DNA from: a phage
NCBI GenBank assembly: GCA_026204955.1
Contig: GCA_026204955.1_4545.1
Length of the DNA stretch: 44,324 nt
Strand: one strand, 5' to 3'
Shown here one piece after another: positions 1 to 44,324 of this stretch. The notes under the pieces are model-generated. The model saw only the letters and a program-made list of their open reading frames with translations. It was not told where the DNA came from and searched no databases. The translations under genes were made by a program, and so were the position numbers. Numbering within the stretch: position 1 is the stretch's first letter; the number at the start of each line of letters is the position of its first letter.

Positions 1-67
1 ATAAGGATTGTTTTAAAATCGCTGATACAATACCAATCGGCAACTGCATAAAAAAGGGGACTGCATA

Positions 68-2710
68 ATGGCAGATCAAGCAGCAGGCATCACGCTAAAG
101 GTCGATGCCTCGCAAGTAAAGACAGCTAATACCGCGCTGGATTCGTTCGCGCAGAAGTCTGAGAACACAGAACGGAAAGTCAAGAAATTAAACGACACCC
201 TAGGCAACTCGAAAAAGGTTACGAGTGACGCCGCGGGCGGGATGGAAAAGATAGCGACTGAATCGCAGCGTGCCGCCGACGGCATGACGAAGCAGGAGCG
301 ACTCGCCAGCCGCTTGGGCATGTCAACCAAAAACCTGGGCTTTGCCTCCCGAAATGCCGCATTCCAGTTACAGGATATAGCGGTCACGCTTGAGATGGGT
401 ATGCCGGTGCACCGCGTTATGCTCCAGCAGTTGCCGCAGTTAACCGGGGCGTTTGGTGGCCTTGGTAACACGCTGCGTTATCTTGCTGGCCTCCTCGGCC
501 CTGTTGGGATCGGCCTTGCGGCACTATCGGCAACTTTAGGCGTCGGGGTGGCGGTTACGACCCGTGCAGAAAACCAGGTCGCAGCGCTGAATAAGACGCT
601 GACGCTATCCGGCAATATCTCCGGCCTCACCGCTAACCAGATCCTTATGCTGTCGGAGAACGCGGAGCGCATGGGTGGGTCATTCCGCAAGACGCGTGAC
701 ACCATTCAGTCTCTCGCGGCGGCGGGCGTGAAAGCGGGTGCGGACTTCGGCGCGCTGGCTAAGATCGTTAATGACTTTGCAAAGGTGTCTGGGCAGCCGA
801 TTGAAGATGTGGTTGAGGCGGTGGCGAAGTTGTCCAACGACCCGGTAGGCGGCTTGCGCGCACTGGCGGACAGATACCACGTCGTAACCGAGGCACAAAT
901 CCAGCAGGTGCAGTCTCTGGTGGATGCCGGTCGTGAGACTGAAGCGGTGGCGCTGGCTAACAAAACAGCCTCGGCGTCGTTCTCGGAAATGACCAAAGAA
1001 GTTAAGGCCAACATGGGCACGCTTGAGCGGTCTATGGCTGCGGTCACATCGGCAGCGAAATCTATGTGGGACGCCATTCTTGATATTGGTCGCGCGCAGT
1101 CCTCAAATGAATCTGAGATGAAAGCGCGTGAGTCCTTGCAGCGCCTGACCACGGCGTACTATGCCGAGATGAGAGCGGTCAATGCTTCAGGTGGGGTAAT
1201 GACCGAGGCACAGAAAGCACGTATTAACATGCTTTATAGCGAAATGGTCGCCCAGGAGAAAGTAGTCGCATCGCTCACCCTGCGCAACCGTGCGGAGCGT
1301 GAAAACGCCAACGCCGCGGAACAATCAGCGAAGGCGAACGAGGAGGCCAACCGCACCGCCCGCGACCGCGCCGCGTTCGAGAAGGAATACGCCACCAACG
1401 CTAAGAAGAGCGCCGATGAGATCGCCCGCCTCAATTTGCTGAATAAGCGCGGCGTGATTGACGAGAAGGAACTGGCTGAGGCGGTGAAGCAGGTCAACGA
1501 GCGTTACAAAGACCCCGCACCGAAGAAGGCCGCGGCTGTTCGCGTGGATGCCGGGCTGAAAATGCTGGAAGTCGCGCGAAGCGAATTAGCCCAGCTTCGT
1601 GAGTCTGGAAAGCAGATCGAAGCCAACGCATCGACGCAGACCCGCACGCAACGCGCGCAAGCGGCCCTTAACAAGCTGATTGCCGACAACGAGCAGTTAA
1701 TCGCTGCGAGCAAAGAAAGGGCACTGACGGCAGCAGAGAAGCAGCAATTAGTCGAGTTCGGGCGCGTGAAGGAAGTACGCGAGCAGATCGTCGAAGAAGC
1801 CAAATTGCTGGACGCAAAAGAGAAGCAGGTCAAGGCGCACGCGCAGATCGACGCCTTCGTTAAGAACCAGAACGCCGAGCTAAAAGCCACCGCGGCGGGC
1901 TATGCGCTTTCCACTCGCGAAGCGGCAAACCTGCGTGAAGAATTGCAGCTAATTGACCGCCTGAAGCGGGTCGGAGCTAACGATACTGATATTGATCTGG
2001 CGGTATCTAAGCTGCGCGAAGTGCAGGAAGCACAGACCGGTGCTAACGCCTCGCTATGGGATGGCTTCAGCCGCGGGCTTAAGGATAGCGTGGATGAAAT
2101 GGGTAACGGCTACACGCAGATGACGTCACTCACAAAATTCACGTTCGGCGCTATGCAGGACACGATGAACGAGTTTTTCGAGACTGGCAAGCTGAACGCA
2201 AAGGATATGGTTAAGTCCATCCTGAGCGAATTAATCAAGCTGGCTACCTCGCAGGCATTCAAGTCCATCGTTAGCGCTTTCGGAGGCGACGGCGGCAAAA
2301 ACGGATTGTTCGGCGCTATCTTCTCTGGCATAACTAAGAATGCGGACGGAGGAGCGTACGCAGGGGGCAATCTCGCGGCCTATTCGGGGCAAGTGGTAAG
2401 CAAGCCCACCTTTTTCAGTTACGGCGTCCAGGCGTTCGCAAAGGGCGCGGGATTGATGGGGGAGGCCGGACCCGAGGCCATCATGCCACTGAAGCGCGGC
2501 CCGGACGGCAAACTGGGCGTTGCCGCTGCCGGTGTAGGCGGAGGGATGATTGTAACGACCAACGTTAACATGGGGACCGGTAAGACGGATACCAGTGTTA
2601 GCGGTCCAGACCCGCGCACCGCGCAGGCGTTCGGAAAGCAAATCACCGAGTCGGTCAAGGCCGAGATCGTGAAGGCGACGAAACCGGGTGGTGTACTTTA
2701 CAAACGATGA
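68..2710 (+). CDS. tail tape measure protein
   Basis: 880-aa ORF, helix-prone Ala/Gln/Glu-rich with Gly-rich C-terminus; sits immediately upstream of lambda M/L/K/I/J-like tail genes; RBS AGGGGA upstream of ATG 68. Confidence 0.75.
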   Translation: MADQAAGITLKVDASQVKTANTALDSFAQKSENTERKVKKLNDTLGNSKKVTSDAAGGMEKIATESQRAADGMTKQERLASRLGMSTKNLGFASRNAAFQLQDIAVTLEMGMPVHRVMLQQLPQLTGAFGGLGNTLRYLAGLLGPVGIGLAALSATLGVGVAVTTRAENQVAALNKTLTLSGNISGLTANQILMLSENAERMGGSFRKTRDTIQSLAAAGVKAGADFGALAKIVNDFAKVSGQPIEDVVEAVAKLSNDPVGGLRALADRYHVVTEAQIQQVQSLVDAGRETEAVALANKTASASFSEMTKEVKANMGTLERSMAAVTSAAKSMWDAILDIGRAQSSNESEMKARESLQRLTTAYYAEMRAVNASGGVMTEAQKARINMLYSEMVAQEKVVASLTLRNRAERENANAAEQSAKANEEANRTARDRAAFEKEYATNAKKSADEIARLNLLNKRGVIDEKELAEAVKQVNERYKDPAPKKAAAVRVDAGLKMLEVARSELAQLRESGKQIEANASTQTRTQRAQAALNKLIADNEQLIAASKERALTAAEKQQLVEFGRVKEVREQIVEEAKLLDAKEKQVKAHAQIDAFVKNQNAELKATAAGYALSTREAANLREELQLIDRLKRVGANDTDIDLAVSKLREVQEAQTGANASLWDGFSRGLKDSVDEMGNGYTQMTSLTKFTFGAMQDTMNEFFETGKLNAKDMVKSILSELIKLATSQAFKSIVSAFGGDGGKNGLFGAIFSGITKNADGGAYAGGNLAAYSGQVVSKPTFFSYGVQAFAKGAGLMGEAGPEAIMPLKRGPDGKLGVAAAGVGGGMIVTTNVNMGTGKTDTSVSGPDPRTAQAFGKQITESVKAEIVKATKPGGVLYKR

Positions 2711-2718
2711 TAAAATGG

Positions 2719-2745
2719 CCCTCACTACAACGTGGGGGCTTTTTT
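2719..2745 (+). terminator. hairpin + T-tract between tape measure and next tail gene (possible partial terminator)
   Basis: CCCTCAC-tacaac-GTGGGGG (one G-U pair) followed by CTTTTTT; lies inside the alternative 2707 start region. Confidence 0.25.
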
Positions 2746-3345
2746 ATGGCGCAAGGTACAATCACACTAACTAAGGGAAGTAAGACCATCACAGGCGTGG
2801 GAACCGCGTTCCTGAGCGAGATCGGGAAGGTCCGCGTATTTACCCGCATCGACGGCAACGACTACACCGGAAAAATTGCGGCATTCAACTCTAACACCGT
2901 CATCACCCTGGCGGATAACTGGGCCGGACCGACAAAAGCCGGTGCAGCTTATGAGCTAATCGAAGCGCACGACCCGCGATCAAACGAATGGCCCTATTAC
3001 TGGCACATGCAATTGCAAGGCGGCGGAGACGTGCAGTTGGCTTTCCGGTCCGAGGAATTGCAGTTTGGTAACGGTTACGGTCAGAACATCGCGGACGGCC
3101 CGAACGCCGAAACGAAACAGTTCCCCGTGCAATTCGTCGGACTGACTACCGACAAGTGGTGTAACCCTAAGCTGGTTTACAACTTCCTTCGCGGGCACTT
3201 CGTCAAACCGTTTGTCGTCACCGCGCCGGATGGCGAAACAGGTTTATTCGTGGTCGAGCGTTCGAGCTTGTCGTACACTGACAACGGGCACTACACGGCA
3301 ACGGTATCCGCCACCCTTAAGACTGCTATTGGATTCGTAAGATGA
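2746..3345 (+). CDS. minor tail protein (lambda gpM position); N-terminus homologous to tail fibre N-terminus
   Basis: ORF in track from 2707 (ATGA overlap with tape measure stop); second in-frame ATG at 2746 begins MAQGTITLTKGSKTITGVGTAF, which parallels the tail fibre start MAAGTLSVTNNSKAVVGVGTTF. Start choice uncertain (2707 or 2746). Confidence 0.5.
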   Translation: MAQGTITLTKGSKTITGVGTAFLSEIGKVRVFTRIDGNDYTGKIAAFNSNTVITLADNWAGPTKAGAAYELIEAHDPRSNEWPYYWHMQLQGGGDVQLAFRSEELQFGNGYGQNIADGPNAETKQFPVQFVGLTTDKWCNPKLVYNFLRGHFVKPFVVTAPDGETGLFVVERSSLSYTDNGHYTATVSATLKTAIGFVR

Positions 3346-4130
3346 ATAAACTATATCGCGAGGCGACGCGCTTTGACCCATCGGGACGCGTTCGCCTTAT
3401 TCACATTGACGCGCAGGACGTGGAGCCTGGCGACGGCGCGATCGGTGCGGGCCATCACTATTTTCACTATTGCTTTATTCCGCACACTGCCGAGGATATT
3501 GCCGCCGCAGGCGGGGACGAGGACAAGCTAAAGCCAAAATCTATCTTCTTCGGCGGGCAGGAATTCGAATTCTGGCCCTTCGATCTGTCCGGCCTTAACT
3601 TCTCCACATCAACGGCAGCAGAACCGCAGCTAACCATCGTCGATATTGGAGGCATTATCACCCGGCTGTCGCTGAATCACGACCAGCTACTGGGCGCGAA
3701 GGTTGAGATCATTGATACGTTCGCGAAGTTCCTGGATAACGGATCGGACCCAGACCCAACGCAAAAACGTGTCCAGGAGTATTACATCGACTCACAGGTC
3801 GGGCGCAATCCAGGCAAGCAAATCACCTTCGCATTGTCCTCACCCGCGGATATGGAGGGGCAAGTAGTTCCCCGCCGCCAGATCATGAACATGTGCGAAT
3901 GGGCGTTAAATGGGAAGTACGCCAGCGGTGACGGCTGCACGTGGAACCTTGCGAAGCCTGGTATCAAGTATTACGACGAGCGAGGTAATGAAGTCATCGC
4001 GATGAACATGGACCGATGCGGCGGCTGTTTGTCCGACTGTTATCTTAGATTTGGGCAAGGGCTTGCGGACCCTAAAGCGGCGGTGCTGGACTTCGGCGGC
4101 TTTCCGGGGTCCAGATTAATTAAGGGGTAG
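3342..4130 (+). CDS. minor tail protein L-like
   Basis: 262 aa, ATGA overlap with upstream gene; C-terminal Cys cluster (CxxC...DRCGGCLSDC) like the Fe-S motif of lambda gpL; gene order M-L-K-I-J. Confidence 0.6.
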   Translation: MNKLYREATRFDPSGRVRLIHIDAQDVEPGDGAIGAGHHYFHYCFIPHTAEDIAAAGGDEDKLKPKSIFFGGQEFEFWPFDLSGLNFSTSTAAEPQLTIVDIGGIITRLSLNHDQLLGAKVEIIDTFAKFLDNGSDPDPTQKRVQEYYIDSQVGRNPGKQITFALSSPADMEGQVVPRRQIMNMCEWALNGKYASGDGCTWNLAKPGIKYYDERGNEVIAMNMDRCGGCLSDCYLRFGQGLADPKAAVLDFGGFPGSRLIKG

Positions 4131-4132
4131 TC

Positions 4133-4873
4133 ATGTTAACGAAGAAGGTTAAACGCGATATCGCCGCACATGTTGCGGCATGTCTGCCGGAAGAAGCGTG
4201 CGGGCTGGTCGTCATGGTGGGCCGCAAACAAGTGTTTATCCCGTGCCTGAACGTCTTCGAAGACCCCACCGGCGCTCGCTCGCGAAAGGACGCGTTTACA
4301 ATTAGTGATATGGCCTGGATGGATGCCGAGGATATGGGCGACGTTGTGCGCGTAGTCCACTCGCACCCCGGTCAGCGCGAGCTAACACCGTCATTGGGCG
4401 ACGTCAACGGATGCAACGGCAGCGGCGTCGTCTGGACCATCACTAACGAATATGGCGACTTCATCGAGATCGACCCGGAAGACCCGCCGCTGGTAGGCCG
4501 CCGATTTGTTCTCGGGGTTACGGACTGTTACGGCCTCGTCATGGCATGGCATAAAAAGCAGGGCGTAAACCTGCCAGACTTCCGCGTACCGTACAACTGG
4601 TGGGAGGCAGGCGAAAACCTGTATATGGACAATTGGTATGGCGCGGGCTTCCGGGAGTGTGCGGAGAATACACCAGGGGCTATGGTCATCATGCAGATTA
4701 GCGCGCCCGTGCCTAACCATGCCGGAATCTACCTTCCGGGCAACCAACTACTACACCATATCTACGGCAGCCTGTCTAGCGTGATCCCCTTCCGGGCGGG
4801 ATTTTTCCGCGACAATGTGGTTAAATGGGTACGTCATAAAGACCTACCGGGGAATATCACAGAATGGCAATGA
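4133..4873 (+). CDS. tail assembly protein K-like (JAB/MPN + NlpC/P60)
   Basis: HSHPGQ...S..D JAB/MPN-type metal motif followed by Cys/His NlpC/P60-like region (CYGLV...H); position between L-like and I-like genes. Confidence 0.65.
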   Translation: MLTKKVKRDIAAHVAACLPEEACGLVVMVGRKQVFIPCLNVFEDPTGARSRKDAFTISDMAWMDAEDMGDVVRVVHSHPGQRELTPSLGDVNGCNGSGVVWTITNEYGDFIEIDPEDPPLVGRRFVLGVTDCYGLVMAWHKKQGVNLPDFRVPYNWWEAGENLYMDNWYGAGFRECAENTPGAMVIMQISAPVPNHAGIYLPGNQLLHHIYGSLSSVIPFRAGFFRDNVVKWVRHKDLPGNITEWQ

Positions 4874-5481
4874 CCACCTTTAAACTATACGGCGTCTTAG
4901 GACGTCGTTTCGGTAAAGTGCATAAGCTGGACTGCTTCACGCCGGGCGAGGGTATCACCGGCCTGTGTGTGAAGTTACCAGGCTTACAGGACTTTCTAAT
5001 GTCGGCCCACCTGGACAACATGATGTTCAAAGTGCGCAAGGGCAATCACACTCTGACCGGCTACGATGAGCTGGGCGAGTTCCACGGCAATCGCGTAGTG
5101 ACCATCGCGCCGGTTATGACTGGTGCAAAAAGCGGACTGGGCCAATTGCTGGCTGGTGTAGCAATCGTGGTGGCGTCGTTCTATACCGGCGGGCTTGCGA
5201 CTGCCGCTTTCGGAGCTTCAGCGGCTACAGCGGCCTCTATCGGCGCAGCGACGTTTTCGTTCGGGATGTCGATGGCGCTGGGTGGCGTTATGCAATTGTT
5301 ATCACCGCAACCGAAAGGATTGCAGACACGGCAGGACGTGGATAACAAGGCGTCGTACGCGTTCGGCGGACCAGTGAACACAACCGCGCAAGGCACGGCA
5401 CTTGGTGTATTATGGGGCGAGCGTGAGATCGGCGGCGCTATTATTTCCGCCGGAATCGTAACCGAGGACTTGAACGAATGA
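4864..5481 (+). CDS. tail assembly protein I-like
   Basis: 205 aa, N-terminal ubiquitin-like region then Gly/Ala-rich hydrophobic C-terminus; overlaps K-like and J-like genes as in lambda. Confidence 0.5.
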   Translation: MAMTTFKLYGVLGRRFGKVHKLDCFTPGEGITGLCVKLPGLQDFLMSAHLDNMMFKVRKGNHTLTGYDELGEFHGNRVVTIAPVMTGAKSGLGQLLAGVAIVVASFYTGGLATAAFGASAATAASIGAATFSFGMSMALGGVMQLLSPQPKGLQTRQDVDNKASYAFGGPVNTTAQGTALGVLWGEREIGGAIISAGIVTEDLNE

Positions 5482-8400
5482 CGATTATCTACGACGTCAC
5501 TGGGCATAAAGGCGGCGGCGGCAAACAGCACACCCCGCAGGAAACGCCGGACAGCCTGCATTCCCTGGCTAAAATCCGCATCTTGCTTGCACTGGGTGAG
5601 GGGGAATTCGAAAGTATTACCAGCGCAAGCGAATTGCGGCAGCGTGTATACCTGGACGGCACGCCGATCCAGAACGCAGACCTGTCAGAAAACTTCCCCG
5701 GCGCGCGCGTGGAGTTCCGCCCGGGCACACAGCACCAGGATGTGATCCACGGATTTTCAGCGGTAGAAAGCGAGCAATCCGTCGGTGTAAAACTGGAAAA
5801 CGGCACGCCGTGGGTGCGCCAGATTAATGACACCAGTCTTGACGCCGTGCGAATTCGCATCGGCATTCCAGCTTTGTACACTAACGAGGACAATGGCGAC
5901 CTGGTTGGCGGGCGCATCGACTACAAAATCGTTGTGTATACGGATAACGCCGACCCGCGTGAGTTCAGATTCGCCGCCGTTGGTAAAACAATGTCGCTAT
6001 ATGAGCGCGACCACCGCATCGAATTACCGCCGAACGTGAATACCGGCTGGCGAGTGGAGGTGCACCGCATAACGGCAGACTCCACATCGGCGAAAGTGGT
6101 GAACGATATTCAGGTGCAATCAATCACTGAGATTATCGACGCCCGCCTGCGCTACCCGCTAACCGCGCTGTTGTTCGTGGAGTTCGACGCTAAAGCGTTC
6201 CAGAACATCCCGCGCGTATCCATTAAGTGCAAAGGCCGCAAAGTGCTGGTGCCAAACAACTATGACCCGATTAATCATACCTATTCGGGCGACTGGGATG
6301 GCACGTTTAAACGCGCCTGGACGGACAACCCTGCGTGGCACTGGTACGATATTTGTATTACAGAGCGCTTCGGCCTCGGTCGGCGTATCAAACCGCAAAT
6401 GTTAAACCGGTACGCGCTCTACCAGATTGCGCAGCGCTGCGATCAGTTGGTCAGCGACGGCAACGGCGGGCAAGAAATCCGCTTTAAGAATGATATGTAC
6501 ATTCAGTCACAGACGGATGCCTGGACCGTGCTTAAGGATTTAGCCGCTATCTTTGCCGGTATGACCTGGTGGGGCAACCAGATGTTGAATATCGTAAGTG
6601 ACCAGCCGGTCGCAGCGGTATCGCACACTATCACCAACGCCTCGGTTATTGATGGCAGATTCGACTACGCGTCAGGGAGCCAGAAAACTCGCTATTCCAC
6701 GTTCGCGGTAGCATACGGCAACCCGAAGAACCACTATGAAGACGCCATCGCAACGGGCCAGCGTGTCGAACTGGTGCGCCGCCATAAAATCAACCGCCTT
6801 GATATAACGGCGATCGGCTGTACGCGTGAGTCAGAAGCGCAACGACGTGGGCACTGGGCGCTAATCTCCAACCAGCTTGACCAGCAAGTTAGCTTTAAGG
6901 TTGGCATGGAGGGACTTTTCTTTATTCCGGGTAGCGTAGTCGCGATCGCCGATACAAACATTTCTGGCGGCTTCGAGACACGCGGCGGTCGCCTGTTGTC
7001 GGACCCTGGCACGCGTACCGTGCTTAACACGGACAGCGAAATCACGTTCCGCCCAGGTGATAAATTCCTGGTACGCACCAATAGCGGTAATGTGGAGACT
7101 CGCGAGATCGCCAGCGTCAACGGCAACAAGGTTACGCTAAAAACCGCACTGGACGCCGACCCGATTCCTGATCAGCCGTTTTGCGTCGATGGCAACGATA
7201 TCCAGTTGCAGAAGTTCCGCATCACCGACCTGGAATATGACGACTCTACCAGCACTTTTTCAGTGCGCGGGATCGAGTACAACGATAGCAAATATGATGC
7301 CGTTGATAATGGCGCTCGCCTTGATCCGGGCATCTTTACTCAAGTGCCCGACGGTGTAATGAAGGGGCCAGAGTCCGTAACCATCACCCCGTCGCAGATT
7401 TCATCGCAAGGCCAGCTAATCACCAACGTGGATATTGTATTCCCTCCGGTGAAGGACGCCGTGGTGTATGAAATCCAGTGGCGACGTACCAGCTTGCAGA
7501 ATATGGAAATCCAGTGGGGTAACGACTGGGTTAACATCCCCCGCACGGCATCGAACGGCGCGCACATCCCTAACGTGTTCTCCGGTAACTACCAGGCACG
7601 CGTCCGCGCAATCGGTATGGGCGAGATTTCATCCCCGTGGGTGTCGTCTGCCATCACGCCGATAGAAGGTCGTCTCGGCGGGCTTAACGCGCCTATCATC
7701 ACCAACGCGATTTCGGGCCTCCACCAAATTTTGTGGAAGTGGAACCACAACAACGCCGCGACGGATATTTCGTACACCGAGCTTGAAGTGCGCAAGACCG
7801 GTGAAACGGAATGGAAATTTCTTACCAACGTCCCATACCCAGGGTCAGATTATGCGCAAACGTCGCTGGAGTTCGGGATCTATCAGCAGTTGCGCGCCCG
7901 CGTAGCAGATAAAATCGGCAACCTGTCAGACTGGTCAGCCCCGTTTGAAGGCCAGGTGAGTGACAAAGTCGACGAATACATGAAGGGGCTGGATGACGAG
8001 TTCTTGACTTCCGAAGATGGCAAACACTTCCAGGAAGCGATCGACACCATGCCGCAAGGCATTTACGAGGCTATGCTGACCGACGCACAGCAGCTATTCA
8101 ACGCCCGCGCCGAGTACAAAGGGATTTACGCAGAAATAACGGTCGCGTATAACGTGGCGGCGGACGCGCATAAAGCCGTAGCGCAACTGGAAACGTTGAT
8201 CGGCACGCGCCTTGATGACGCTGAGGCATCAATCCACACGTTGCAGACTGCGCAAAGCACACATGAACAAGCGTTCGCCCAGTACCAGCAAACTGTTGCC
8301 GCTAAGTTTTCGGAACAGGAAGCCGCCATCCAGCAGGTACAAACGGCAACGGCGGACGTAGCTGGCGCGCTGGCGGAGTATAAGACCCAGGTCGCGGCAC

Positions 8401-8924
8401 AGTTCGGGCAGCAGTCCGCCGCTATCGAGCAGAAGATGACGTCTTCGTTTAACCATGCCGGTGGGAGCGCCACGTACAGCCTTAAGGCGGGCGTGACGTA
8501 TAACGGGACTTACTATGATGCCGGTATGCAGCTTTCCGTCGTGACGTCGGGCAACGCAGTTAAATCTCGTATTGCGTTCAAGGCCGACCAGTTCTACATT
8601 ATGCACCCGTCGAATGGGTCGCTTTCGTCCGCGTTTATCGTTGACGGCGGGCAGGTGTATATTGACACGGCGCGCGTCAAGGACGCGTCCATCAATTTCG
8701 CGCAGATCACGGACACGCTGCAATCGAATAACTTCGTTTCAGGGTCACGCGGCTGGCGTATCCAGAAAGGCGGAGCGGCGGAGTTTAACGAGGTGACGGT
8801 GCGCGGCAACTTGTTCGCGACTACTGGTAACTTCGGGTTTTCAGGCGGGACGGTGACGATCGACGCCACAGGCGTTAATGTGCCATTACCCGGCGGGGGG
8901 AGGGTGAAAGTCGGCACGTGGTAA
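5478..8924 (+). CDS. host specificity / central tail fibre protein J-like
   Basis: 1148 aa (lambda J is about 1130 aa), last gene of the M-L-K-I-J block; followed by a strong hairpin terminator. Confidence 0.75.
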   Translation: MTIIYDVTGHKGGGGKQHTPQETPDSLHSLAKIRILLALGEGEFESITSASELRQRVYLDGTPIQNADLSENFPGARVEFRPGTQHQDVIHGFSAVESEQSVGVKLENGTPWVRQINDTSLDAVRIRIGIPALYTNEDNGDLVGGRIDYKIVVYTDNADPREFRFAAVGKTMSLYERDHRIELPPNVNTGWRVEVHRITADSTSAKVVNDIQVQSITEIIDARLRYPLTALLFVEFDAKAFQNIPRVSIKCKGRKVLVPNNYDPINHTYSGDWDGTFKRAWTDNPAWHWYDICITERFGLGRRIKPQMLNRYALYQIAQRCDQLVSDGNGGQEIRFKNDMYIQSQTDAWTVLKDLAAIFAGMTWWGNQMLNIVSDQPVAAVSHTITNASVIDGRFDYASGSQKTRYSTFAVAYGNPKNHYEDAIATGQRVELVRRHKINRLDITAIGCTRESEAQRRGHWALISNQLDQQVSFKVGMEGLFFIPGSVVAIADTNISGGFETRGGRLLSDPGTRTVLNTDSEITFRPGDKFLVRTNSGNVETREIASVNGNKVTLKTALDADPIPDQPFCVDGNDIQLQKFRITDLEYDDSTSTFSVRGIEYNDSKYDAVDNGARLDPGIFTQVPDGVMKGPESVTITPSQISSQGQLITNVDIVFPPVKDAVVYEIQWRRTSLQNMEIQWGNDWVNIPRTASNGAHIPNVFSGNYQARVRAIGMGEISSPWVSSAITPIEGRLGGLNAPIITNAISGLHQILWKWNHNNAATDISYTELEVRKTGETEWKFLTNVPYPGSDYAQTSLEFGIYQQLRARVADKIGNLSDWSAPFEGQVSDKVDEYMKGLDDEFLTSEDGKHFQEAIDTMPQGIYEAMLTDAQQLFNARAEYKGIYAEITVAYNVAADAHKAVAQLETLIGTRLDDAEASIHTLQTAQSTHEQAFAQYQQTVAAKFSEQEAAIQQVQTATADVAGALAEYKTQVAAQFGQQSAAIEQKMTSSFNHAGGSATYSLKAGVTYNGTYYDAGMQLSVVTSGNAVKSRIAFKADQFYIMHPSNGSLSSAFIVDGGQVYIDTARVKDASINFAQITDTLQSNNFVSGSRGWRIQKGGAAEFNEVTVRGNLFATTGNFGFSGGTVTIDATGVNVPLPGGGRVKVGTW

Positions 8925-8928
8925 AAGC

Positions 8929-8954
8929 GAGGGGGCCGTTTGGCCCCCTTTTTT
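8929..8954. terminator. bidirectional rho-independent terminator (after J; after convergent 8953 gene)
   Basis: GAGGGGGCC-gttt-GGCCCCC followed by T6 on + strand, A-tract on the other side. Confidence 0.7.
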
Positions 8955-9918
8955 AATAGATGTTTGGGATAACAAGTAAGGGGGTTGGCACCGCGATATT
9001 TTTACCCGGCATCTGGAATTGCTGCCGTGAGTAGTTGCCGATGACGCGGTTTTTAGCGACGCGCACATTATTACCCGCCATGCGTATCCCGTTCATTCTA
9101 ACGTGGTTATAGCCTCCGTTGTTCTCAATGAGCGCGCCGGTGTATGAAAGCTGGATCAGACTATTACCAATATGCTGGTCGCCGCCTCCGATGTTAATAG
9201 TGCGGTCGTAGACAAACGGCTTGTTCACCGTCGAGAACGTGACCTGATTCTGGCTATTCGTCATGGTGATCCCGGCCCCAGGCGTTGGTGGTGTATTGTT
9301 GAATATTACCAAATCCATGTCCACAGAAGCCGCCACATCGTCGATGCCACCGTAGGACGCGTTGCGGACAATAATACTGCCGCCGTCGAAGCCTACTGAT
9401 ACGTTGCCATCGTCCCATCGGGCGAACGGGACACCGCTAACGGGCAATGCCATACTGCCGTTGACGCGCACGCGCTGTGCGTATCGGCAGGTCATTAGCT
9501 TAGACACGTTGGATATGGCGGTGAAGTCCGTCGAGTTCTCCACCAGTAAGCCCGCGTTGCGTGAACCAACCGGCAGCACTTCCATTATGACGCCAGCCCA
9601 TTGTGGTAAGCCAGAGTACGCGCCATACGCATCCTCCCCGCGCAGGGTGATACCACTATTCCCGTTGCGGGTAACAGACGTAACGTAAAACGGGTCGGGA
9701 ATTACCAGGGTCTGGTCGAATACCTCAATCACTTCTACCGGGCGAGTGAGCGCGACGACGACCTGCGACCCCTCCGTAAGCGGGGTGTTAATGGTTAGCG
9801 TCTTGTTGGACTGTGCCAGCTGGTTAAAGCTGGTGCAGTATGACGGCGCGCGGAGTCCAGCGGTTATCTCCATTACAGGCCTGCCGTCGTTATAGTCGAT
9901 AAGTATTCCAGCGCCCAT
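8953..9918 (-). CDS. hypothetical protein with beta-helix-like Asn/Gly-rich repeats
   Basis: Track ORF 8953-9927 (GTG); preferred ATG 9918 with GGGAG RBS, directly after the lipoprotein stop. Repeats such as NIGGGDQHIGNS and GGYNHVRMNGIRMAGNNVRVAKNRVIGN resemble parallel beta-helix turns. No signal peptide. Confidence 0.4.
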   Translation of the reverse strand: MGAGILIDYNDGRPVMEITAGLRAPSYCTSFNQLAQSNKTLTINTPLTEGSQVVVALTRPVEVIEVFDQTLVIPDPFYVTSVTRNGNSGITLRGEDAYGAYSGLPQWAGVIMEVLPVGSRNAGLLVENSTDFTAISNVSKLMTCRYAQRVRVNGSMALPVSGVPFARWDDGNVSVGFDGGSIIVRNASYGGIDDVAASVDMDLVIFNNTPPTPGAGITMTNSQNQVTFSTVNKPFVYDRTINIGGGDQHIGNSLIQLSYTGALIENNGGYNHVRMNGIRMAGNNVRVAKNRVIGNYSRQQFQMPGKNIAVPTPLLVIPNIY

Positions 9919-9920
9919 TA

Positions 9921-10142
9921 TTACCACTCCCGTGATTTAACTGATACTGTGCCTGAGAAGTTGCCGTCGCTATCGGATGTCAGCCCGGTGAATCGCATGT
10001 CCACATCTCCTGCCGGGACTTTTTGCCCGTCAACGTAGCGCAACATGCAGCTACCGTAAGCAACCGTAACGCAATCGCCGTTGTTGCGTTCTACGGCGCA
10101 ACCGGACAAAAGAACAGCACAAATCATAATTAAAGTTTTCAT
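9921..10142 (-). CDS. small lipoprotein (possible Cor-like superinfection exclusion protein)
   Basis: Internal start MKTLIMICAVLLSGC gives signal peptide plus lipobox (LSGC); AGGAG RBS 8 nt upstream of ATG 10142; 73 aa; transcribed opposite to the flanking tail genes. Confidence 0.5.
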   Translation of the reverse strand: MKTLIMICAVLLSGCAVERNNGDCVTVAYGSCMLRYVDGQKVPAGDVDMRFTGLTSDSDGNFSGTVSVKSREW

Positions 10143-10173
10143 GGTATCATCTCCTATATTTGGTCGAGTTTTA

Positions 10174-10201
10174 GTATTACACCGCTCGATCAAGAATGCA
10201 A
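10174..10201 (-). promoter_or_regulatory. sigma70-like promoter for antisense lipoprotein cassette
   Basis: Reverse strand -35 TTGCAT (10201-10196), 16-nt spacer, -10 TAATAC (10179-10174); extended -35 context AAATTGGTTGCAT shared with other sites. Confidence 0.4.
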
Positions 10202-10222
10202 CCAATTTACGAGGATTTAGCT

Positions 10223-12538
10223 ATGGCAGCGGGTACTCTATCCGTAACGAACAACAGCAAGGCGGTAGTAGGGGTCGGCACGACGTTTACCGCGTTTAAA
10301 GCTGGCGACTTCTTAACGCTGGTGGTAGGACAAGTCCCATACACCGTGGCAATCGCGTCCATTGAAAGCGCAACCGCGCTTACGCTGGTGCTGCCGTTCG
10401 ACGGCCCAACGGCAACCGGCCTCGCGTGGGATGGTGTTAAGCGCGATACCATGTCACTGGCGACGATGGGCGTAACCGTACAGGCGCAGAAAGCGTTGCG
10501 ATTGATGATCTCCGATGAAAACAACTGGCGTGCAATCTTCGGAGACGAAGAAGAAATCTCGATCACGCTGCCGAATGGTCAGGTAATGCAGGGTATGTCG
10601 TGGGGCTACCTGTCGTCTTTGCTGAAGGAAGTAGACCCTGTTGAGATGCGCAACCTGCAACAACAAGCCGCCGCATCTGAAGCCGCCGCGCAAGGATTCC
10701 GCAACGAGGCGGAAGGCTTCAAGAACACCGCGAATACCGCGAAAGACGACGCTGTAACTGCGAAGACCGCGGCTGAAACGGCGCAGGGTAAAGCCGAGAC
10801 AGCTAAAACGGCAGCAGAGTCCGCGAAGACCGCCGCGGAGACAGCTAAATCGCAGGCCGTAACCGCTAAAGACCAGGCTAAAGTATTCCGCGACGAGGCT
10901 GAGGGCTTTGCAAATAGCGCGGACGCAAAAGATAAAGTACCGTATGCTGGTGCGATGTTGGCAACTGCAACTGGAATTGCAGACATGCTCAAGCAGTTGC
11001 GCGATAATGTTAAGGGTGGATTCTGGCGCATCAATGATACATCTCAGTTCCCTGAGGGCGAGATGAAACCTTTTGTACACGGATCAGGTATTTGTGGCGG
11101 TGCTGGGGATACATTCTTTGCTATTAATACTGCTTACCCATATGGGCGAATTAAAGTTTACACGGGTAACAATAGCGCTATCGATGGTACGAGTGGAAGG
11201 GTGGGTGCCCTTGAGTTGGCTGGGCTAGATTCACCCACCTTTACGGGTACAGTGAATGCGCCTAAGATTCGTGTTGGCAATGTTACACTACGGCCCGTAA
11301 CTTCCGGAGAAGGAAGCGGAGACGGGGTTGTTTGGGAATCCCGCAACGCCACGGAGGCAAGTTTTGGCATTGCGAATGTCGGCGGTGGGTCCGCGGTTTT
11401 CCACAACTACTCAAAACCGGCAAACGGATCCGGCGTGGCTACAGGAGTGCTTATTGGGGGGTACGGGTCGCGCCCGTGGACCGGAACGGAATACACAGAC
11501 CATAGTAACGTGTCCCAGCACTTCCTGATGGACGGAACCGCTTCGGCTACTAACCACGGCGGCTGGTTTAGGTTGCTAACAACCCCATTGAATAAGACCA
11601 GCGCCGATCGTAGGCAAACATTCGCGACCAGCAACAACGGCGATTTATATGTTGGGTACGATGTGCCTATGGGGCTTTATAAGCTAACGCAGGAAAGCTA
11701 CAACGGATTGGAATTATTAAACGGTCGCGGTCTTAAACAAGTAAATAACTCGAATAATGAAGTAGCCTTAATCACTCCACGCAATGGGCTAACGGCTAAT
11801 ATAAATTTCAGGGGTGTTGCTTTTGACGGCACAATGACCGGAGCTAAAGGCGCCACTCAGCCGGGCGACAACATGTGGTTATCTTTTGCAGGGCATGACG
11901 GTGTAAGATTCACGGGTGCCGCTGCCGGTATGCGGATTCAGGCGTCGACTGGATGGTCAACCACAAACACGCAATGCGGAATAACGTTTGCGACAACGAA
12001 AGCAGGGTCTACGCAGAGGGTGGACCGGTGGAGTATTACTAGCGACGGGTCCCTGTCCCCCGCGGCTGACAACACATACCCGATCGGCAGCGCCGTTTCC
12101 CGTGTTACCGCAGTCTTCGCAGCAAACGGCGCCATACAGACCTCGGATGCCAGACTCAAGACCGAGGTTAGAGGTTTAACAGAGGCTGAGATGGGTGCCG
12201 CTAAAGAAATCGCCCGCGAGGTTGGTATTTTCCAGTGGCTTGCGCGAGTAGCTGAAGAGGGGGATGAGGCGAGGCTCCATGCCGGTATTACCGTGCAGAA
12301 AGTGATGGAAATCATGAGGTCTTATGGTCTGGACCCCTTGAAGTATGGATTCGTGTGCTACGACGAATGGGAGGAGACTTCAGAGGTTATCAGCGACCCC
12401 GATGATAATTCGAAGTCGACGATAAAGATAACTCCCGCTGGCAATAGGTATAGCTTGCGATATTCGGAACTAAACGTGTTTATCGCCCGAGGACTTGAGC
12501 AAAGAATCTCAGAACTGGAGGCTAAGTTAGCTGGTTGA
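10223..12538 (+). CDS. tail fibre protein with C-terminal intramolecular chaperone (S74-like) domain
   Basis: 771 aa from ATG 10223 (GAGGA RBS); Ala/Lys/Thr-rich heptad-like repeats (AAETAKTAAESAKTAAETAKSQ); C-terminal segment TSDARLKTEV...GLDPLKYGFV resembles the autoproteolytic chaperone domain of phage tail fibres and endosialidases. Confidence 0.7.
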   Translation: MAAGTLSVTNNSKAVVGVGTTFTAFKAGDFLTLVVGQVPYTVAIASIESATALTLVLPFDGPTATGLAWDGVKRDTMSLATMGVTVQAQKALRLMISDENNWRAIFGDEEEISITLPNGQVMQGMSWGYLSSLLKEVDPVEMRNLQQQAAASEAAAQGFRNEAEGFKNTANTAKDDAVTAKTAAETAQGKAETAKTAAESAKTAAETAKSQAVTAKDQAKVFRDEAEGFANSADAKDKVPYAGAMLATATGIADMLKQLRDNVKGGFWRINDTSQFPEGEMKPFVHGSGICGGAGDTFFAINTAYPYGRIKVYTGNNSAIDGTSGRVGALELAGLDSPTFTGTVNAPKIRVGNVTLRPVTSGEGSGDGVVWESRNATEASFGIANVGGGSAVFHNYSKPANGSGVATGVLIGGYGSRPWTGTEYTDHSNVSQHFLMDGTASATNHGGWFRLLTTPLNKTSADRRQTFATSNNGDLYVGYDVPMGLYKLTQESYNGLELLNGRGLKQVNNSNNEVALITPRNGLTANINFRGVAFDGTMTGAKGATQPGDNMWLSFAGHDGVRFTGAAAGMRIQASTGWSTTNTQCGITFATTKAGSTQRVDRWSITSDGSLSPAADNTYPIGSAVSRVTAVFAANGAIQTSDARLKTEVRGLTEAEMGAAKEIAREVGIFQWLARVAEEGDEARLHAGITVQKVMEIMRSYGLDPLKYGFVCYDEWEETSEVISDPDDNSKSTIKITPAGNRYSLRYSELNVFIARGLEQRISELEAKLAG

Positions 12539-12542
12539 AAAA

Positions 12543-12570
12543 GAAAGGGCCATACGGCCCTTTCTTAATT
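12543..12570. terminator. bidirectional terminator between convergent tail fibre and 12565 gene
   Basis: GAAAGGGCC-atac-GGCCCTTTC perfect 9-bp stem, T-rich on both flanks. Confidence 0.65.
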
Positions 12571-13140
12571 TGAGTTTTCCCAGTCCATCTTGCGCCGCAC
12601 CAGCGGGCTTTCGTAGTAATCCTTGCCTTCAACTTCCACTAAAGGCCAATCATTAACAATGACGTATGGCTCCGCGATATCTTCAATAACGCCGTGCGCG
12701 CTATGTTGTCCGAACGATACGCCCACCAGGATAACACCGGCAACGCGACGGGTCAGATATTCGCGAGCGCAACGTGCCTCAACCAGTCCGCGACGGATGC
12801 CGCTGGTGGCCTTAACCTCGTAGGTCCAGACGGCATCGATCACATGCTCGCGGAAGTCTGGACCGGACTTCACCTTGCGCTTGCCGACCATGATGATATC
12901 GCCGCGGTCAATGGTGTTGGCGCTAAACAGGCCGGTACGCATAAGTAAGCCTTGCGGTACGCAACTACGCCCGCCCGCCTGCCCCTCAAGGTACATGCCC
13001 GCAAACATTTCGCCCAGCACACCGACCAGTCGGCTTTGCTTGCACGCGTCAGACTTTAAGCGCCACTGATCAAACTCGATGCTTGCTATCATTGCAGCCA
13101 GGTGGAATTGTTTACCAGATATTTCATATTCGCCGTACAT
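12565..13140 (-). CDS. hypothetical protein, PD-(D/E)XK nuclease-like motif
   Basis: 191 aa; GPDF...(14 aa)...YEVK arrangement matches the PD-x(n)-(D/E)xK signature. Motif-only inference. Confidence 0.35.
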   Translation of the reverse strand: MYGEYEISGKQFHLAAMIASIEFDQWRLKSDACKQSRLVGVLGEMFAGMYLEGQAGGRSCVPQGLLMRTGLFSANTIDRGDIIMVGKRKVKSGPDFREHVIDAVWTYEVKATSGIRRGLVEARCAREYLTRRVAGVILVGVSFGQHSAHGVIEDIAEPYVIVNDWPLVEVEGKDYYESPLVRRKMDWENSN

Positions 13141-13182
13141 CGTGTGGTCCTCATTGATGCGGGCCGAAGCCCGCGATTAGAA

Positions 13183-13704
13183 TTATTTCAGTGCGCTATG
13201 TACCAGTGTTTTTTCCATGTTGCGGAAGTCTTCCGGCGTCATGAGGATTTTGGATCCGTCTTCGCCGGTGAGCACGACCATAGGCTGGACTTCTTGGTCT
13301 GCAATGCCGAAATTGGCGGCTTTTACAGTCTTACCCACCGATGCAGAAGGATTCCACGTCCCCGCGGAGGCGATGGGCCAACCTTTTAGGCTGTCGAATT
13401 GTGCTGCCGTTGTGTCGATCTGAATCTCGTCATGCACGGTCATGTACGACTCGCCCAGCAAGGCCGCATACGCTACCAGGTCGACGATATTGTCTTCCTG
13501 GTGCTTACGGTGCTGGCGCACCAGCTTCAGGCAGATCAAGAAGGTCCAGGCTTCTTGCTCGGTCAGGTCGCGACCGGTAAGCGCGTTAAACACGGCGGCA
13601 ATTTGTTTCGCGCTGCGTTCCTCTTTCGCGTTGTCATAGCCGTTTTCTTTTCCGCGCTGTTCCATAGTGGTGGCGGCGTTTTTGCAGTATTCGTATGCTT
13701 TCAT
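13183..13704 (-). CDS. hypothetical phage protein (helical N-terminal domain, resembles a conserved phage DUF)
   Basis: 173 aa; N-terminal segment ERSAKQIAAVFNALTG...LICLKLVRQHRK...DNIVDLVAYAALLGE resembles a phage domain of unknown function (family name from memory, unverified). AGGA RBS; structured 5' UTR hairpin 13721-13741. Confidence 0.3.
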   Translation of the reverse strand: MKAYEYCKNAATTMEQRGKENGYDNAKEERSAKQIAAVFNALTGRDLTEQEAWTFLICLKLVRQHRKHQEDNIVDLVAYAALLGESYMTVHDEIQIDTTAAQFDSLKGWPIASAGTWNPSASVGKTVKAANFGIADQEVQPMVVLTGEDGSKILMTPEDFRNMEKTLVHSALK

Positions 13705-13757
13705 GATGTGGTCCTTTTTCGGGGAGGCCGTATTGCCTCCCGACGCGTTAACTATAG

Positions 13758-13779
13758 TGCAACCAACCTATTGGTTGCA
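13758..13779. promoter_or_regulatory. perfect palindromic operator-like site TGCAACCAA-ccta-TTGGTTGCA
   Basis: 22-bp palindrome with 9-bp arms overlapping the stop codon of the HAD-like gene and upstream of the 13704 gene. Confidence 0.5.
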
Positions 13780-14238
13780 AGTGAATTTTGCAACGTTTAT
13801 TGCGTAAATTTTCGGGACCAAATCACCACACGCCCGACGAATTGCCGCGATGTTCTTCTCGCAATCTTCAATGATGACCAGTTCCGACACGTCTGCGTAG
13901 CAGACCATTTTGAACACGGCGCACGCCTTAAACTCTGGCGGCGGTGTGTCGTCCAGCATGTGGCGCATAAACAACCGGCCCACCGGGAAGACCTCCAATT
14001 GCTCGGCGGTGGTGCCCCAACATTCTCGCTGCCGGTTTGTCAGATACGCTATCTCGAAGCCTTGCTCTTTGTACATGCGCAGCAGCGGCAGCATATCCAT
14101 GTTCAGATCTTCGCGTACGTGCGCTTTGTGCCACTTTGCCCAAAATGTTGATTTCGTTTTTATACCCGGAACCAGGTCGGCGCGTGCATCACTCGAACCA
14201 TTAATAACGCCATCAAGATCACAAATCAGTAGTTTCAT
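13768..14238 (-). CDS. HAD-superfamily phosphatase-like protein
   Basis: N-terminal MKLLICDLDGVI matches HAD motif I (DxDG[TV]); 156 aa, size typical of phage nucleotidase/phosphatase-type HAD proteins. Confidence 0.5.
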   Translation of the reverse strand: MKLLICDLDGVINGSSDARADLVPGIKTKSTFWAKWHKAHVREDLNMDMLPLLRMYKEQGFEIAYLTNRQRECWGTTAEQLEVFPVGRLFMRHMLDDTPPPEFKACAVFKMVCYADVSELVIIEDCEKNIAAIRRACGDLVPKIYAINVAKFTCNQ

Positions 14239-14468
14239 TTTAAGCTCTCAATAAGGGTGTATCGGGCGCTGCGCGCGGTGAAGGAGTTGCACACGAAATG
14301 GCAACGCTGAGTCATGACAAGCCAACCGGTGAGGTCAAGGCCCAGGATGTATTCGGGGCGAGACGCGCGCACCACACGATTGCGTCGCGGGTCGATGTTA
14401 TAGTCTCTTTGCATTTGGTCTACGACCGCGGGGTCGCGGTCAACGATTAAGATATTCATGTAACTCAC
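14235..14468 (-). CDS. hypothetical protein
   Basis: 77-aa ORF overlapping the neighbouring genes in an operon; no recognisable motif. Confidence 0.3.
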   Translation of the reverse strand: MSYMNILIVDRDPAVVDQMQRDYNIDPRRNRVVRASRPEYILGLDLTGWLVMTQRCHFVCNSFTARSARYTLIESLK

Positions 14469-14925
14469 TCTCGCTCATTATTTCAATTTGTGCGCTGCCG
14501 ATGGGTGGCGCTTCGTCAAAGATTATCAATTGCTGGCACTTGTTATTGCTCGGCCCGACTTCACCGGTGACGGCGTGAATGAATCTAATCCGCCAGTCCA
14601 GAAGAATTATCAGGTTTGCAGTCTTCCTGGCCAACTTCGCCCACTTCGTCGACGTGTCCTGATTCAGTAGCATGACAGTCCGGCGTCCGTGCGCTGCGCA
14701 CTCGACCCACGGCAGCGGATCGGAATACGGCGGATTGCACCATTTCCACCCTTTCAACTCTGCCCAGTCCACATCAAGCGCGCTGTGTTCCGCCGTGAAG
14801 TAACGCGGTAGCAGGTGGTTTGCATCGCTTGCCGCCATATCGTAACGGAATCGGTACTTCCGACGAAGCGGTTTAAATAAAGCTGGCGGCGTGCGCCAGC
14901 TATCTTTTTGCTCATTCTCCGTCAT
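14440..14925 (-). CDS. DNA N6-adenine methyltransferase (phage Dam-type)
   Basis: 161 aa with WRTPP near the N-terminus and the NPPY catalytic motif, as in small phage Dam-family N6-adenine methyltransferases. Confidence 0.6.
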   Translation of the reverse strand: MTENEQKDSWRTPPALFKPLRRKYRFRYDMAASDANHLLPRYFTAEHSALDVDWAELKGWKWCNPPYSDPLPWVECAAHGRRTVMLLNQDTSTKWAKLARKTANLIILLDWRIRFIHAVTGEVGPSNNKCQQLIIFDEAPPIGSAQIEIMSESELHEYLNR

Positions 14926-15370
14926 AGTCTGGATCTATCGCATACAGGGCGGTTTTCTTGCCGCTAGACAGCACACGTAGGACTCGGGACATCTCCTCCC
15001 TACTGAGCGGTCGGCTATCGGAATAGTAGCTGCCGTTTGCACGCCACGCTATATGCACCAGTCCTTTCCGCGGGATCGAAGACTGGCGGCCTTTGGGGCG
15101 CACGTACTCCTCGGCCCGTTTGCAATGCTCGCGCAGACATTCGGCAGTGATGCGGTTTAGCGCAACGCTGGTTGTGTATTCGGTGCGCTGCATAATCCCC
15201 ATCAATTCGAAAAGCAGTTCGAAGCGCTCCTCTAGCTCCTTGCGCATCTTTTCCTCGCCTTCATAGCTAGCCAGGTAGGTATCCGCCAGCGTGTTCGCCC
15301 GTTCGGCTTGCTCGCGGGCTTCGAGGCATTGCGCGGCCCAGTAATTTTTCTCTTCTTGTAAAATTTCCAT
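14912..15370 (-). CDS. hypothetical protein
   Basis: Track ORF to 15430 (TTG); preferred ATG 15370 (MEILQEEKNY) with GGAGA RBS 8 nt upstream; first gene after promoter at 15419-15447. Confidence 0.35.
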   Translation of the reverse strand: MEILQEEKNYWAAQCLEAREQAERANTLADTYLASYEGEEKMRKELEERFELLFELMGIMQRTEYTTSVALNRITAECLREHCKRAEEYVRPKGRQSSIPRKGLVHIAWRANGSYYSDSRPLSREEMSRVLRVLSSGKKTALYAIDPDYDGE

Positions 15371-15389
15371 CGTGTTGTCTCCAGGTATT

Positions 15390-15416
15390 AAAAAAGGGCG
15401 TCCAAACCGGACACCC
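15390..15416 (-). terminator. rho-independent terminator within leftward operon (after HNH-like gene)
   Basis: Reverse strand reads GGGTGTCC-ggttt-GGACGCCC then T6 (one G-U pair); promoter-like element immediately upstream. Confidence 0.5.
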
Positions 15417-15418
15417 TC

Positions 15419-15447
15419 AATATAATGCAACCTATATGATTATGCAA
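15419..15447 (-). promoter_or_regulatory. sigma70-like internal promoter of leftward operon
   Basis: Reverse strand -35 TTGCAT (15447-15442), 17-nt spacer, -10 TATATT (15424-15419); 17-mer identical to the site at 10196-10212. Confidence 0.45.
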
Positions 15448-15452
15448 CCAAT

Positions 15453-15776
15453 TTACGAATAAAAATTTGGGTCGCGCGCAACGTCTACCAGATACAGGTT
15501 GCTCATGCGGTTGCCGTAGTGCCCTGGAGTGCGCTGGCGGCACACAACGGCGAAGCCTGGAGGGATTGTATGGCCCGTCTCAATAATCCACGCCACGCGT
15601 GCACCAGACAGCGTCTTGCCGTTGCATTCGATGCGCGTGCCGCCATCGGCAGTGTTAAGGTTGCCAATTTTGCAGCCGGTGGACTTCAGACGAATGACGC
15701 CGGTTTTGCTGTCGTAGGAGAATAACTGGTTAGTCATTGCAACCGAAAAATCAATGGCTTCGAATGTAGTATTCAT
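15453..15776 (-). CDS. HNH-family endonuclease-like protein (possibly degenerate)
   Basis: 107 aa; segment AWIIETGHTIPPGFAVVCRQRTPGHYGNRMSNLYLV parallels HNH_3-type homing endonuclease cores (...G..VDHIDGN..NNR..NL.LV). Start ATG overlaps the stop of the upstream extension frame. Confidence 0.4.
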   Translation of the reverse strand: MNTTFEAIDFSVAMTNQLFSYDSKTGVIRLKSTGCKIGNLNTADGGTRIECNGKTLSGARVAWIIETGHTIPPGFAVVCRQRTPGHYGNRMSNLYLVDVARDPNFYS

Positions 15777-16009
15777 TTTAAATTTTCCTCATTGACCGCT
15801 ATCGCGAAGCCGCGCGGGGTGAGCGACCGGATTAATTTTGTGCGGGCTGATTTGCCTCCGAGGCGACTATACTGCTTCGAGTACCCTTTTTCAACGAAAA
15901 CAGGTTTCTTCTCTGGCATACGGAAGCCGTTGCCGGTCCATAAGCAGGTCAGCTTCGGATATGAATCGCGGGCGTTGATGTATTCCGGGAAGAGCGGGTG
16001 TACGTCATC

Positions 16010-16483
16010 CTACGGCAGATATCCCCCATACTCCCACGGGTCGAATGAGTGATCCGGCTTGCGCCACTGGGTGGAAAGCACACTGCGCGGATTCTCAATC
16101 ATATATGGCACTTCGAAGAAGTCACCCAGGTAAGCGGCGATCTTCGCGGTGCGCACCGCCTTAAGCTGAAAGGCTGGGTCTTTAGCTCGCTTGCGCGGGA
16201 AAGCGGGCGCACCGCTCACTGCCAGATCCGTGCACGGAGGAAACGCATAGATGATATCTGGCGTACCGAAATCGCCATTCATCGCACGGTCTACAAAGTC
16301 CAGATCGATAAACTCATTGCGATACCGGATTCCGCGACCATAAATCCGGTAGTCAAGGTAAGACCCGTGATCGGCTTCGGAGTAGTTGAAGCAATAACAC
16401 TTATGCCCCATCTCGGCAGCACGCTCAATCATCAAGCCGCTGCCGTCAAACAACGACCAGATTGTCATTTTAGCAATAGTCAT
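16010..16483 (-). CDS. DNA cytosine-C5 methyltransferase-like protein (N-terminal catalytic motifs; interrupted by in-frame TAG)
   Basis: 157-aa ORF with LFDGSG (motif I-like), FPPC (motif IV PC-like) and ENP (motif VI-like) at spacings typical of C5-methyltransferases. ORF ends at TAG 16012-16010 but the same frame stays open for 78 more codons to TGA 15775-15773. Confidence 0.4.
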   Translation of the reverse strand: MTIAKMTIWSLFDGSGLMIERAAEMGHKCYCFNYSEADHGSYLDYRIYGRGIRYRNEFIDLDFVDRAMNGDFGTPDIIYAFPPCTDLAVSGAPAFPRKRAKDPAFQLKAVRTAKIAAYLGDFFEVPYMIENPRSVLSTQWRKPDHSFDPWEYGGYLP

Positions 16484-17904
16484 TTGCGCGCCTTTTTAGC
16501 TTTCATGTACTCCATCAAGTCGTCTTGAATATCTCGCTTGCTGTCGCGACGCTCGGCGACCAATTCGTCCAGTGTCCCGCGCGCCTGGATAATGTAGACG
16601 AATACCGGTCGAGGGTGTCCGGCCTGCATCTGGCGAACCGGCCCGATACGTTCAACGATCTGCGAAAAGTGCTCAAAGTTCCAGGTATCGGAGAAGATTG
16701 CCAGGTGATGACCGCCGTCCTGCAAGTTAAGGCCGTGGCCTGCCGATGCCGGGTGTGCAAACATGATGGGGATCTCGCCCCTGTTCCACGCTTCCATATC
16801 CTTATTGCCCTGCTTACCCTTACCCAACGCGACGCCGTGCGGAAATTTCTTCTTAAGACGTGCCAGGTCATGCTTATACTGATACGCAACGAGCAACGGC
16901 GCGCCGTTCAACTCCTCCACGATACTTTCCAGCGCGTCCAGCTTCGCGTCGTGGATCTTCACCCACTCGTCGGTCCGTTCGCCGTCTTCGTCCACCTTAT
17001 ACACAGCGCCGGAAGCAAGCTGAAGGCACTTAATTGTCTTCGATGCCGCGTTCGCCGCTTCCACCGTTCCGCTTTCCAGTTCGGCAAATAGCTCGCTTTC
17101 AAACTGGTCGTAAATCTTGCGGGCTTTCTTCGGCAGGTCCACAACAACAGGCGTATAGATTGGCTTGTCGCACCCGAAGTATTCAGCCGCGTCAACGGTG
17201 AGGGATACATCTGACAGACGTTGTTGTATCTCTTTCTCGGAGTTCTTTAGCGGAGCGTGCTGCATAGTGAAGCTGCCAGGCTTAACAGGCTTGCTAATGA
17301 ACCAGCGGTCGGTAAATGCCTTATAGCTACTGCCGAGGCGTTCGCCACCGTCGACAAACCACGTCTGACCCCATAAGTCTTTCAGCCCGTTGGGTGCGGG
17401 TGTGCCGGTAAGGTTAATCCAGCGCTTGACGTGTTTATGTGCAATCGCTGCCATTGCGCGGGCGCGCTTGCTCCCCTGCTTGCTACGATATCCTTTCAGC
17501 TTAGTCGATTCATCGGCAACAACGACCGTAAAGGGCCACGCATCGCCGTAATAGTCGACCAGCCACTCAACAACATCGTAGTTAACACAAACCACGTTAG
17601 CGTCGCTCTCCAGCGCGGCTATGCGGTCCTTCTCTGGTCCAGTGCCGTCTACGACCAGCAGGGATGAGAACCGCCATTTCTCCTGTTCCGGGGGCCATGT
17701 ACCCGACGCAACACGCAGCGGGGCCAGCACCAGTACGCGGTCCTCATGATGGGACAGGACGCCAGTCTGGAACATTTTATTCAGCGCCCACATTGTCGCG
17801 CCGGTTTTACCGGATCCCATTGTCGCCCAGATATTACATCGCTTATGCTTGAGGATGAACGAGGTTATCAACTTCTGATATTCGCGGCGTCGGAATCGTG
17901 CCAT
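16480..17904 (-). CDS. SNF2/DEAD-like superfamily-2 helicase
   Basis: Track ORF to 17994; preferred ATG 17904. Walker A-like MGSGKTG and DExx-like VVADESTKLKG; about 474 aa; adjacent to VRR-NUC and DNA polymerase genes. Confidence 0.65.
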   Translation of the reverse strand: MARFRRREYQKLITSFILKHKRCNIWATMGSGKTGATMWALNKMFQTGVLSHHEDRVLVLAPLRVASGTWPPEQEKWRFSSLLVVDGTGPEKDRIAALESDANVVCVNYDVVEWLVDYYGDAWPFTVVVADESTKLKGYRSKQGSKRARAMAAIAHKHVKRWINLTGTPAPNGLKDLWGQTWFVDGGERLGSSYKAFTDRWFISKPVKPGSFTMQHAPLKNSEKEIQQRLSDVSLTVDAAEYFGCDKPIYTPVVVDLPKKARKIYDQFESELFAELESGTVEAANAASKTIKCLQLASGAVYKVDEDGERTDEWVKIHDAKLDALESIVEELNGAPLLVAYQYKHDLARLKKKFPHGVALGKGKQGNKDMEAWNRGEIPIMFAHPASAGHGLNLQDGGHHLAIFSDTWNFEHFSQIVERIGPVRQMQAGHPRPVFVYIIQARGTLDELVAERRDSKRDIQDDLMEYMKAKKARK

Positions 17905-17908
17905 TTCT

Positions 17909-18142
17909 TTATTCCGCCTTTTTCCAGACTTCGGTTTCACTGTTCCAGTTCCTTTTTGTAGCGTCGTAGTTGGTGGCGTGTCCGATGTGCACACCGGTAG
18001 CCCGGAAGCTCTTAAATTTTTGCCAGCACACCGTCAACGGCAGCGGATCATTCATGCCCGCGATAAACCATACGCGATCGCCCGGTTTACATTCGCCCAG
18101 CTTGGTGAGTCGGTAATGTTCTTTCATCGTCATGTCTCCCAA
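17909..18142 (-). CDS. hypothetical protein
   Basis: 77-aa ORF packed between helicase and zinc-ribbon genes. Confidence 0.3.
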   Translation of the reverse strand: MGDMTMKEHYRLTKLGECKPGDRVWFIAGMNDPLPLTVCWQKFKSFRATGVHIGHATNYDATKRNWNSETEVWKKAE

Positions 18143-18170
18143 AAATGGCGGGACAAGCCCGCCGTATTAA

Positions 18171-18344
18171 TTATTTTTGTTCTGCACGGTAGCGGCGCTG
18201 CCGTTCGCGCTCTTTCTTATTGCGGCACGATTTGCACTCTGCCCGATACCCGTCTGGACTGCGCGCAGTCTTACCGGTGTATTTGTGGAACTGGGATAGC
18301 GGCTTTACACAGCCGCAATTACTACAACGTTTTTCTTCAATCAT
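18171..18344 (-). CDS. small zinc-ribbon protein
   Basis: Internal start MIEEKRCSNCGC...CKSC gives a 57-aa protein with two CxxC pairs and a basic C-terminus; the longer track ORF overlaps the VRR-NUC gene in another frame. Confidence 0.3.
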   Translation of the reverse strand: MIEEKRCSNCGCVKPLSQFHKYTGKTARSPDGYRAECKSCRNKKERERQRRYRAEQK

Positions 18345-18384
18345 CTCTAAAATCCTCGATATGGCTAACCGGCACACTATACCG

Positions 18385-18663
18385 CTATGCGACCAATTCA
18401 GCAACCAATAAATCGCAGTCGGATATGTTGTCGATGACGCGAACGTCAGCACCGCGGCGGACCATTCGCTCATGCTCACGTACCTGGTGCGGCTTCGGTT
18501 TTCCACCGGGGCGCTTCACTTCGACGAACACTATTTTGCCGTTGATTATAATAATCAGGTCGGGCGCACCCGCGCGCCCCTCCCATGCCAGTTTTCGGCA
18601 GAATCCGCCGACCTCTTTCACCCGTTTCATAAGGTGACTTTGAATCTTGCCTTCTGGCGTCAT
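18385..18663 (-). CDS. VRR-NUC domain nuclease
   Basis: 92 aa; GAPDLIII..GKIVFVEVKRPGGK...Q..E matches the VRR-NUC PD-(D/E)XK pattern (D...E.K). Confidence 0.6.
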   Translation of the reverse strand: MTPEGKIQSHLMKRVKEVGGFCRKLAWEGRAGAPDLIIIINGKIVFVEVKRPGGKPKPHQVREHERMVRRGADVRVIDNISDCDLLVAELVA

Positions 18664-18667
18664 AATC

Positions 18668-20959
18668 TTACTTCCTATACCGGTACATAATGTCGCCTTC
18701 TGCAGCGAGTGGGAACCCTTTCGCCCATACAGGCAGGTCGCACATCAGCGCACAAAGCTCCTCGGTAGTGTAGTCGTCGGTGTCCGGCACTTCGGTGATC
18801 AATTCATCGTGCACTGACAGGACGATTTCATATCCGGCAGCTTCAACGCCAGGCATGGACCACGCGAGAATATCGCGGCACAACGCCTGTACGATGTTCT
18901 CCGTCAGTTTGCCGCCGTAGGTATACTGGAAGCCCCACTGGCGCGTCGTCTGATTCTCGCCCTGATATTTAATGCGTGTGCTGGTGCGCTTCTTGCCGGT
19001 GTCTTCGTCAATCTCGGTAGTGACAGACAGCGCGATGCCGGGGTAGCTCATGATGCGCCCCGACGGCAACTCAATTTTCAACCACCACCCCGCGGCGTCC
19101 GGGTCGTCGCGCTCCTCGTCGAAGGTTGGGTCGTGCTTCGCCTTCGTACGGACAATCTTGAGCGCTTTTCTACCGTCCGGGCGAACGTTCGCGCCAGCCC
19201 AGTATGCTTTGCCCGGATTGCGGATTGCACACAACACCGCGTCCTCAAGCTCGGCCCAAAAGGCTACCGTCTTCGGGTGCGCCTCACGCCACATACGTTT
19301 GATTGCGTCACAAGTAAGCCATACGTTTTTCGGCAGTATGTATGTTGGGCGCTCGTCTTTCTTACCTGGCTTCGGCGGGCGTTTCGCTTCGTTAATGCGG
19401 GCGTACTCATAGCCGCGTTTCGCCGCCGCCCAAATGTGATCCGGGAACGTGCCTTTCATCACGTCCGCCATAGTGTAAAGGTCGAGGCCCAGGTTTTTAG
19501 CGAACTGCAAGAACGCCGCGACTCCGCCACCATAGCCCAGCCCCAATTCGCACGCCTTACCAATCTGGCGTAAGTCCTTGCGGTTGGCTTTAATGTAGTC
19601 CGGGTCCAGGCCGAACATCTTACCGGCAGTCTCGCAATAGATATCGCGACCGGCCTTAAAGACCATTAACGCTGTTTTCTCGCCAGCGATCCAGGCAAGG
19701 CCGCGCCCTTCCACGTTGGAGTAGTCCGCTACGACAAACTTCTTGCCCTTCGCCGGAATAATGCACCCGCGAACGGTCGAGGCCGTTAGCTTCGATATGT
19801 CATACGCCCAGTGTGCGGTCCCGCGTAACAGGGAGTTGATGCCGTTGGTGAGCATGTGCGACCGGACCCAAAACGAGACGTCGCTTTCACCCTCGCGGCG
19901 TTTAATCTTCCCTTCGTGGTCGTCGCTGTACTCGCCACGCGCCAGGTTTTGAGGTTGAAAGCCTTTACCGGCCCAGCGTAGTGTGCGCTTTGCCCCACCA
20001 TACTGAAGACAACCACGGCGGCGACCATCGGCGGACAGGCCATTGACAAGCGGATTGTATTTAGTAGATGCCGTTGATGACGCACCGAGGCGCATTTCGA
20101 TAAGCGCTTTGCCTTCGTCGGGGAAATCCGGGTCTTCAAGCAGGTCGTTAAGTGTGGATTTCTGCGCGTTGTGGATCGTGAACGCCGGGGCGATATCACG
20201 CAGGATTGGCAGGAAGTCATTGCCGGTCAGCTTACCGCCAAATCGCTCCCAGGCTTCTTCCTTCAATTCTTCCTTATGCGCCTGCACCGCTTTGATCGCG
20301 GCGTTCGCCAGGTCAACGTCCACATAGAAGCCGCGGTCGTTGATCAACTGGTCAATAAGCAGGATTTCATCTTCCTTCGGAGTATTACCCCAGTCCGGTA
20401 TGCGCCAGTAGACTTCACGCATTGCGATAATATCCAGCGCGGCATAGCGCAGAAATTTGGCCCACTCTTCTGGGTGAGTCTCGCGAGTGTAGCGGCGGAT
20501 TTTGTAGGTCTTAGGGGTAGGCTTACAGAATCGTTTAATCAGCGCCTTGCCTGCCTTATCCTTCGCGTGCTCTGCGTCAACGCCCAGCACCTGGCACTGC
20601 ATATCGAGGCTGCCGGGCAGAGCGTGGCGAAAGGCCATAATCATGGTGTCTTCGATCTGGCTTACCGGCAGGTCAATACCCCACTTCTCGCGAATAACCA
20701 GGCGGTCAAACAGGAGGCCGTTAGCCATCACTATTTTTGCTTTCTTGCGGGAAACATGGCGGAGCGCCTTGCGCAGTTCACGCGGCATTGTGGGGGATTC
20801 AGTGCAATCCCATGTCTGCACGCGGCCCTCGTCGATGGCGTATGTGCAAATCATAATCTCGGTGGTTGGGTGCTCTGCGTAGGCGTACGCCCCAACTTTC
20901 TTCGGGTCCACCCCGCTAAATGTCTCGGTGTCGAGAAACAGGCGTTCGAAGTCTTTCAT
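18668..20959 (-). CDS. DNA polymerase, family A (with 3'-5' exonuclease domain)
   Basis: 763 aa; N-terminal FLDTETFS (Exo I D-x-E); motif A DYSNVEGRGLAWIAGE, motif B RQIGKACELGLGYGGG, motif C VHDE. Confidence 0.85.
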   Translation of the reverse strand: MKDFERLFLDTETFSGVDPKKVGAYAYAEHPTTEIMICTYAIDEGRVQTWDCTESPTMPRELRKALRHVSRKKAKIVMANGLLFDRLVIREKWGIDLPVSQIEDTMIMAFRHALPGSLDMQCQVLGVDAEHAKDKAGKALIKRFCKPTPKTYKIRRYTRETHPEEWAKFLRYAALDIIAMREVYWRIPDWGNTPKEDEILLIDQLINDRGFYVDVDLANAAIKAVQAHKEELKEEAWERFGGKLTGNDFLPILRDIAPAFTIHNAQKSTLNDLLEDPDFPDEGKALIEMRLGASSTASTKYNPLVNGLSADGRRRGCLQYGGAKRTLRWAGKGFQPQNLARGEYSDDHEGKIKRREGESDVSFWVRSHMLTNGINSLLRGTAHWAYDISKLTASTVRGCIIPAKGKKFVVADYSNVEGRGLAWIAGEKTALMVFKAGRDIYCETAGKMFGLDPDYIKANRKDLRQIGKACELGLGYGGGVAAFLQFAKNLGLDLYTMADVMKGTFPDHIWAAAKRGYEYARINEAKRPPKPGKKDERPTYILPKNVWLTCDAIKRMWREAHPKTVAFWAELEDAVLCAIRNPGKAYWAGANVRPDGRKALKIVRTKAKHDPTFDEERDDPDAAGWWLKIELPSGRIMSYPGIALSVTTEIDEDTGKKRTSTRIKYQGENQTTRQWGFQYTYGGKLTENIVQALCRDILAWSMPGVEAAGYEIVLSVHDELITEVPDTDDYTTEELCALMCDLPVWAKGFPLAAEGDIMYRYRK

Positions 20960-21126
20960 TGCCTTATCCTCACTACGGCGTCAGCGCTGCCGATCATGGA
21001 GAAGATGCCGTCGGACAGGGCGATTTCTTCGCCGTTGTTGCGAATCTCGGCAACTGTGAAATATTCCCCCAGTAGCTTTGACCATACTTGCATTCCGACT
21101 TTTACTTCGCTGGCTTTAATACGCAT
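20956..21126 (-). CDS. small hypothetical protein (56 aa), translationally coupled to DNA polymerase
   Basis: Not in ORF track (under 60 aa). ATG at 21126 with AGGA RBS; translation MRIKASEVKVGMQVWSKLLGEYFTVAEIRNNGEEIALSDGIFSMIGSADAVVRIRQ; stop TGA overlaps polymerase ATG (ATGA). Confidence 0.3.
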   Translation of the reverse strand: MRIKASEVKVGMQVWSKLLGEYFTVAEIRNNGEEIALSDGIFSMIGSADAVVRIRQ

Positions 21127-21142
21127 TTTTCATTGTCCTATT

Positions 21143-21164
21143 AAAAAGCCCGCATTAAGCGGGC
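21143..21164 (-). terminator. rho-independent terminator after DUF2815-like gene
   Basis: Reverse strand GCCCGC-ttaat-GCGGGC followed by T5. Confidence 0.5.
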
Positions 21165-21184
21165 TTGAATAGTGGGCTTTGCCC

Positions 21185-21967
21185 TTAACGGCGGCGACGT
21201 TTGCGTGGTGCTTCGTCTTCGTCGTCGTCCTCATCTTCGTCATCGCGTGGTTTACGACGTTTGCGAGGTTTTTCATCTTCCTCATCGTCGTCGTCATCGC
21301 GGCGCTTGGATTTCTTGGACTTGCGCGGCTTGTCATCTTCATCATCGTCATCACGACGTTTTGACTTCTTAGCCTTGCGCGGTGCTTCGTCTTCGTCGTC
21401 GTTGTCCAGGTCTTCATCGGAGCAAGAAGACCCGCCACCGCCGAAGGCTTCACCGTCATCACGGAAGCGTAAACCCAGCAAGCCAGCGCCGAGTCCCTTG
21501 CCGTTGGTGTTGTTCCACGCCCAAATATCAAGGGACACGTTGCAATAACAACCAGAGTAGATCTCCTGGCCTTCAATCTCGTCGCCGTCTATGGTCAGAC
21601 CTTGTTCAGTCTGCTTCTCGCCGAGTGACGTTTGAATGATTGGTTGTTTGAACGATTTGGCGTTGATATACAACATGCCTTCGAATTCTTCGGTTACTTC
21701 ATCGCGCTCGTCGCCGTCGCGAACTGCACATTCCTTAGAATCCTGGGCGTAGTGGCGGTCCATCCACTTATCGGCATTCTTCTCGGATTTCAGCTTGTCG
21801 GTGAGCACTGCGCGTGCTGCCGCCTCCACTTTGTCCACCTGTGGATCTTCTTTATCCAGAAGAATCACGGCACGGTATGCCGGTTTTTGTCCATCCTGTT
21901 TAGGGGTATCACGTTCCCAGATTTTCAGGAAACATACGCGCACATTTTTCAGGTTGACTTTAGCCAT
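21185..21967 (-). CDS. DUF2815-like (putative ssDNA-binding) protein with charged-repeat C-terminal tail
   Basis: Preferred ATG 21967 (GAGGAA RBS); N-terminus MAKVNLKNVRVCFLKIW resembles DUF2815 proteins (family assignment from memory). C-terminal about 70 aa are alternating acidic/basic blocks (DDEDEAPRKAKKSKRRDDDDEDDKPRKSKK...). Confidence 0.45.
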   Translation of the reverse strand: MAKVNLKNVRVCFLKIWERDTPKQDGQKPAYRAVILLDKEDPQVDKVEAAARAVLTDKLKSEKNADKWMDRHYAQDSKECAVRDGDERDEVTEEFEGMLYINAKSFKQPIIQTSLGEKQTEQGLTIDGDEIEGQEIYSGCYCNVSLDIWAWNNTNGKGLGAGLLGLRFRDDGEAFGGGGSSCSDEDLDNDDEDEAPRKAKKSKRRDDDDEDDKPRKSKKSKRRDDDDDEEDEKPRKRRKPRDDEDEDDDEDEAPRKRRRR

Positions 21968-22022
21968 TTTCCAATTCCTCATTTTCACATGTATCGGGGA
22001 TATTGTGAGCCACCCCGTCCGG

Positions 22023-22047
22023 CTTGGTTGCTAATCTACTTGGTTGC
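22023..22047. repeat. direct repeat CTTGGTTGC x2 (16-bp periodicity) upstream of DUF2815-like gene
   Basis: CTTGGTTGC at 22023-22031 and 22039-22047 in the intergenic leader. Confidence 0.45.
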
Positions 22048-22057
22048 GCCTGAGCGG

Positions 22058-22300
22058 TCAAGCGTTTTTATTAAAAAGATTTCGTGTCACGTAGTTGGTG
22101 GCGTTCTCGATCCAGCTTAACGGCGGGCGGTCGATGTTCTTCTCCACCCAGTCGACGGCAGCGTCGCGATATCCGTCGTCCAGCCAACGGGTTGGATGAC
22201 GAATCATCCAGGCCACCATCAACACGCCTTGCACGCAATGCAGGATAAAGCCCAGCGCGCCGAGCAAAAACATCAATAAGATTGCGAATACTTTATTCAT
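22058..22300 (-). CDS. small membrane protein
   Basis: 80 aa; N-terminal hydrophobic stretch FAILLMFLLGALGFILHCVQGVLMVAWMI consistent with 1-2 transmembrane helices. Confidence 0.35.
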   Translation of the reverse strand: MNKVFAILLMFLLGALGFILHCVQGVLMVAWMIRHPTRWLDDGYRDAAVDWVEKNIDRPPLSWIENATNYVTRNLFNKNA

Positions 22301-23723
22301 TACTTAAGTCCTCGTCGGTAGCTTCAGACCACGCAGGGCGCGGGTCGTCGATTGGTGCTAATACCGGTTTTGCCGGTGCGCGCGTGATTTTATCACACAA
22401 CTTCGCCCACACTTTCGGCTTCTCGTCCTTCAGTACCTTCTCGGCATCCGTAGGACTGAGCAATGTTTCTTTGTACATCACGTCGCGCTTGATCCGGGCC
22501 TTCGTGAAGATCTCAATCACTTCGCTCTCGTCCGCCCACTTGCGGATTCCTTCCTTACCGGCAACCATCTTGAGGCCCAGCGATTCGCCATCACCCGCCA
22601 TTACGGCCTTGAACACCGCGGACTCGATAGCCTTGATGTGCTGGCGCATTGCGTCAAGACCTTCATAAGCCTTGCGCAGTTCCGCGGCGGTCATTGCGCC
22701 GGGGGCAGCTTCTTTCTTACCACGCTTCGCACGTCGTGCCGCTTTGCGGGCTTCGCGGGCCATATTGCGGTCGTGATTGGCGCATTCTTCCTCTGTCGCA
22801 ATACTCACGTCGTCGCCCAGGTCTTCGTCTGTTGCCGTTGGTGGGGTCACCGTGTCGATTGCAGCCTTAGCGCGGGCGCTACACTGATCCGCAAATCTGC
22901 ACCACTGACACGCATCAACGCTCGGTCGGAAGTCGGCACGGGTGAGTCCTTTCTTACCGCGGGCATACGCTTCCAGGGCGGCGACAGCACGCTTGGACGC
23001 AAACTTAGCGAATATCTCCAGGGCTTCTACCGAAATATCCCACTCCGACGCCCCGCCGCAATATGGCTGGAAGATAACCAGGCGCACGGTCGTAATGTCG
23101 TACATAGTTTTCAGCTTGCGCAGCAGGCCCAGCGCATACAACATAAGCTGTTTGTTTTCTTTCGCCTCGACCTTATGCCGCCCGGTCTTCAGGTCGCCAA
23201 CAATCAGCATGTACGTGCCGTCGGTCTTCTTCATGACCATGACCATATCGGCAGTGCCGAACGTCTTAACCCGGTTGCCGTCGATCTCGAAGCCAGAGTG
23301 TAGGACGCGGGTAAGATCGGCGCGCATCTCAAGCTGGACAAACTCCGCCACTTCGAGGAGCGGTCGCCAGTGGTCAATGTACGCGTCGCACTGTTTCACC
23401 ATATCGTCGTTGACCAGTACGCCGCCTTTCGGTGCTTTCGGGTGCGCCTTCACTGGCCCCTTACCTTCGTTCTCGACGTAGCACCCTTTGTACGTCTTAG
23501 CGGTTATCATCTTCTCCCCGGCGATAATGCGGTTTAGCACGACTTCCGATACGGTGTGCATACTCGTACCGTTAATCGCCGCTTGCCCGGATTCGTTCGG
23601 GATATCTTTTTCTACTACCAGGGCCGCGGGACACCCCATCCATTTTTTAGCACCGGATGGCCCGAGTAATGAATGTTCCGTATTACTACCGGATTGTGTT
23701 TTGCGCTTCGGTTTAATCGCCAT
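22293..23723 (-). CDS. DUF2800-like PD-(D/E)XK (Cas4-like) nuclease
   Basis: 476 aa; Cys cluster CQWCRFADQCS (C-x2-C-x5-C) as in Cas4/RecB-type Fe-S nucleases; gene order with DUF2815-like and PolA genes typical of a conserved phage replication module. Confidence 0.5.
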   Translation of the reverse strand: MAIKPKRKTQSGSNTEHSLLGPSGAKKWMGCPAALVVEKDIPNESGQAAINGTSMHTVSEVVLNRIIAGEKMITAKTYKGCYVENEGKGPVKAHPKAPKGGVLVNDDMVKQCDAYIDHWRPLLEVAEFVQLEMRADLTRVLHSGFEIDGNRVKTFGTADMVMVMKKTDGTYMLIVGDLKTGRHKVEAKENKQLMLYALGLLRKLKTMYDITTVRLVIFQPYCGGASEWDISVEALEIFAKFASKRAVAALEAYARGKKGLTRADFRPSVDACQWCRFADQCSARAKAAIDTVTPPTATDEDLGDDVSIATEEECANHDRNMAREARKAARRAKRGKKEAAPGAMTAAELRKAYEGLDAMRQHIKAIESAVFKAVMAGDGESLGLKMVAGKEGIRKWADESEVIEIFTKARIKRDVMYKETLLSPTDAEKVLKDEKPKVWAKLCDKITRAPAKPVLAPIDDPRPAWSEATDEDLSNE

Positions 23724-23911
23724 TATTCCACCCTTGAAAATTGAGCAATGTAATAATCGTGTTCAACATTGGCCCGCTTAGCGGCATTGTTCATGGTAGC
23801 CGCCAGTCCTCGAGCTTGCATCCAGCAGCAATTCCAGTTTTGATTCATAACAATTTCTGGTTGCTCGTCGCCGGTAATACGGCAACGAAATAAAACAAAG
23901 AATATAGCCAT
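23723..23911 (-). CDS. hypothetical protein
   Basis: 62-aa ORF in leftward early operon. Confidence 0.25.
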   Translation of the reverse strand: MAIFFVLFRCRITGDEQPEIVMNQNWNCCWMQARGLAATMNNAAKRANVEHDYYIAQFSRVE

Positions 23912-24163
23912 TTATTTTGTCTCCCAGCGGTCGATTGTTCTTGCTTCGGATGCAACTGCAAAGCGAACATATTCCAGGTTGGAATCCGCCCAAATATAAA
24001 AGTCGGGATTAGTAAAGGTGGTGCGCTTGATTTGCGCGGGGGTATTGCGGCGTTTATCTATTACGGCAACTCGCGACTGAAAGCTGCCGATGCGTTCGAA
24101 TAGCCAATAATAAGGGCGTTGGTCGCGTGAATCCACCGCCTCGATTAGTGTGAAGCGTGCCAT
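23912..24163 (-). CDS. hypothetical protein
   Basis: 83-aa ORF in leftward early operon. Confidence 0.3.
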   Translation of the reverse strand: MARFTLIEAVDSRDQRPYYWLFERIGSFQSRVAVIDKRRNTPAQIKRTTFTNPDFYIWADSNLEYVRFAVASEARTIDRWETK

Positions 24164-24211
24164 TGTCTCGTCCTCTAAAAAGATGCCCGCTAATCTGCGG
24201 GCCGGAATATA

Positions 24212-24727
24212 TTAATCTTCCAGTTCGAAATAGGTTTCGACGATTTCTTTTAACTCTGTGTGGAAGTCTTCGACGTCGCCATCTTCCAGCTTGGCGATTG
24301 ATTTGATCTCGAACGATTCCAGCAGGTCGTCGAATTCGTCGTTCGCGTCGTCGTCATCACCGCCCGCGATAATCGCGGCATATTGTTTGATCTCGTCGCG
24401 CATCTCCGCCAGCGGATCGGCATCTTTCTTACCTTTGCCTTTCGCCGGTGCTTTTTTAGATTTAGCCGGTTTTTCGTCTTCGGCCTCATCGTCGTCATCT
24501 TCTACGACTTCTTTTTTGGCCTTACCCTTCGCCGGTGCTTTTTTAGCTTTAGCCGGTTTTTCGTCTTCGGCGTCATCGTCGTCATCTTCGACAACTTCTT
24601 TTTTGGCCTTAGACGGCTTCTTGTCTTCCTGTTTACCAACGGCAGCGCCAACGGTTTCATAATGCTTTGCAATGGTTTCCAGTGCTACTACGCCGCGAGT
24701 GATCAGGTTTACGATTTGCTCAAACAT
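24212..24727 (-). CDS. acidic/lysine-rich repeat protein (first gene of leftward operon)
   Basis: Preferred ATG 24727 (GGAG RBS); 171 aa with two tandem repeats KKEVVEDDDD.AEDEKPAK.KKAPAKGK and an acidic C-terminus; DNA contains about 87-bp tandem duplication. Confidence 0.45.
   Translation of the reverse strand: MFEQIVNLITRGVVALETIAKHYETVGAAVGKQEDKKPSKAKKEVVEDDDDDAEDEKPAKAKKAPAKGKAKKEVVEDDDDEAEDEKPAKSKKAPAKGKGKKDADPLAEMRDEIKQYAAIIAGGDDDDANDEFDDLLESFEIKSIAKLEDGDVEDFHTELKEIVETYFELED
24433..24607. repeat. tandem duplication (about 87 bp x2) inside acidic-repeat protein gene
   Basis: Two near-identical units each spanning ...CGCCGGTGCTTTTTTAG(A/C)TTTAGCCGGTTTTTCGTCTTCGGC...TCATCGTCGTCATCTTC...TTCTTTTTTGGC. 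Confidence 0.55.
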
Positions 24728-24923
24728 GGTATATCTCCGATTGGTTAAGTTTAGGTGTCGGCAGTTAACTTCGTCGGTGGCCTTAACATATTGCCAGGTT
24801 ACGCGTTCTCCCGTTCGGGTAGTGGACCTGGTTATATAATCACGGTTGGGAATCCTGACACTTCGATCCGGCCCCTGCGTTGCCCCTCTCCAGTTTGCGT
24901 CCTGCATCCTGTCGACGGGGGGA

Positions 24924-24953
24924 ATAATAGATTGGTTGCAGGATGGGTGTCAA
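24924..24953 (-). promoter_or_regulatory. leftward early promoter
   Basis: Reverse strand -35 TTGACA (24953-24948), 18-nt spacer, -10 TATTAT (24929-24924), upstream of acidic-repeat protein gene. Confidence 0.45.
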
Positions 24954-24964
24954 CAACTAATTTC

Positions 24965-25000
24965 AAAAAAAAAAGCGCCGAGGCAAAATGCGACGGCGCT
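24965..25000 (-). terminator. terminator-like hairpin with T10 on the reverse strand, upstream of the leftward promoter
   Basis: Reverse strand AGCGCCG-(13-nt loop)-CGGCGCT followed by T10; on the + strand the hairpin lacks a U-tract. Confidence 0.4.
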
Positions 25001-25070
25001 AACCAATAAGAGACAATGAGACGGGAATAATTATTACACGCGTGCGCGCCCGTTTCAATATCCAAAGGAT

Positions 25071-25099
25071 TTGACACCGTGCAGTTTTGGGTGTAGTTT
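25071..25099 (+). promoter_or_regulatory. rightward early promoter
   Basis: -35 TTGACA (25071-25076), 17-nt spacer, -10 TAGTTT (25094-25099), 32 nt upstream of the HTH gene. Confidence 0.4.
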
Positions 25100-25130
25100 C
25101 GTTGGTCATTAACCAACTGAGGGCAGAGCA

Positions 25131-25460
25131 ATGAATGTAAACGACGCAATCGAAATGTTAACGAAGACTGTTTGCAGTGAGACAAGCCGGTCATGGGCTT
25201 ATACAGATGCCGTGGGGGCGGTGTTATTTGAAATCGAACGTCTGCGCAGTGTCGAAAAAGAATTGCGCGCGAAGCTGGAATTACTCAACGGTACGGCGGC
25301 CAGCAAGCTGCAAAAGCACAATGAAGAAATGGAAGAATACAAAAAACAGGTTATCCGTTTGCGCGCCGAGGGAAAATCGTGGGCGATGATTGCCGAGTTG
25401 ACCGGAATTAATCAGAGCACAGTGCGCTCCTGGGTACGCAATAATAAAACTTCTAAGTAA
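25131..25460 (+). CDS. HTH-domain DNA-binding protein (putative regulator)
   Basis: 109 aa; coiled-coil-like N-terminal region; C-terminal helix-turn-helix GKSWAMIAELTGINQSTVRSWVRN; first gene of rightward operon downstream of TTGACA-17-TAGTTT promoter. Confidence 0.5.
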   Translation: MNVNDAIEMLTKTVCSETSRSWAYTDAVGAVLFEIERLRSVEKELRAKLELLNGTAASKLQKHNEEMEEYKKQVIRLRAEGKSWAMIAELTGINQSTVRSWVRNNKTSK

Positions 25461-25470
25461 GGCCACGGCA

Positions 25471-27735
25471 ATGAGCTTGATTAAATTCGCTGTAACAAAA
25501 CCCGCTAAAAAAGGCGAAAAAGCCAGGGCGGAAAACTTCCAGATGACGACCGATGAGTTTTTCGAATTTATCAAAGATGCGAAAGAAATCTCCTCGGTGC
25601 ATATCAACAAGACGGAAGATAAAGCCGAGTATGCGCGCCGCAAGCGTAAGGCCGATGGCATCGTGGCGTATACCAGTGACGGATTGCGCCGCAAGACCAG
25701 TGCCGTGGACCGCTCGATCCTGTTCTTCGATATTGACCGCACCGACACCCGCACCCTGCGCCGCTGCCGTAGGGCGTTCATCGACGCGGGTCTGGAACAC
25801 GTATTTCACACCACCACCGGCGACCGCCACCCGCTGAAGAGCGGCACGCGTTGCGCCCGTTTCCTGGTGCTCACTGACAAGCCTGTACCGGCTGAAGACC
25901 TGGGCCGCGTCCAGTATGCACTATTACACCAACTGGGCCTGTCAGATGTGGACTTCGATGATTGTACGAAAGACACAAACCGCCTGATGTACCTGCCACA
26001 CCAGCAGTCCGTTATTAAGTGCCATTATGGCAAGCGCGCCAATGTGCGTCGTCTACTACGTCGGGCGGACAAGCTGGGGGTGGAAAAAGAGGAAGTACGC
26101 CGCGAGCTTACCAAGGGCGACGACGCAGTGGCAGACGGCATTCTGGACTGGTGCTTCCAGGCCGGATTCGAGGAGTTATCTTCTGGTCGCGGTTATGAAG
26201 TGCCGTGCCCGAACGAACATCTGCACAGCGGCGAAGGGTCGACGGCTATCATGGTCAAGGATGGCGAGATCCGTTTCAAGTGTATGCACACCGGCAACGA
26301 GTGTTGCTCGGAGCTAAATAGACACCAGCACCTTGCGCTACGTCTCATCGGGATACCGGACCACCTGAACGTCGAGCCGCACAACATGTCACGTAAGCAA
26401 ATCTCCGCCATCCTCCCGGGGCTGGACGACGAGGAAGTCGAATCCTTATATGAACATATTGTTGATGCGGTTGGCGACGGCGAAGAATACGGCGTGTGCA
26501 CCGATGCGGATCTGGATAACGAGCCGGTTGCGCTGTTCAGTAAGCACGACCCGATTATCGAGGGGTTGGTTAACTTTAAATCAACCTGGTATATGGCGGG
26601 TGAGTCGAACATCGGTAAATCGTTCTACGTGCTGGGGCAAATGGGTGCGGTTGCCGCGGGGATTCCGTTCGGTGGCGCGAAGGTCGTCCAGTCGCACTGC
26701 TTTTATTTCGACGCGGAAGGCGGCGAAGCCTCCAACCAGCGTAAGGAAGCCCTGCAGATCAAATATGAGCACGACCTGGACAAGCTGCACATTATCGATC
26801 TGCAATCACGCGGCTGGGATATCACCAGCAAATCAGGCTTGCGCGAAGTTATCAGCTTTATCAATCGCACAGCTAACGGGGAGCCGGTTGGCCTGGTGGC
26901 ATTCGACTCACTCAACCAGACTGTTGCGTTGCGGTCCGCCGATTCTAAACCGTTCGACGAGAACAACGCCAGCGATATGGGTGAAGTGGTCAAAGCGCTG
27001 AAGGCCATTGCGGAAAATACAGGCGGCAGTGCGGGCGTCATCCACCACCCGGCAAAAGGTGCAAACGGCAGCAGATCTCCCCGTGGGTCCGGCGCGCTGC
27101 ATGGCGCTGTCGATTCTGCGTTCTTCCTGGAGCAACCGGACGACAATCAGCCGGGCCAATTGAACCTGTATCACGAAAAGGCACGTAACGGCATCAAGCA
27201 AGCGCCGCGCGGCTTCGTCCTGCTCAAGTGCAAGGTTAAGGTGGATCTCCGCAAGTCCGAAGCGTTCGAATCACACCAGTCCACCAGCACCGGGCCTGAC
27301 TTCGGCGACGTGGTTGCCGGTTGGGACGTCAAGCCAATTGCATCCACGCCACGCGACGAGACTCTTTATCTCGTACCGGTCGCCCTGGCACCGTTCGCCA
27401 TCGAACAGGCGAAGGCCGCGGGCAAGGCCGCAGTTAAGGATGAGAACGCCGCAGGACCGCGCAACGAAAAAGAGAAAGTGCTTTATGCGGCGCTGGAAAA
27501 ACTGATGGAAGATAACCCGGACCATACCGGATTCAGTAAATCGGCAATCGTCCGCCAGGCGGGATTGGCAAAAGGTGGCACATCGACGAAGGCAATCGAC
27601 GATATGATCGAGCGCGGCGTACTCGGTTTTTATACAGACCCGCACACCGGGGCCATCTACGGGTCGTCGAATATCGTCATCAAAACGAATATACCCATCA
27701 CGCTTTCGGCGACCGATGACGACTTAAAAGATTAA
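25471..27735 (+). CDS. primase/helicase (AEP primase-polymerase-like N-terminus + P-loop ATPase C-terminus)
   Basis: 754 aa; FFDIDR resembles AEP motif I (hhhDhD); Cys/His cluster CPNEHLH...CMHTGNEC; Walker A GESNIGKS and Walker B-like LVAFDSLNQ. Confidence 0.6.
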   Translation: MSLIKFAVTKPAKKGEKARAENFQMTTDEFFEFIKDAKEISSVHINKTEDKAEYARRKRKADGIVAYTSDGLRRKTSAVDRSILFFDIDRTDTRTLRRCRRAFIDAGLEHVFHTTTGDRHPLKSGTRCARFLVLTDKPVPAEDLGRVQYALLHQLGLSDVDFDDCTKDTNRLMYLPHQQSVIKCHYGKRANVRRLLRRADKLGVEKEEVRRELTKGDDAVADGILDWCFQAGFEELSSGRGYEVPCPNEHLHSGEGSTAIMVKDGEIRFKCMHTGNECCSELNRHQHLALRLIGIPDHLNVEPHNMSRKQISAILPGLDDEEVESLYEHIVDAVGDGEEYGVCTDADLDNEPVALFSKHDPIIEGLVNFKSTWYMAGESNIGKSFYVLGQMGAVAAGIPFGGAKVVQSHCFYFDAEGGEASNQRKEALQIKYEHDLDKLHIIDLQSRGWDITSKSGLREVISFINRTANGEPVGLVAFDSLNQTVALRSADSKPFDENNASDMGEVVKALKAIAENTGGSAGVIHHPAKGANGSRSPRGSGALHGAVDSAFFLEQPDDNQPGQLNLYHEKARNGIKQAPRGFVLLKCKVKVDLRKSEAFESHQSTSTGPDFGDVVAGWDVKPIASTPRDETLYLVPVALAPFAIEQAKAAGKAAVKDENAAGPRNEKEKVLYAALEKLMEDNPDHTGFSKSAIVRQAGLAKGGTSTKAIDDMIERGVLGFYTDPHTGAIYGSSNIVIKTNIPITLSATDDDLKD

Positions 27736-27841
27736 ATTCTGCGCGTATTGGTTGCCATTTTGGGTGTTTTTAACTGGTCGCATTGGTTGCCGTGTAGTGT
27801 AAATATAGTGAATAGTTATGCAGTTTTATTGCATAAAGTAA

Positions 27842-27944
27842 GCGGGACAAAAAGCGGGACAAACAAGGGGCGGGACAAAGCGGGATAGCACCCCAGTCCC
27901 GCCCCGGATGACGCGGCCTGGAGAGGAGCGGGACAAGCGGGACA
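27842..27944. repeat. iteron array A: GCGGGACA repeats (ori-like region downstream of primase/helicase)
   Basis: GCGGGACA at 27842, 27854, 27870, 27928, 27937; variant GCGGGATA at 27880; inverted GTCCCGCC at 27896-27903. Confidence 0.6.
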
Positions 27945-28158
27945 AACCCCAGTCTTTCAGACTAGACGGGGGTCAACGGCCCCCCTCGTCTGAGACTGCA
28001 TAAAATCCGGGGATTGCAAAATACACGGCAGCATGATGCGTATTGCGGTCGTTGATGAACTAGGCAACCAATGCGGGTTGCATTATGCTGAGTGAAAAAT
28101 GCAGTTTGCAGTCACAGCAGATAGCGATCAACTTTTTCATGCGCGTGATTAATATTGG

Positions 28159-28187
28159 TTGCATTCACCCCGGCACCCTGCTATATT
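28159..28187 (+). promoter_or_regulatory. promoter for 28216 operon
   Basis: -35 TTGCAT (28159-28164) within ATTGGTTGCAT, 17-nt spacer, -10 TATATT (28182-28187); a second ATTGGTTGCA overlaps the -10 and start region. Confidence 0.45.
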
Positions 28188-28215
28188 GGTTGCACACCAA
28201 CATGAGGACTGAACA

Positions 28216-28542
28216 ATGAAAGCGATTATCTGGAATTACGCAATGGCGATGGCGAAGGCACAAGAAGCGGCGGAGTTCGCCGGTGAAGGAGCGGAAGCGG
28301 TCGAAAGACTATCGGCAGCGTGGTCCGTTGTTCGCGTCACGCAGCAGGCCATAGCCTGTATGCTTGAGCGCCGATTCGACACTATGGAAGAGATCCAGCC
28401 GTTGGCGAACGCAATCCAGGACTACGCGATGGCATTTGCCCGTGAGCGCCTGGCGTATCGCTTCGGTATCGGTGAGACGGCAGTGACAAACGTTGCCCGG
28501 ATTAAAGCCCAGCGCGAACTATTCGCCCAGCTTGCGAAATAA
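28216..28542 (+). CDS. hypothetical protein
   Basis: 108-aa ORF; GAGGA RBS; first gene after the iteron region and TTGCAT-17-TATATT promoter. Confidence 0.4.
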   Translation: MKAIIWNYAMAMAKAQEAAEFAGEGAEAVERLSAAWSVVRVTQQAIACMLERRFDTMEEIQPLANAIQDYAMAFARERLAYRFGIGETAVTNVARIKAQRELFAQLAK

Positions 28543-28551
28543 GAGGCCAAA

Positions 28552-28821
28552 ATGAACCGTAGACGCGCAAAACAGCTTTCGTGGCATATTCCCCTGCATT
28601 GCATACGAATATGGGCTGAGAATGCGAATGCGGGGGACTCTGTGTACTGGTGCTATCGCAACGACGTTAAGCCGTTGACGCAGACTCGCTACTTGCACCA
28701 GTTCGCAGCGCAACACGATTTCAGGGTGCGGACTTCCTTGCAACCAATGGGGACCCGTATTACATTACGCCGGAAGCCCGCCGTTGAGCGGGTAGGCAAA
28801 CACTGGAGACTGGCAAAATGA
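28552..28821 (+). CDS. hypothetical protein
   Basis: 89-aa ORF, basic, 9 nt after upstream stop. Confidence 0.35.
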   Translation: MNRRRAKQLSWHIPLHCIRIWAENANAGDSVYWCYRNDVKPLTQTRYLHQFAAQHDFRVRTSLQPMGTRITLRRKPAVERVGKHWRLAK

Positions 28822-28982
28822 ACAAGCAACCTGAACGCTGGCGGAGTAAGGCCACGCGACTGACTTACTTCGTGACAGAAGAAGCAAACGGCAACGTGAC
28901 TATTACACACCATAAGTGTGGTACTCGCCGCATTATCTCGCGCCTCACATTAGTTCGTAACTACAGGAGATTGACAAAATGA
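28818..28982 (+). CDS. small hypothetical protein (54 aa)
   Basis: Not in ORF track; ATG 28818 overlaps upstream stop (ATGA) and its stop overlaps the next ATG (ATGA). Confidence 0.3.
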   Translation: MNKQPERWRSKATRLTYFVTEEANGNVTITHHKCGTRRIISRLTLVRNYRRLTK

Positions 28983-29518
28983 AAATGATATTCCGCAATA
29001 AGCATAATGGGCGATTCCTTACCCCGATTGAAGTGCTGCCGAAATATGTGCGCATGTACCATGAAGCCAGCGACCGCGTATTCTGGTACAAGAAAGCCAC
29101 CCTGCATGAGCATTTGCAGGTAGTGCACCACGACGTACGAGTAGGTGATGTGCTGCGTGATGCGCGTGACGGGTCGCTGTTAGAGGTGCTCCGCGTGAGC
29201 ACGGACGGCGTTATGCTGCGCAGTGGTAAAACACAACGCGGCGTTCTGCTCACGGGCCTGGTGAATTACGCCCGCGTAGGCCGTAACTATAAACTTAAGC
29301 GCCCTGGTGTAGTGGCGAAAGAGATCACCCGTACGGAACACCCATATACCAAATACGACGAGCGCAAGGTGCGCGAGCATATCGACAACGCCAGGGCGCA
29401 AGCTGCCGCTATGATTCAGGCCGGTGATGACGCAAAGCGCTTTGGCATTGGCGTGCTTCTGGTCTACCCTGACGGCAGCATGAAGTCTACCGATCCGCGC
29501 GGGGTCGTTCTGAGATGA
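28979..29518 (+). CDS. hypothetical protein
   Basis: 179-aa ORF, translationally coupled on both sides. Confidence 0.4.
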   Translation: MKMIFRNKHNGRFLTPIEVLPKYVRMYHEASDRVFWYKKATLHEHLQVVHHDVRVGDVLRDARDGSLLEVLRVSTDGVMLRSGKTQRGVLLTGLVNYARVGRNYKLKRPGVVAKEITRTEHPYTKYDERKVREHIDNARAQAAAMIQAGDDAKRFGIGVLLVYPDGSMKSTDPRGVVLR

Positions 29519-29685
29519 ATAAATTCGATTTAGTGCGGGATAGATTAACCCGCGATTTGTACCTGGTTGTCGCCGAGACCCATTACCAGGTTAAACTGCG
29601 TAATACGGCGACTAAGCAAGCGCACTGGGCACCTCGCCATAACCCACATCTGGAGGTCGTATCTCGTGTCGGCTGCGATTCGTGA
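29515..29685 (+). CDS. small hypothetical protein (56 aa)
   Basis: Not in ORF track; ATG 29515 overlaps upstream stop (ATGA). Overlaps an alternative frame (29666-29806, GTG start with GGAGG RBS); which frame is used near 29666-29685 is unresolved. Confidence 0.25.
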   Translation: MNKFDLVRDRLTRDLYLVVAETHYQVKLRNTATKQAHWAPRHNPHLEVVSRVGCDS

Positions 29686-29806
29686 TGTGCTAATGCATAA
29701 CCGCTTTGAGATTGGCGGTCGTGTATTCCGTAACTACTTCGTTGCGCGTGCCTGGGCGCGCCATATTGGCAAACCAGAGGGGGAAATACGATGCTACACG
29801 ATTTGA
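29666..29806 (+). CDS. small hypothetical protein (46 aa)
   Basis: C-terminal part of track ORF 29567-29806; GTG 29666 preceded by GGAGG at 9 nt; fills otherwise non-coding gap before 29791. Confidence 0.25.
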   Translation: MSAAIRDVLMHNRFEIGGRVFRNYFVARAWARHIGKPEGEIRCYTI

Positions 29807-30078
29807 TATATTGGTTTGGGTTGGGGTGCGCGACACTCTTTGCTACGGTGCCGGCGCTGTTGGTATGGGTATTCCTGATTTGGCCCGCGGTGGAAGCCGC
29901 CAGCATTACCCGCATGACGTTCCTGATATACAAGCGCCGTGGCATCACGGAGCACCCGACCAGGTTGCGCATGTGGTGGCTATGGTATCGCGATATGATC
30001 GGCGGGCGAATGTTCGAGGCCGTCCGATCGGACGGGTGGGAGTGGAAAGGCGTCGGCAAGTGGTCCATTTTCGATTAA
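29791..30078 (+). CDS. small membrane protein
   Basis: 95 aa; two hydrophobic helices (GLGCATLFATVPALLVWVFLIWPAV); precedes terminator and holin gene. Confidence 0.35.
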   Translation: MLHDLIYWFGLGCATLFATVPALLVWVFLIWPAVEAASITRMTFLIYKRRGITEHPTRLRMWWLWYRDMIGGRMFEAVRSDGWEWKGVGKWSIFD

Positions 30079-30095
30079 TTATGCAAGCGTGATAT

Positions 30096-30130
30096 AGTCC
30101 CAGTGAGCTAAAACTTACTGGGACTTTTTT
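30096..30130 (+). terminator. rho-independent terminator upstream of holin gene
   Basis: AGTCCCAGT-(12-nt loop)-ACTGGGACT followed by T6. Confidence 0.6.
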
Positions 30131-30421
30131 ATGGATAAGCTAAACGAGTGGTTATTTGCCCTCGCATGTCTGGCTGGCGGCTTCGTAGGCGCACGCATTC
30201 ATGGCGAGGCTACGAAAGGGCCGCTAAACTTCGTTTTATATATCGTAGTTGGCTTCCTGTGTGCCATATTTGGTGCGCCAGCTATTGCCGAGTGGGCTGG
30301 CTTATCGGGCGAGCGCACTGTCGCCGGTTTGGGCTTCGTAACTGCAATCTTCTGGATGCCAATAGCCGCCCGGATCAGGGAGACTATTGAGTCGTTCCGA
30401 CTTCCGGGGGGCGCAAAATGA
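30131..30421 (+). CDS. holin-like membrane protein
   Basis: 96 aa, three predicted transmembrane segments, charged C-terminus; immediately upstream of endolysin. Confidence 0.45.
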   Translation: MDKLNEWLFALACLAGGFVGARIHGEATKGPLNFVLYIVVGFLCAIFGAPAIAEWAGLSGERTVAGLGFVTAIFWMPIAARIRETIESFRLPGGAK

Positions 30422-30663
30422 TTATCTCCGTCCTGTTGTTTGTTATCATAGGGGCTTCGTCCCTGTTTAACGTGTATGCGCCGTCCGTCCAGGATGGCAT
30501 TTTAGGCCGGGTGTTATATCTGCTAACGGCGATGATCTGCGTTGTCGGATTGTTGCAAACAGGAGACGTATCAGACACCACCTGGACCGCGTTAATCTGG
30601 TTGTTTGCATTGCGCACGCTGCGTAATGCTGTTTTGAATGGGGTAAAACATGCGATTCAGTGA
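30418..30663 (+). CDS. second small membrane protein (holin/antiholin candidate)
   Basis: 81 aa with 2-3 hydrophobic helices; ATGA overlap with upstream gene; overlaps endolysin start. Confidence 0.4.
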   Translation: MIISVLLFVIIGASSLFNVYAPSVQDGILGRVLYLLTAMICVVGLLQTGDVSDTTWTALIWLFALRTLRNAVLNGVKHAIQ

Positions 30664-31141
30664 CAACGGTCTACGATTTACGGCAGCATGGGAGACTTTC
30701 AGCCCAGTGCCGTATTTCGCGACTAAGAAAGAGCAGGCCCGCGGCCTGTACACCTGGGGTTATGGACATACCGGCACTAACCCGCCTCGAAGCATTACCC
30801 GCGCGGAAGCGCTGGAGCTACTTAAGCGCGATGTGGCGTATGCTGAGGACTGGGTGAACAAGTACGCACATCCGAGCATCAACCAGGCGCAATTCGACGC
30901 GCTGGTGGACCTGGTTATCAATGCCGGTCAGGGTCCGATCGTACCAGACCATATTGCCAATGACTTCGATGATGCGGTGCGATTGGGCGACTGGGCGAAG
31001 GTCCGGGCTACGCTGCCGCAGTTCCGCAAGCAAGGCGGGGAAGTGCTGAAGGGGTTAGTCCGTCGAGCAATCGGCAGGCAGGCGCTATTCGATGGTAAGC
31101 AGTGGGACGTTGCCGAGAAAATCGGTCGTAACGCAGCATAA
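30650..31141 (+). CDS. endolysin, lysozyme (GH24-like)
   Basis: 163 aa; FSDNGL...WETFSPVPY...GYGHTG, INQAQFDALVDLVINAG and LVRRAIGRQALF parallel the P22/T4-type lysozyme pattern. Confidence 0.7.
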   Translation: MRFSDNGLRFTAAWETFSPVPYFATKKEQARGLYTWGYGHTGTNPPRSITRAEALELLKRDVAYAEDWVNKYAHPSINQAQFDALVDLVINAGQGPIVPDHIANDFDDAVRLGDWAKVRATLPQFRKQGGEVLKGLVRRAIGRQALFDGKQWDVAEKIGRNAA

Positions 31142-31150
31142 GGGGATGAT

Positions 31151-31558
31151 ATGTTAAAAAGTATTCTTGATCATAATGCGGACGCGCTCGACGCGTTGGC
31201 TAAAACGGACGACGCGGAAGCGCGTCGTATCATTGCGGACACCATCAGCCATGCGGGGGTGTTTGGCGCAAGCCTTCCGGGTCCGAAACCCGAGGTAAAA
31301 GTGACAAGCGCCACGGTAACTGTAGCTCCCGAGGCAGTTACAATCGGCACCCCGGCGAAGGCTACTGCGGCGGTACAACCGGCAGGGGCGACCAATAAAT
31401 CCGGCGTGTGGGTCAGCGGGTCGCCGACCATTGCCACCGTGGATGCTTCCGGCAATATCACGGGTAAAGCACCTGGATCTGTCGATATTATTTGGGTGGC
31501 TAAGGATGGAAGCGGGGTGTCGGGCCGCAAAACGGTAACTGTGGCAAACGCAGAGTAA
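31151..31558 (+). CDS. Ig-like (Big_2-type) domain protein
   Basis: 135 aa; C-terminal about 80 aa Thr/Val/Ala-rich beta-strand pattern typical of bacterial Ig-like group 2 domains; followed by terminator. Confidence 0.4.
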   Translation: MLKSILDHNADALDALAKTDDAEARRIIADTISHAGVFGASLPGPKPEVKVTSATVTVAPEAVTIGTPAKATAAVQPAGATNKSGVWVSGSPTIATVDASGNITGKAPGSVDIIWVAKDGSGVSGRKTVTVANAE

Positions 31559-31564
31559 TGAGCA

Positions 31565-31589
31565 AGCCCGCCGTATTGGCGGGCTTTTT
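31565..31589 (+). terminator. rho-independent terminator after lysis module
   Basis: AGCCCGCC-gtattg-GCGGGCT followed by TTTTT. Confidence 0.6.
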
Positions 31590-31676
31590 ATTGTTCGACC
31601 TGCGACCAATTAATAGCCCATACTGCGGTCGCCGTGGTATATTGACCGCGGACAATCTGAATCAGGAAGATATGCA

Positions 31677-32819
31677 ATGCACCCGCAAACCAAAATCACC
31701 GACGAGCAATTGATCGCCGAGTTGCAATCCGGCACTACCGCGAAAGAGATTGCGAAGAAGTACGGCCTTTCCCTACGAAACGTCTACATGCGCAAAGCCC
31801 GCCTGTCGAAGAAAGGTATTGGTCACGGTAACGATGCCGTAATCCGTAAGCGCGTTGCCGATGGCTTCGGCGTTAAACGCGTATCCGCCCTGGTGCGCGG
31901 AAATGGCGAAGAGGTCATGTCGTGGGTTATCACTGAGCAGGACAAAGAGCGCCAGCTTGAAGCAATGCGCGCCGTTGTCGAGGGTATGAACAGCGAAATC
32001 ACACCGGCAGCACCAGTAAGCGCCCCACCAGTCCCGATCCAGGCACTTGACCTACTCAACCTGTACACAGTGTCAGACTTCCACCTGGGCATGTTGGCAT
32101 GGGGCGAGGAGACTGGCGAGGATTGGGATATGGCAATCGCCGAAGACCTGTTTTACCGCTGGTTTGTCGAAGCCTTCGCACGCGCACCGGACGCAGGCAC
32201 TGCCGTAATTAATATCCTCGGTGATATGGCGCACTTTGATAGCCTTGATGCCGTCACCCCAGCCAGCGGACACATACTGGACGCGGATACCCGCTACCAG
32301 AAACTGGTCCGCTACATGATTCGCATGGTGCGCAACGTGGTGGAACTGGCGCTGCAAAAACACCACAAAGTCAAACTGCTAATCGTCCAGGGTAATCATG
32401 ACGAGTCTGGCATGATTTGGCTGGCTGAAATGTTCAATACCCTGTATGAGAACGAGCCGCGCGTCGATGTGGACACGTCACCGGACGTATACAAGATGGT
32501 GCAGCACGGCAAGACCACGCTGTTTTTCCACCACGGGCACAAAGCACGCTTTGACGCAATCGAGACGGTTATGATTGCTAAGTTCAGGAAAGCATTTGGC
32601 GAAAGCGAGTACAGCTACGCGCATGTAGGCCACTTGCACCACCAGAAGATTGTTGAATCCCACAACATGATTGTTGAACAACACCGGACACTAGCAGCGA
32701 AAGACGCATATGCAAGCCGCGGCGGTTGGATGAGCGGTCGCAGCGCAAACGTCATCACCTATAGCGCCAACTACGGCGAAGTAGCGCGCTTAACCATTAG
32801 CCCGGAAATGTTGAAGTAA
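31677..32819 (+). CDS. HTH domain fused to calcineurin-like metallophosphoesterase (Mre11/SbcD-like or phosphatase)
   Basis: 380 aa; N-terminal HTH (TTAKEIAKKYGLSLRNVYMRKARL); phosphoesterase motifs SDFHLG (D-x-H), GDMAH (GD), QGNHDE (GNHD/E), HHGHK (GH-x-H). Confidence 0.55.
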   Translation: MHPQTKITDEQLIAELQSGTTAKEIAKKYGLSLRNVYMRKARLSKKGIGHGNDAVIRKRVADGFGVKRVSALVRGNGEEVMSWVITEQDKERQLEAMRAVVEGMNSEITPAAPVSAPPVPIQALDLLNLYTVSDFHLGMLAWGEETGEDWDMAIAEDLFYRWFVEAFARAPDAGTAVINILGDMAHFDSLDAVTPASGHILDADTRYQKLVRYMIRMVRNVVELALQKHHKVKLLIVQGNHDESGMIWLAEMFNTLYENEPRVDVDTSPDVYKMVQHGKTTLFFHHGHKARFDAIETVMIAKFRKAFGESEYSYAHVGHLHHQKIVESHNMIVEQHRTLAAKDAYASRGGWMSGRSANVITYSANYGEVARLTISPEMLK

Positions 32820-32850
32820 CGGCAGCCAGTAAGCCACCCAGCCTGCCGAT

Positions 32851-32879
32851 TTGGTGGGCTTTTTTGTGCCTGTTATAAT
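32851..32879 (+). promoter_or_regulatory. extended -10 promoter upstream of terminase genes
   Basis: TGtTATAAT (32871-32879) with -35-like TTGGTG (32851-32856) at 17-nt spacing; overlaps hairpin/T-tract after the upstream gene. Confidence 0.4.
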
Positions 32880-32949
32880 CCACCTTAGATGGCAGGGCCG
32901 TCTCCTATGTTGCCGATGGTCGGCGCATATGAACAAAAGGGCTTATATC

Positions 32950-33501
32950 ATGGCAGAAATCAAAGTTAAGGGCCGACGCGCCAAACTGGACGGACGAGTA
33001 GCAGTAACCCCGCGCCGTAAACCAGGCGAGCAAACCGAGCATACCAATCTCGGACCTGAAATAGAGTACGGAAAGCGCCGTAAAGGCGGCAAATGTGGAC
33101 GCCCTACTGACTACCGATCCGTTTACTGCGACCAGCTTCGCCGCTATTTTGCCGACGCCGACGCATGGCAGGTCAACTACTCCGATAAAGGCGCTGCGCA
33201 AGTCATCCCCCGCCACAAGATGCCGACTCTCGGTCGCTTTGCTGCGGATATTGGGGTTGGCATCGCTTGCCTGTACCGCTGGGCGCGCGCACATGAGGAG
33301 TTCGCCGAGGCGATGGCTGACGCTATGGAGCTACAGAAAACTTTCCTGATGGAAGCTGGCGGCGTTACCATAGCGGCGGGATTCGCTACGTTCCTGCTTA
33401 AAGCCAACCACGGCGTCCGCGACGATATTCCGCTGGATGATGACGAAGATGATAACGGCGACGTCGTTGTGGAGCCTACCGGCAAAGGCCAGGGTGATTA
33501 A
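32950..33501 (+). CDS. terminase small subunit (putative)
   Basis: Preferred ATG 32950 within track ORF 32851-33501; 183 aa, basic N-terminus, HTH-like LGRFAADIGVGIACLYRWA, acidic C-terminus; immediately upstream of terminase large subunit. Confidence 0.5.
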   Translation: MAEIKVKGRRAKLDGRVAVTPRRKPGEQTEHTNLGPEIEYGKRRKGGKCGRPTDYRSVYCDQLRRYFADADAWQVNYSDKGAAQVIPRHKMPTLGRFAADIGVGIACLYRWARAHEEFAEAMADAMELQKTFLMEAGGVTIAAGFATFLLKANHGVRDDIPLDDDEDDNGDVVVEPTGKGQGD

Positions 33502-34886
33502 TGCGTAACTATGCGGCAGAACATCGCGCCCTTGAACGAGCGATCGCAAAGCGAAACCGACCGCCGCGCCCGACACGCGTTGCGCAGGCAGTCCGCCTTT
33601 ACCAGCCTGATTGTCTTCCGCACCAGGTGGAACTACTGCGGGACACTAAGACTAAAATCCTCGGTCTGTGTTCCGGCTTCGGTGGTGGTAAGTCATGGGT
33701 TGCGGCACGTAAGGTCATCCAGCTTCTGACACTGAACCCTGGTCATGACGGCATCGTGACCGAGCCGACTATCCCACTCCTGGTTAAAATCATGTATCCT
33801 GAACTGGAGAAGGCATTCGACGAGGCAGGCTTCCGGTGGAAGTTCAACAAGCAGGACAAGATTTATAGCGTGCTGGTGAAAGGCAAATGGACGCGCGTTA
33901 TTTGTGAGTCAATGGAGAACTATACCCGCCTTATCGGTGTTAACGCCGCGTGGATTGTTGCCGACGAGTTCGACACCACGAAGCAAGACGTCGCAATGGC
34001 GGCTTATCACAAATTGCTCGGTCGTCTGCGTGCAGGACTTGTCCGCCAGTTCGTCATCGTGTCCACGCCGGAAGGCTTCCGGGCGATGTATCAAATTTTC
34101 GAAGTGGAGAAGGATAGCCAAAAGCGCCTGATCCGTGCGAAGACTACCGATAACCACCACTTACCGGCAGACTTTATCGACACGCTGCGCAGTCAGTACC
34201 CGGCTAACCTGATCGATGCGTACCTGAACGGCCTGTTTGTCAACCTTACGTCGGGCGCGGTATACAAGATGTTCAACCGTGAGGAGAACGCCAGCACCGA
34301 GGAAGTGCAACCGGATGACACGCTCATTATCGGTATGGACTTTAACGTCACGAAAATGGCTGCGGTCGTGTACGTCAGACGGCAGCGTACCACCGAAAAC
34401 AAGGAGTTCCGCGACGAGATCCACGCAGTGGATGAGTTTGTGGACCTGTTTGACACCCCGGCTATGATTGAGGCGATCGAAGAGCGCTACCCCGATCATT
34501 GTGCTGCCGGTCGGGTCGTCGTTTACCCGGATAGCAGCGGCAAGTCTCGCAAGACTGTCAACGCATCGTCGTCTGATATCGCGCAACTGGAAGACGCGGG
34601 CTTCGAGGTGGAATACGACAGCGTTAACCCGCCTGTGAAAGACCGATTAATCGCGATGAATACGATGATGTGCAACTCGAAGGGCGTGCGCCAGTATTTT
34701 GTCAACCTGGATAAATGCCCTACACTAGCGAAATGTCTGGAACAGCAGGTTTACGACCTGAAGAAAGGCGAGCCGGATAAAACCGCCGGTGTGGACCACA
34801 TGAACGATGCCGCGGGCTATCCAATTGCGCACCTGTTCCCAGTGATTCGTCCGATCGCCGTTGTTCCAACTGTAGACTTCTACTAA
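33501..34886 (+). CDS. terminase large subunit
   Basis: 461 aa; Walker A GLCSGFGGGKS, Walker B-like IVADEFD, acidic nuclease-domain residues in C-terminal half; followed by portal. Confidence 0.75.
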   Translation: MRNYAAEHRALERAIAKRNRPPRPTRVAQAVRLYQPDCLPHQVELLRDTKTKILGLCSGFGGGKSWVAARKVIQLLTLNPGHDGIVTEPTIPLLVKIMYPELEKAFDEAGFRWKFNKQDKIYSVLVKGKWTRVICESMENYTRLIGVNAAWIVADEFDTTKQDVAMAAYHKLLGRLRAGLVRQFVIVSTPEGFRAMYQIFEVEKDSQKRLIRAKTTDNHHLPADFIDTLRSQYPANLIDAYLNGLFVNLTSGAVYKMFNREENASTEEVQPDDTLIIGMDFNVTKMAAVVYVRRQRTTENKEFRDEIHAVDEFVDLFDTPAMIEAIEERYPDHCAAGRVVVYPDSSGKSRKTVNASSSDIAQLEDAGFEVEYDSVNPPVKDRLIAMNTMMCNSKGVRQYFVNLDKCPTLAKCLEQQVYDLKKGEPDKTAGVDHMNDAAGYPIAHLFPVIRPIAVVPTVDFY

Positions 34887-34896
34887 GGAAACGACC

Positions 34897-36417
34897 ATGA
34901 CCGTTAACGTTGACAACCAGCACCCGCTCTATGCGCGCATCGCGCCAGAGTGGAAAATGATCCGTGATTGTGTAGCAGGGGAGCGCGCCGTGAAGGCGTG
35001 CGGCCCTTTGTATCTGCCACATCCCGCCAGCGGGGACAATACCGACCCTAAATCGCGGGCGCGGTATAAAGCATATAAGCAACGCGCTGTATTCCTTAAC
35101 GCCACCGCCCGCACACTAAACGCGCTGTTAGGCGTTGCCTTTGCGAAACCGGTAAGTCTGGACCTTTCCGGGGCAATGGCTGACCTGATTGACGACGTAG
35201 ACGGCAGTGGTATGCCATTGCCGCAACTCCTGCGCGGTGCTATGTCGGAAGTTCTGCAATCGGGCCGCGCTGGCTTTATGGTGGACTATGACCGCCAGGC
35301 CCACTTTGATGAGCAGGGCAACGTAGTACCGCAGACAGCCGCTGAGATGGCGATGCATCGCCCGCTTATACGCCTGTATACGGCAGAGCAGATCATCAAC
35401 TGGCGGCAGACCCACGGTGTCGACACGTTAATCGTGCTTAAGGAAACGGACGAAATCAGCACTGAAGATCCGGACGACTTCGCAAACCACGAAGTAACCA
35501 TTTGGACCGAGCTTCGCATGATTGACGGTAAGGCACACGCCCGCCGCTGGTTTTACAACGCAGACACGTCCGATGTGCAGATGGACTTGCCGCGTGGATT
35601 CACCAAAACCGATCTGGTGCCGCTGGTGGATGCCGCTGGTAACGCTCTTACTCAACTGCCATTTTGCTGGTGCGGTGCGGTGGACAACAACGCAACGCCT
35701 GACGCCGCGCCGCTGGCGGATATTGCGTCCATCAACATTAAGCACTACAACGCCGAAGCGGACGTCGCCGAGATTGCGCACATCGTGGGCCAGCCTACCC
35801 TGGTGGCAACGGGCTTGACTCAATCATGGGCTGACAAGAACATGAAGGGCGGCATTGCCCTCGGTGCGACTAAGGGCGTTATCCTGGGCCAGAACATGGA
35901 CGCTAAACTGATTCAGGCCGAGGAGCGCAACTTGTCTGTAGCACTGTGTGAGCGTCGCGAATTGCAAATGGCTAAACTGGGCGCGGCCCTGGTCGAGAAG
36001 GGGACCGCACCTAAGACGGCAACCGAGGCGGCCTACGATGCGCAGACTGATAACAGTATACTGTCGCTTATTGCCGGTAACGTTGAGAAGGCTTTCAACC
36101 GTGCGCTGCAAATCGTCCAACTCTTCACCGGTGACACCGCCGACCAGCGTGTGACGCTGAATAAGTTCTACACCGAGATCACGGTTGATGCGCAGCTTAT
36201 GACCGCGATGATGTCGGGTGTGCAGACGGGTACGGTCCGCCTGGCTGATTTCATCAAGTGGATGATGGCACAGGGCGTCATCGACGACTCGCAAACCGTC
36301 GAGCAGGTGGAAGACGAATTGCGAAATCAGAATCCATTGCCTCAAATGTCCCCCGATGCGGTAGAATCTACCGAAGAAGACCCGGACAAGGTAGCGGACA
36401 ATGGCGAAGACAATTAA
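34897..36417 (+). CDS. portal protein (putative)
   Basis: 506 aa, directly downstream of terminase large subunit, acidic C-terminus; AAGGAA RBS. Position and size based. Confidence 0.55.
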   Translation: MTVNVDNQHPLYARIAPEWKMIRDCVAGERAVKACGPLYLPHPASGDNTDPKSRARYKAYKQRAVFLNATARTLNALLGVAFAKPVSLDLSGAMADLIDDVDGSGMPLPQLLRGAMSEVLQSGRAGFMVDYDRQAHFDEQGNVVPQTAAEMAMHRPLIRLYTAEQIINWRQTHGVDTLIVLKETDEISTEDPDDFANHEVTIWTELRMIDGKAHARRWFYNADTSDVQMDLPRGFTKTDLVPLVDAAGNALTQLPFCWCGAVDNNATPDAAPLADIASINIKHYNAEADVAEIAHIVGQPTLVATGLTQSWADKNMKGGIALGATKGVILGQNMDAKLIQAEERNLSVALCERRELQMAKLGAALVEKGTAPKTATEAAYDAQTDNSILSLIAGNVEKAFNRALQIVQLFTGDTADQRVTLNKFYTEITVDAQLMTAMMSGVQTGTVRLADFIKWMMAQGVIDDSQTVEQVEDELRNQNPLPQMSPDAVESTEEDPDKVADNGEDN

Positions 36418-37504
36418 TCAATATATGGCGGATCGAATGATTCGCCGTCACATCTTCACCCAGCGCCTGAGCAACGACCAGGCGCGAAGGGTGCTGGCTA
36501 TGTGGGAGAAGTTCCGGCCCGCTTTACTGGGTAAGTTGACCGAGTTACTTGATGGTAAAAAGTCCATGAGCAACAAGGCACTTACCACACTTTTAACGCA
36601 ACTCGACAAGACCGTCAAAACGGAACTGCGCACCGAGTTTAAGGCGCTGGCTGAAAGCCTTCAGGAGTTCGCCGACACCGAGGCTGATTATCTTGCCGAT
36701 ACATTAACGGCAGCGATCCAGCCCGCGGTCGCCGTACCAGCGGTTGAGGTGGTTGGCGTTGTTACCGGCGCGCAGATTGCAGCGACGGCAATGAAAAACC
36801 CGTTCCAGGGTAATACTATGATGCAATGGCCTGATTCCCTTTCCGAGTGGACCAGGACGCAGATCGGCAATCAGGTGCGCGCCGGATTCATCCAGGGAAA
36901 GCCAACGATGGAAATTATCGCGGACGTGAGGCGCGCGCTAGGCGGTCGTAGTGCGCAAGCCATCTCAAGCGTTGTTAAGTCCGCAGTCAACCACTATGCG
37001 GCGACCGCCCGCGAACTAATGGTAAAAGCAAATGACGATATTCTCGAAGGTCGCCAATGGTTATCTACATTGGACACGCATACTTCTCCCATGTGCCAGC
37101 TACGCGATCGCCTGTTTTATCCGGTTGATGTTACTCCCGATACGAAAGGGAAGCGCGGCGGGAAAGTGGTGGCTGGATCACAATATGGCGCTGGTCCGGG
37201 CAAGCTACATTATTGCTGCCGTTCGACGGAGACGTGGAAAGTCAAAGGTATGGAAGATTGGCCCAGTGGTAAGCGTCCGGCACTGAAGGCTGACGCAGGC
37301 AGATTGCTGAGTGAGCAGGTAGACGCGCAGACTGATTTCTTCTCATGGGTGCAGCGCCAGCCGCGCCATATCCTGGAGGAGTTATATGGAGTGCAACGCG
37401 CCGACCAGATTATGCGCGGCGTGAAAGTGCCGAAGATGTTTACCGATTCTGGCGAACTGATGACTATTGCACAGCTTAAAAACCGGGGGTTATGGCGTGA
37501 TTAA
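36401..37504 (+). CDS. head morphogenesis / minor head protein (MuF/SPP1 gp7-like, putative)
   Basis: 367-aa ORF overlapping portal gene end; position after portal as in SPP1-like head modules; no strong motif seen. Confidence 0.4.
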   Translation: MAKTINQYMADRMIRRHIFTQRLSNDQARRVLAMWEKFRPALLGKLTELLDGKKSMSNKALTTLLTQLDKTVKTELRTEFKALAESLQEFADTEADYLADTLTAAIQPAVAVPAVEVVGVVTGAQIAATAMKNPFQGNTMMQWPDSLSEWTRTQIGNQVRAGFIQGKPTMEIIADVRRALGGRSAQAISSVVKSAVNHYAATARELMVKANDDILEGRQWLSTLDTHTSPMCQLRDRLFYPVDVTPDTKGKRGGKVVAGSQYGAGPGKLHYCCRSTETWKVKGMEDWPSGKRPALKADAGRLLSEQVDAQTDFFSWVQRQPRHILEELYGVQRADQIMRGVKVPKMFTDSGELMTIAQLKNRGLWRD

Positions 37505-37805
37505 ATATGCAGCGATCGGACTGGTTATCGGTCTGGTGGTAGGATTCTGGCAGGGTGATTCCTACCGCGCTGCCGTTGTGGCGAGAGCAGCGCAAGAAGC
37601 GCAAGCGAAAGCCCAACGGCAGCAAACTAAGGTTGTCGAGGGGGCAGTGCAGGCAGAACAGGCCCGCGATGTGGAATACCGGACTATCACGAAAGAGGTT
37701 GTGAAATATGTTACGCGTCCTAACCGTCCTGATTGCAGTTTTGATGCTGAGCGCGTGCGGATCAAGCAAAGCGCCATTGATGCCGCTAACCGAGTCGGTC
37801 TATAG
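37497..37805 (+). CDS. i-spanin (Rz-like)
   Basis: Track ORF from TTG 37467; preferred GTG 37497 overlapping upstream stop; N-terminal TM anchor KYAAIGLVIGLVVGFW then Ala/Gln/Glu-rich coiled coil; o-spanin gene embedded in the +1 frame. Confidence 0.5.
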   Translation: MIKYAAIGLVIGLVVGFWQGDSYRAAVVARAAQEAQAKAQRQQTKVVEGAVQAEQARDVEYRTITKEVVKYVTRPNRPDCSFDAERVRIKQSAIDAANRVGL

Positions 37806-37938
37806 ACCGCCTTGCACCTTTGAGAATGCCTCGGCAGATCCAGACGAAGACTTGCTGGTCGATGTTAAGAATATGGAATGTGGGGCTAAGCTGAGGGCGC
37901 AAGTGCTGGATTTGCAGAGAATAATTCGGGGGCCGTGA
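37708..37938 (+). CDS. o-spanin (Rz1-like lipoprotein), overlapping the i-spanin gene
   Basis: 76 aa; signal peptide with lipobox LSAC, Pro-rich mature region; GAGG RBS; starts inside Rz-like ORF in another frame and extends beyond it. Confidence 0.55.
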   Translation: MLRVLTVLIAVLMLSACGSSKAPLMPLTESVYRPPCTFENASADPDEDLLVDVKNMECGAKLRAQVLDLQRIIRGP

Positions 37939-37951
37939 TGGCCCCCTTTTT
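37928..37951. terminator. bidirectional terminator after Rz1 / after convergent clamp-like gene
   Basis: GGGGGCC-gtgat-GGCCCCC followed by T5; stem overlaps Rz1 stop codon. Confidence 0.65.
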
Positions 37952-37956
37952 GTTAG

Positions 37957-38469
37957 CTACAAACGCATCGGCTTGATAACAAGGAAGGCACCGCCTTTGA
38001 AAAGCACACGTGTCGCCTTGTCTACTCCCTGAAATTCCAGTTTTAAGCTATCAAACTTACGGTCGAACAATTTAGCAATTTTGCAGGCGTCGGACAGGTA
38101 TTCCCCGGCAAACCCTATAGCCTCCACTTTAGCGCTGTCGAAAGACGTAACTCTACGCCAGTCTGGGAATCGGCCGTCTACGATCTCTACGGGTATGGTA
38201 CCGATTAATACGTCTTTACTATCAAAGAACGCAGCGGATGTGCCGTCTATGTTGCAGTATTCGAATTTAGTAGGTAAGCGGCCTTTAATTGCTACTATTT
38301 TACTTTCACCTTCGGGAACAACCGCGGACCCGCAGAACAAACGATGACCGTCGGTGGCCACGATGAATCCTTTCTCGTCGAAAAACACACCATTCAGATA
38401 GTACCGCACGTCATTAGTTGCGGCGCACATCATAGCGGCTTTAAGATCGGCATAGTTAACTTTAATCAT
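37957..38469 (-). CDS. truncated DNA polymerase III beta sliding-clamp (DnaN) homologue
   Basis: Preferred ATG 38469 (GAGGA RBS) within track ORF 37957-38601. Segments [41 protein letters not shown] and C-terminal LVIKPMRL recalled to match E. coli DnaN [42 protein letters not shown] and C-terminal VVMPMRL; only about 169 aa versus about 366 aa. Confidence 0.6.
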   Translation of the reverse strand: [170 protein letters not shown]

Positions 38470-38490
38470 TGTCATTTCCTCATGTTGGTA

Positions 38491-38514
38491 TGCAACCAAT
38501 ATATTGCAACCAAT
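38491..38514. repeat. tandem TGCAACCAAT x2 in divergent region between clamp-like and scaffold genes
   Basis: TGCAACCAAT at 38491-38500 and 38505-38514, adjacent to the RBS of the clamp-like gene. Confidence 0.45.
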
Positions 38515-38533
38515 CCACCAATGCAAGCAAATT

Positions 38534-38561
38534 TTGCGATTATTTTTATCGCTGATAATAT
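38534..38561 (+). promoter_or_regulatory. promoter for scaffold/capsid genes
   Basis: -35 TTGCGA (38534-38539), 16-nt spacer, -10 TAATAT (38556-38561). Confidence 0.35.
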
Positions 38562-38616
38562 TAGAAGCGTGAAGTCGAGCGGGTGGCCTGCTCTGCCACA
38601 ATCCCAGGGGGATAGC

Positions 38617-39318
38617 ATGAAACTTACTAAAGCAGAATATGACGCGTTGCCGGAAGGTATGAAGGCGCTTTTTGTTGCCGATGGCGACGGGTATAAATCA
38701 ACGTTCATGACCGCAGAAGAAGTACAGGCGGAAATCAAGGGTCTGAAAGACAACAACGCGAAGCTGGTGAGCGAGAAGAAAGCAGAAGCCGAACGCCGCG
38801 CCGAAGCTGAGCGCCTTGCTAAAGAGAAAGAGGAAGCCGCTGCGCGCAAAAATGGCGACCTCGAAGCGATCGACAAGTCCTGGAAAGATAAGTTTGCGAA
38901 ACACGAAGCAGACACATCGGGAAAAATCGAAGCCTACCGCAAGCAGATCCACGATCTAACCATCGGCAGCGCTGCCAAAGACCTGGCGTCGAAGCTGTTC
39001 GGTAAGAATGCGGGCATCATGCAACGCCACGTAATGGACCGCCTGACGCTGGAAGACGGCGAAGACGGCAGCTTGAAAGTGCGAGTCTTGCAGGATGGCA
39101 AACCGTCCGCGCTGACTATGGAAGAGCTGGAAAAAGAGTTCCGTAATAACGCCGATTTTGCATCCGTCCTGGCTGGCACGCCAGCCGGTGGCGCGCCTAG
39201 CAAACCGACGCAGGTTGTCGAAGATGTGAAGTCAAAAATCACTATGGGCCACAGCTTCGGTATCACTGACCTTACGAAACAGGCAGGTGAAATCATCGCT
39301 AAGATGGGCGACGACTAG
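38617..39318 (+). CDS. scaffolding protein (putative)
   Basis: Preferred ATG 38617 within track ORF 38344-39318; 233 aa, highly charged Ala/Glu/Lys-rich coiled-coil (EKKAEAERRAEAERLAKEKEEAAARK); immediately upstream of capsid gene. Confidence 0.5.
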   Translation: MKLTKAEYDALPEGMKALFVADGDGYKSTFMTAEEVQAEIKGLKDNNAKLVSEKKAEAERRAEAERLAKEKEEAAARKNGDLEAIDKSWKDKFAKHEADTSGKIEAYRKQIHDLTIGSAAKDLASKLFGKNAGIMQRHVMDRLTLEDGEDGSLKVRVLQDGKPSALTMEELEKEFRNNADFASVLAGTPAGGAPSKPTQVVEDVKSKITMGHSFGITDLTKQAGEIIAKMGDD

Positions 39319-39326
39319 TAAGCAGA

Positions 39327-39350
39327 TTGCCCGCGAAAGCGGGCAATTTT
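39327..39350 (+). terminator. terminator or attenuator between scaffold and capsid genes
   Basis: TTGCCCGC-gaaa-GCGGGCAA followed by TTTT. Confidence 0.5.
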
Positions 39351-39418
39351 GCGAGCGCGTAAATCTAAGGTAACATTAACGTCACTGGGCGAATGCTCAC
39401 AACTCAAAGGATTTCGAT

Positions 39419-40519
39419 ATGTCTTTAACAGTGTTCCAGCGTAAACTCGTTACCGCGGTTACGCAAATGATCCCCGACAACCTGAACGTATTCAACGCTG
39501 CCGCCAATGGTGCTATTGTTCTCGGTACTGGTGAAGTGCTGAAGGATGTTGTGGAGAAAATGTCCGTAGGCTTGATCGCCAACCTTGTTACCGACCGTAA
39601 CGCCTACGCCCCTGTCGGCACTCCGGCAACCGCTAAAGTGCTGGCGCGTATGCTGACCAACTCGGTTAACCTGTCCGCGAAAGTGGGTCCGGTAGCAATC
39701 ACTAAGGCTATGATGGCTAAGATCGAAACCAACGTTAATAGCGTTGCGGCTGAGATTGCGGCACAGGCTACCCAAGCGATTATGCTGCACTACCTGAAAG
39801 CGGGTATCGGCGCAAGTAAAGCGGCGATCGAAAGCAACGCAGCGGCAAAATACACCCAACCGGCGCGCGTTGACGGCGTTGGCGGTCGTACCTTCCCGAC
39901 CCTGGCAGACTTCCCGCTGGCGGCTTCTAAGTTCGGCGATCAGGCGTCTTTGATTAAGTCCTGGTTTATGGACGGCGTTACCTGGGCAAACTTCATTGCG
40001 TACCAGGCACTCCCTTCCGCTGAACAGGTATTCGCAATTGGCGATCTCCAGGTAATGGGTGATGGCCTGGGCCGTCGCTTCATTATCTCCGATGCCGCTG
40101 CCGATGCTATGGGCGCTGGTAACATGCTGGGTCTGGTCCCTGGCGCGGTTGCAGTTACCACCAACGGCCTCGATATGCTGGCGCAGGAGAAAGGCGGTAA
40201 CGAGAACATCGAACGCTGGTGGCAGGGCGAGTTCGACTTCAACGTGGCTGTTAAAGGCTACCGTATGAAGGCGTCCGCTCGTACCCCGATCGAAGGCATT
40301 CGCTCGTTCAAGCTGTCAGATATCACCACTAAGGACAACTGGGAGCTTGACCAGGGCCAGGTAGACAACGCACCGGCAACCGTGCAGGACGTGGGTGCTG
40401 TGGGTGATGGCGACACCAAAGGCCGTCGTAAGACCCAGGCCGCACAGGAAGTGCCGACCCGTCACATCAAGGAAACGGCGGGCGTACTGGTTACGCTGAC
40501 TGCGACCAAAGCGTCCTGA
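39419..40519 (+). CDS. major capsid protein (putative)
   Basis: 366-aa ORF following scaffold gene, bracketed by strong terminators; position based. Confidence 0.55.
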   Translation: MSLTVFQRKLVTAVTQMIPDNLNVFNAAANGAIVLGTGEVLKDVVEKMSVGLIANLVTDRNAYAPVGTPATAKVLARMLTNSVNLSAKVGPVAITKAMMAKIETNVNSVAAEIAAQATQAIMLHYLKAGIGASKAAIESNAAAKYTQPARVDGVGGRTFPTLADFPLAASKFGDQASLIKSWFMDGVTWANFIAYQALPSAEQVFAIGDLQVMGDGLGRRFIISDAAADAMGAGNMLGLVPGAVAVTTNGLDMLAQEKGGNENIERWWQGEFDFNVAVKGYRMKASARTPIEGIRSFKLSDITTKDNWELDQGQVDNAPATVQDVGAVGDGDTKGRRKTQAAQEVPTRHIKETAGVLVTLTATKAS

Positions 40520-40537
40520 TCTACGCACATCCCAAAT

Positions 40538-40562
40538 GGGCGGGCTTATGCCCGCCTTTTTT
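40538..40562 (+). terminator. rho-independent terminator after major capsid gene
   Basis: GGGCGGGC-ttat-GCCCGCC followed by T6. Confidence 0.6.
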
Positions 40563-40577
40563 ATAGGAGCAAATAAG

Positions 40578-41078
40578 ATGTATGGCGACCCGCAAACCTT
40601 TGTTGATTATGCCGCTGCGCGAGGCGTTGAAATTACGCTGGGCGAGGCAACGCGACACCTTACCGTCGTTAATGACTTCCTTAACGGAATTAACTGGATC
40701 GGCGAACAAGCGGACCAGACCGGAATAGACGCATGGCCTCGCATCAATTACCCATCGGACGGTAAGCCGGTGCAAAACACGCTTACTGAAGATTTGGCAG
40801 TAGTTCCCGCTGGGCAGATTGTAGACTTCGCATCAATCCCCGTTGCCGTTGAGCAAGCCGTTTACCGGCTGGCGATGTTGGTGGCAGACGAGATCGATAT
40901 TTCTCCGATCAGCGATGGTAAAGAGACTATCCGAGAAACGGTCGGCCCGATCACGATGGAATACGACCCGGCGTCGATTGGTAGCGGTGTGTCTTTCCCG
41001 TGGTGGGATGGCTTGTTAGGGCACTGGGTTGATTCTGGCGGCAACGCCGCAGGCAATTTCGACGTATTCAGGGGGTAA
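40578..41078 (+). CDS. head completion / DNA packaging accessory protein (lambda FI position)
   Basis: Preferred ATG 40578 (AGGAG RBS) within track ORF 40536-41078; 166 aa; position between capsid and head-tail joining genes. Confidence 0.3.
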   Translation: MYGDPQTFVDYAAARGVEITLGEATRHLTVVNDFLNGINWIGEQADQTGIDAWPRINYPSDGKPVQNTLTEDLAVVPAGQIVDFASIPVAVEQAVYRLAMLVADEIDISPISDGKETIRETVGPITMEYDPASIGSGVSFPWWDGLLGHWVDSGGNAAGNFDVFRG

Positions 41079-41161
41079 TATGAATCCTGCATTACTCGCG
41101 GCGATACTCGCCGCCAACGCTAAACGGCAACCAGAACAACCGGCACAGGAGAGTGAAGAAG

Positions 41162-41515
41162 ATGGCTGGCTTTAATTACGCAGGATTAAAGCGGAAAGTG
41201 AATCCGCTGATTAAAAAATTCGGCATGACCGTTACGGTTACGCGTCCGGGATCGGTGGACCGTGTAGACGGCGACGAAGTGGTAACCCCGCCAACGTCGT
41301 TTGACGTCATCGGTCTTCGCGAGGAGTACAAGCCTAGCGAGATCGACGGAACGCGTATCGTTGCCGGGGATGTGAAGTTTTTGTGTCAGGCGGTCACGCA
41401 GGTCCAGGTCGGGGATTTGGTTAGCCTGAACGGCACTGACTACCGGGTCGTCAACCCGAACCCACTGCAACCGGCGGGCACTACCATGCTGTTTCAACTA
41501 CAGCTAAGGGGCTAA
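41162..41515 (+). CDS. head-tail joining protein (lambda FII position)
   Basis: Preferred ATG 41162 (MAGFNYAGL, GGAG RBS) within track ORF 41153-41515; 117 aa, same size as lambda gpFII; synteny based. Confidence 0.3.
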   Translation: MAGFNYAGLKRKVNPLIKKFGMTVTVTRPGSVDRVDGDEVVTPPTSFDVIGLREEYKPSEIDGTRIVAGDVKFLCQAVTQVQVGDLVSLNGTDYRVVNPNPLQPAGTTMLFQLQLRG

Positions 41516-41516
41516 C

Positions 41517-42110
41517 GTGGCTGAAGTCTACTCATTCGCCGCCACTATTGCTACGTGGGTGGATAAGACGAAGGAGAACAACGATAAGGCGGTGCGGGCG
41601 TACGGGATGCAAATACTCGGACGCCTTATTGAGATCTCCCCGGTGGGCGACCCTCGCCGGTGGAAGATTAACAAGGCTTATGCGATGGCACGCCAGCACG
41701 CGAACAAGGTGAACGCCGCACAGCGCCGCAAGAATGGCGGCAAACTGAAGCGCGGGCAGAAGAAGCACGCCAGTGTGCTCATCTCATTCAAGACTAAAAA
41801 CGGCAACGTCACGTTCCTCCAGCGTGGCTGGGCTGCGAAGAATTACACCGGCGGACGCTTCCGGGGAAACTGGCAGGTTACGTTCGACCGCCCGGCTGTC
41901 GGCGCTATTGACCGCGTGGACAAGGCCGGAACGGCAACATTAGCCGCAGGGCGTGAAGTGCTGGCGCATTACGATTCCGGTGAATACGGGTCGATCTGGT
42001 TTACTAACAATGTGCCGTATGCGCAGCGACTTGAGTATGGTTGGAGTAAACAAGCGCCCGCGGGGATTGTTCGCGTCGTAGCGGCAGAAATTAATTCGAA
42101 GGTGAAATAA
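41517..42110 (+). CDS. tail completion protein (lambda Z position)
   Basis: 197 aa (lambda gpZ 192 aa); synteny FII-Z-U-V-G-T-H. Confidence 0.35.
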   Translation: MAEVYSFAATIATWVDKTKENNDKAVRAYGMQILGRLIEISPVGDPRRWKINKAYAMARQHANKVNAAQRRKNGGKLKRGQKKHASVLISFKTKNGNVTFLQRGWAAKNYTGGRFRGNWQVTFDRPAVGAIDRVDKAGTATLAAGREVLAHYDSGEYGSIWFTNNVPYAQRLEYGWSKQAPAGIVRVVAAEINSKVK

Positions 42111-42532
42111 TGAGCAATACTCTAATCCGCAAGGCGCTTAACAGCGTTGTCGAAGAGCTATCGATTAGCCTGAGCACTAGCGCGCGCCCGATAAAGGTTA
42201 ACTGGGAGAACGTGAGCGGCGACCACGCAAACGGCAGCGGTGTCTACCTCGAACCGTACCTGCTTCCGGCACCGACCCAGTTTGTGGGCTTCCAGCAGAA
42301 GGGCCGGATCTATGCAGGCGTGTATCAGGTTGCCGTGGTATTTCCTGCGGGCACGGGCACACAGTATGCGAGCGAACTGGCGGACGCCATCGCGACGTCT
42401 GACAAGTGGCAGGCCATAAGGCTTACAGGCGCTGCATTCCAGCTTCAGGACGCGCCATACACCAGTTCAGTGATTGAGGACGTTGATCGTGCCCGCATCG
42501 TGGTTACAGTCCCCTACACCTATTGCGCCTGA
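42110..42532 (+). CDS. tail terminator protein (lambda U position)
   Basis: 140 aa (lambda gpU 131 aa); ATGA overlap with upstream gene; synteny. Confidence 0.35.
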   Translation: MSNTLIRKALNSVVEELSISLSTSARPIKVNWENVSGDHANGSGVYLEPYLLPAPTQFVGFQQKGRIYAGVYQVAVVFPAGTGTQYASELADAIATSDKWQAIRLTGAAFQLQDAPYTSSVIEDVDRARIVVTVPYTYCA

Positions 42533-42592
42533 TTTGGCGCAATTCTATGCGTGCGGTATCATTAATCCGTATATCTAAACAGGAGCTTTATT

Positions 42593-43309
42593 ATGGGTTA
42601 TCAGCTTCCCAACGGGTCCAGCGTCCAGATTGGGTCCGTATTAGGCAAAGGCATCGCGGTTACGGCAGCGACTAACGTCGCCGCGTCAATCACTGACAAA
42701 ACGAAAGGTTGCATTATCACCTGCGCAACCTCTCATGGTCTGGTAGTGGGCGACGTGGTGATGTTCACTAAAACTCCGTGGGTCCGTGCGCTTAACCGCG
42801 CGTTCATCGTTGGTAAAGTGGAGACTAACTCCATTACGCTAGCGGGATTCGACACCTCGGATGAGACAAAATATCCGGCGGGCGCTTTTGCAGTTGGCAC
42901 TCCTGGCGAAGTGGTTAAGGTGTCGGGCTTTATTGACTTCCCGTACATCACTAACGTTGCCGTGTCTGGCGGGGACCAGCAGACGACTACCTTCCAGCCG
43001 TTGCAGCTTAACACCGCAATCAGCATTAACACTACGAAAAATCCGTGGGTGCAGACTTTCACCTTCACCCATGACGTGGAAGACCCGATCCGCCCAATTC
43101 TGGAAGACCTGGATGAAACACAGAAAACCACTGTGATCCAGTTCACTAACCCCGCGGCAGCAAGCGGCAAAGGTGAAATTCGTATTTACCCGGCGAAGGT
43201 ATCTTTCCAGAAGATTCCGTCCGCTGAAGTAAATAACGTGGAGACGGTGCAAGTAACTTTGACCATGCAGGCGGATATGGTCATCTACCTCAAAAGTTTG
43301 GGCGCTTAA
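42593..43309 (+). CDS. major tail protein (lambda V-like)
   Basis: 238 aa, Thr/Val/Gly-rich beta protein preceding the G/GT chaperone pair; followed by a hairpin terminator as in lambdoid V-G junctions. Confidence 0.6.
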   Translation: MGYQLPNGSSVQIGSVLGKGIAVTAATNVAASITDKTKGCIITCATSHGLVVGDVVMFTKTPWVRALNRAFIVGKVETNSITLAGFDTSDETKYPAGAFAVGTPGEVVKVSGFIDFPYITNVAVSGGDQQTTTFQPLQLNTAISINTTKNPWVQTFTFTHDVEDPIRPILEDLDETQKTTVIQFTNPAAASGKGEIRIYPAKVSFQKIPSAEVNNVETVQVTLTMQADMVIYLKSLGA

Positions 43310-43326
43310 ATAGCAAGTGTTAATAT

Positions 43327-43349
43327 GGGGCCAGCACGGCCCCTTTTTT
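43327..43349 (+). terminator. terminator or attenuator between major tail and chaperone G genes
   Basis: GGGGCC-agcac-GGCCCC followed by T6. Confidence 0.55.
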
Positions 43350-43365
43350 ATTGGAGAATATTACA

Positions 43366-43728
43366 ATGGCTAAAACACCACTCTTCACACTAGACCCTAA
43401 GCCGACCTTTAAGCTGCCGATTGAGATCCCGCGCCCTGGTGAGAACGAACCGGGCAAGATGACGTTTACCGTCCGCCACCGCCCGATTGACGAGTTTTCG
43501 CAGACCATGCAGGAAACGGAACGAAAGCTGTCTGAATATGACGACAACGACCCTGATGGCTTTAACGTTATGGTTGAAGCCATCATGCACGTCGCTGAAG
43601 GCTGGAACCTGCCGGACCAATTCAACGCTGAGAACGTCCGCCGCCTGGTAGTAAACTACCCGCGCGCTTTCGGCGTGTTTCACACCTCGTACTATCTCGA
43701 ACTGATGGGATTGCGTGAAAAAAACTAA
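43366..43728 (+). CDS. tail assembly chaperone G
   Basis: Preferred ATG 43366 (MAKTPLFTL; GGAG RBS) within track ORF 43351-43728; ends with slippery A-run just before stop. Confidence 0.6.
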   Translation: MAKTPLFTLDPKPTFKLPIEIPRPGENEPGKMTFTVRHRPIDEFSQTMQETERKLSEYDDNDPDGFNVMVEAIMHVAEGWNLPDQFNAENVRRLVVNYPRAFGVFHTSYYLELMGLREKN

Positions 43729-44042
43729 TTGAGGCGGCGCGGCGCTTTTATGGTCCGCCGCCACCCTCAGAATATTTAGCCGCAAGTTTATGGGGAGCGG
43801 CGCCAGAAGATGTATATCCCCCAGTTGCGCTATGGCCCGACAATGCGAAGGTAGTGGCTGTATTTGCTGATTGTTCCACGCAATGGCGCACTGGATTCGG
43901 TGGCGCATACGGCATCGACTACGGTGTTCTGGAATGGTTGTTTAAGATGCACGGCATCGAAAACGAGCAACGAGCGTTTAAAGATATAAAGCTGATGGAA
44001 CGAATCGCGCTCGAGGAAATGGCGCAACAAAACCCCGCATAA
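43366..44042 (+). CDS. tail assembly chaperone GT fusion (programmed -1 frameshift product)
   Basis: Heptamer A AAA AAC at 43719-43725 in the G frame; the -1 frame is open from 43722 to TAA 44040-44042 and encodes ...WPDNAKVVAVFADCSTQWRTGFGGAYGIDYGVLEWLFKMHG..., a gpT-like tail. Confidence 0.5.
43719..43725 (+). other. slippery heptamer for -1 programmed ribosomal frameshift (G to GT)
   Basis: A AAA AAC in the G frame, 1 nt before the G stop codon; downstream -1 frame open for about 105 codons. Confidence 0.5.
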
Positions 44043-44046
44043 TGAG

Positions 44047-44312
44047 GCGGGACAGGCGGGACGTCCCCGTTTCGTCCCGCTTGTCCCGCCCCTGTAAAAC
44101 TGCATACTTACTCACTTTATTTGCTTAAATTAAAAGCGGGACAGGCGGGACGTCCCGGTCCGACACCCCCTGAAAAGTGCTTACTTATGCATTTTTAGTG
44201 CATAAAACAAACGGGACAAAAAGCGGGACAGACCAGGGGCGGGACAAATCGGGACGTCCCGCCGTCCCCATCAGTGTTGCCGGGGGTTTCAGCCGATCGG
44301 GACAGCGGGACA
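44047..44312. repeat. iteron array B: GCGGGACA / GGGACGTCCC repeats, paralogous to array A
   Basis: GCGGGACA at 44047, 44136, 44223, 44239, 44305 plus variants; palindromes GGGACGTCCC at 44058, 44147, 44251; inverted TGTCCCGCC at 44082-44090; block 44205-44324 aligns with 27830-27950. Confidence 0.6.
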
Positions 44313-44324
44313 ACACCCCAGTCT

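Follow-up and report, generated by a model that had tools for sequence, protein, structure and literature searches.

Paired iteron modules as candidate replication origins and a primase/helicase as their probable reader in a Dhillonvirus genome

Results

The window analyzed here is a 44,324-nt stretch of phage DNA (GenBank assembly GCA_026204955.1, contig GCA_026204955.1_4545.1). It represents a Dhillonvirus: the 3.6 kb surrounding the intergenic gap described below match 159 phage records, nearly all of them Escherichia or Shigella Dhillonvirus, at 90–95% identity, and the gene order is that of Sodalis phage SO-1. Dhillonviruses are common coliphages that feature in the BASEL collection and in studies of defence systems. 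A leftward block (12565–24907) carries polymerase, helicase and nuclease genes. The rightward block comprises a small HTH gene (25131), the primase/helicase gene, and lysis, terminase, head and tail genes, and continues over the record junction into the tape-measure gene (68–2710).

Our interest centered on the gap that follows the primase/helicase gene (27736–28215, hereafter region B). The gap is non-coding, as originally predicted, and its small open reading frames (27748–27888 and 28085–28219) are broken by a frameshift or a stop codon in relatives. Rfam and tRNA scans of the whole window returned no matches. The predicted array of five exact copies of GCGGGACA, one variant and one inverted copy within about 100 bp was located in full (Table 1). 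Across the window, GCGGGACA occurs in 15 exact copies against 2.10 ± 1.45 expected from shuffled sequences, a count reached in 0 of 100 shuffles, and 11 of the 15 fall into two clusters containing both direct and inverted orientations. To the left of the array in region B, the A+T-rich stretch encloses a 7-nt inverted repeat, TTATGCA (27816–27822) and TGCATAA (27830–27836), and its GTGAATAGTTATGCA box is kept in Cornellvirus Shemara and in other relatives. The G+C-rich imperfect palindrome anticipated after the iterons is likewise present and measures 49 nt. Folded as single-stranded DNA, its two strands give −13.3 and −14.3 kcal/mol (z = −3.9 each). The hairpin potential is kept in the relatives L011 (z = −4.6), L012 (z = −3.4, with a different sequence), Shemara and L014, and a terminator consensus scan reported no terminator at the hairpin.

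Table 1. Coordinates of the features in and around the two iteron modules of the window.
Feature	Position	Strand	Description
754-aa primase/helicase, proposed initiator	25471..27735	+	AEP-type primase fold with Cys/His cluster (aa 1–345); AAA_25 (RepA/DnaB-like) core (aa 357–531); C-terminal winged helix (modelled)
Winged-helix coding segment	27448..27690	+	aa 660–740; H3 (aa 703–715) is the putative recognition helix
Two ATTGGTTGCC boxes, left flank	27747..27790 (27747–27755, 27782–27790)	+	Genome-wide motif
A+T-rich stretch, candidate DNA-unwinding element	27796..27841	.	76% A+T vs 45.5% in the genome; holds the GTGAATAGTTATGCA box
Iteron array B	27842..27944	+	GCGGGACA at 27842, 27854, 27870, 27928 and 27937; variant GCGGGATA at 27880; inverted copy at 27895–27902
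Inverted GCGGGACT of array B	27895–27902	-	The inverted copy listed above
G+C-rich imperfect palindrome	27950..27998	.	CAGTCTTTCAGACTAGACGGGGG tcaacgg CCCCCCTCGTCTGAGACTG; hairpin possible on either strand
Inverted ATTGGTTGC box	28064..28072	-	
Probable promoter and leader for downstream genes	28154..28215	+	-35 TTGCAT 28159–28164; -10 TATATT 28182–28187; ATG 28216
ATTGGTTGCA boxes and leader ACCAACATGAGGA	within 28154..28215 (boxes at 28154, 28185)	+	
Region A, part 1	44044..44324	+	Between tail-chaperone ORF (ends 44043) and tape-measure gene
Palindromic iteron quartet of region A	44046–44092		Near-perfect palindrome, two + two words
Iteron pair and CGGGACGTCCCG palindrome of region A	44136–44157		
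A+T-rich TTATGCA-N7-TGCATAA of region A	44185–44205		
Iteron array of region A	44211–44312		
First hairpin arm of region A	44319–44324		
Region A, part 2, beyond record junction	1..67	+	Extended -10-like TGATACAAT (23–31), conserved; ACTGCATAA boxes; then tape-measure ATG at 68

Other signals share the gap with these elements. The original prediction had listed ATTGGTTGC motifs among its contents, and five copies are indeed present (27747, 27782, 28154 and 28185 on the forward strand, 28064 on the reverse strand). The motif is not specific to the candidate origin, however: 13 exact copies occur window-wide, against 0.49 expected, at promoter-like positions throughout the genome. The left-flank ATTGGTTGCC boxes are retained in relatives whose iterons differ. 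Similarly, the proposed TTGCAT-17-TATATT promoter is present, but it matches the sigma-70 consensus at just 8 of 12 positions, and a consensus scan called no promoter at its threshold. An identical 35-nt TTGCAT-N17-TATATTGGTTGC occurs once more, at 38492–38526 on the reverse strand (0.02 expected), with a near-identical leader. Within what we consider the best explanation of the locus, the flanking ATTGGTTGC boxes and this promoter-like element are ordinary transcription signals that happen to share an intergenic gap with the iterons.

A second and larger iteron cluster had been overlooked. This module, region A, lies about 16 kb from region B in the window, between the tail-chaperone and tape-measure genes, and its GCGGGACA words span 44047–44312. 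By local alignment, about 215 nt of region B (27806–28018) are paralogous to 44175–44324 plus 1–66. In both modules an A+T-rich palindrome forms the left side and a hairpin the right side, and the internal order is the same: TTATGCA-N7-TGCATAA within an A+T-rich stretch, then four words in direct orientation with spacings of 12, 16 and 10 nt, an inverted word, two further direct words and CCCCAGTCT. The A+T content of 44170–44210 in region A is 71%, compared with 45.5% for the genome. Region A additionally carries two sub-clusters beyond this common layout. Region B is thus one of two paralogous modules, and a picture with a single origin is incomplete. Neither module contains a DnaA box or an IHF consensus site. 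For an origin module, a position within the tail operon is unusual, and it counts against the origin reading.

The two modules are a regular feature of these phages. All 159 matched Dhillonvirus-type records carry the region and nearly all match it at two or more places, while in IMG/VR the hairpin is present twice in 13 of 16 contigs, matching regions A and B. Both stretches are already marked as repeat regions in the GenBank record of Sodalis phage SO-1, under the names region A and region B ("direct, inverted and palindromic repeat sequences"), so the bare observation of repeats is not new. A literature search retrieved no paper describing or analyzing these repeats or a Dhillonvirus origin, and to our knowledge neither the origin nor the initiator of a Dhillonvirus has been defined so far. 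Cumulative GC skew, like AT skew, turns at 24.7 kb, at neither module; this is the point of divergent transcription, which makes skew uninformative for mapping an origin here.

We then compared region B with its counterparts in relatives, defined as contigs carrying full-length primase/helicase homologues (L numbers below). Every relative with at least 44% primase/helicase identity has a non-coding stretch of 430–650 nt directly after the stop codon. Within it, the scaffold recurs (regulator boxes, a GAATAGTTATGCA-like box, direct and inverted repeats, a long hairpin) and the repeated word differs. The word of the window, GCGGGACA, is shared with L010 and L018 (68–69% identity). L011 and L017 carry GTGTGGCA, L012 carries GTGTGCCA, L013 and L019 carry GGTGCCA, L014 and L016 carry words of the TTGCGAGT type, and L015 carries GGGGATC. 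Cornellvirus Shemara and GRNsp27 carry GGGGGAGA, which forms the sole cluster in the Shemara genome. Exchange of the word on an unchanged scaffold is what marks a binding site evolving together with its specificity determinant. In the more distant homologues of Kagunavirus and Jerseyvirus (28–35% identity), a reverse-strand HTH repressor gene takes the place of the region and no iteron arrays were found near the primase/helicase gene. A scan of viral contigs with GTGTGGCANGTGTGGCA gave 98 unrelated matches and no relative.

The strongest result of the comparison is that in three word classes the word of region A is also that of region B, although 16–25 kb separate the two. Dhillonviruses have GCGGGACA in both. 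In Logan contig ERR11172925_9173, four GTGTGGCA words and a hairpin lie just 5' of the tape-measure ATG (L147, 1–215), and its region B is also built on GTGTGGCA; the GCTGATACAAT of region A is kept in the GTGTGGCA-class phage as well. Contig ERR9725288_2782, whose primase/helicase is 48% identical, has CTCGCAA/TTGCGAGT words and a hairpin in the 211-nt gap from the DUF1799 chaperone gene to the tape-measure gene, matching its region B. At such distances linkage cannot explain the concordance, and one reader would be expected to serve both modules. Gene conversion between the copies may also help to keep them alike. Cornellviruses carry region B alone, and in them the chaperone gene abuts the tape-measure gene. 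That these phages manage with region B only counts against the origin reading, as does the lack of DnaA and IHF consensus sites.

The location of the modules could also be understood in terms of transcription. As operator arrays or insulators, they might bind a phage factor and gate the promoters downstream, that is, those of the tape-measure and tail genes after region A and of the gene set starting at 28216 after region B. Each module does lie between a gene end and a promoter-like element (TGATACAAT at 23–31; TTGCAT-17-TATATT at 28159–28187), and the gaps also hold the transcription-linked ATTGGTTGC boxes. We nevertheless hold transcriptional control to be an unlikely role for the modules: the word swaps against an unvarying background of promoters and ATTGGTTGC boxes, each array is accompanied by an A+T-rich stretch and a long hairpin as is usual in origins, the specificity domain linked to the word (see below) belongs to a replication enzyme, and GCGGGACA is absent from the promoter region of the primase/helicase gene itself (24907–25131).

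Region A is also where the deposited record is broken. The window ends in CCCCAGTCT and restarts with ATAAGG, inside the hairpin region, so that the junction of 44324 and 1 lacks about 44 nt (TTCAGACTAGACGGGGGTCAATGGCCCCCCTCGTCTGAGACTGA) present in relatives; SO-1, LM40P1 and 13 IMG/VR contigs have the full hairpin inside region A. ERR11172925_9173 runs from region A to region B, and its two ends share 27 identical nt. The break at 44324/1 is most simply explained by collapse of the A/B repeat during assembly, and the sequence would also allow a real deletion or a physical end. A record that begins and ends within region A might instead point to packaging, with the clusters serving as pac sites bound by the small terminase, and some pac sites are known to contain repeated short words. 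This seems highly improbable to us. There are two sites per genome, the small terminase gene (32851–33501) is 4.6 kb away, and the break is better accounted for by assembly collapse, as in the Logan contig whose ends share 27 nt. Moreover, the small terminase is 53% identical to that of same-word L010 and 60% identical to that of different-word L012; its identity does not follow the repeat class, and the pac alternative is therefore not favored.

A further possibility is that the shared module plays no part in replication, being a duplicated or selfish repeat such as a small mobile or recombination element. The existence of two paralogous copies, the tandem duplication of region A in phage TH11 and the tendency of assemblies to break there would suit such an element. 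However, both positions stay fixed throughout a clade with primase/helicases of just 48% identity, the words change in step in both copies, and the internal spacing is conserved, leaving a selfish repeat with a very slim chance of being correct.

The original prediction found no gene that was obviously an iteron-binding initiator. In our analysis the primase/helicase itself emerges as the probable initiator, its winged helix being the only part of the protein that tracks the word across relatives. Its helicase core matches Pfam AAA_25 (E = 6.4e-19), with no other Pfam match in the protein. The AF2 model of the N-terminal part has a pLDDT of 86.8, and its best fold match in the PDB is the AEP domain of cyanophage S-2L PrimPol (6zp9, E = 3.8e-5), with further matches to LigD polymerase and Prim-PolC. 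D87, D89, H120 and the Cys/His cluster are invariant in the alignment, and the first three are compatible with AEP motifs. Some sources name the homologues "helicase RepA family protein", and RSF1010 RepA (1g8y) was the sole, weak match in PDB sequence and profile searches (E 0.09–0.47). The C-terminal domain is modelled as a winged helix with pLDDT 81–92 (H1 666–681, H2 690–697, H3 703–715, wing 718–737), and its fold matches include the winged-helix domains of the origin-recognition proteins Cdc6/Orc1.

We examined covariation between protein and word in a small sample of 8 proteins, among which there are 3 distant same-word pairs (win-P0012, win-P0010 and P0009-P0013). Overall identity is practically the same in distant same-word pairs (69.6%) and in different-word pairs (70.2%). 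Residues ~674–718, which span H2 and H3, are about 20 points more alike in same-word pairs; the next best segment reaches 9 points, and no other segment clearly tracks the word. The word was then predicted from the helix sequence before 3 more contigs were fetched, and the prediction was correct in 3 of 3, two of which involve close relatives (87–88% identity). With only about 150 bp between array B and the winged-helix coding segment, such covariation could arise from co-inheritance in mosaic recombination alone. Taking fold, adjacency and covariation together, we infer that the winged helix of the primase/helicase is likely to read the iterons.

Neighboring genes were considered as readers as well. 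The small HTH_23 protein (25131), suggested earlier as a footprinting candidate, has an identical HTH (SWAMIAExTGINxSTVRSWVRN) across phages with three different words and is therefore unlikely to read the iterons; it becomes a candidate for binding the ATTGGTTGC box, which is just as invariant. Neither the genes that follow region B directly (28216–29685) nor those just upstream at 23723–24163 have a homologue in same-word L010. The 231-aa product of the ORF at 24212–24907 matches L010 over just 12% of its length and has a better match in different-word L011. No other neighboring gene is specifically common to the window and L010, and no separate iteron-binding candidate was found among the neighboring genes.

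The modules could be origins even if another phage protein, or some other surface of the primase/helicase, recognized their iterons; the winged helix might then, for example, bind a partner or clamp DNA non-specifically. In that case the covariation could stem from the coding segment being physically linked to array B, the winged helix of pRN1 ORF904 shows no detectable sequence-specific binding in vitro (PMC2777425), and our comparison with relatives covered about 10–20 kb around the primase/helicase gene. On the other hand, the sole other conserved DNA-binding neighbor is the protein with the invariant HTH, the flanking genes at 28216–29685 and 23723–24163 lack a homologue in L010, 24212–24907 resembles different-word L011 more, and within the primase/helicase no other segment tracks the word. 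A different reader thus appears to us a minor prospect, and the winged helix remains the preferred one.

Discussion

The view of the gap as a candidate replication origin is the best supported after comparison with relatives, but the picture of a single origin is incomplete, and the initiator is probably not missing. In our judgment, the region probably forms part of an iteron origin pair with a self-contained initiator, with a core at ~27796–27998 as one of the two modules. Initiation could proceed as follows. The C-terminal winged helix of the 754-aa primase/helicase would bind the 8-bp GCGGGACA words, as its fold, adjacency and covariation suggest, on an array of three to four direct copies, one inverted copy and two more direct copies. 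By analogy with known origins, cooperative binding would assemble the RepA-type helicase ring and open the adjoining 76% A+T stretch. More speculatively, unwinding might allow the 49-nt palindrome to extrude hairpins on both strands, at which the AEP primase of the same polypeptide could prime, comparable to the ssi hairpins of IncQ oriV and the stem-loop of pRN1. Region A, with the same word and spacing, would then be a second origin or a cis enhancer looped to region B like the crr of P4.

A broader proposal can be offered more tentatively. Across Dhillonvirus, Cornellvirus and their uncultured relatives, a clade of siphophages of E. coli and Salmonella, replication may start from modular origins read by a self-contained initiator, an AEP primase joined to a RepA-type helicase and a winged helix, a combination not known as an origin-recognizing enzyme. 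The 8-bp word would have been rewritten at least six times on a fixed scaffold. Dhillonvirus-like phages would need the second copy, in the tail operon, in cis as a second origin or crr-like enhancer, which would couple replication to the late region. The natural pairs of word and helix could in that case constitute a readable recognition code and provide orthogonal origin/initiator pairs. We consider this wider scheme conceivable but rather doubtful as a whole.

Iterons beside a replication gene are a classical layout, and the finding overturns nothing; it concerns a conserved feature with partly known annotation. If correct, it would name an initiator, map two origin modules for Dhillonvirus and account for the breaks at the A/B repeat in assemblies of these phages, that of the window among them. 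Words that are exchanged in nature while the scaffold stays unchanged already amount to an experiment on the specificity of the winged helix, and this series may also supply orthogonal replicon parts. In the Dhillonvirus HK578, mutants escaping OLD map to the helicase-primase and its promoter and were read by the authors as replication-initiation mutations, in a preprint that locates no origin (bioRxiv 10.64898/2026.07.10.737580). Our reading, if true, would supply context for these helicase-primase mutations.

Comparison with known systems

Polypeptides combining a primase, a helicase and a winged helix act, or are proposed to act, as autonomous initiators in P4 alpha and pRN1 ORF904 (PMC2777425, PMC4234260). 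P4 alpha unites a DnaG-type primase, a hexameric SF3 helicase and a C-terminal winged-helix origin-binding domain (PDB 1ka8), and ORF904 an AEP, a helicase of the SF3 type and a winged helix (PMC2777425). The Dhillonvirus protein resembles P4 alpha in holding primase, helicase and C-terminal winged helix (here modelled) in one chain. It differs in having an AEP fold instead of a DnaG/Toprim-type primase, and Pfam AAA_25 instead of an SF3 helicase of the D5_N/Pox_D5 type. Work by Ziegelin, Calendar and Lanka is said to have found that P4 ori and crr carry short type I iterons, direct and inverted, in two separated clusters, one of them near the initiator gene. The phages described here likewise have two separated clusters that carry one word, with covariation of the words between the clusters in three classes. 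Their repeats bear no relation to those of P4, however, and the second cluster sits 16 kb away inside the tail operon.

In pRN1 the replication gene is followed immediately by a stem-loop that forms the essential origin element and is conserved more in structure than in sequence, as has also been suggested for phage BIP-1 (PMC4234260). With ORF904 the primase/helicase shares the union of AEP prim/pol, helicase and winged helix in one protein, as well as a structure-conserved hairpin downstream (27950–27998). In contrast, the pRN1 helicase is of SF3 type and not of AAA_25/RecA fold, and pRN1 has a single site, with no iterons found and no specific binding shown. Lacking the SF3 helicase of both families and the DnaG primase of P4 alpha, the Dhillonvirus enzyme is an analogue and not a member of either.

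At the level of DNA, the oriV of IncQ plasmid RSF1010 combines iterons by an A+T-rich stretch with a large palindrome that yields primase-specific hairpins (ssiA and ssiB) on the two strands. Iterons, A+T-rich stretch and palindrome all recur here, beside a putative RepA-type helicase (AAA_25, the match to RSF1010 RepA itself being weak). RSF1010, however, has one origin and divides the work among three separate proteins (RepA, RepB' and RepC), of which RepC reads 20-bp iterons.

In lambdoid phages, the iterons of ori-lambda are tightly linked to the DNA-binding domain of the initiator O, both swap together between related phages, and an A+T-rich region adjoins. The lambda origin iterons are described in bioRxiv 10.64898/2026.07.10.737580. 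The linkage of iterons to the DNA-binding domain of an initiator (a putative one here), with an A+T-rich stretch alongside, is common to both systems; in lambda, however, the O gene itself contains the iterons, the O protein lacks enzymatic domains and brings in host DnaB via P, and there is a single origin. Finally, G38P of Bacillus phage SPP1 reportedly binds two distant repeat clusters, oriL and oriR, one near or in its own gene and one in the late region (Missich et al., 1997). G38P is a replisome organizer devoid of primase and helicase domains, and host and sequences are unrelated, but the two systems are alike in that one initiator is proposed to serve two distant clusters.

A genome-wide motif and a promoter-like unit in two copies

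The motif ATTGGTTGC(A/C) is genome-wide, with 13 exact copies in the window against 0.49 expected. Its copies are frequently paired, and they frequently lie at promoter-like sites, pointing the same way as the gene that follows. In relatives carrying other iterons the motif is unchanged, as is the helix-turn-helix (HTH) of the small protein encoded at 25131-25460, which is a candidate reader of ATTGGTTGC(A/C). A promoter-like unit, TTGCAT-N17-TATATTGGTTGCA, was found twice in the window, and the leaders behind the two copies (ACCAACATGAGGA...ATG) are nearly identical. The gene behind the reverse-strand copy is RusA-like according to the annotation of Sodalis phage SO-1.

Positions of the motif, promoter-like elements and boxes (L numbers are compared phage records or contigs, in their own coordinates)
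Feature	Record	Coordinates	Strand	Remark
ATTGGTTGC(A/C) sites	window	10198, 13759/13770, 15427/15444, 18389/18401, 24931, 28740, 38492/38506
ATTGGTTGC(A/C) sites	window	27747-28193		five copies
TTGCAT-N17-TATATTGGTTGCA and leader	window	28159-28215	+	upstream of 28216 gene
TTGCAT-N17-TATATTGGTTGCA and leader	window	38460-38526	-	upstream of reverse-strand gene within head-gene block
Extended -10-like TGATACAAT	window	23-31		~37 nt upstream of tape-measure ATG
GTGAATAGTTAT(G/T)CA box	window	27807-27822
GTGAATAGTTAT(G/T)CA box	L004	38203-38236
GTGAATAGTTAT(G/T)CA box	L005	3959-4027
GTGAATAGTTAT(G/T)CA box	L013	3790-3815
GATTTATAAGGAG box	L011	6705-6720
GATTTATAAGGAG box	L012	2883-2898
GATTTATAAGGAG box	L013	3862-3876
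GATTTATAAGGAG box	L015	3995-4010
GATTTATAAGGAG box	L019	2801-2815, 2936-2950

Directly downstream of region B, the iteron array and hairpin after the primase/helicase gene, five small genes (28216-29685) had no detectable homologue in three relatives of 66-70% identity (L010, L011 and L012). On either side, the primase/helicase and lysis genes are nevertheless conserved, and by this comparison the interval is a variable slot for accessory genes. The right half of region B in L010, an uncultured relative, carries a (CACACG)n microsatellite (12595-12625) that the window lacks.

The record junction and region A

Both the end and the restart of the window record (44319-44324 and 1-6) fall inside the hairpin of region A, the twin iteron module before the tape-measure gene. 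SO-1, LM40P1 and IMG/VR Dhillonvirus contigs have about 44 nt of this hairpin that are absent at the junction. The absence probably reflects assembly collapse at the A/B repeat; it may instead be a true deletion or mark a physical end. In TH11 (L008, MT446389.1, an UNVERIFIED record), two tandem copies of region A (15427-15674 and 15942-16189) lie 515 nt apart, either a genuine module duplication or an assembly artefact.

The extended -10-like element TGATACAAT is kept in every Dhillonvirus copy of region A and in the GTGTGGCA-class phage. Its position and conservation suggest that an internal promoter at this element would serve the distal tail genes.

Boxes around the iterons

Between the inverted and distal iterons, several relatives conserve a GATTTATAAGGAG box, where Dhillonviruses have a G+C-rich spacer. 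This box may be a bending site for a host factor; in the window it does not match the strict IHF consensus. Upstream of the iterons, a GTGAATAGTTAT(G/T)CA box recurs in Dhillonvirus and Cornellvirus; in a Kagunavirus it is also found within two promoter-like repeats, in their spacer. In some relatives this box forms a near-perfect palindrome, TGAATA-N2-TATTCA, resembling an ArgR box.

Follow-up and report, generated by a model that had tools for sequence, protein, structure and literature searches.

A helix-turn-helix metallophosphoesterase of Dhillonvirus and T1-like phages as a candidate host-DNA-degrading nuclease

The 380-residue protein encoded at positions 31,677 to 32,819 of the phage DNA analysed here (the window, 44,324 nucleotides) joins a helix-turn-helix (HTH) to a metallophosphoesterase (MPE) domain. 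It could plausibly be, though this reading is held tentatively, an HTH-tethered two-metal DNA nuclease that needs no Rad50 partner and breaks down the host chromosome for nucleotide salvage. Under the proposed mechanism the protein would be a DNA nuclease that works alone with two metals (Mn2+/Mg2+) and belongs with Mre11, SbcD and PolD-DP1 among the metallophosphoesterases. Its HTH, of LuxR/sigma-region-4 type, and its small beta-hairpin domain would keep it on DNA, and no Rad50/SbcC partner would take part. The gene would be expressed from its own terminator-bounded transcription unit, and its product would degrade the host chromosome, giving nucleotide salvage and host shutdown, a role that genetics has demonstrated for T5 A1, whose HTH plus MPE-like layout is similar. 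Three elements are inferred: that the protein is a nuclease, that it acts on DNA, and that its target is the host chromosome.

The open reading frame runs on the + strand from an ATG at 31,677 to a stop codon ending at 32,819, and a Shine-Dalgarno sequence, AGGAAG, can be read at 31,664–31,669 (+), 7 nt 5' of the ATG. It is a true gene rather than a chance ORF because it matches the phrog_704 profile over its full length (E = 4.8e-161, residues 5–380 on profile positions 2–390 of 390). The window is that of a Dhillonvirus. The protein itself is ordinary, being 97–99.5% identical to an already catalogued phage protein; its value lies in what its family might be. An N-terminal HTH together with all MPE motifs had been the core of the original prediction, and both are borne out by the ORF, the domain search, the AlphaFold model and the alignment of homologues; the domain search and structure prediction proposed there as a check (Pfam, AlphaFold) recovered HTH and MPE alike. 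The view that such a fusion is not a standard annotated phage function did not hold, as it corresponds to PHROG 704, 'DNA repair exonuclease', and the T1 copy is annotated as an SbcD-like exonuclease.

Homologues were found in 2,058 phage records, T1 ORF16 included, and clustering at 50% identity divides the family into about 4,700 groups. Several phage genera with therapeutic use have it among their core genes (Dhillonvirus, Jerseyvirus, Drexlerviridae and Webervirus). Among the profiles matched by the query were phrog_704, phrog_284 and others, with phrog_1745 absent. Labels across the family are discordant and include phosphoesterase, exonuclease, wHTH protein, oxidoreductase, DNA polymerase II and sigma-70 r4 protein. 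No published characterisation of any phrog_704 member was found in the literature. A phmmer search of the query against the PDB gave spurious repeat-protein matches only, NCBIfam gave nothing useful, and the PADLOC models, which cover defence systems only and are silent on anti-defence, gave no match at E up to 1. Several literature leads were set aside: the 'phosphatase' beside Ksap1 in the Ksap1/KpAvs2 work is a HAD acid-phosphatase gene other than the one studied here, the trigger of RAZR is the portal protein, the phosphoesterase of Metis is part of the defence system, and an escape-mutant atlas, a daunorubicin/BASEL study and a STAND-receptor preprint were irrelevant to this gene.

The protein consists of three parts, with an HTH of three helices at the N-terminus, the MPE at the C-terminus and a small beta-hairpin/helix domain between them. 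The HTH (31,698–31,814, +, residues about 8–46) is of the LuxR/GerE or sigma-70 region 4 type, as judged from the AlphaFold model and from Pfam matches of the family; its helices are modelled at residues 9–17, 22–29 and 33–45 with a pLDDT of about 90–94. On the query alone the Pfam match is weak (E about 0.01). The HTH is clear in other family members (Sigma70_r4_2, 1.5e-9; GerE, 2.4e-8), and GerE is also the best PDB sequence match of the family profile. The family-specific middle domain (31,857–31,997, +) is modelled as a beta-hairpin (residues 64–73 and 79–88) and a helix (90–107); G77 and W83 within it are almost invariant in an alignment of 73 sequences, and a low-confidence linker follows in the model as far as about residue 125. 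The catalytic domain occupies 32,052–32,816 (+, residues 126–380). The same three-part architecture recurs in 130–140 of 144 diverse PHROG 704 representatives, 130 of them matching the HTH profile and 135 the middle-domain profile.

Five ordered motifs on a beta-alpha-beta-alpha-beta sandwich fold place the C-terminal domain in the calcineurin-like metallophosphoesterase superfamily. They are motif I, D134-F-H136 in the context SDFHLG (32,076–32,084, +), invariant in both alignments; motif II, G182-D183-M-A-H186, or GDxxH (32,220–32,234, +), with G182 and D183 invariant and H186 at least 90% conserved; motif III, G239-N240-H241-D242 (32,391–32,402, +), with N240 and H241 invariant; motif IV, H285-H286-G287-H288 (32,529–32,540, +), with H286 invariant and the other three residues at least 90% conserved; and motif V, G318-H319-L-H321 (32,628–32,639, +), with G318 and H321 invariant and H319 at least 90% conserved. 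Nine residues (D134, H136, G182, D183, N240, H241, H286, G318 and H321) do not vary among 73 homologues with 33–97% identity to the query, nor in an alignment of seven phage lineages reaching down to 30% identity; the original prediction, which would have been undermined by motif residues that differed between homologues, is upheld in this respect. Nuclease-type MPEs such as Mre11 and SbcD carry DxHLG, GDxxH/D and GNHD. The query has SDFHLG, GDMAH and GNHD, of which SDFHLG and GDxxH are taken here to be SbcD/Mre11-like.

The lambda Ser/Thr phosphatase (NinI, of the PPP family) is a member of this superfamily as well and shares the five-motif scheme of metal ligands, which is the ground for seeing in the protein a lambda-PP/NinI-like protein phosphatase that rewires host signalling. 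That role, put forward in the original prediction, is the least credible of those considered, the PPP signatures GDxHG, GDxVDRG and GNHE and the details of the PPP fold being absent from the query. A small-molecule or end-healing enzyme, either a cyclic-nucleotide phosphodiesterase directed against defence messengers or a 2',3'-cyclic phosphodiesterase or 3'-phosphatase working with a PNKP-type neighbour, is improbable as well. A small-molecule enzyme would have no need of the DNA-binding HTH that is kept in the great majority of the representatives, the best structural matches are nucleases, and no cNMP-phosphodiesterase family model in NCBIfam was matched. The family also has conserved loops of its own in both alignments, TPASGHxLDxDxR and AKDAYAxRGGW. 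To our knowledge these have no counterpart in known phosphodiesterases, which again counts against this reading.

The invariance of the metal-binding and catalytic residues, which extends over thousands of clusters, further implies that catalysis is the selected function, which speaks against a quite improbable reading in which the sigma-region-4-like HTH is the main part and the MPE an accessory of a transcription regulator or RNA-polymerase modulator at the early-to-late switch. The Sigma70_r4_2 and GerE matches of the family N-termini would fit such a regulator, as would the repeated position of the gene at the boundary before lysis or packaging modules and the report that T5 A1 interacts with RNA polymerase and dampens pre-early transcription (10.64898/2026.04.02.716235). 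HTH cross-matches among Pfam families are, however, common and are no proof of binding to RNA polymerase.

The top structural matches of the model are nucleases, and its fold is nearest to Mre11/SbcD and to DP1. The kinship is distant: identity to Mre11/SbcD, and to T4 gp47, is about 13–18%, the Mre11 structural matches align just 178–193 residues, the SbcD/Mre11 family models of Pfam and NCBIfam did not match the query, and a profile-to-PDB match to Thermotoga maritima SbcD/Mre11 (E = 0.19) covers motifs I and II only. The small subunit DP1 of archaeal PolD, a 3'-5' proofreading exonuclease, is 13% identical. Its DP2 partner is absent in the phage, which, unlike the DP1 setting, has a family-A polymerase with a proofreading domain of its own; escape mutations have been described in that domain (10.1101/2022.08.27.505566).

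SbcCD and T4 gp46/47 process DNA ends and intermediates. By analogy, the protein could act on phage DNA while this replicates and forms concatemers, at ends, hairpins and stalled or recombination intermediates; we consider this unlikely, though it is a serious alternative. It would agree with the fold, with the near-universal presence of the gene in Dhillonvirus (some 155 records with at least 90% identity), with the FEN-like and YbcO nucleases that adjoin it in some lineages, and with the T1 locus, where the gene shares the orientation of the helicase–Holliday-junction-resolvase–Dam (replication) operon and stands at its end, ahead of the lysis genes. Against it, only about 60 residues, modelled as the last core strands, remain after motif V, so that there is neither a separate Mre11-type capping domain nor a Rad50-binding tail; the model has the N-terminal HTH and beta-hairpin domain instead. 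A Rad50/SbcC-type ATPase is likewise absent from the SECphi18 genome annotation and is no recurrent neighbour in 86 homologous loci. Dedicated recombination nucleases are, moreover, already encoded, RecE-like in T1 and DUF2800 in Dhillonvirus. A homologue also occurs in the temperate Rhizobium phage 16-3, an observation that fits action on phage DNA and counts against degradation of the host chromosome.

A terminase lies immediately downstream, as originally predicted (terS starting at 32,929 or 32,950, terL at 33,501–34,886), and the gene is thus the immediate 5' neighbour of terS/terL in this phage. This adjacency had suggested a sequence-directed nuclease making the initiating packaging cut with TerS and TerL, a role that is now very improbable. 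In the search for related loci, which used a seven-sequence alignment, terminase was found no more than two genes away in only one of 21 lineages, that of the Dhillonvirus loci. In T1 more than 15 kb separate the gene from terS/terL, even when counted across the record ends; in Jerseyvirus it lies between tail modules, and Webervirus, Vibrio phages and Pam1 likewise carry it at a distance from terminase. The adjacency is a trait of this phage genus and not evidence for a packaging role. TerL carries its own RNaseH-like nuclease domain (Terminase_6C), and TerS is P22-gp3/Sf6-like, hence of a pac/headful type of packaging. This nuclease domain, together with the terminator that separates the gene from terS, makes a packaging role unlikely.

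In this genus the gene sits among the late genes for lysis and packaging, which speaks against the host-degradation reading, yet it has a promoter-like box of its own. A terminator-like hairpin of 10 pairs (7 G-C) followed by TTTATTG ends the upstream lysis/Ig-like unit at 31,564–31,586 (+), and most Dhillonvirus relatives have an analogous hairpin just 5' of the gene despite swapped flanking sequence. Homology among the Dhillonvirus sequences restarts at 31,632, 3 bases 5' of a TG-extended -10 box, TGGTATATT (31,635–31,643, +), which by sequence match may serve as the promoter of the MPE gene; no -35 element was found for it. Directly 3' of the stop codon there is a second terminator-like hairpin with a T-run (32,840–32,860, +), kept in four of the five Dhillonvirus relatives examined. 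It is followed by a perfect TG-extended -10 box, TGTTATAAT (32,871–32,879, +), the sole perfect match in the window, conserved in relatives and promoter-like for terS/terL; in one relative extra DNA is inserted before terS. Genome-wide, 26 such boxes stand against 21 expected, which is no enrichment, and so attention is confined to the two local ones. As read from the sequence, the gene forms a terminator-bounded unit of its own, insulated transcriptionally from the terminase. The GCGGGACA arrays, to which the HTH had been suggested to bind, are real and lie about 4 kb and about 11 kb from the gene. No link between them and the HTH was found, and binding would be pure speculation.

Degradation of host DNA draws support from T1 and from gene neighbourhoods. 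The product of T1 ORF16 (CPTT1_064, 'exonuclease'), annotated as SbcD-like with 99% HHpred probability, is 46% identical to the query from end to end, the HTH included; there is no structural difference between the two and only the genomic position differs. Across other lineages the recurrent neighbours act in DNA and nucleotide metabolism: a PNKP-type HAD phosphatase (+1), a dNMP kinase (+2), a YbcO nuclease and a FEN-like exonuclease. That T1 destroys the host chromosome has been known since 1981, and mutants in the classical T1 gene 2.5 are defective in host degradation; degradation mutants of T1 are also better at generalised transduction. In T1 and TLS, host DNA is degraded and its nucleotides are reused, the responsible enzyme being stated as unidentified (PMC11447400); the HTH-MPE protein is a candidate for this enzyme in T1-like phages. 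Protection against the T1-like phage Bas12 is conferred by a sensor of the m6-dAMP that breakdown of host DNA sets free (10.64898/2026.01.15.699771). For Dhillonviruses, no evidence of host-DNA degradation was found. If the protein is indeed the T1 host-DNA degrader, an old question would be closed and the trigger of m6-dAMP-sensing immunity in siphophages would be explained.

A functional precedent for a host-DNA-degrading nuclease of this kind is T5 A1, a predicted metallophosphatase resembling double-strand-break-repair and proofreading nucleases, which genetic evidence has found to be necessary and sufficient for degradation of the host chromosome (10.64898/2026.04.02.716235). Its MPE motifs are co-linear with those of the HTH-MPE family, the NHDxxxSxWL and D..Y..G..W....ITY blocks are similar, and A1 relatives also have N-terminal HTHs. 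In hhalign, the catalytic halves of the two families align over 215 columns (score 38.4, E = 1e-4, probability 58%), with motifs III–V and the C-terminal block co-linear, compared with scores of 14–23 (at most 22.7) for reversed and shuffled controls. The link between the families is nevertheless weak, and the similarity of the catalytic halves may reflect only common superfamily membership. Full-length hhalign against the A1 family gave just a weak HTH match, and comparison of the HTH-MPE family HMM with the A1 sequence gave a negligible 2.8 bits. A1 matches phrog_1745 alone and is not a phrog_704 member; its profile has no MPE match in the PDB or Pfam, and therefore sequence alone cannot strengthen the link. 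With 556 aa, A1 also has a large extra middle region that is absent from the query, and it is needed for second-step DNA transfer, for which the HTH-MPE protein has no counterpart.

In a broader and more doubtful form, the proposal would make PHROG 704 the long-sought host-chromosome degrader of T1-like phages, of Dhillon-, Jersey- and Weberviruses and of numerous marine phages and phages of Gram-positive bacteria. It would then play the part of T5 A1, to which it might even be very distantly related. Through an exchangeable HTH, an Mre11-like nuclease that does not depend on Rad50 would reach host DNA, perhaps with some contact to RNA polymerase. The resulting dNMPs would be recycled by the products of the neighbouring phosphatase and dNMP-kinase genes, and would be sensed by m6-dAMP defences such as Metis and PUA-Cal-HAD. 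In T4, escape mutations in denA are known. This would be a second and far more widespread instance of the A1 strategy. A further likeness, by description, is to Gp48 of mycobacteriophage A10ZJ24, a toxic cluster A MPE with phosphodiesterase activity that disrupts the genomic DNA of its host (PMC12287305). Gp48 comes from another host and phage group and is MPE-only, no HTH fusion having been reported; like the query, it has all five MPE motifs.

The open reading frame at 31677-32819 on the plus strand (ATG to stop end), located as in the original prediction, encodes a protein of 380 aa and is preceded by an AGGAAG ribosome-binding site 7 nt upstream of the ATG. The translated sequence contains the five metallophosphoesterase (MPE) motifs in canonical order, namely D134-F-H136 (motif I), G182-D183 (II), G239-N240-H241-D242 (III), H285-H286-G287-H288 (IV) and G318-H319-L-H321 (V), all of which were invariant when six phage homologues of different lineages (30-74% identity) were aligned with it. 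In a larger alignment of 73 sequences, collected by exhaustive search of representatives and 33-97% identical to the query, D134, H136, G182, D183, N240, H241, H286, G318 and H321 were invariant, and H186, G239, D242, H285, G287, H288 and H319 were at least 90% conserved. The original prediction had tied its reading to the conservation of these residues, which are indeed kept across homologues. The homologue alignments also revealed three family-specific conserved blocks, TPASGHxLDxDxR after motif II, YENEPR, and AKDAYAxRGGW near the C-terminus; no obvious counterpart of any of them was found among known superfamily members.

The N-terminal helix-turn-helix (HTH) noted in the original prediction was likewise confirmed. 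It was marginal by Pfam in the query (E ~0.01) and unambiguous in family members (Sigma70_r4_2, 1.5e-9; GerE, 2.4e-8), GerE was the top PDB sequence match of the family profile, and the AlphaFold2 model places helices at residues 9-17, 22-29 and 33-45.

The window is a Dhillonvirus (HK578-like) coliphage genome with about 93% identity over the MPE-gene region to ZCEC10-12, welsh, SECphi18 and other phages, and the gene is a near-identical member of an already catalogued family, matching PHROG 704 "DNA repair exonuclease" over its full length (E=4.8e-161). Homologues were detected by tblastn in 2,058 of 50,697 phage records, with identities of 95-99% in Dhillonvirus, about 75% in Jerseyvirus and 43-47% in Drexlerviridae and Webervirus, and were also present in Vibrio, Ruegeria, Rhizobium 16-3, cyanophage Pam1 and Campylobacter phages. 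When 1.84 billion representatives were searched exhaustively with HMMER, 4,667 clusters were recovered at E <=1e-3 and 1,136 at <=1e-30. Of 144 diverse representatives whose catalytic domain is nearly complete, 140 extend at the N-terminus by 90 aa or more, 130 match the HTH profile and 135 match the middle-domain profile, so fusion of HTH and MPE is usual in this very large family rather than the oddity it was first taken to be. Existing names are inconsistent, including 'calcineurin-like phosphoesterase', 'DNA repair exonuclease', 'winged helix-turn-helix protein', 'metallophosphoesterase', 'transcriptional regulator', 'oxidoreductase', 'DNA polymerase II' and 'sigma-70 region 4 protein'. 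The coliphage T1 homologue, ORF16 (CPTT1_064; 46% identity, full length), is annotated as 'exonuclease', and its entry records an HHpred probability of 99% for E. coli SbcD.

The AlphaFold2 model (mean pLDDT 90.8) has three parts: the HTH (residues ~8-46), a beta-hairpin and helix of lower confidence (64-107) and the MPE core (126-380, pLDDT mostly >95). Structure matches were led by the PolD DP1 proofreading exonuclease (15.7), Thermotoga maritima Mre11 (15.1; also the top PDB match of Foldseek, E=2e-8) and S. aureus SbcD (14.8), followed by LpxH (13.7), MJ0936 (13.5), further Mre11/SbcD structures (12.5-13.5), Rv0805 (12.3) and the Ser/Thr protein phosphatase PP5 (9.1-9.3). As modelled, the protein is closest to nucleic-acid nucleases, by a margin too small to fix the substrate. 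With only 8-18% identity to any of these structures, the protein represents a family of its own in the superfamily. A viral structure library contained proteins of equal fold and size from Campylobacter, Roseobacter, Cellulophaga, Lactobacillus and Bacillus phages.

The gene order in the window is holins, endolysin, Ig-like protein, MPE gene, terS, terL and portal. Judged from sequence signals, the MPE gene is a predicted transcription unit of its own, with a terminator-like hairpin upstream (31564-31586), a promoter-like TG-extended -10 box, TGGTATATT, at 31635, and a second terminator-like hairpin after the stop codon (32840-32860). Just past the second hairpin and ahead of terS lies the sole perfect match in the window to the TG-extended -10 box TGTTATAAT (32871-32879), which suggests that transcription of the terminase and late structural genes begins at a host sigma-70 promoter lacking a -35 element. 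This layout, with both boxes and both hairpins, is kept in Dhillonvirus relatives. Homology amongst Dhillonvirus genomes breaks upstream of the MPE gene and picks up again at 31632, three bases short of its -10 box at 31635. The stretch at 31286-31631, comprising the C-terminal part of the Ig-like ORF (31151-31558) and the terminator, is swapped between relatives and looks like a recombination hot-spot or mosaic joint. One relative (L011, IMGVR_UViG_3300045988_011231) has about 210 bp of extra DNA (~5650-5858) inserted after the stop codon of the MPE gene and ahead of the terS promoter region.

A packaging-initiation nuclease was one of the roles originally proposed. In a survey of 86 loci from 21 lineages, with terminases recognised by phmmer using queries from only two TerL/TerS families, a terminase lay within two genes of the MPE gene only in the four Dhillonvirus loci, and this adjacency disappears outside Dhillonvirus. 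In T1 the MPE gene is the last of an operon encoding a helicase, a Holliday-junction resolvase and Dam; a terminator, an HNH gene and the lysis cassette come next, and terS/terL are over 15 kb away even when the distance is counted across the record ends. The MPE gene is found between Dam and lysis genes in Badaguanvirus and Webervirus (in the latter with a PNKP-type phosphatase and then a dNMP kinase downstream), between two tail modules and before an HNH gene in Jerseyvirus, ahead of HNH and endolysin genes in a Vibrio phage and Pam1, and in a nucleotide-metabolism block in phage 16-3, where a NinI-like phosphatase is encoded separately. The TerL of the window has Terminase_6N and an RNaseH-like Terminase_6C nuclease domain, so that packaging requires no extra nuclease, and its TerS resembles P22 gp3 and Sf6. 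Given the restricted adjacency, the terminator before terS and the nuclease domain of TerL, the packaging role finds no support.

The sequence GCGGGACA occurs 15 times in the window (2.1 expected), concentrated in two intergenic stretches, 27842-27944 downstream of the primase-helicase gene (25471-27735) and 44047-44312 at the window end. Both share a longer repeat unit, TGCATAAA...AGCGGGACAAAAAGCGGGACA...GGGGCGGGACAAA, with inverted GTCCCG copies, and 89 Dhillonvirus-like records contain the array region at about 87% conservation. The arrays probably serve as operators, as an origin or as binding sites for a regulator; no link between them and the HTH of the MPE protein was found.

Recurrent neighbours in the 86 loci were endolysin, HNH homing endonucleases, a YbcO nuclease, a FEN-like exonuclease, a dNMP kinase (at +2) and a HAD_PNKP phosphatase, the last at +1 in 10 of 11 cases. 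No Rad50/SbcC-like protein was recurrent in these loci or annotated in the SECphi18 genome. In four lineages the PNKP-type phosphatase (L004 5166-6232 and related loci; Pfam HAD_PNKP 4.5e-20) and the kinase directly follow the MPE gene, an arrangement that resembles the pairing of A1 with dmp in the pre-early region of T5.

The T5 'predicted metallo-phosphatase A1' is reported to be necessary and sufficient for host chromosome degradation, to share structural features with double-strand-break-repair and polymerase proofreading nucleases, and to interact with RNA polymerase (10.64898/2026.04.02.716235). A1 has MPE-like motifs co-linear with those of the MPE protein (GDIH, HD, SNHD, HGH and GHTH), and its blocks NHDxxxSxWL and D..Y..G..W....ITY resemble family-specific blocks of the MPE protein. 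In A1 relatives of 45-48% identity the T5-type N-terminus is replaced by assorted HTH domains (HTH_23, HTH_38, HTH_7 and CENP-B_N in P0343, P0345-P0347, P0373 and P0385), so in the A1 family, too, the DNA-binding module at the N-terminus appears to be exchangeable. Alignment of the catalytic halves of the two families by hhalign scored 38.4 (E=1e-4, 58% probability, 215 columns) against 14-23 for reversed and block-shuffled controls. Because HMM-to-sequence comparison of the MPE family with A1 was negative, the two belong to different PHROGs, and the A1 profile found no MPE in PDB or Pfam, we regard A1 as analogous in function and possibly very distantly related, but not as a PHROG 704 member.

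No experimental work on any PHROG 704 member was found in the literature. DNA degradation is suggested on three grounds: the relationship of fold and motifs to those of Mre11, SbcD and DP1; a DNA- and nucleotide-metabolism neighbourhood in most lineages, including enzymes that would recycle dNMPs; and precedents. Amongst the last, besides A1, both T1 and TLS break down the host chromosome and recycle its nucleotides, and the 2024 re-annotation of TLS states that the gene product behind this has yet to be identified (PMC11447400); a defence sensing m6-dAMP from host-DNA breakdown protects against the T1-like phage Bas12 (10.64898/2026.01.15.699771); and Gp48, an MPE of a mycobacteriophage, is active as a phosphodiesterase and disrupts the genomic DNA of the host (PMC12287305). 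The nuclease-like part of the original functional reading is thus reasonable, while its alternative of a host-signalling phosphatase, like packaging, is not supported. The best-supported mechanism is a predicted Rad50-independent two-metal nuclease, which the HTH would tether to DNA. Such an enzyme would degrade the host chromosome, the nucleotides being salvaged; we tentatively hold this to be the likeliest role, at somewhat short of an even chance. The main rival, an enzyme processing the phage's own replication or recombination intermediates, shares the premise that the substrate is (putatively) DNA and is considered rather unlikely. The MPE gene is a concrete and cheaply tested candidate for the enzyme with which T1-like phages break down host DNA.

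Free-standing HNH homing-endonuclease genes directly adjoin the MPE gene in T1 (L010 42028-42510), Jerseyvirus SeF1, a Vibrio phage and cyanophage Pam1 (L002 5116-5586, L006 5010-5519 and L007 5225-5941), and the gene appears in fragments in RDJL Phi1, JK06, phiJLA23 and Salmonella phage 36, which together suggest that it is a homing target or is sometimes disrupted.

Follow-up and report, generated by a model that had tools for sequence, protein, structure and literature searches.

Two overlapping open reading frames in a 44,324-nt stretch of phage DNA (the window) very probably encode a two-component spanin of the overlapped 'Jersey' family, a function that we assign by architecture and analogy. 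The window's sequence is that of a circularly permuted genome from a Dhillonvirus, an HK578/SO-1/EP23-like coliphage. A preliminary description had already proposed a spanin pair at this site, and sequence features, PHROG matches, conservation in two frames, the annotations of relatives, and a published census all agree with that identity.

Structure of the overlapping gene pair

The first gene of the pair (37497..37805, plus strand) runs from a GTG at 37497 to a TAG at 37803-37805 and encodes a protein of 102 aa, the candidate i-spanin. Residues 1-101 match the profile of phrog_2536, 'Rz-like spanin' (5.1e-34). Kyte-Doolittle analysis finds one hydrophobic segment, with window means of 1.8-2.2, at residues about 4-19 (YAAIGLVIGLVVGFW; 37506..37553, plus strand), following Lys3. 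The protein is thus a predicted type II inner-membrane protein with a single N-terminal transmembrane domain. The periplasmic domain expected of an i-spanin is mostly alpha-helical, with two linked helices and a propensity for coiled coils. A single-sequence AlphaFold2 model of low confidence (mean pLDDT 60) contains helices at residues 5-72 and 84-99 separated by a break at 73-83, and the predicted anchor falls in a helix of this model. A GGGGG Shine-Dalgarno-like run (37485..37489, plus strand) is located 7 nt 5' of the GTG. An alternative TTG start at 37467, which would give a protein of 112 aa, was ruled out because the GTG at 37497 has this conserved run and relatives are annotated with that start.

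The second gene (37708..37938, plus strand; ATG at 37708, TGA at 37936-37938) encodes a 76-aa precursor of a predicted lipoprotein with 60 aa in its mature form, the candidate o-spanin. It matches two profiles that are both labeled 'Rz-like spanin', phrog_5672 (9.2e-25, residues 32-76) and phrog_1267 (5.3e-12, residues 3-74). An AAGAGGT Shine-Dalgarno sequence (37693..37699, plus strand) lies 8-9 nt 5' of the ATG, within the i-spanin coding sequence. The lipoprotein signal peptide (MLRVLTVLIAVLMLSAC; 37708..37758, plus strand) ends in the lipobox LSAC at 37747-37758. An o-spanin is expected to have a signal peptidase II signal of the form [LVI][ASTVI][GAS]C without Asp at +2; here the order is MLRVLTVLIAVLM-LSAC-G, in which L14-S15-A16-C17 is followed by Gly18 at +2, with no Asp retention residue. 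Cys17 is the predicted lipidation site. An AlphaFold2 model of the o-spanin made without an alignment, also of low confidence (pLDDT 55), has a disordered middle and a C-terminal helix at residues 50-74. As far as these low-confidence models go, the helix-linker-helix i-spanin and this form of the o-spanin fit the way the spanin family is described (Kongari et al. 2018).

The arrangement of the two genes follows from their exact coordinates. A 98-nt segment (37708..37805, plus strand) is dual coding, specifying the i-spanin C-terminus together with the o-spanin N-terminus in the +1 frame. Since the o-spanin gene continues for 133 nt beyond the i-spanin stop, the architecture is classed as overlapped. 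Both this architecture and the combination of a transmembrane helix with a lipobox, which the preliminary description had put forward as a check on the pair, are present. In a six-frame lipoprotein scan covering 1,701 start/ORF combinations, 4 loci passed a lax signal filter, and the o-spanin locus alone has a type II membrane protein partner upstream. The lipobox loci at 23527-23781 (plus strand) and 42733-43068 (minus strand) were judged to be chance occurrences, being antisense to or inside long genes.

Spanins are expected to offer one or more periplasmic cysteines through which homotypic intermolecular disulfide bonds can form (Kongari et al. 2018). Both proteins have candidates: Cys80 of the i-spanin (37734-37736), and Cys36 (37813-37815) and Cys58 (37879-37881) of the o-spanin. 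We examined the conservation of these features in 12 sequences, comprising this genome and 11 Dhillonvirus relatives that are 86-98% identical. The loci were taken from annotated phage records because an IMG/VR scan with the o-spanin gave few loci (five, one of which, L010, was a spurious tape-measure-like match). Both ORFs, their starts and ribosome-binding sites, the lipobox cysteine, and all periplasmic cysteines are intact in the 11 relatives. Across the 12 sequences, the GGGGG run is kept, the AAGAGGT sequence and the three periplasmic cysteines are invariant, and the lipobox reads [LM]SAC with an invariant cysteine.

Position and expression of the spanin genes

As first described, the pair sits between a head morphogenesis gene and a clamp-like gene. 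The former (36401..37504, plus strand; phrog_241, 4.5e-117), which encodes a minor capsid protein similar to SPP1 gp7/Mu F, lies directly 5' of the i-spanin gene and shares its final 8 nt with the i-spanin start. The clamp-like gene (37957-38475, minus strand) is the 3' neighbor. On this side the pair adjoins a moron slot that is variable and lies on the opposite strand.

The remaining lysis genes are found elsewhere. Two holin genes, each coding for hydrophobic segments, occupy 30131..30421 (plus strand, 96 aa; phrog_2359, 9.6e-32) and 30418..30663 (plus strand, 81 aa; phrog_2508, 5.7e-27). The endolysin gene follows at 30650..31141 (plus strand) and encodes a 163-aa lysozyme (PF00959, 5.5e-21; phrog_7). 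A hydropathy scan of the endolysin showed no TM-like or N-terminal hydrophobic segment, so it is a soluble enzyme and not of the SAR type. From its stop to the i-spanin start we measured 6,355 nt, with six genes between, which agrees with the distance of about 6 kb given previously. Adjacency to the holin-endolysin cassette is a usual but not obligatory trait of spanin genes, and the pair lacks it. Distance from the endolysin does not exclude a spanin, because T4, in which the spanin genes are unlinked from holin and endolysin, is an accepted exception (Kongari et al. 2018). Pfam and PHROG searches of the endolysin's neighbors yielded no competing spanin candidate. A second spanin or u-spanin beside the endolysin was ruled out, as the next gene (31151-31558) encodes a soluble Ig-domain protein without a TM-like segment. 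Every Dhillonvirus genome that we examined, Jerseyvirus, and a Kagunavirus-like phage likewise have the spanins separated from the holin-holin-endolysin genes. The split layout is the norm for these phages and no peculiarity of this genome.

As far as consensus matches go, different transcription units are suggested for the holin-endolysin genes and for those from terS to the spanins. Directly 5' of holin 1, an extended -10-like element (TGATATAGT) overlaps a terminator-like hairpin (30090..30125, plus strand), and over the 101-nt region three relatives show 100% identity. One terminator-like hairpin follows the Ig-domain gene (31564..31586, plus strand). Another, at 32840-32860, precedes the extended -10 TGTTATAAT at 32871-32879; this element (32840..32879, plus strand) is conserved in three loci (L003, L006, and L007). 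The TGTTATAAT motif, 71 nt 5' of the terS ATG at 32950, is the only perfect extended -10 in the window. Together with extended -10-like motifs at 30090 and 31635, it is conserved in relatives. The terS-to-spanin unit is closed by a GC-rich terminator-like hairpin with a T-run (37928..37951, plus strand; -20.4 kcal/mol, z = -4.1), which shares sequence with the final o-spanin codons, is flanked by convergent genes, and is also conserved in relatives. A sigma-70 consensus scan of the window found 5 sites, fewer than the 10 in shuffled sequence; no site preceded the spanins. The extended -10 pattern occurs 26 times window-wide against 21 expected, which is no enrichment. Because the consensus motifs are not enriched, the promoter assignments are leads based on position and conservation only.

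The terminase-portal-head operon appears to end with the two spanin genes, which in our proposal would be the final two cistrons of a terS-terL-portal-head morphogenesis unit. The overlap of the i-spanin start with the head morphogenesis stop suggests translational coupling of the i-spanin to that upstream stop, and the o-spanin would be translated from its own internal ribosome-binding site.

We model the action of the two proteins on the lambda Rz/Rz1 paradigm. The N-terminal anchor would fix the i-spanin in the inner membrane and leave a domain of ~80 aa, mostly helical, in the periplasm. The two spanins may join via their C-terminal regions into disulfide-stabilized complexes that cross the periplasm through the peptidoglycan mesh. 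In the spanin model, such complexes accumulate early and are restrained by intact peptidoglycan until endolysin acts (Kongari et al. 2018). After the holins permeabilize the inner membrane, the soluble endolysin would destroy the peptidoglycan. The freed complexes could then move and change shape, fusing or disrupting both membranes and releasing the progeny.

The preliminary description had taken the split cassette to imply that the final lysis step has a transcriptional control of its own. That is only partly borne out. The existence of separate units is suggested by the conserved hairpins and extended -10-like motifs, but in the established model intact peptidoglycan gates the spanins (Kongari et al. 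2018), and timing by transcription is not needed. The separate unit might still be a regulatory device that times or doses the last lysis step by transcription, a reading compatible with the spanin identity of both genes. The two hairpins between the gene sets (31564-31586 and 32840-32860), the conserved extended -10-like motifs, one of them perfect, and the overlap of the i-spanin start with the upstream stop are all in keeping with such a device. We nevertheless consider it improbable. The motifs are consensus matches to patterns that are not enriched in the window. The promoter-like elements of the two units are similar and give no hint of different timing. The established model gates spanins post-translationally by peptidoglycan integrity (Kongari et al. 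2018), and the unlinked T4 spanin genes work without special control. Moreover, in Jerseyvirus and a Kagunavirus-like phage the pair is uncoupled from the head morphogenesis gene, yet it occupies the same slot.

Similarly doubtful, in our view, is a functional instead of a historical reason for the placement, by which spanin dosage would be tied to packaging and head gene expression such that the capacity to disrupt the outer membrane arises only once assembly is under way. The slot inside the head gene block is common to Dhillonvirus, Jerseyvirus, Kagunavirus, and ZX4-like phages. Historically, the whole lysis cassette could once have been in this slot, as it is in Klebsiella phage ZX4, with the holin and endolysin genes later moving to the end of the early/middle region.

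Relatives and known spanin systems

The pair and its position are already catalogued and are shared by hundreds of sequenced Dhillonvirus and Guernseyvirinae phages; a tblastn search with the o-spanin matched 642 phage records. The proteins annotated as Rz-like spanin or as i-/o-spanin in SO-1, EP23, and the BASEL phages are 93-98% identical to the proteins described here. The same genes hold the same position as SO-1 gp05/gp06, EP23 p05/p06, and TheodorHerzl gp05/gp06 (Sodalis, Shigella, and BASEL phages), and the i-spanin homologues of SO-1 and TheodorHerzl are labeled as spanins. In these relatives, as here, the slot follows the head morphogenesis gene, and a minus-strand moron and the scaffold gene come next. 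Across 560 nt around the pair, DNA identity is 86-98%, with the same GTG start, lipobox, and cysteines; for the spanin region, identity is 93% to SO-1 and 86-87% to EP23 and JL1. The differences are only allelic. The C-terminal tail of the i-spanin has two forms, giving 102 aa here and in SO-1 and 109 aa in TheodorHerzl, EP23, and JL1; in the longer form, o-spanin codons 32-33 create no TAG in the i-spanin frame.

The description has little value beyond correct annotation. In many GenBank records of these phages only one member of the pair is annotated, or the i- and o-spanin labels are exchanged, and a clear account of the starts, frames, and lipobox helps to correct them. When related phages are searched for spanins, the place to look is downstream of the head morphogenesis gene and not beside the endolysin. 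Complementation of lambda Rz/Rz1 would validate a large annotation group.

EP23, HK578, JL1, SSL-2009a, and SO-1 are members of the Jersey family of overlapped i-/o-spanins, which was grouped by BLASTCLUST at a length coverage of 0.4 and a score coverage of 40 (Kongari et al. 2018). The family has two constant o-spanin cysteines, a conserved C-terminal helix, and a variable extreme i-spanin C-terminus (Kongari et al. 2018). Judged by sequence similarity and the o-spanin cysteines, the pair belongs to this family, in its EP23-to-SO-1 subfamily; the predicted helix comes from a low-confidence model. Against SETP13, tblastn aligned the i-spanin at 48% identity over 51% of its length and the o-spanin at 43.6% over 97%. 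For the Jersey family of Jerseyvirus and Kagunavirus phages, such as SETP13, Jersey, and K1G, tblastn gives 48% identity for half of the i-spanin and 36-46% for almost all of the o-spanin. The motifs in common are EV[VI]KY[VI]..P.R..C.F..ERV in the i-spanin and PPC...SDADEDL.VDV.N.EC in the o-spanin. The o-spanin homologues from SETP13, Bas71, RP180, and ZX4 likewise have Cys36 and Cys58. In Jerseyvirus SeF1, Gp_009 and Gp_010 belong to the same two PHROGs, phrog_2536 and phrog_5672 (PMC9409062). The Jersey family also shares the overlapped architecture, the slot between head morphogenesis and scaffold genes, and a holin-holin-endolysin set upstream of terminase. It differs in the length of the i-spanin, which in Dhillonvirus has 102-109 aa and a shorter linker, compared to 128 aa. 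Some members have the unusual lipobox LNGC instead of the LSAC found here. The spanins are set apart from the head morphogenesis gene by other genes in Jerseyvirus and the Kagunavirus-like phage, where the start/stop overlap is thus absent.

Like lambda Rz/Rz1, the prototype of two-component spanins, the pair combines a predicted type II inner-membrane protein with a predicted +1-frame outer-membrane lipoprotein encoded by the same DNA, both with periplasmic cysteines, and the mode of action is presumed to be alike (Kongari et al. 2018). There is no detectable sequence similarity, as seen in the lack of a match to the Pfam Rz family. Whereas lambda Rz1 is fully embedded in Rz, the o-spanin here is overlapped. 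Rz/Rz1 come last in the S-R-Rz lysis cassette of lambda, and the present pair is 6.4 kb away from its partners. The o-spanin is also longer (60 aa mature), with a C-terminal helix predicted at low confidence, than the short, proline-rich, and unstructured lambda Rz1. The spanin genes of P2 are likewise part of a lysis cassette. In P2 LysB/LysC, the prototype for overlapped spanin genes, as here, the o-spanin gene begins within the i-spanin gene and runs beyond it, but the proteins fall in a different sequence family in the census (Kongari et al. 2018). The T4 pair PseT.3/PseT.2 resembles ours in having an o-spanin with a predicted C-terminal helix; it differs in its separated architecture and its unrelated sequence family, and in that T4 is a myovirus whose lysis genes are dispersed.

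Klebsiella phage ZX4 encodes distant homologues of both spanins in its gp10-gp12 cassette (BLASTP 1e-15 and 2e-7), overlapped and with the lipobox ISGC, although its o-spanin is unannotated in the record. That pair also lies between head morphogenesis and coat genes. The difference is that the ZX4 endolysin and holin genes are immediately upstream, forming a contiguous cassette.

A Pfam search gave no family match for either spanin, and a search of solved structures returned only chance-level matches for both (E of at least 0.04). In the literature that we searched, these spanins appear in lists, with no paper on the split arrangement and no experimental test of any member of the Jersey-type family.

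Alternative functions and selection on both frames

Phage lipoproteins such as Cor and Llp act in exclusion, and the two genes might likewise be an envelope-modifying moron in the head block, unrelated to lysis, in which a superinfection-exclusion or receptor-masking lipoprotein works with a membrane partner. The distance from the lysis genes, the adjacent opposite-strand moron slot, and the lack of any experiment tying the family to lysis would fit such a role, which we regard as very unlikely. The overlapped i/o architecture and conserved periplasmic cysteines are hallmarks of spanins, the ZX4 homologues lie within an endolysin-holin-spanin cassette, and, unlike a moron, the pair is in every relative examined. 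A better exclusion candidate is also present in the genome at 9921-10142 (minus strand), a PF24052 lipoprotein that weakly matches Cor. A Cor/Llp-type identity for 37708-37938 itself was ruled out, as it has no such Pfam or PHROG match. The ORF at 9921-10142 matches PF24052 at 2e-21 and, weakly, the Cor profile phrog_1119; it lies beside a gene for a DUF6453 membrane protein, right after the tail tip gene.

The pattern of substitution points to purifying selection on each spanin gene in its own frame. Variable sites in the o-spanin-only segment number 27/44 at third positions and 12/86 at first and second positions combined (Fisher p = 5e-8); the corresponding values for the i-spanin-only segment are 33/68 and 20/135 (p = 5e-7). 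That one or both ORFs are chance frames, with the +1 ORF an artifact of overprinting, is scarcely credible: short ORFs are common, many GenBank relatives annotate only one of the two, and neither has a Pfam match, but the idea is already effectively refuted by this third-position bias in both frames, by the intact ORFs, starts, and ribosome-binding sites in the 12 sequences, and by Jerseyvirus/Kagunavirus homologues that retain the membrane anchor and lipobox at 35-48% protein identity. Within the overlap, the proportion of variable i-frame third positions drops from the 33/68 of the i-spanin-only segment to 9/33, a decrease that is suggestive only (p = 0.053).

Anatomy and coding evidence

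The preliminary description placed an Rz/Rz1-like pair at 37497-37938, and an ORF check recovers exactly these coordinates. The putative i-spanin ORF runs on the plus strand from a GTG at 37497 to a TAG at 37803-37805 (102 aa). The head morphogenesis gene (36401-37504, +; phrog_241, 4.5e-117) ends 8 nt into it, and a GGGGG run lies 7 nt 5' of the GTG. The product has a single hydrophobic segment at residues ~4-19, preceded by Lys3, and is charged and Ala/Gln-rich outside it. The o-spanin ORF, with AAGAGGT 8-9 nt 5' of its start, extends from ATG 37708 to TGA 37936-37938 (+, 76 aa) in the +1 frame relative to the i-spanin. The two share 98 nt and the o-spanin continues 133 nt past the i-spanin end, which is the 'overlapped' architecture originally claimed.

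The LSAC lipobox reported for the 37708 ORF is also present. The N-terminus, MLRVLTVLIAVLMLSAC-G, starts with positive charge, followed by a hydrophobic core, the lipobox and, at +2, Gly. By the standard E. coli lipoprotein sorting rule, this signal predicts an outer-membrane lipoprotein. Low-confidence, single-sequence AlphaFold models give the i-spanin a helix at 5-72, a break at 73-83 and a second helix at 84-99, and the o-spanin a signal helix and a helix at 50-74 with disorder between them. Of the defining spanin features checked in silico, the N-terminal anchor, lipobox, gene overlap and periplasmic cysteines were found; adjacency to the lysis cassette, which is not obligatory, was not. 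By analogy with known systems, the pair is very probably a functional two-component spanin; an envelope function outside lysis is a distinctly improbable alternative.

We aligned the spanin region of the window with 11 other Dhillonvirus sequences (86-98% identical). The lipobox, as [LM]SAC, and the cysteines (i-spanin Cys80, o-spanin Cys36 and Cys58) are kept in 12/12. That the ORFs arose by chance is hardly conceivable, since both are open in all 12 sequences with their GTG and ATG starts and ribosome-binding sites kept, and each shows third-position bias in its own frame: variable sites are 33/68 at third versus 20/135 at first and second positions in the i-spanin-only segment (p = 5e-7), and 27/44 versus 12/86 in the o-spanin-only segment (p = 5e-8). 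Within the overlap, i-frame third positions are less variable (9/33), a suggestive difference (p = 0.053) that fits double coding. The i-spanin occurs as 102-aa and 109-aa alleles, set by o-spanin codons 32-33 (window 37801-37806). TAT AGA (Tyr-Arg) creates the i-frame TAG; with the Leu-Arg allele the stop is lost and the i-spanin is seven residues longer.

A six-frame scan of the window (1,701 start/ORF combinations, lax lipoprotein filter) passed four loci: two lie within long genes or antisense to them, one is a separate phage lipoprotein and the fourth is the o-spanin ORF, the only one with a type II membrane protein upstream. The spanin ORF pair is more than chance. The separate lipoprotein gene, 9921-10142 (-), encodes 73 aa (MKTLIMICAVLLSGC...; PF24052 'Phage lipoprotein family', 2e-21; phrog_4281) with a weak match to Cor superinfection exclusion. 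It adjoins a DUF6453 membrane protein gene (8953-9927, -; phrog_1265) and comes right behind the J-like tail tip gene (5478-8924), ahead of the gene for the lateral tail fibre. The two are probably a receptor-blocking or superinfection-exclusion pair rather than spanins.

Family membership

Megablast with window 36400-38700 and 20000-44324 matched ~160-200 phage records, nearly all Escherichia/Shigella siphophages of the genus Dhillonvirus at 87-95% identity. They include SO-1, EP23, JL1, HK578-like phages and the BASEL phages TheodorHerzl and GeorgBuechner. The pair matches PHROG 'Rz-like spanin' families (phrog_2536, 5.1e-34; phrog_5672, 9.2e-25; phrog_1267, 5.3e-12), and Pfam and PDB searches with both spanins gave no match. 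By tblastn, 612 phage records contain the i-spanin and 642 the o-spanin, Jerseyvirus and Kagunavirus among them at 35-48% identity; in extracted homologues the membrane anchor and the cysteines persist, as does the overlapping lipoprotein ORF.

RefSeq labels the SO-1 and EP23 homologues Rz-like spanins, and BASEL genomes, annotated with the SpaninDataBase tool (PMC8594841), label theirs i-spanin and o-spanin. EP23, HK578, JL1, SSL-2009a and SO-1 were assigned to the 'Jersey' overlapped i-spanin family and the matching o-spanin family (Kongari et al. 2018, PMC6139136). The EP23-to-SO-1 i-spanins were described there as a shorter subfamily, built of two helices with a short linker and variable at the extreme C-terminus; in the o-spanins, two cysteines were described as constant and the second helix as conserved (PMC6139136). 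Our results agree with that description, and judged by sequence, architecture and cysteine pattern, the pair is a Jersey family member. Because near-identical genes are annotated and catalogued, the pair is already known; the literature searched yielded no experimental test of Jersey-family spanins. Among GenBank relatives, JL1 and Psq-1 lack an annotated o-spanin and Pandora71 and bob an annotated i-spanin; in the Salmonella phage ABTNLsp11241 record the two labels are exchanged and the o-spanin is truncated.

The split lysis layout

The spanins had been placed about 6 kb from the holin-endolysin genes, and the distance from endolysin stop to i-spanin start is 6,355 nt. Holin 1 (30131-30421, +; phrog_2359), holin 2 (30418-30663, +; phrog_2508) and the endolysin (30650-31141, +; PF00959, 5.5e-21) are the other lysis genes. 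The endolysin lacks an N-terminal hydrophobic segment and is thus predicted to be a soluble, holin-dependent enzyme.

This split is the rule in the lineage, not a peculiarity of the window. Once circularly permuted, TheodorHerzl has the window's gene order: terS, terL, portal, minor capsid/head morphogenesis, i-spanin, o-spanin, a minus-strand gene, scaffold and major capsid, followed by tail genes, replication genes, holin, holin and endolysin (spanins gp05-06; holin-holin-endolysin gp60-62). Jerseyvirus SETP13 carries its spanins (gp08-09) between head morphogenesis/decoration and scaffold, with holin-holin-(HNH)-endolysin (gp59-62) upstream of terminase. Kagunavirus-like phage Bas71, Kagunavirus RP180 and Jerseyvirus ABTNLsp11241 use the same slot. 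The split has been listed without comment for Jerseyvirus SeF1 (spanins Gp_009/010 versus lysis Gp_063-065, same four PHROGs; PMC9409062) and Dhillonvirus vB_EcoS_P78 (ORFs 31-33 versus 40; PMC12677095).

The exception is Klebsiella phage ZX4, in which distant spanin homologues (BLASTP E-values 1e-15 and 2e-7) directly follow endolysin and holin. By context, this cassette ties Jersey-type spanins to lysis genes, and its location between head morphogenesis and coat genes suggests that the spanins have long occupied the head block. The ZX4 o-spanin is unannotated (81 aa, lipobox ISGC; L017, the ZX4 locus, 3068-3313 = NC_054654.1 6721-6966) and overlaps the annotated Rz-like spanin gp12.

On the model of lambda Rz/Rz1, the i-spanin would have its anchor in the inner membrane and the o-spanin, by its lipid, in the outer one. 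The two would bind through their C-terminal parts, with disulfide bonds producing homodimers, and the complexes would accumulate threaded through the peptidoglycan. Holin triggering and peptidoglycan removal by the soluble endolysin would release them to fuse or disrupt both membranes. The last step would be gated by peptidoglycan integrity, and the spanin genes would need only expression that is late enough and strong enough; such gating would let them tolerate being unlinked from holin and endolysin. Lambda Rz/Rz1 share this presumed mode of action but no detectable sequence similarity with the pair, P2 LysB/LysC share its gene architecture, and T4 PseT.3/PseT.2 share its separation from other lysis genes, T4 spanin genes being unlinked from holin and endolysin (Kongari et al. 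2018, PMC6139136). That the placement itself has a functional meaning, which would be compatible with the pair acting as spanins, is unlikely.

Likely transcription units and neighbouring genes

Terminator-like plus-strand hairpins with T-runs lie just 5' of holin 1 (30096-30125), 3' of the Ig-domain gene that follows the endolysin (31564-31586), 5' of terS (32840-32860) and over the o-spanin stop, between convergent genes (37928-37946; RNA fold -20.4 kcal/mol, z = -4.1). Extended -10-like motifs accompany the first three: TGATATAGT at 30090, TGGTATATT at 31635 and TGTTATAAT at 32871, 71 nt before terS and the sole perfect extended -10 in the window. Across the window, sigma-70 sites are fewer than expected by chance, and extended -10 matches show no enrichment. 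Relatives conserve hairpins and motifs at all three boundaries (30040-30140, 31564-31643, 32840-32879). Three relatives whose spanin regions share 87-98% identity with that of the window match it at 100% over the 101 nt preceding holin 1. From these consensus matches at gene boundaries we infer three likely units: holin-holin-endolysin-Ig; a lone 380-aa metallophosphatase/exonuclease-like gene; and terS-terL-portal-head morphogenesis-i-spanin-o-spanin. The preliminary description took the split to imply separate transcriptional control of the final lysis step. Separate units are plausible, but separate timing exceeds the evidence, since a last step gated by peptidoglycan would not need it.

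The Ig-like gene (31151-31558, +; 135 aa, Big_2 8.5e-12) directly follows the endolysin and, lying before hairpin 31564-31586, would be co-transcribed with the lysis genes. Its product resembles Ig-domain structural/decoration proteins (phrog_215), and no gene is annotated there in TheodorHerzl.

The convergent 'clamp-like' gene 3' of the o-spanin (37957-38475, -) carries conflicting labels: phrog_3007 RusA-like Holliday junction resolvase (2.9e-55), DNA polymerase III beta subunit in GenBank records, and a Pfam DNA_pol3_beta_2 match to residues 15-59 only, below the curated cut-off (23.9 versus 27 bits). Between o-spanin and scaffold lies a minus-strand moron site of variable content (window 37939-38620; L011-L016, loci from annotated records). 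The clamp-like gene occupies it in the window, SO-1 and TheodorHerzl, and a 765-nt Nmad5-domain gene does so instead in Pandora71, bob, GeorgBuechner and Psq-1; both genes are present in EP23 and two small ORFs in JL1.

The 380-aa gene that separates terS from the lysis unit (31677-32819, +) has terminator-like hairpins on both sides. It matches phrog_704 'DNA repair exonuclease' (4.8e-161) and, weakly, calcineurin-like phosphoesterases; by eye, the N-terminus of its product resembles a helix-turn-helix. This is an odd location for a DNA metabolism gene.

Follow-up and report, generated by a model that had tools for sequence, protein, structure and literature searches.

The locus

The window, i.e. 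the whole stretch of DNA analysed (44,324 nucleotides), is a circularly permuted whole genome of the Dhillonvirus type, a coliphage group. Tail genes are followed in it by a leftward replication block and then by lysis, terminase and head genes. The leftward block encodes a family-A DNA polymerase (PolA), two helicases, an SSB-like protein and a PD-(D/E)XK nuclease; PolA is present in this phage and a clamp loader is absent. Between the spanin genes and the head scaffolding gene, a gene on the minus strand encodes a short homologue of the bacterial beta sliding clamp (DnaN), which is called the mini-clamp below. The gene and its surroundings comprise the following features.

37957–38469, minus strand: coding sequence, with its stop codon, of the 170-aa mini beta-clamp, which corresponds to DnaN domain II and the second half of DnaN domain III
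38477–38481, minus strand: Shine-Dalgarno sequence GAGGA, 7 nt upstream of the ATG at 38469 (read from the sequence)
37467–37938, plus strand: i-spanin and o-spanin genes (Rz/Rz1-like), from ORFs and the annotation of SO-1, TheodorHerzl and EP23; left border of the cargo site
37928–37946, both strands: G+C-rich hairpin between the converging o-spanin and mini-clamp genes (terminator scan)
38498–38526, minus strand: putative sigma-70-type cargo promoter (-35 TTGCAT at 38526–38521, 17-nt spacer, -10 TATATT at 38503–38498; inferred)
38491–38500 and 38505–38514, plus strand: two tandem copies of TGCAACCAAT, which overlap the spacer and -10 element of the promoter and the start of the transcript
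38620–39318, plus strand: head scaffolding gene, from the ORF and the annotation of TheodorHerzl, EP23 and Gluttony; divergent from the mini-clamp gene, right border of the cargo site

The ORF of about 169 aa reported by the initial annotation, which was made from the sequence alone, is real: its likely start is the ATG at 38469, behind the GAGGA sequence, and it runs on the minus strand to 37957 with 170 codons for amino acids. Some GenBank records begin the gene at another in-frame ATG, at 38475, which is separated from the Shine-Dalgarno sequence by only 1 nt. GAGGA is invariant in five Dhillonvirus upstream regions, including one with an Nmad5 gene downstream, and the arrangement GAGGA-N7-ATG also precedes a different gene in phage Gluttony.

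The mini-clamp region is 92–96% identical to those of the Dhillonviruses Sodalis phage SO-1, Escherichia phages AV129, TheodorHerzl and rolling, and Shigella phage EP23. In the SO-1 record of 2009 the gene is gp7, noted as a putative pol III beta and a possible moron. The gene is under purifying selection, with dN/dS of 0.18–0.39 among four Dhillonvirus alleles.

It had also been stated that no other late gene lies on the minus strand. This was not borne out, because a second minus-strand islet, at 8953–10205, is situated inside the tail block. The islet encodes a 324-aa membrane protein (PHROG 1265, category 'moron') and, as its second gene, a 94-aa protein weakly similar to the Cor lipoproteins of superinfection exclusion.

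The cargo slot and its control region

The mini-clamp gene is present in about 16 of the 159 Dhillonvirus records that match the region. Most other Dhillonviruses, e.g. Gluttony, carry in the same place and orientation a 254-aa Nmad5 gene (PF18757, E 4e-54), and EP23 with several relatives has both cargoes, the mini-clamp first and then Nmad5. The slot (37957–38620 in the window; 2454–3218 and 1453–2811 in the related loci L002 and L008) was thus observed in three states, namely mini-clamp, Nmad5, and mini-clamp with Nmad5. All three stand behind the same promoter and 5'UTR, and the 150 bp upstream of the slot, with a promoter-like block and two copies of ATTGGTTGCA, are conserved whatever the cargo. 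The mini-clamp is therefore optional cargo behind its own conserved promoter-like region. The 5'UTR element CCAACAACGAGGA precedes both EP23 genes, which suggests cassette exchange by recombination at this element. Nmad5 was considered as an obligate partner of the mini-clamp and rejected, since none was found anywhere in the window.

A 2025 study showed that Nmad5 at the Dhillonvirus slot is dispensable and toxic to clone, and that a single Nmad5 substitution allows a Dhillonvirus to escape the Tmn defence (PMC11846954). The slot thus serves as an arena for accessory functions.

The putative cargo promoter was missed by a consensus promoter scan because its -35 element matches only 3 of 6 positions. 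In relatives the -35 element is TTGCAA, and the spacer is 17–18 nt across the set. The divergent region 38470–38620 also contains a weak plus-strand promoter candidate, TTGCGA-16/17-TAATAT, and, within the conserved 150 bp, the palindrome GCGATAAAAATAATCGC at 38536–38552. The start codon of the scaffolding gene is visible in the alignment of Dhillonvirus upstream regions.

On the left side of the slot, the proposal of a bidirectional terminator stands in part. The hairpin at 37928–37946 scores on both strands, but a good T-run follows it on the plus strand only, so that it is a good intrinsic terminator there (followed by TTTTTGTT) and a weaker one on the minus strand. Because a strong plus-strand terminator follows the spanin genes, the scaffold and capsid genes probably need read-through or a promoter of their own.

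A recurrent 10-mer

The tandem motifs noted earlier at the flank of the gene are the two copies of TGCAACCAAT listed above, and a partial inverted copy follows at 38517–38525. The motif is distributed over the whole genome. Nine exact copies were counted in the window against 0.13 expected, and 18 copies with up to one mismatch against 3.5 expected; phage TheodorHerzl has 10 exact copies (0.11 expected), and the equivalent sites are conserved.

TGCAACCAAT sites in the window: 10197, 13758/13770, 15426/15443, 18388/18400, 24931, 27747/27782, 28063, 28154/28185, 28739, 31601, 38491/38505

Nearly all copies are intergenic, often in direct or inverted pairs, and they precede both replication-block genes and late genes. 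At 13758–13779 two copies form the near-palindromic pair TGCAACCAAC-CT-ATTGGTTGCA with one mismatch. The copy at 24931 lies inside the spacer of a TTGACA-18-TATTAT promoter, and the copy at 10197 lies in the divergent region of the 8953–10205 islet. The 5' element TATATTGGTTGCA(C/T)ACCAACATGAGGA of the mini-clamp gene is found upstream of gene 28216 as well.

Probably TGCAACCAAT serves as the operator of a regulator encoded by the phage or as an element of phage promoters. A gene at 25131–25460 on the plus strand, situated at a divergent control region as the first gene of a rightward block, encodes a 109-aa HTH-like protein (PHROG 9366; weak HTH/repressor matches), and this protein is a candidate factor recognising TGCAACCAAT.

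Homology to DnaN and predicted fold

The near-matches to E. coli DnaN named in the initial annotation were located exactly. One segment (DVRYYLNG...VATDGHRL) aligns with DnaN 150–177 (149–178 for the segment as quoted), another of 11 residues with DnaN 237–247, and the C-terminal PMRL with DnaN 363–366. Search with phmmer against the PDB sequences gave about 34 distinct beta-clamp matches (best E about 1e-8), and a profile built from 62 family sequences matched E. coli DnaN 143–254 with an hhalign probability of 99.4% and E of 5e-22. Over the mapped conserved blocks, 41 of 81 residues are identical to host beta.

The curated clamp models scored below their cutoffs. Pfam returned a partial match to PF02767, the central clamp domain, of 23.9 bits, under the gathering score of 27, and neither the N-terminal nor the C-terminal clamp domain model (PF00712, PF02768) matched the protein. 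The NCBIfam DnaN model TIGR00663 scored 26.7 bits against a cutoff of 137.65.

An AlphaFold2 model calculated on the family alignment is compact and confident (pLDDT 93.9, pTM 0.89). When this model was compared with the PDB by Foldseek, the 50 best matches were all beta clamps; the clamp fold was thus recovered for the domains that are present. Both the profile search and the structure prediction, which the initial annotation had named as ways to check its proposal of a truncated clamp homologue, came out positive. As judged from the phmmer and profile comparisons, the similarity of the mini-clamp to DnaN is far beyond chance.

One and a half domains

The initial annotation had assigned the protein to domain II and part of domain III, and it is now possible to define this part. 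The profile of the C-terminal third of the mini-clamp scored 21.5 bits on DnaN 314–365 and -0.9 bits on DnaN 254–312, and by this test the protein consists of domain II and the second half of domain III, i.e. DnaN 314–366. Its domain II aligns residue for residue with DnaN 143–254, and its last 52 residues align with DnaN 314–365. An alternative placement of the third motif in the first half of domain III, suggested by a single-sequence HMMER alignment, was rejected on the profile scores (21.5 bits for DnaN 310–366 against -0.9 bits for 254–312). Comparison with a three-domain DnaN of about 366 aa also failed, since the mini-clamp has 170 aa and covers only 143–254 and 314–365.

Domain I and DnaN 255–313 are missing from the mini-clamp and from all 62 aligned relatives. 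Residues I272 and L273 of DnaN, whose mutation makes beta monomeric, fall within the deleted segment, as does the loop contacted by delta. These two positions were mutated in the beta variant crystallised with delta (PMC11139829). The head-to-tail dimer interface, formed by domain I against domain III with the I272/L273 region, was not found in the mini-clamp, and the earlier statement that a full ring cannot form from this fragment alone agrees with the absence of domain I and DnaN 255–313. Of domain III the mini-clamp thus retains the second half, so that the whole cleft is kept and the dimer interface is lost.

The model contains three units of the beta-alpha-beta-beta-beta type (residues 2–48, 57–97 and 122–165). 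The unit 57–97 is modelled without a counterpart of the second inner helix that DnaN has in domain II.

An insertion at the junction that would restore the missing half-domain was found in 0 of the 62 aligned family members. The additional length of longer members consists of C-terminal tails and loops, and the idea that they are full two-domain forms was rejected for this reason. The alignment thus indicates that the plan of one and a half domains is a trait of the mini-clamp family.

Summarizing the alignments and the model, it may be concluded that the mini-clamp is a fragment of a beta sliding clamp which should be incompetent to form a ring and keeps only the partner-binding cleft.

The partner-binding cleft

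The clamp cleft comprises 18 residues in two subsites (PMC11139829). Subsite I includes R152, L155, T172, G174, H175, R176, L177, P242, R246, V247, V360 and M362, and subsite II includes H175, N320, Y323, V344, M362, P363, M364 and R365 (PMC11139829). All 18 residues belong to the DnaN segments retained by the mini-clamp, and 17 of them could be mapped. In the window protein, 15 of these 17 are identical to those of E. coli, in line with the earlier suggestion that the surface used by clamp partners is kept. The identity to the E. coli residue among the 62 family members is as follows.

L155, G174, P242: 62/62 each
R152, T172: 61/62 each
R365: 60/62
R176, R246: 59/62 each
H175, M362: 58/62 each
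Y323, P363: 57/62 each

At least 80% conservation in the family was found for 12 of the 17 mapped cleft residues, and at least 92% for 11. Only 28 of the 170 columns are conserved to this lower level, the 12 cleft residues among them (hypergeometric p 1.4e-7); the remaining ones are mostly direct neighbours of cleft residues. The mean column identity of the family is 28%, yet the cleft residues are almost fixed. In part, this signal is also the one by which the homology is recognised, because the same residues are the best conserved ones in all beta clamps. Such a pattern of conservation suggests that the cleft of the mini-clamp probably binds partners.

The two exceptions in the window protein are A121 at the position of N320 and K166 at the position of M362. 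The latter results from one nucleotide change.

37972–37974, minus strand: codon of K166, a single ATG to AAG change (M166K)

K166 is unique to the window isolate; Met stands here in all 10 close relatives examined and in 58 of the 62 family members. The position of Met362 bridges both cleft subsites. K166 may come from an error of sequencing; otherwise it could mark a functional variant or a loss of function, and because of M166K and of Ala at the Asn320 position, the isolate's own cleft may be altered.

Distribution, labels and genomic contexts

The mini-clamp matches PHROG 3007 with E of 5.2e-55, its residues 1–170 covering profile positions 2–186 of 190, and the only difference between the window protein and the PHROG members is the allele-specific M166K. 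Its identity is 91–98% to the Dhillonvirus copies and 30–45% to those of Kagunavirus, Segzyvirus and other genera. The architecture of one and a half domains was found in 252 phage records and, at 50% identity, in at least 150 clusters. Among the best 150 of 2,399 matches in 1.84 billion representatives, the proteins have 80–271 aa, with one of 502 aa, and none has the length of DnaN. The BFVD contains many phage proteins of 163–250 aa with the same fold, from Serratia, Pantoea, Burkholderia, Rhodococcus, Gordonia and Xanthomonas phages.

The 502-aa fusion (P0231) was considered as a Rosetta-stone clue and set aside, since its extension has no Pfam match and is by eye disordered and of low complexity. 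In more distant mini-clamps (P0032–P0110 of alignment A1) the chain continues for 10–40 residues beyond MPxR, and this tail often contains a conserved Trp (AW, PAW or DW). Such a tail is absent from the window protein.

Several family genes are labelled 'DNA polymerase III beta subunit' in GenBank (SO-1 gp7, EP23 p08, TheodorHerzl gp07, Sciku gp004). PHROG 3007 itself bears the label 'RusA-like Holliday junction resolvase', which was copied into RefSeq NC_013600, NC_016566, NC_054640 and NC_048112. This label is unsupported and was rejected, because no RusA was found by Pfam (E up to 1) and the structural matches are all sliding clamps.

The clamp similarity of the gene was already in databases, and short phage polIII-beta homologues were noted in 2011. 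New here are the definition of the architecture as one and a half domains, the recognition that the conserved cleft is built by the pieces retained, and the genomic contexts at the cargo site and in prophages. No tested function of the mini-clamp family was found in the literature searched.

In other phages the homologue occurs in several settings. In the Kagunavirus Sciku it is a lone opposite-strand gene inside the head module, and in Segzyvirus it belongs to a small opposite-strand operon with a ParB-like gene. In metagenomic phages it is located within long arrays of small genes resembling early regions. Skarpretter has it among DNA-metabolism genes (Dam/Dcm methylases, dUTPase and primase-helicase). 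In Salmonella prophages (L009, L010 and L011; 48% identity) it is the first gene after a CI-like S24 repressor and heads an operon with genes for an HNH protein, a DUF2800/PD-(D/E)XK nuclease, an Enc34-type SSB, Nmad5 or SIR2, and PolA, the slot adjoining PolA being occupied by either the Nmad5 or the SIR2-domain gene. A replication module of DUF2800 nuclease, Enc34-type SSB, PolA and Prim-Pol/DUF5906 is common to these prophages and the virulent Dhillonviruses. The contexts in relatives suggest a tie of the mini-clamp to early expression and to replication modules with family-A polymerases.

Possible functions

The initial annotation had put forward three possible roles, a clamp mimic, a poison of host beta and an adaptor for the phage polymerase. 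Judging by the cleft, the mini-clamp probably docks clamp partner proteins rather than encircles DNA. In our opinion, the best explanation, although a tentative one to which we would give somewhat less than an even chance, is that it acts as a decoy competing with the host beta ring for host clients. The protein would be a soluble monomer or small oligomer, and its cleft would bind the QL[SD]LF-type clamp-binding motifs of these clients. The candidates are Pol III alpha, epsilon and delta; Hda; Pol I, II and IV; ligase; and MutS/L. Binding of clients would lead to competition with the host ring, and the net effect may be that host replication and repair are damped, or that host polymerases are kept off phage DNA and primers. 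Meanwhile, the phage itself would replicate with its own family-A polymerase, helicases and SSB; since it encodes PolA, two helicases and an SSB-like protein, it does not need the host replicase. Two observations weigh against the decoy: the window isolate alone has Lys at Met362 and Ala at Asn320, and TGCAACCAAT stands upstream of late genes as well.

Another possibility, which we consider less probable and somewhat doubtful, is suggested by analogy with herpesvirus UL42/UL44: the mini-clamp would be a non-ring tether or adaptor, with a basic face on DNA and the cleft holding the polymerase or Pol I/ligase, and would give a positive and dispensable boost to the replisome of the phage family-A polymerase. 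The presence of PolA and absence of a clamp loader agree with this, and so do the DNA-metabolism neighbours in Skarpretter. The position of the gene at the head of the DUF2800 nuclease/Enc34-type SSB/Nmad5/PolA operon of temperate Salmonella relatives fits a positive role in replication equally well as the decoy. On the would-be DNA-facing helix 122–135 the lysines are fairly conserved (Lys/Arg in the family at K130 77% and at K133 66%), which favours a tether and speaks against a decoy. Loader-less viral clamp homologues of high pI were proposed to bind DNA directly (Kazlauskas and Venclovas 2011, PMC3201878), and the window mini-clamp has a pI of 8.3 against 5.25 for E. coli beta; however, the family is not consistently basic (median pI 6.9, range 5.0–9.5), and one inner helix is absent in the model. 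Moreover, about nine in ten Dhillonvirus records have the same polymerase without the mini-clamp. A strict pattern of the clamp-binding motif gave no canonical match in any of the phage proteins, only two poor hexameric ones in tail-region proteins, and a relaxed pattern gave none at the termini of PolA, so that a phage-encoded client for the tether was not apparent.

The other explanations seem to us far less probable. That the gene acts on a host immune system, as a decoy or a trigger, is unlikely, even though its slot is a cargo hot spot where Nmad5 is non-essential, toxic to clone and linked to Tmn (PMC11846954), and a SIR2 gene can fill the Nmad5 slot in the Salmonella prophage operon. 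No PADLOC defence model matched the mini-clamp at E up to 1, and conservation points to a generic clamp cleft. We know of no defence system that uses clamp-binding motifs, and this too weighs against such a role. It is also improbable that the fragment poisons the clamp by joining host beta monomers or capping an open clamp, so that rings could not close or load. The fold is shared with host beta, with the 41 identical residues of 81 in the mapped conserved blocks, and attack on the clamp is known from phages, e.g. Twort Gp168 (PMC8565349). Both halves of the native interface (domain I, and DnaN 255–313 with I272/L273) are missing, however, and poisoning through this interface is unlikely for that reason; a heteromer would need a non-native contact. 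Finally, the protein is shorter than DnaN and optional in the genus, as might be expected of an inert remnant of a captured host dnaN. This explanation we regard as very improbable, because the same architecture is kept throughout the phage records and clusters counted above, dN/dS is 0.18–0.39, the gene has its own Shine-Dalgarno sequence and a conserved promoter-like region, and the model is confident and compact.

Significance and comparison with known systems

The cleft of the beta clamp is the docking hub of bacterial replication and repair and a target for antibiotics. It is possible, although rather doubtful at present, that cleft-only fragments are a widespread class of phage effectors that titrate or redirect every host protein with a clamp motif. 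If this is true, the replicase, the clamp loader, translesion polymerases, mismatch repair and Hda would all be affected, and a single protein would uncouple the DNA transactions of the host from the clamp, while a phage replisome that does not depend on the clamp continues. Such fragments occur in more than 250 phage genomes, whose range extends from enterobacterial siphoviruses to Burkholderia phages and actinophages. A natural, stable cleft-only protein of 19 kDa would show how phages interfere with the clamp hub or borrow it, and would provide work on inhibitors and peptides with a ready minimal scaffold of the cleft. The E. coli K-12 phages TheodorHerzl (BASEL collection) and EP23 carry the gene, which makes the idea directly testable. 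In addition, the analysis corrects the propagated 'RusA-like resolvase' label and refines 'second and third domains' to one and a half.

In its fold the mini-clamp is the same as E. coli DnaN (PDB 2POL/1MMI). DnaN has 366 aa and three domains, whereas the 170 aa of the mini-clamp include neither domain I nor the first half of domain III, and both the dimer interface and one inner helix are lost. The mini-clamp cannot be an equivalent of DnaN, because its TIGR00663 score is 26.7 bits against the cutoff of 137.65 and the parts needed for a ring are missing.

E. coli beta* is a short UV-inducible product of dnaN, which has the whole of domain III and reportedly oligomerises into a ring (Skaliter/Paz-Elizur 1996). 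Both beta* and the mini-clamp start near the start of domain II and are without domain I, but beta* keeps domain III whole, whereas the mini-clamp is without half of it. Herpesvirus UL42/UL44 are processivity factors with a clamp fold that are not rings. They consist of two full domains, and their binding to DNA and to the C-terminus of the polymerase is proven; the mini-clamp has one and a half domains.

In 2011 Kazlauskas and Venclovas described homologues of polIII-beta from phages that encode no clamp loader, and these proteins are shorter than DnaN (PMC3201878). Retention of the cleft is not discussed in that paper, and the homologues are presented there as consisting of the second and third domains, whereas the mini-clamp has only half of the third. 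Twort Gp168 is described (PMC8565349) as a beta-clamp inhibitor that occupies the DNA channel of the clamp. Gp168 and the mini-clamp would both be phage proteins aimed at the host clamp system, but they differ in the way of action: Gp168 blocks the channel of the clamp, while the mini-clamp is itself a clamp fragment that would compete for its clients.

Follow-up and report, generated by a model that had tools for sequence, protein, structure and literature searches.

Satellite phage P4 encodes an alpha primase-helicase with a C-terminal DNA-binding domain, and its octamer iteron occurs in two clusters, ori and crr, both of which act in cis. In the pri-rep-ori arrangement of the pathogenicity islands of Staphylococcus aureus (SaPI), 6-12 copies of a short iteron lie immediately downstream of the initiator-helicase gene, in opposite-facing sets around AT-rich DNA, and the iterons of this origin are read by the C-terminal winged helix of Rep, which loads itself (PMC9371898). 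An origin stem-loop lies downstream of the primase-helicase gene (ORF904) of pRN1 and still works when it is relocated (PMC4234260).

The repeats considered here are also on record in a close relative. The portion of the GenBank record of Sodalis phage SO-1 that was consulted marks two repeat loci, 'region A' and 'region B', as direct, inverted, palindromic and mutually similar, and these are the same two loci as ours. The repeat regions themselves are not new, being already in the SO-1 record; neither a functional assignment nor comparative evidence nor a paper was found with that annotation in the consulted portion. The literature searched (subscription journals lay outside its scope) yielded no description of the CGGGACA motif, of both repeat regions or of a link to helicase genes. 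What is new here, we believe with moderate confidence, is an iteron origin of a self-loading helicase that has been duplicated into a tail operon.

Results

Genome organization

The window, by which we mean the whole stretch of DNA that was analysed (44,324 bp), represents a complete Dhillonvirus genome; its ends meet in the spacer between the T and tape-measure genes, with about 45 bp absent at the junction. The phage is a virulent siphovirus of E. coli similar to HK578, JL1, EP23 and SO-1, of the genus Dhillonvirus. The region 43300-44324 is matched by 161 phage records, 155 of which match over at least 80% of the region at 80-90% identity. Based on Pfam, PHROG and annotated relatives, the gene order is as follows.

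68-2710, plus strand: tape-measure gene (TMP_2 and Tape_meas_lam_C), the downstream flank of the spacer
from the tape-measure gene to about 12.5 kb, plus strand: tail genes
12.6-25.2 kb, minus strand: replication block with SNF2 helicase, family-A polymerase and DUF2800 nuclease
25131-25460, plus strand: small HTH gene
25471-27735, plus strand: helicase-primase gene (AAA_25)
27736-28215, plus strand: 480-bp spacer 3' of the helicase-primase gene (IGR-A), with iterons at 27843-27944, a palindrome at 27951-27996, the pac terminus at 28115 and a TTGGTTGC-type promoter-like site at 28155-28192
between IGR-A and G/T, in order: small genes, lysis genes, terminase, head genes and major tail gene
42593-43309: major tail gene
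43351-43728 (G) with the T extension ending at 44042, plus strand: tail assembly chaperone (Phage_TAC_4 and relatives' annotations), the upstream flank of the spacer
44043-44324 plus 1-67, plus strand: T-to-tape-measure spacer (IGR-B)

Directly 3' of the major tail gene and upstream of G/T, a canonical intrinsic terminator (GGGGCC-AGCAC-GGCCCC, then TTTTTT) is found at 43327-43343. The motif TTGGTTGC is found repeatedly, with TAnnnT 18-19 bp further on, ahead of genes of either strand (28155 and 24932 on the plus strand; 15451, 10205, 18408 and 38530 on the minus strand), and none of these sites was called sigma-70 by a consensus scan. The pairing suggests, from the letters of the genome, a phage-specific promoter element. 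A role for TTGGTTGC as a pac motif or iteron of Dhillonvirus was considered and rejected; a -35-region element is preferred because the motif recurs with its TAnnnT partner at gene starts on both strands. Two near-identical promoter-plus-leader blocks of the form TATATTGGTTGCAyACCAACATGAGGA...ATG were also noticed, one at 28155-28215 (plus) before the first gene after IGR-A, the other at 38450-38540 (minus) preceding a minus-strand RusA-like gene amid the head genes, a possible moron according to the SO-1 record.

Repeat architecture of the tail-operon spacer

Reading the sequence alone had pointed to an iteron array behind G/T, and the array is real. The 6-mer core CGGGAC occurs 33 times in the window, with 14 copies in the 44043-44324 part of IGR-B and six at 27843-27943 in IGR-A. 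Likewise, the window has 15 copies of GCGGGACA, a 7-fold enrichment over the 2.1 that shuffled sequence would give, and none of 100 shuffles reached 15; six of its copies lie in 44043-44324 and five in 27842-27944. The three 10-bp palindromes of the same reading correspond to GGGACGTCCC, which starts at 44058, 44147 and 44251, is confined to IGR-B and would be expected 0.04 times. Its long inverted repeat at 44046-44090 was found as well, with 18-nt arms (44046-44063 and 44073-44090) that are 94% complementary, and as single-stranded DNA this segment folds at -23.9 kcal/mol (z = -7.3). The left part of IGR-B forms a dyad of about 150 bp with arms at 44095-44118 and 44174-44197 around 44136-44157, in the order cluster 1, AT-rich arm, cluster 2, AT-rich arm, cluster 3. 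The parts of the spacer are listed below.

44043-44090, plus strand: cluster 1, a palindromic quartet of CGGGAC iterons (two forward, then two inverted) directly 3' of the T stop, with GGGACGTCCC at 44058-44067; inverted repeat I2
44091-44135, plus strand: AT-rich segment 1 (CTGCATA...TTGCTTAAATTAAAA), the left dyad arm; inverted repeat I1, arm 44095-44118
44136-44157, plus strand: cluster 2, GCGGGACAGGCGGGACGTCCCG, the dyad centre, with GGGACGTCCC at 44147-44156
44166-44211, plus strand: AT-rich segment 2, the right dyad arm, with TTATGCA-N8-TGCATAA at 44185-44205; start of the block paralogous to 27807-27841
44212-44261, plus strand: cluster 3, direct CGGGAC(A) iterons at 44212, 44224, 44240 and 44250 and an inverted copy at 44256, with GGGACGTCCC at 44251-44260; paralogous to 27843-27901
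44262-44297, plus strand: G+C-rich spacer, paralogous to 27902-27927
44298-44324, plus strand: a pair of direct iterons at 44298 and 44306, and ACACCCCAGTCT as left foot of a long palindrome cut by the window end
1-67, plus strand: remainder of the spacer, with direct repeats CTGCATAAA...CTGCATAA (45, 62) that span the ribosome-binding site and touch the tape-measure ATG at 68

Clusters 1, 2 and 3 thus place oppositely oriented iterons around two AT-rich segments of about 45 bp each. A second motif family is common to both spacers (44185-44205, 27816-27836, 40-67 and 27993-28020): TTATGCA-N8-TGCATAA stands before the direct iterons, and direct CTGCATAAA repeats follow the palindrome, the last IGR-B copy overlapping the tape-measure start codon. 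Seven of the 14 genome copies of TGCATAA fall within the two spacers. The resemblance between bases 40-67 and 27995-28015 noted earlier coincides with two sites of this family, 40-67 and 27993-28020.

Comparison of the two spacers bears out the suggestion that the array is paralogous to the one near the primase. Positions 27807-27955 and 44176-44324 share 117 identical columns of 151 (77.5%), and the local alignment score of 124 lies far above that of shuffled controls (18.6 +/- 2.1). The IGR-A segment 27929-27996 folds as one long imperfect hairpin and is the intact paralogue of the palindrome at the IGR-B junction. The IGR-A array starts at 27843, 108 bp after the helicase-primase stop at 27735, so that the IGR-A paralogue lies immediately downstream of the initiator gene, and the IGR-B copy lies elsewhere, 16 kb away; the same iteron is present in two separated clusters of one genome. 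In some Dhillonviruses (UDS3lw, SECphi4, TheodorHerzl, JL1 and the bov phages) the 130-bp IGR-A module of iterons and palindrome is tandemly duplicated, which adds about 175 bp.

Conservation of the spacer and the window junction

IGR-B was aligned across 18 relatives, one of which (L016) ends inside the spacer, leaving 17 that span the junction. In all 17, the T stop, IGR-B and the tape-measure ATG are contiguous, in agreement with the proposal that the window ends join across this element, and the comparison with related phages that had been advised shows the repeats to be kept. These 17 relatives also share about 45 bp, TTCAGACTAGACGGGGGTCAATGGCCCCCCTCGTCTGAGACTGA, between 'CCCAGTCT' (the window end) and 'ATAAGG' (the window start), which the window lacks. 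The absent DNA is the interior of the long imperfect palindrome, whose paralogue is intact at 27951-27996. A repeat-rich spacer of about 350 bp had been predicted from the window; the spacer exists, but with the missing 45 bp its full length is about 395 bp. The gap probably arose where the assembly ended in a palindromic repeat that has two copies, since it is very unlikely that a circle would by chance be opened exactly at a 45-bp deletion. Other assemblies that break inside IGR-B are L016, PNS1 and CHD5UKE2.

Column identity across the relatives is 0.90 at iteron positions, 0.85 in the rest of IGR-B and 0.88-0.90 in flanking coding DNA, and the indels of IGR-B (1, 11 and 13 nt) are not multiples of three. 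On this sequence evidence IGR-B is constrained and non-coding. Lengths from iteron to iteron are kept among relatives while the sequences between them vary, and cluster 3 in particular combines near-invariant iteron cores with variable spacers of fixed length. Cluster 1 keeps its inverted-repeat arrangement even where its sequence differs. Cluster 2 has either the window form or CGGGACAG-GGGTG-CTGTCCCG, and the inverted repeat is accordingly kept in both.

Packaging and genome termini

A 10-nt 5' cos end of sequence ATCTTAAGGG is claimed in the paper on EE09 (record OR756193). An exact copy of this cos sequence is missing from the window, and the EE09 record begins among the early genes; cohesive ends at the junction were rejected on these grounds. 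Headful packaging has been reported for the Dhillonviruses Opt-212 (PMC9022532), UDS3lw (PMC13348001) and BF9 (PMC10059673), which also speaks against IGR-B as a cos site. PhageTerm analysis of BF9 gave one significant terminus, at record position 28168 on the minus strand (T = 0.53, p = 8e-65; PMC10059673). Aligned to the window, this terminus is 28115, with rightward packaging and the cut between ...tgcagtttgcagtca and CAGCAGATAGCG. Six deposited genomes open at this very nucleotide, namely UDS3lw and, drawn from 60 sampled records, Pandora71, Zar3M, 101114B2, PTXU06 and BMA1. The EE09 claim conflicts with the headful or pac evidence of four other Dhillonvirus reports and with this shared record start.

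The pac end falls towards the right of IGR-A, about 120 bp past the palindrome and 4.7 kb upstream of the small terminase gene, and the sequence there has no counterpart in IGR-B. No peak in IGR-B is among the top PhageTerm peaks of BF9. IGR-B is therefore unlikely to be the pac site of a headful phage, the preferred end mapping elsewhere. The published BF9 analysis places the end in the other spacer, and the idea that IGR-B is a packaging site or holds the genome termini finds no support in the BF9 terminus, the six record starts or the headful mode.

Repeats beside related helicase-primases

The repeats that accompany related helicase-primases differ between lineages. In Cornellvirus Shemara, whose helicase-primase is 43% identical, GGGGAGA occurs in direct and inverted copies right after the stop codon, where seven of its nine genome copies are found (L008 38167-38400). 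The T and tape-measure genes of Shemara overlap, leaving it without a second spacer, and this agrees with the earlier remark that a long spacer before the tape-measure gene is unusual. An uncultivated lineage with 48% identity has the repeat ACTCGCAA/TTGCGAGT directly after the helicase-primase stop (L287 12299-12600). In Eiauvirus eiAU the spacers of the two syntenic sites are long (about 900 and 1,100 bp) and have in common a module of GCAACCAAC arrays and a CGCCCCG-type motif, the tail-operon spacer also having a GACGGGGG..CCCCTCGTC palindrome; no CGGGACA arrays were found in the eiAU spacers. As the repeats of Shemara, the 48%-identical lineage and eiAU all differ, the repeat changes with the helicase-primase lineage, and where a second spacer exists it has the same lineage-specific repeats as the first.

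The GCAACCAAC arrays of eiAU are the same motif as the Dhillonvirus promoter-like TTGGTTGC, and the eiAU record was opened inside its GCAACCAAC array. In the eiAU T-to-tape-measure spacer of about 1.1 kb, the repeat module is preceded by a minus-strand ORF that is annotated without a function (L028 42365-42718). Outside Dhillonvirus and Eiauvirus, IMG/VR matches to the GACGGGGG..CCCCTCGTC palindrome look like chance.

CGGGACA arrays in other viral genomes

IMG/VR was scanned for two, then three, closely spaced copies of CGGGACA, with the reversed 7-mer ACAGGGC searched in the same amount of DNA as a control. Among the matches listed, a homologue of an AAA_25 helicase was present in 36 of 110 non-Dhillonvirus loci with triple CGGGACA, versus none of 119 control loci. 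Triples of the reversed 7-mer were also numerous, owing to coding tandem repeats, and the periods of the control arrays were multiples of 3, whereas 10-12 bp were the commonest periods of the CGGGACA arrays. In 28 non-redundant IMG/VR cases, again among the matches listed, the distance from the helicase stop codon to the array is 0-50 bp. The contigs with such post-helicase arrays range from 35 to 70% G+C, and the loci include L124, L127, L159, L163, L185, L203, L212, L237, L246 and L272.

Some of the array-associated helicases are fusions of Prim-Pol with AAA_25. Of five further genes examined that end at CGGGACA arrays, one is VapE-like, two are DUF5906 (D5-like SF3), one is DnaB_N with AAA_25, and the fifth gave no Pfam match. 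The arrays follow a common plan in which 3-6 copies in direct orientation are succeeded by a G/C-rich palindrome with inverted copies on its flanks (e.g. CGGGACAccACCCCtttaGGGGTGTCCCG), and their parts are those of the Dhillonvirus module (direct iterons, ACCCC..., palindrome) and of IGR-B clusters 1 and 2. None of the other window proteins (HTH, small terminase and others) was common to the CGGGACA loci, and a second array did not turn up in any other CGGGACA element.

The C-terminus of the window helicase-primase is modelled as a winged helix (about residues 666-739, approximately nt 27466-27687) and is the proposed reader of the iterons. Comparison of the C-terminal domains of CGGGACA-associated helicases with the window protein by hhalign and BLASTP gave no significant similarity, and homology of the reading domain is consequently not claimed. 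No homologues were returned for the C-terminal 175 residues on their own, while the full-length query gave homologues. The window protein matched no PDB sequence.

Discussion

We regard IGR-B as probably a second, dispersed copy of a phage iteron-type replication-origin module. Four functions had been offered by the sequence-only reading, and a second origin is the one that the evidence favours, because CGGGACA arrays accompany initiator helicase genes, the iterons are lineage-specific, and the C-terminal domain of the helicase-primase is a predicted winged helix. The right part of IGR-B is paralogous to the spacer after the helicase-primase stop, and IGR-B is present in the 155 of 161 matching records and is as conserved as the flanking coding DNA. 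Binding of CGGGACA by the helicase-primase and initiation at IGR-B are predicted from sequence. Under the proposed mechanism, the winged-helix domain would bind the iterons, which form direct arrays at roughly one helical turn and inverted pairs around palindromes and AT-rich segments; hexamers of the helicase-primase would load at the palindrome or at AT-rich DNA, the primase part would prime, and the phage family-A polymerase would extend. The copy directly after the helicase-primase gene (27.8-28.0 kb) would be ancestral, and IGR-B would work in cis, whether by firing as a second origin on its own or by cooperating with IGR-A in the manner of P4 ori and crr.

Several observations count against this origin reading. 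The IGR-B copy is far from the helicase gene (16 kb), the other CGGGACA elements showed no second array, Cornellvirus has one array only, which suffices, and the dissimilar C-terminal domains of the CGGGACA-associated helicases make a shared reading head no more than a candidate. With the pac terminus 120 bp from the paralogous module, some link to packaging may exist. GC skew follows gene orientation only and is uninformative on origins.

Among the described systems, SaPI is matched in its multiple short (5-8 bp) iterons, in their opposite orientations flanking AT-rich DNA and, as predicted by modelling, in an initiator with a C-terminal winged-helix domain. Unlike SaPI Rep, the Dhillonvirus protein is an AAA_25/RepA-type helicase fused to a primase region, its arrays contain a G/C-rich palindrome as well, the module is present a second time within the tail operon, 16 kb away, and the system is known here from sequence alone. 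The likeness to P4 ori and crr lies in the two separated clusters of one iteron in the same genome (IGR-A and IGR-B); the P4 iteron sequence differs from CGGGACA, and the helicase-primase was rejected as a homologue of P4 alpha (D5/VapE-type SF3), Pfam reporting AAA_25 only and no P4-alpha or D5-type domains. For pRN1 ORF904 and Bordetella phage BIP-1, a stem-loop just after the primase-helicase-winged-helix or replication gene resembles the present module (PMC4234260). However, ORF904 is a prim-pol with an SF3 helicase, no iteron arrays are described for it, and the hairpin here is shorter (about 45 bp).

An alternative is that the arrays and TGCATAA repeats bind a phage regulator and that the first hairpin attenuates transcription after G/T, together fixing how much tail-shaft protein is made relative to tape-measure and tail-tip proteins. 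The location of IGR-B inside a co-directional operon, the annotation of the first hairpin as a terminator in the HK578 and WF5505 records, the CTGCATAA repeats that cover the tape-measure ribosome-binding site and start codon, and the small HTH protein encoded at 25131-25460 would all fit such transcription control. We nevertheless consider it unlikely, as no plus-strand terminator-like or sigma-70-like site was called in IGR-B, the canonical terminator is already in place after the major tail gene, and the HTH protein is absent from unrelated CGGGACA loci in which helicases are present. In the window the hairpin of cluster 1 has no T-run, the cluster being followed by CCCTGTAAAAC; this and the lack of a plus-strand call led us to reject IGR-B as an intrinsic terminator. 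Regulator binding sites, another of the functions first offered, may form a second layer, an additional regulatory role being suggested by the TGCATAA motifs that overlie the tape-measure ribosome-binding site, but regulation is not favoured as the main function.

Improbable to a greater degree is a structured RNA on the transcript, of the put/nut-like antitermination type or a protein-binding leader. Both copies have the same orientation relative to transcription and the palindrome stem is conserved among relatives while its loop varies freely, which counts in favour of an RNA element. Yet an Rfam scan of the full spacer from a relative returned nothing at the gathering threshold (two sub-threshold matches to miRNA models were on the opposite strand), many of the iterons are found facing both ways and arranged as symmetric quartets, and the 10-12 bp periodicity and the position after helicase stops in unrelated elements point to a role at the DNA level. 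That IGR-B is a packaging element, be it another site recognized by the small terminase (pac or pseudo-pac) or the ends of the genome, is the faintest prospect of all, for although the mapped pac end is 120-290 bp downstream of the paralogous module and assemblies break inside IGR-B (the window and the three named above), such breaks are expected at a two-copy repeat with a palindrome, CGGGACA arrays accompany helicase and not terminase genes, and the headful mode, the single BF9 terminus, the six record starts and the absence from IGR-B of the sequence around the 28115 cut all oppose it.

Returning to the origin-module reading, a broader generalization is offered tentatively and could well prove wrong. 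CGGGACA iterons with a G/C-rich palindrome might represent a widespread, undescribed origin class that follows initiator helicases of at least three unrelated families (AAA_25/RepA-type, VapE-like and DUF5906/D5-like). Dhillonviruses and Eiauviruses might have acquired a duplicate of such an origin in their tail operon, and a virulent siphovirus would then possess a two-site (ori plus crr-like) replication system.

Conclusions

If the origin reading is true, Dhillonviruses (about 160 sequenced coliphages, several of them in defence-system and therapy work) gain two candidate origins, and origins of virulent siphoviruses have rarely been mapped. The origin and the pac site, 120 bp away from the IGR-A copy, would then also be distinct elements. 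The occurrence of one 7-mer after helicase genes of different families may provide a simple signature for finding origins in uncultivated viral contigs, and poses the puzzle of a single iteron being recognized by initiators so unlike one another. The origin reading also bears on phage engineering, since, if it is true, replication may be crippled when the 'empty' T-to-tape-measure spacer is removed or exchanged.
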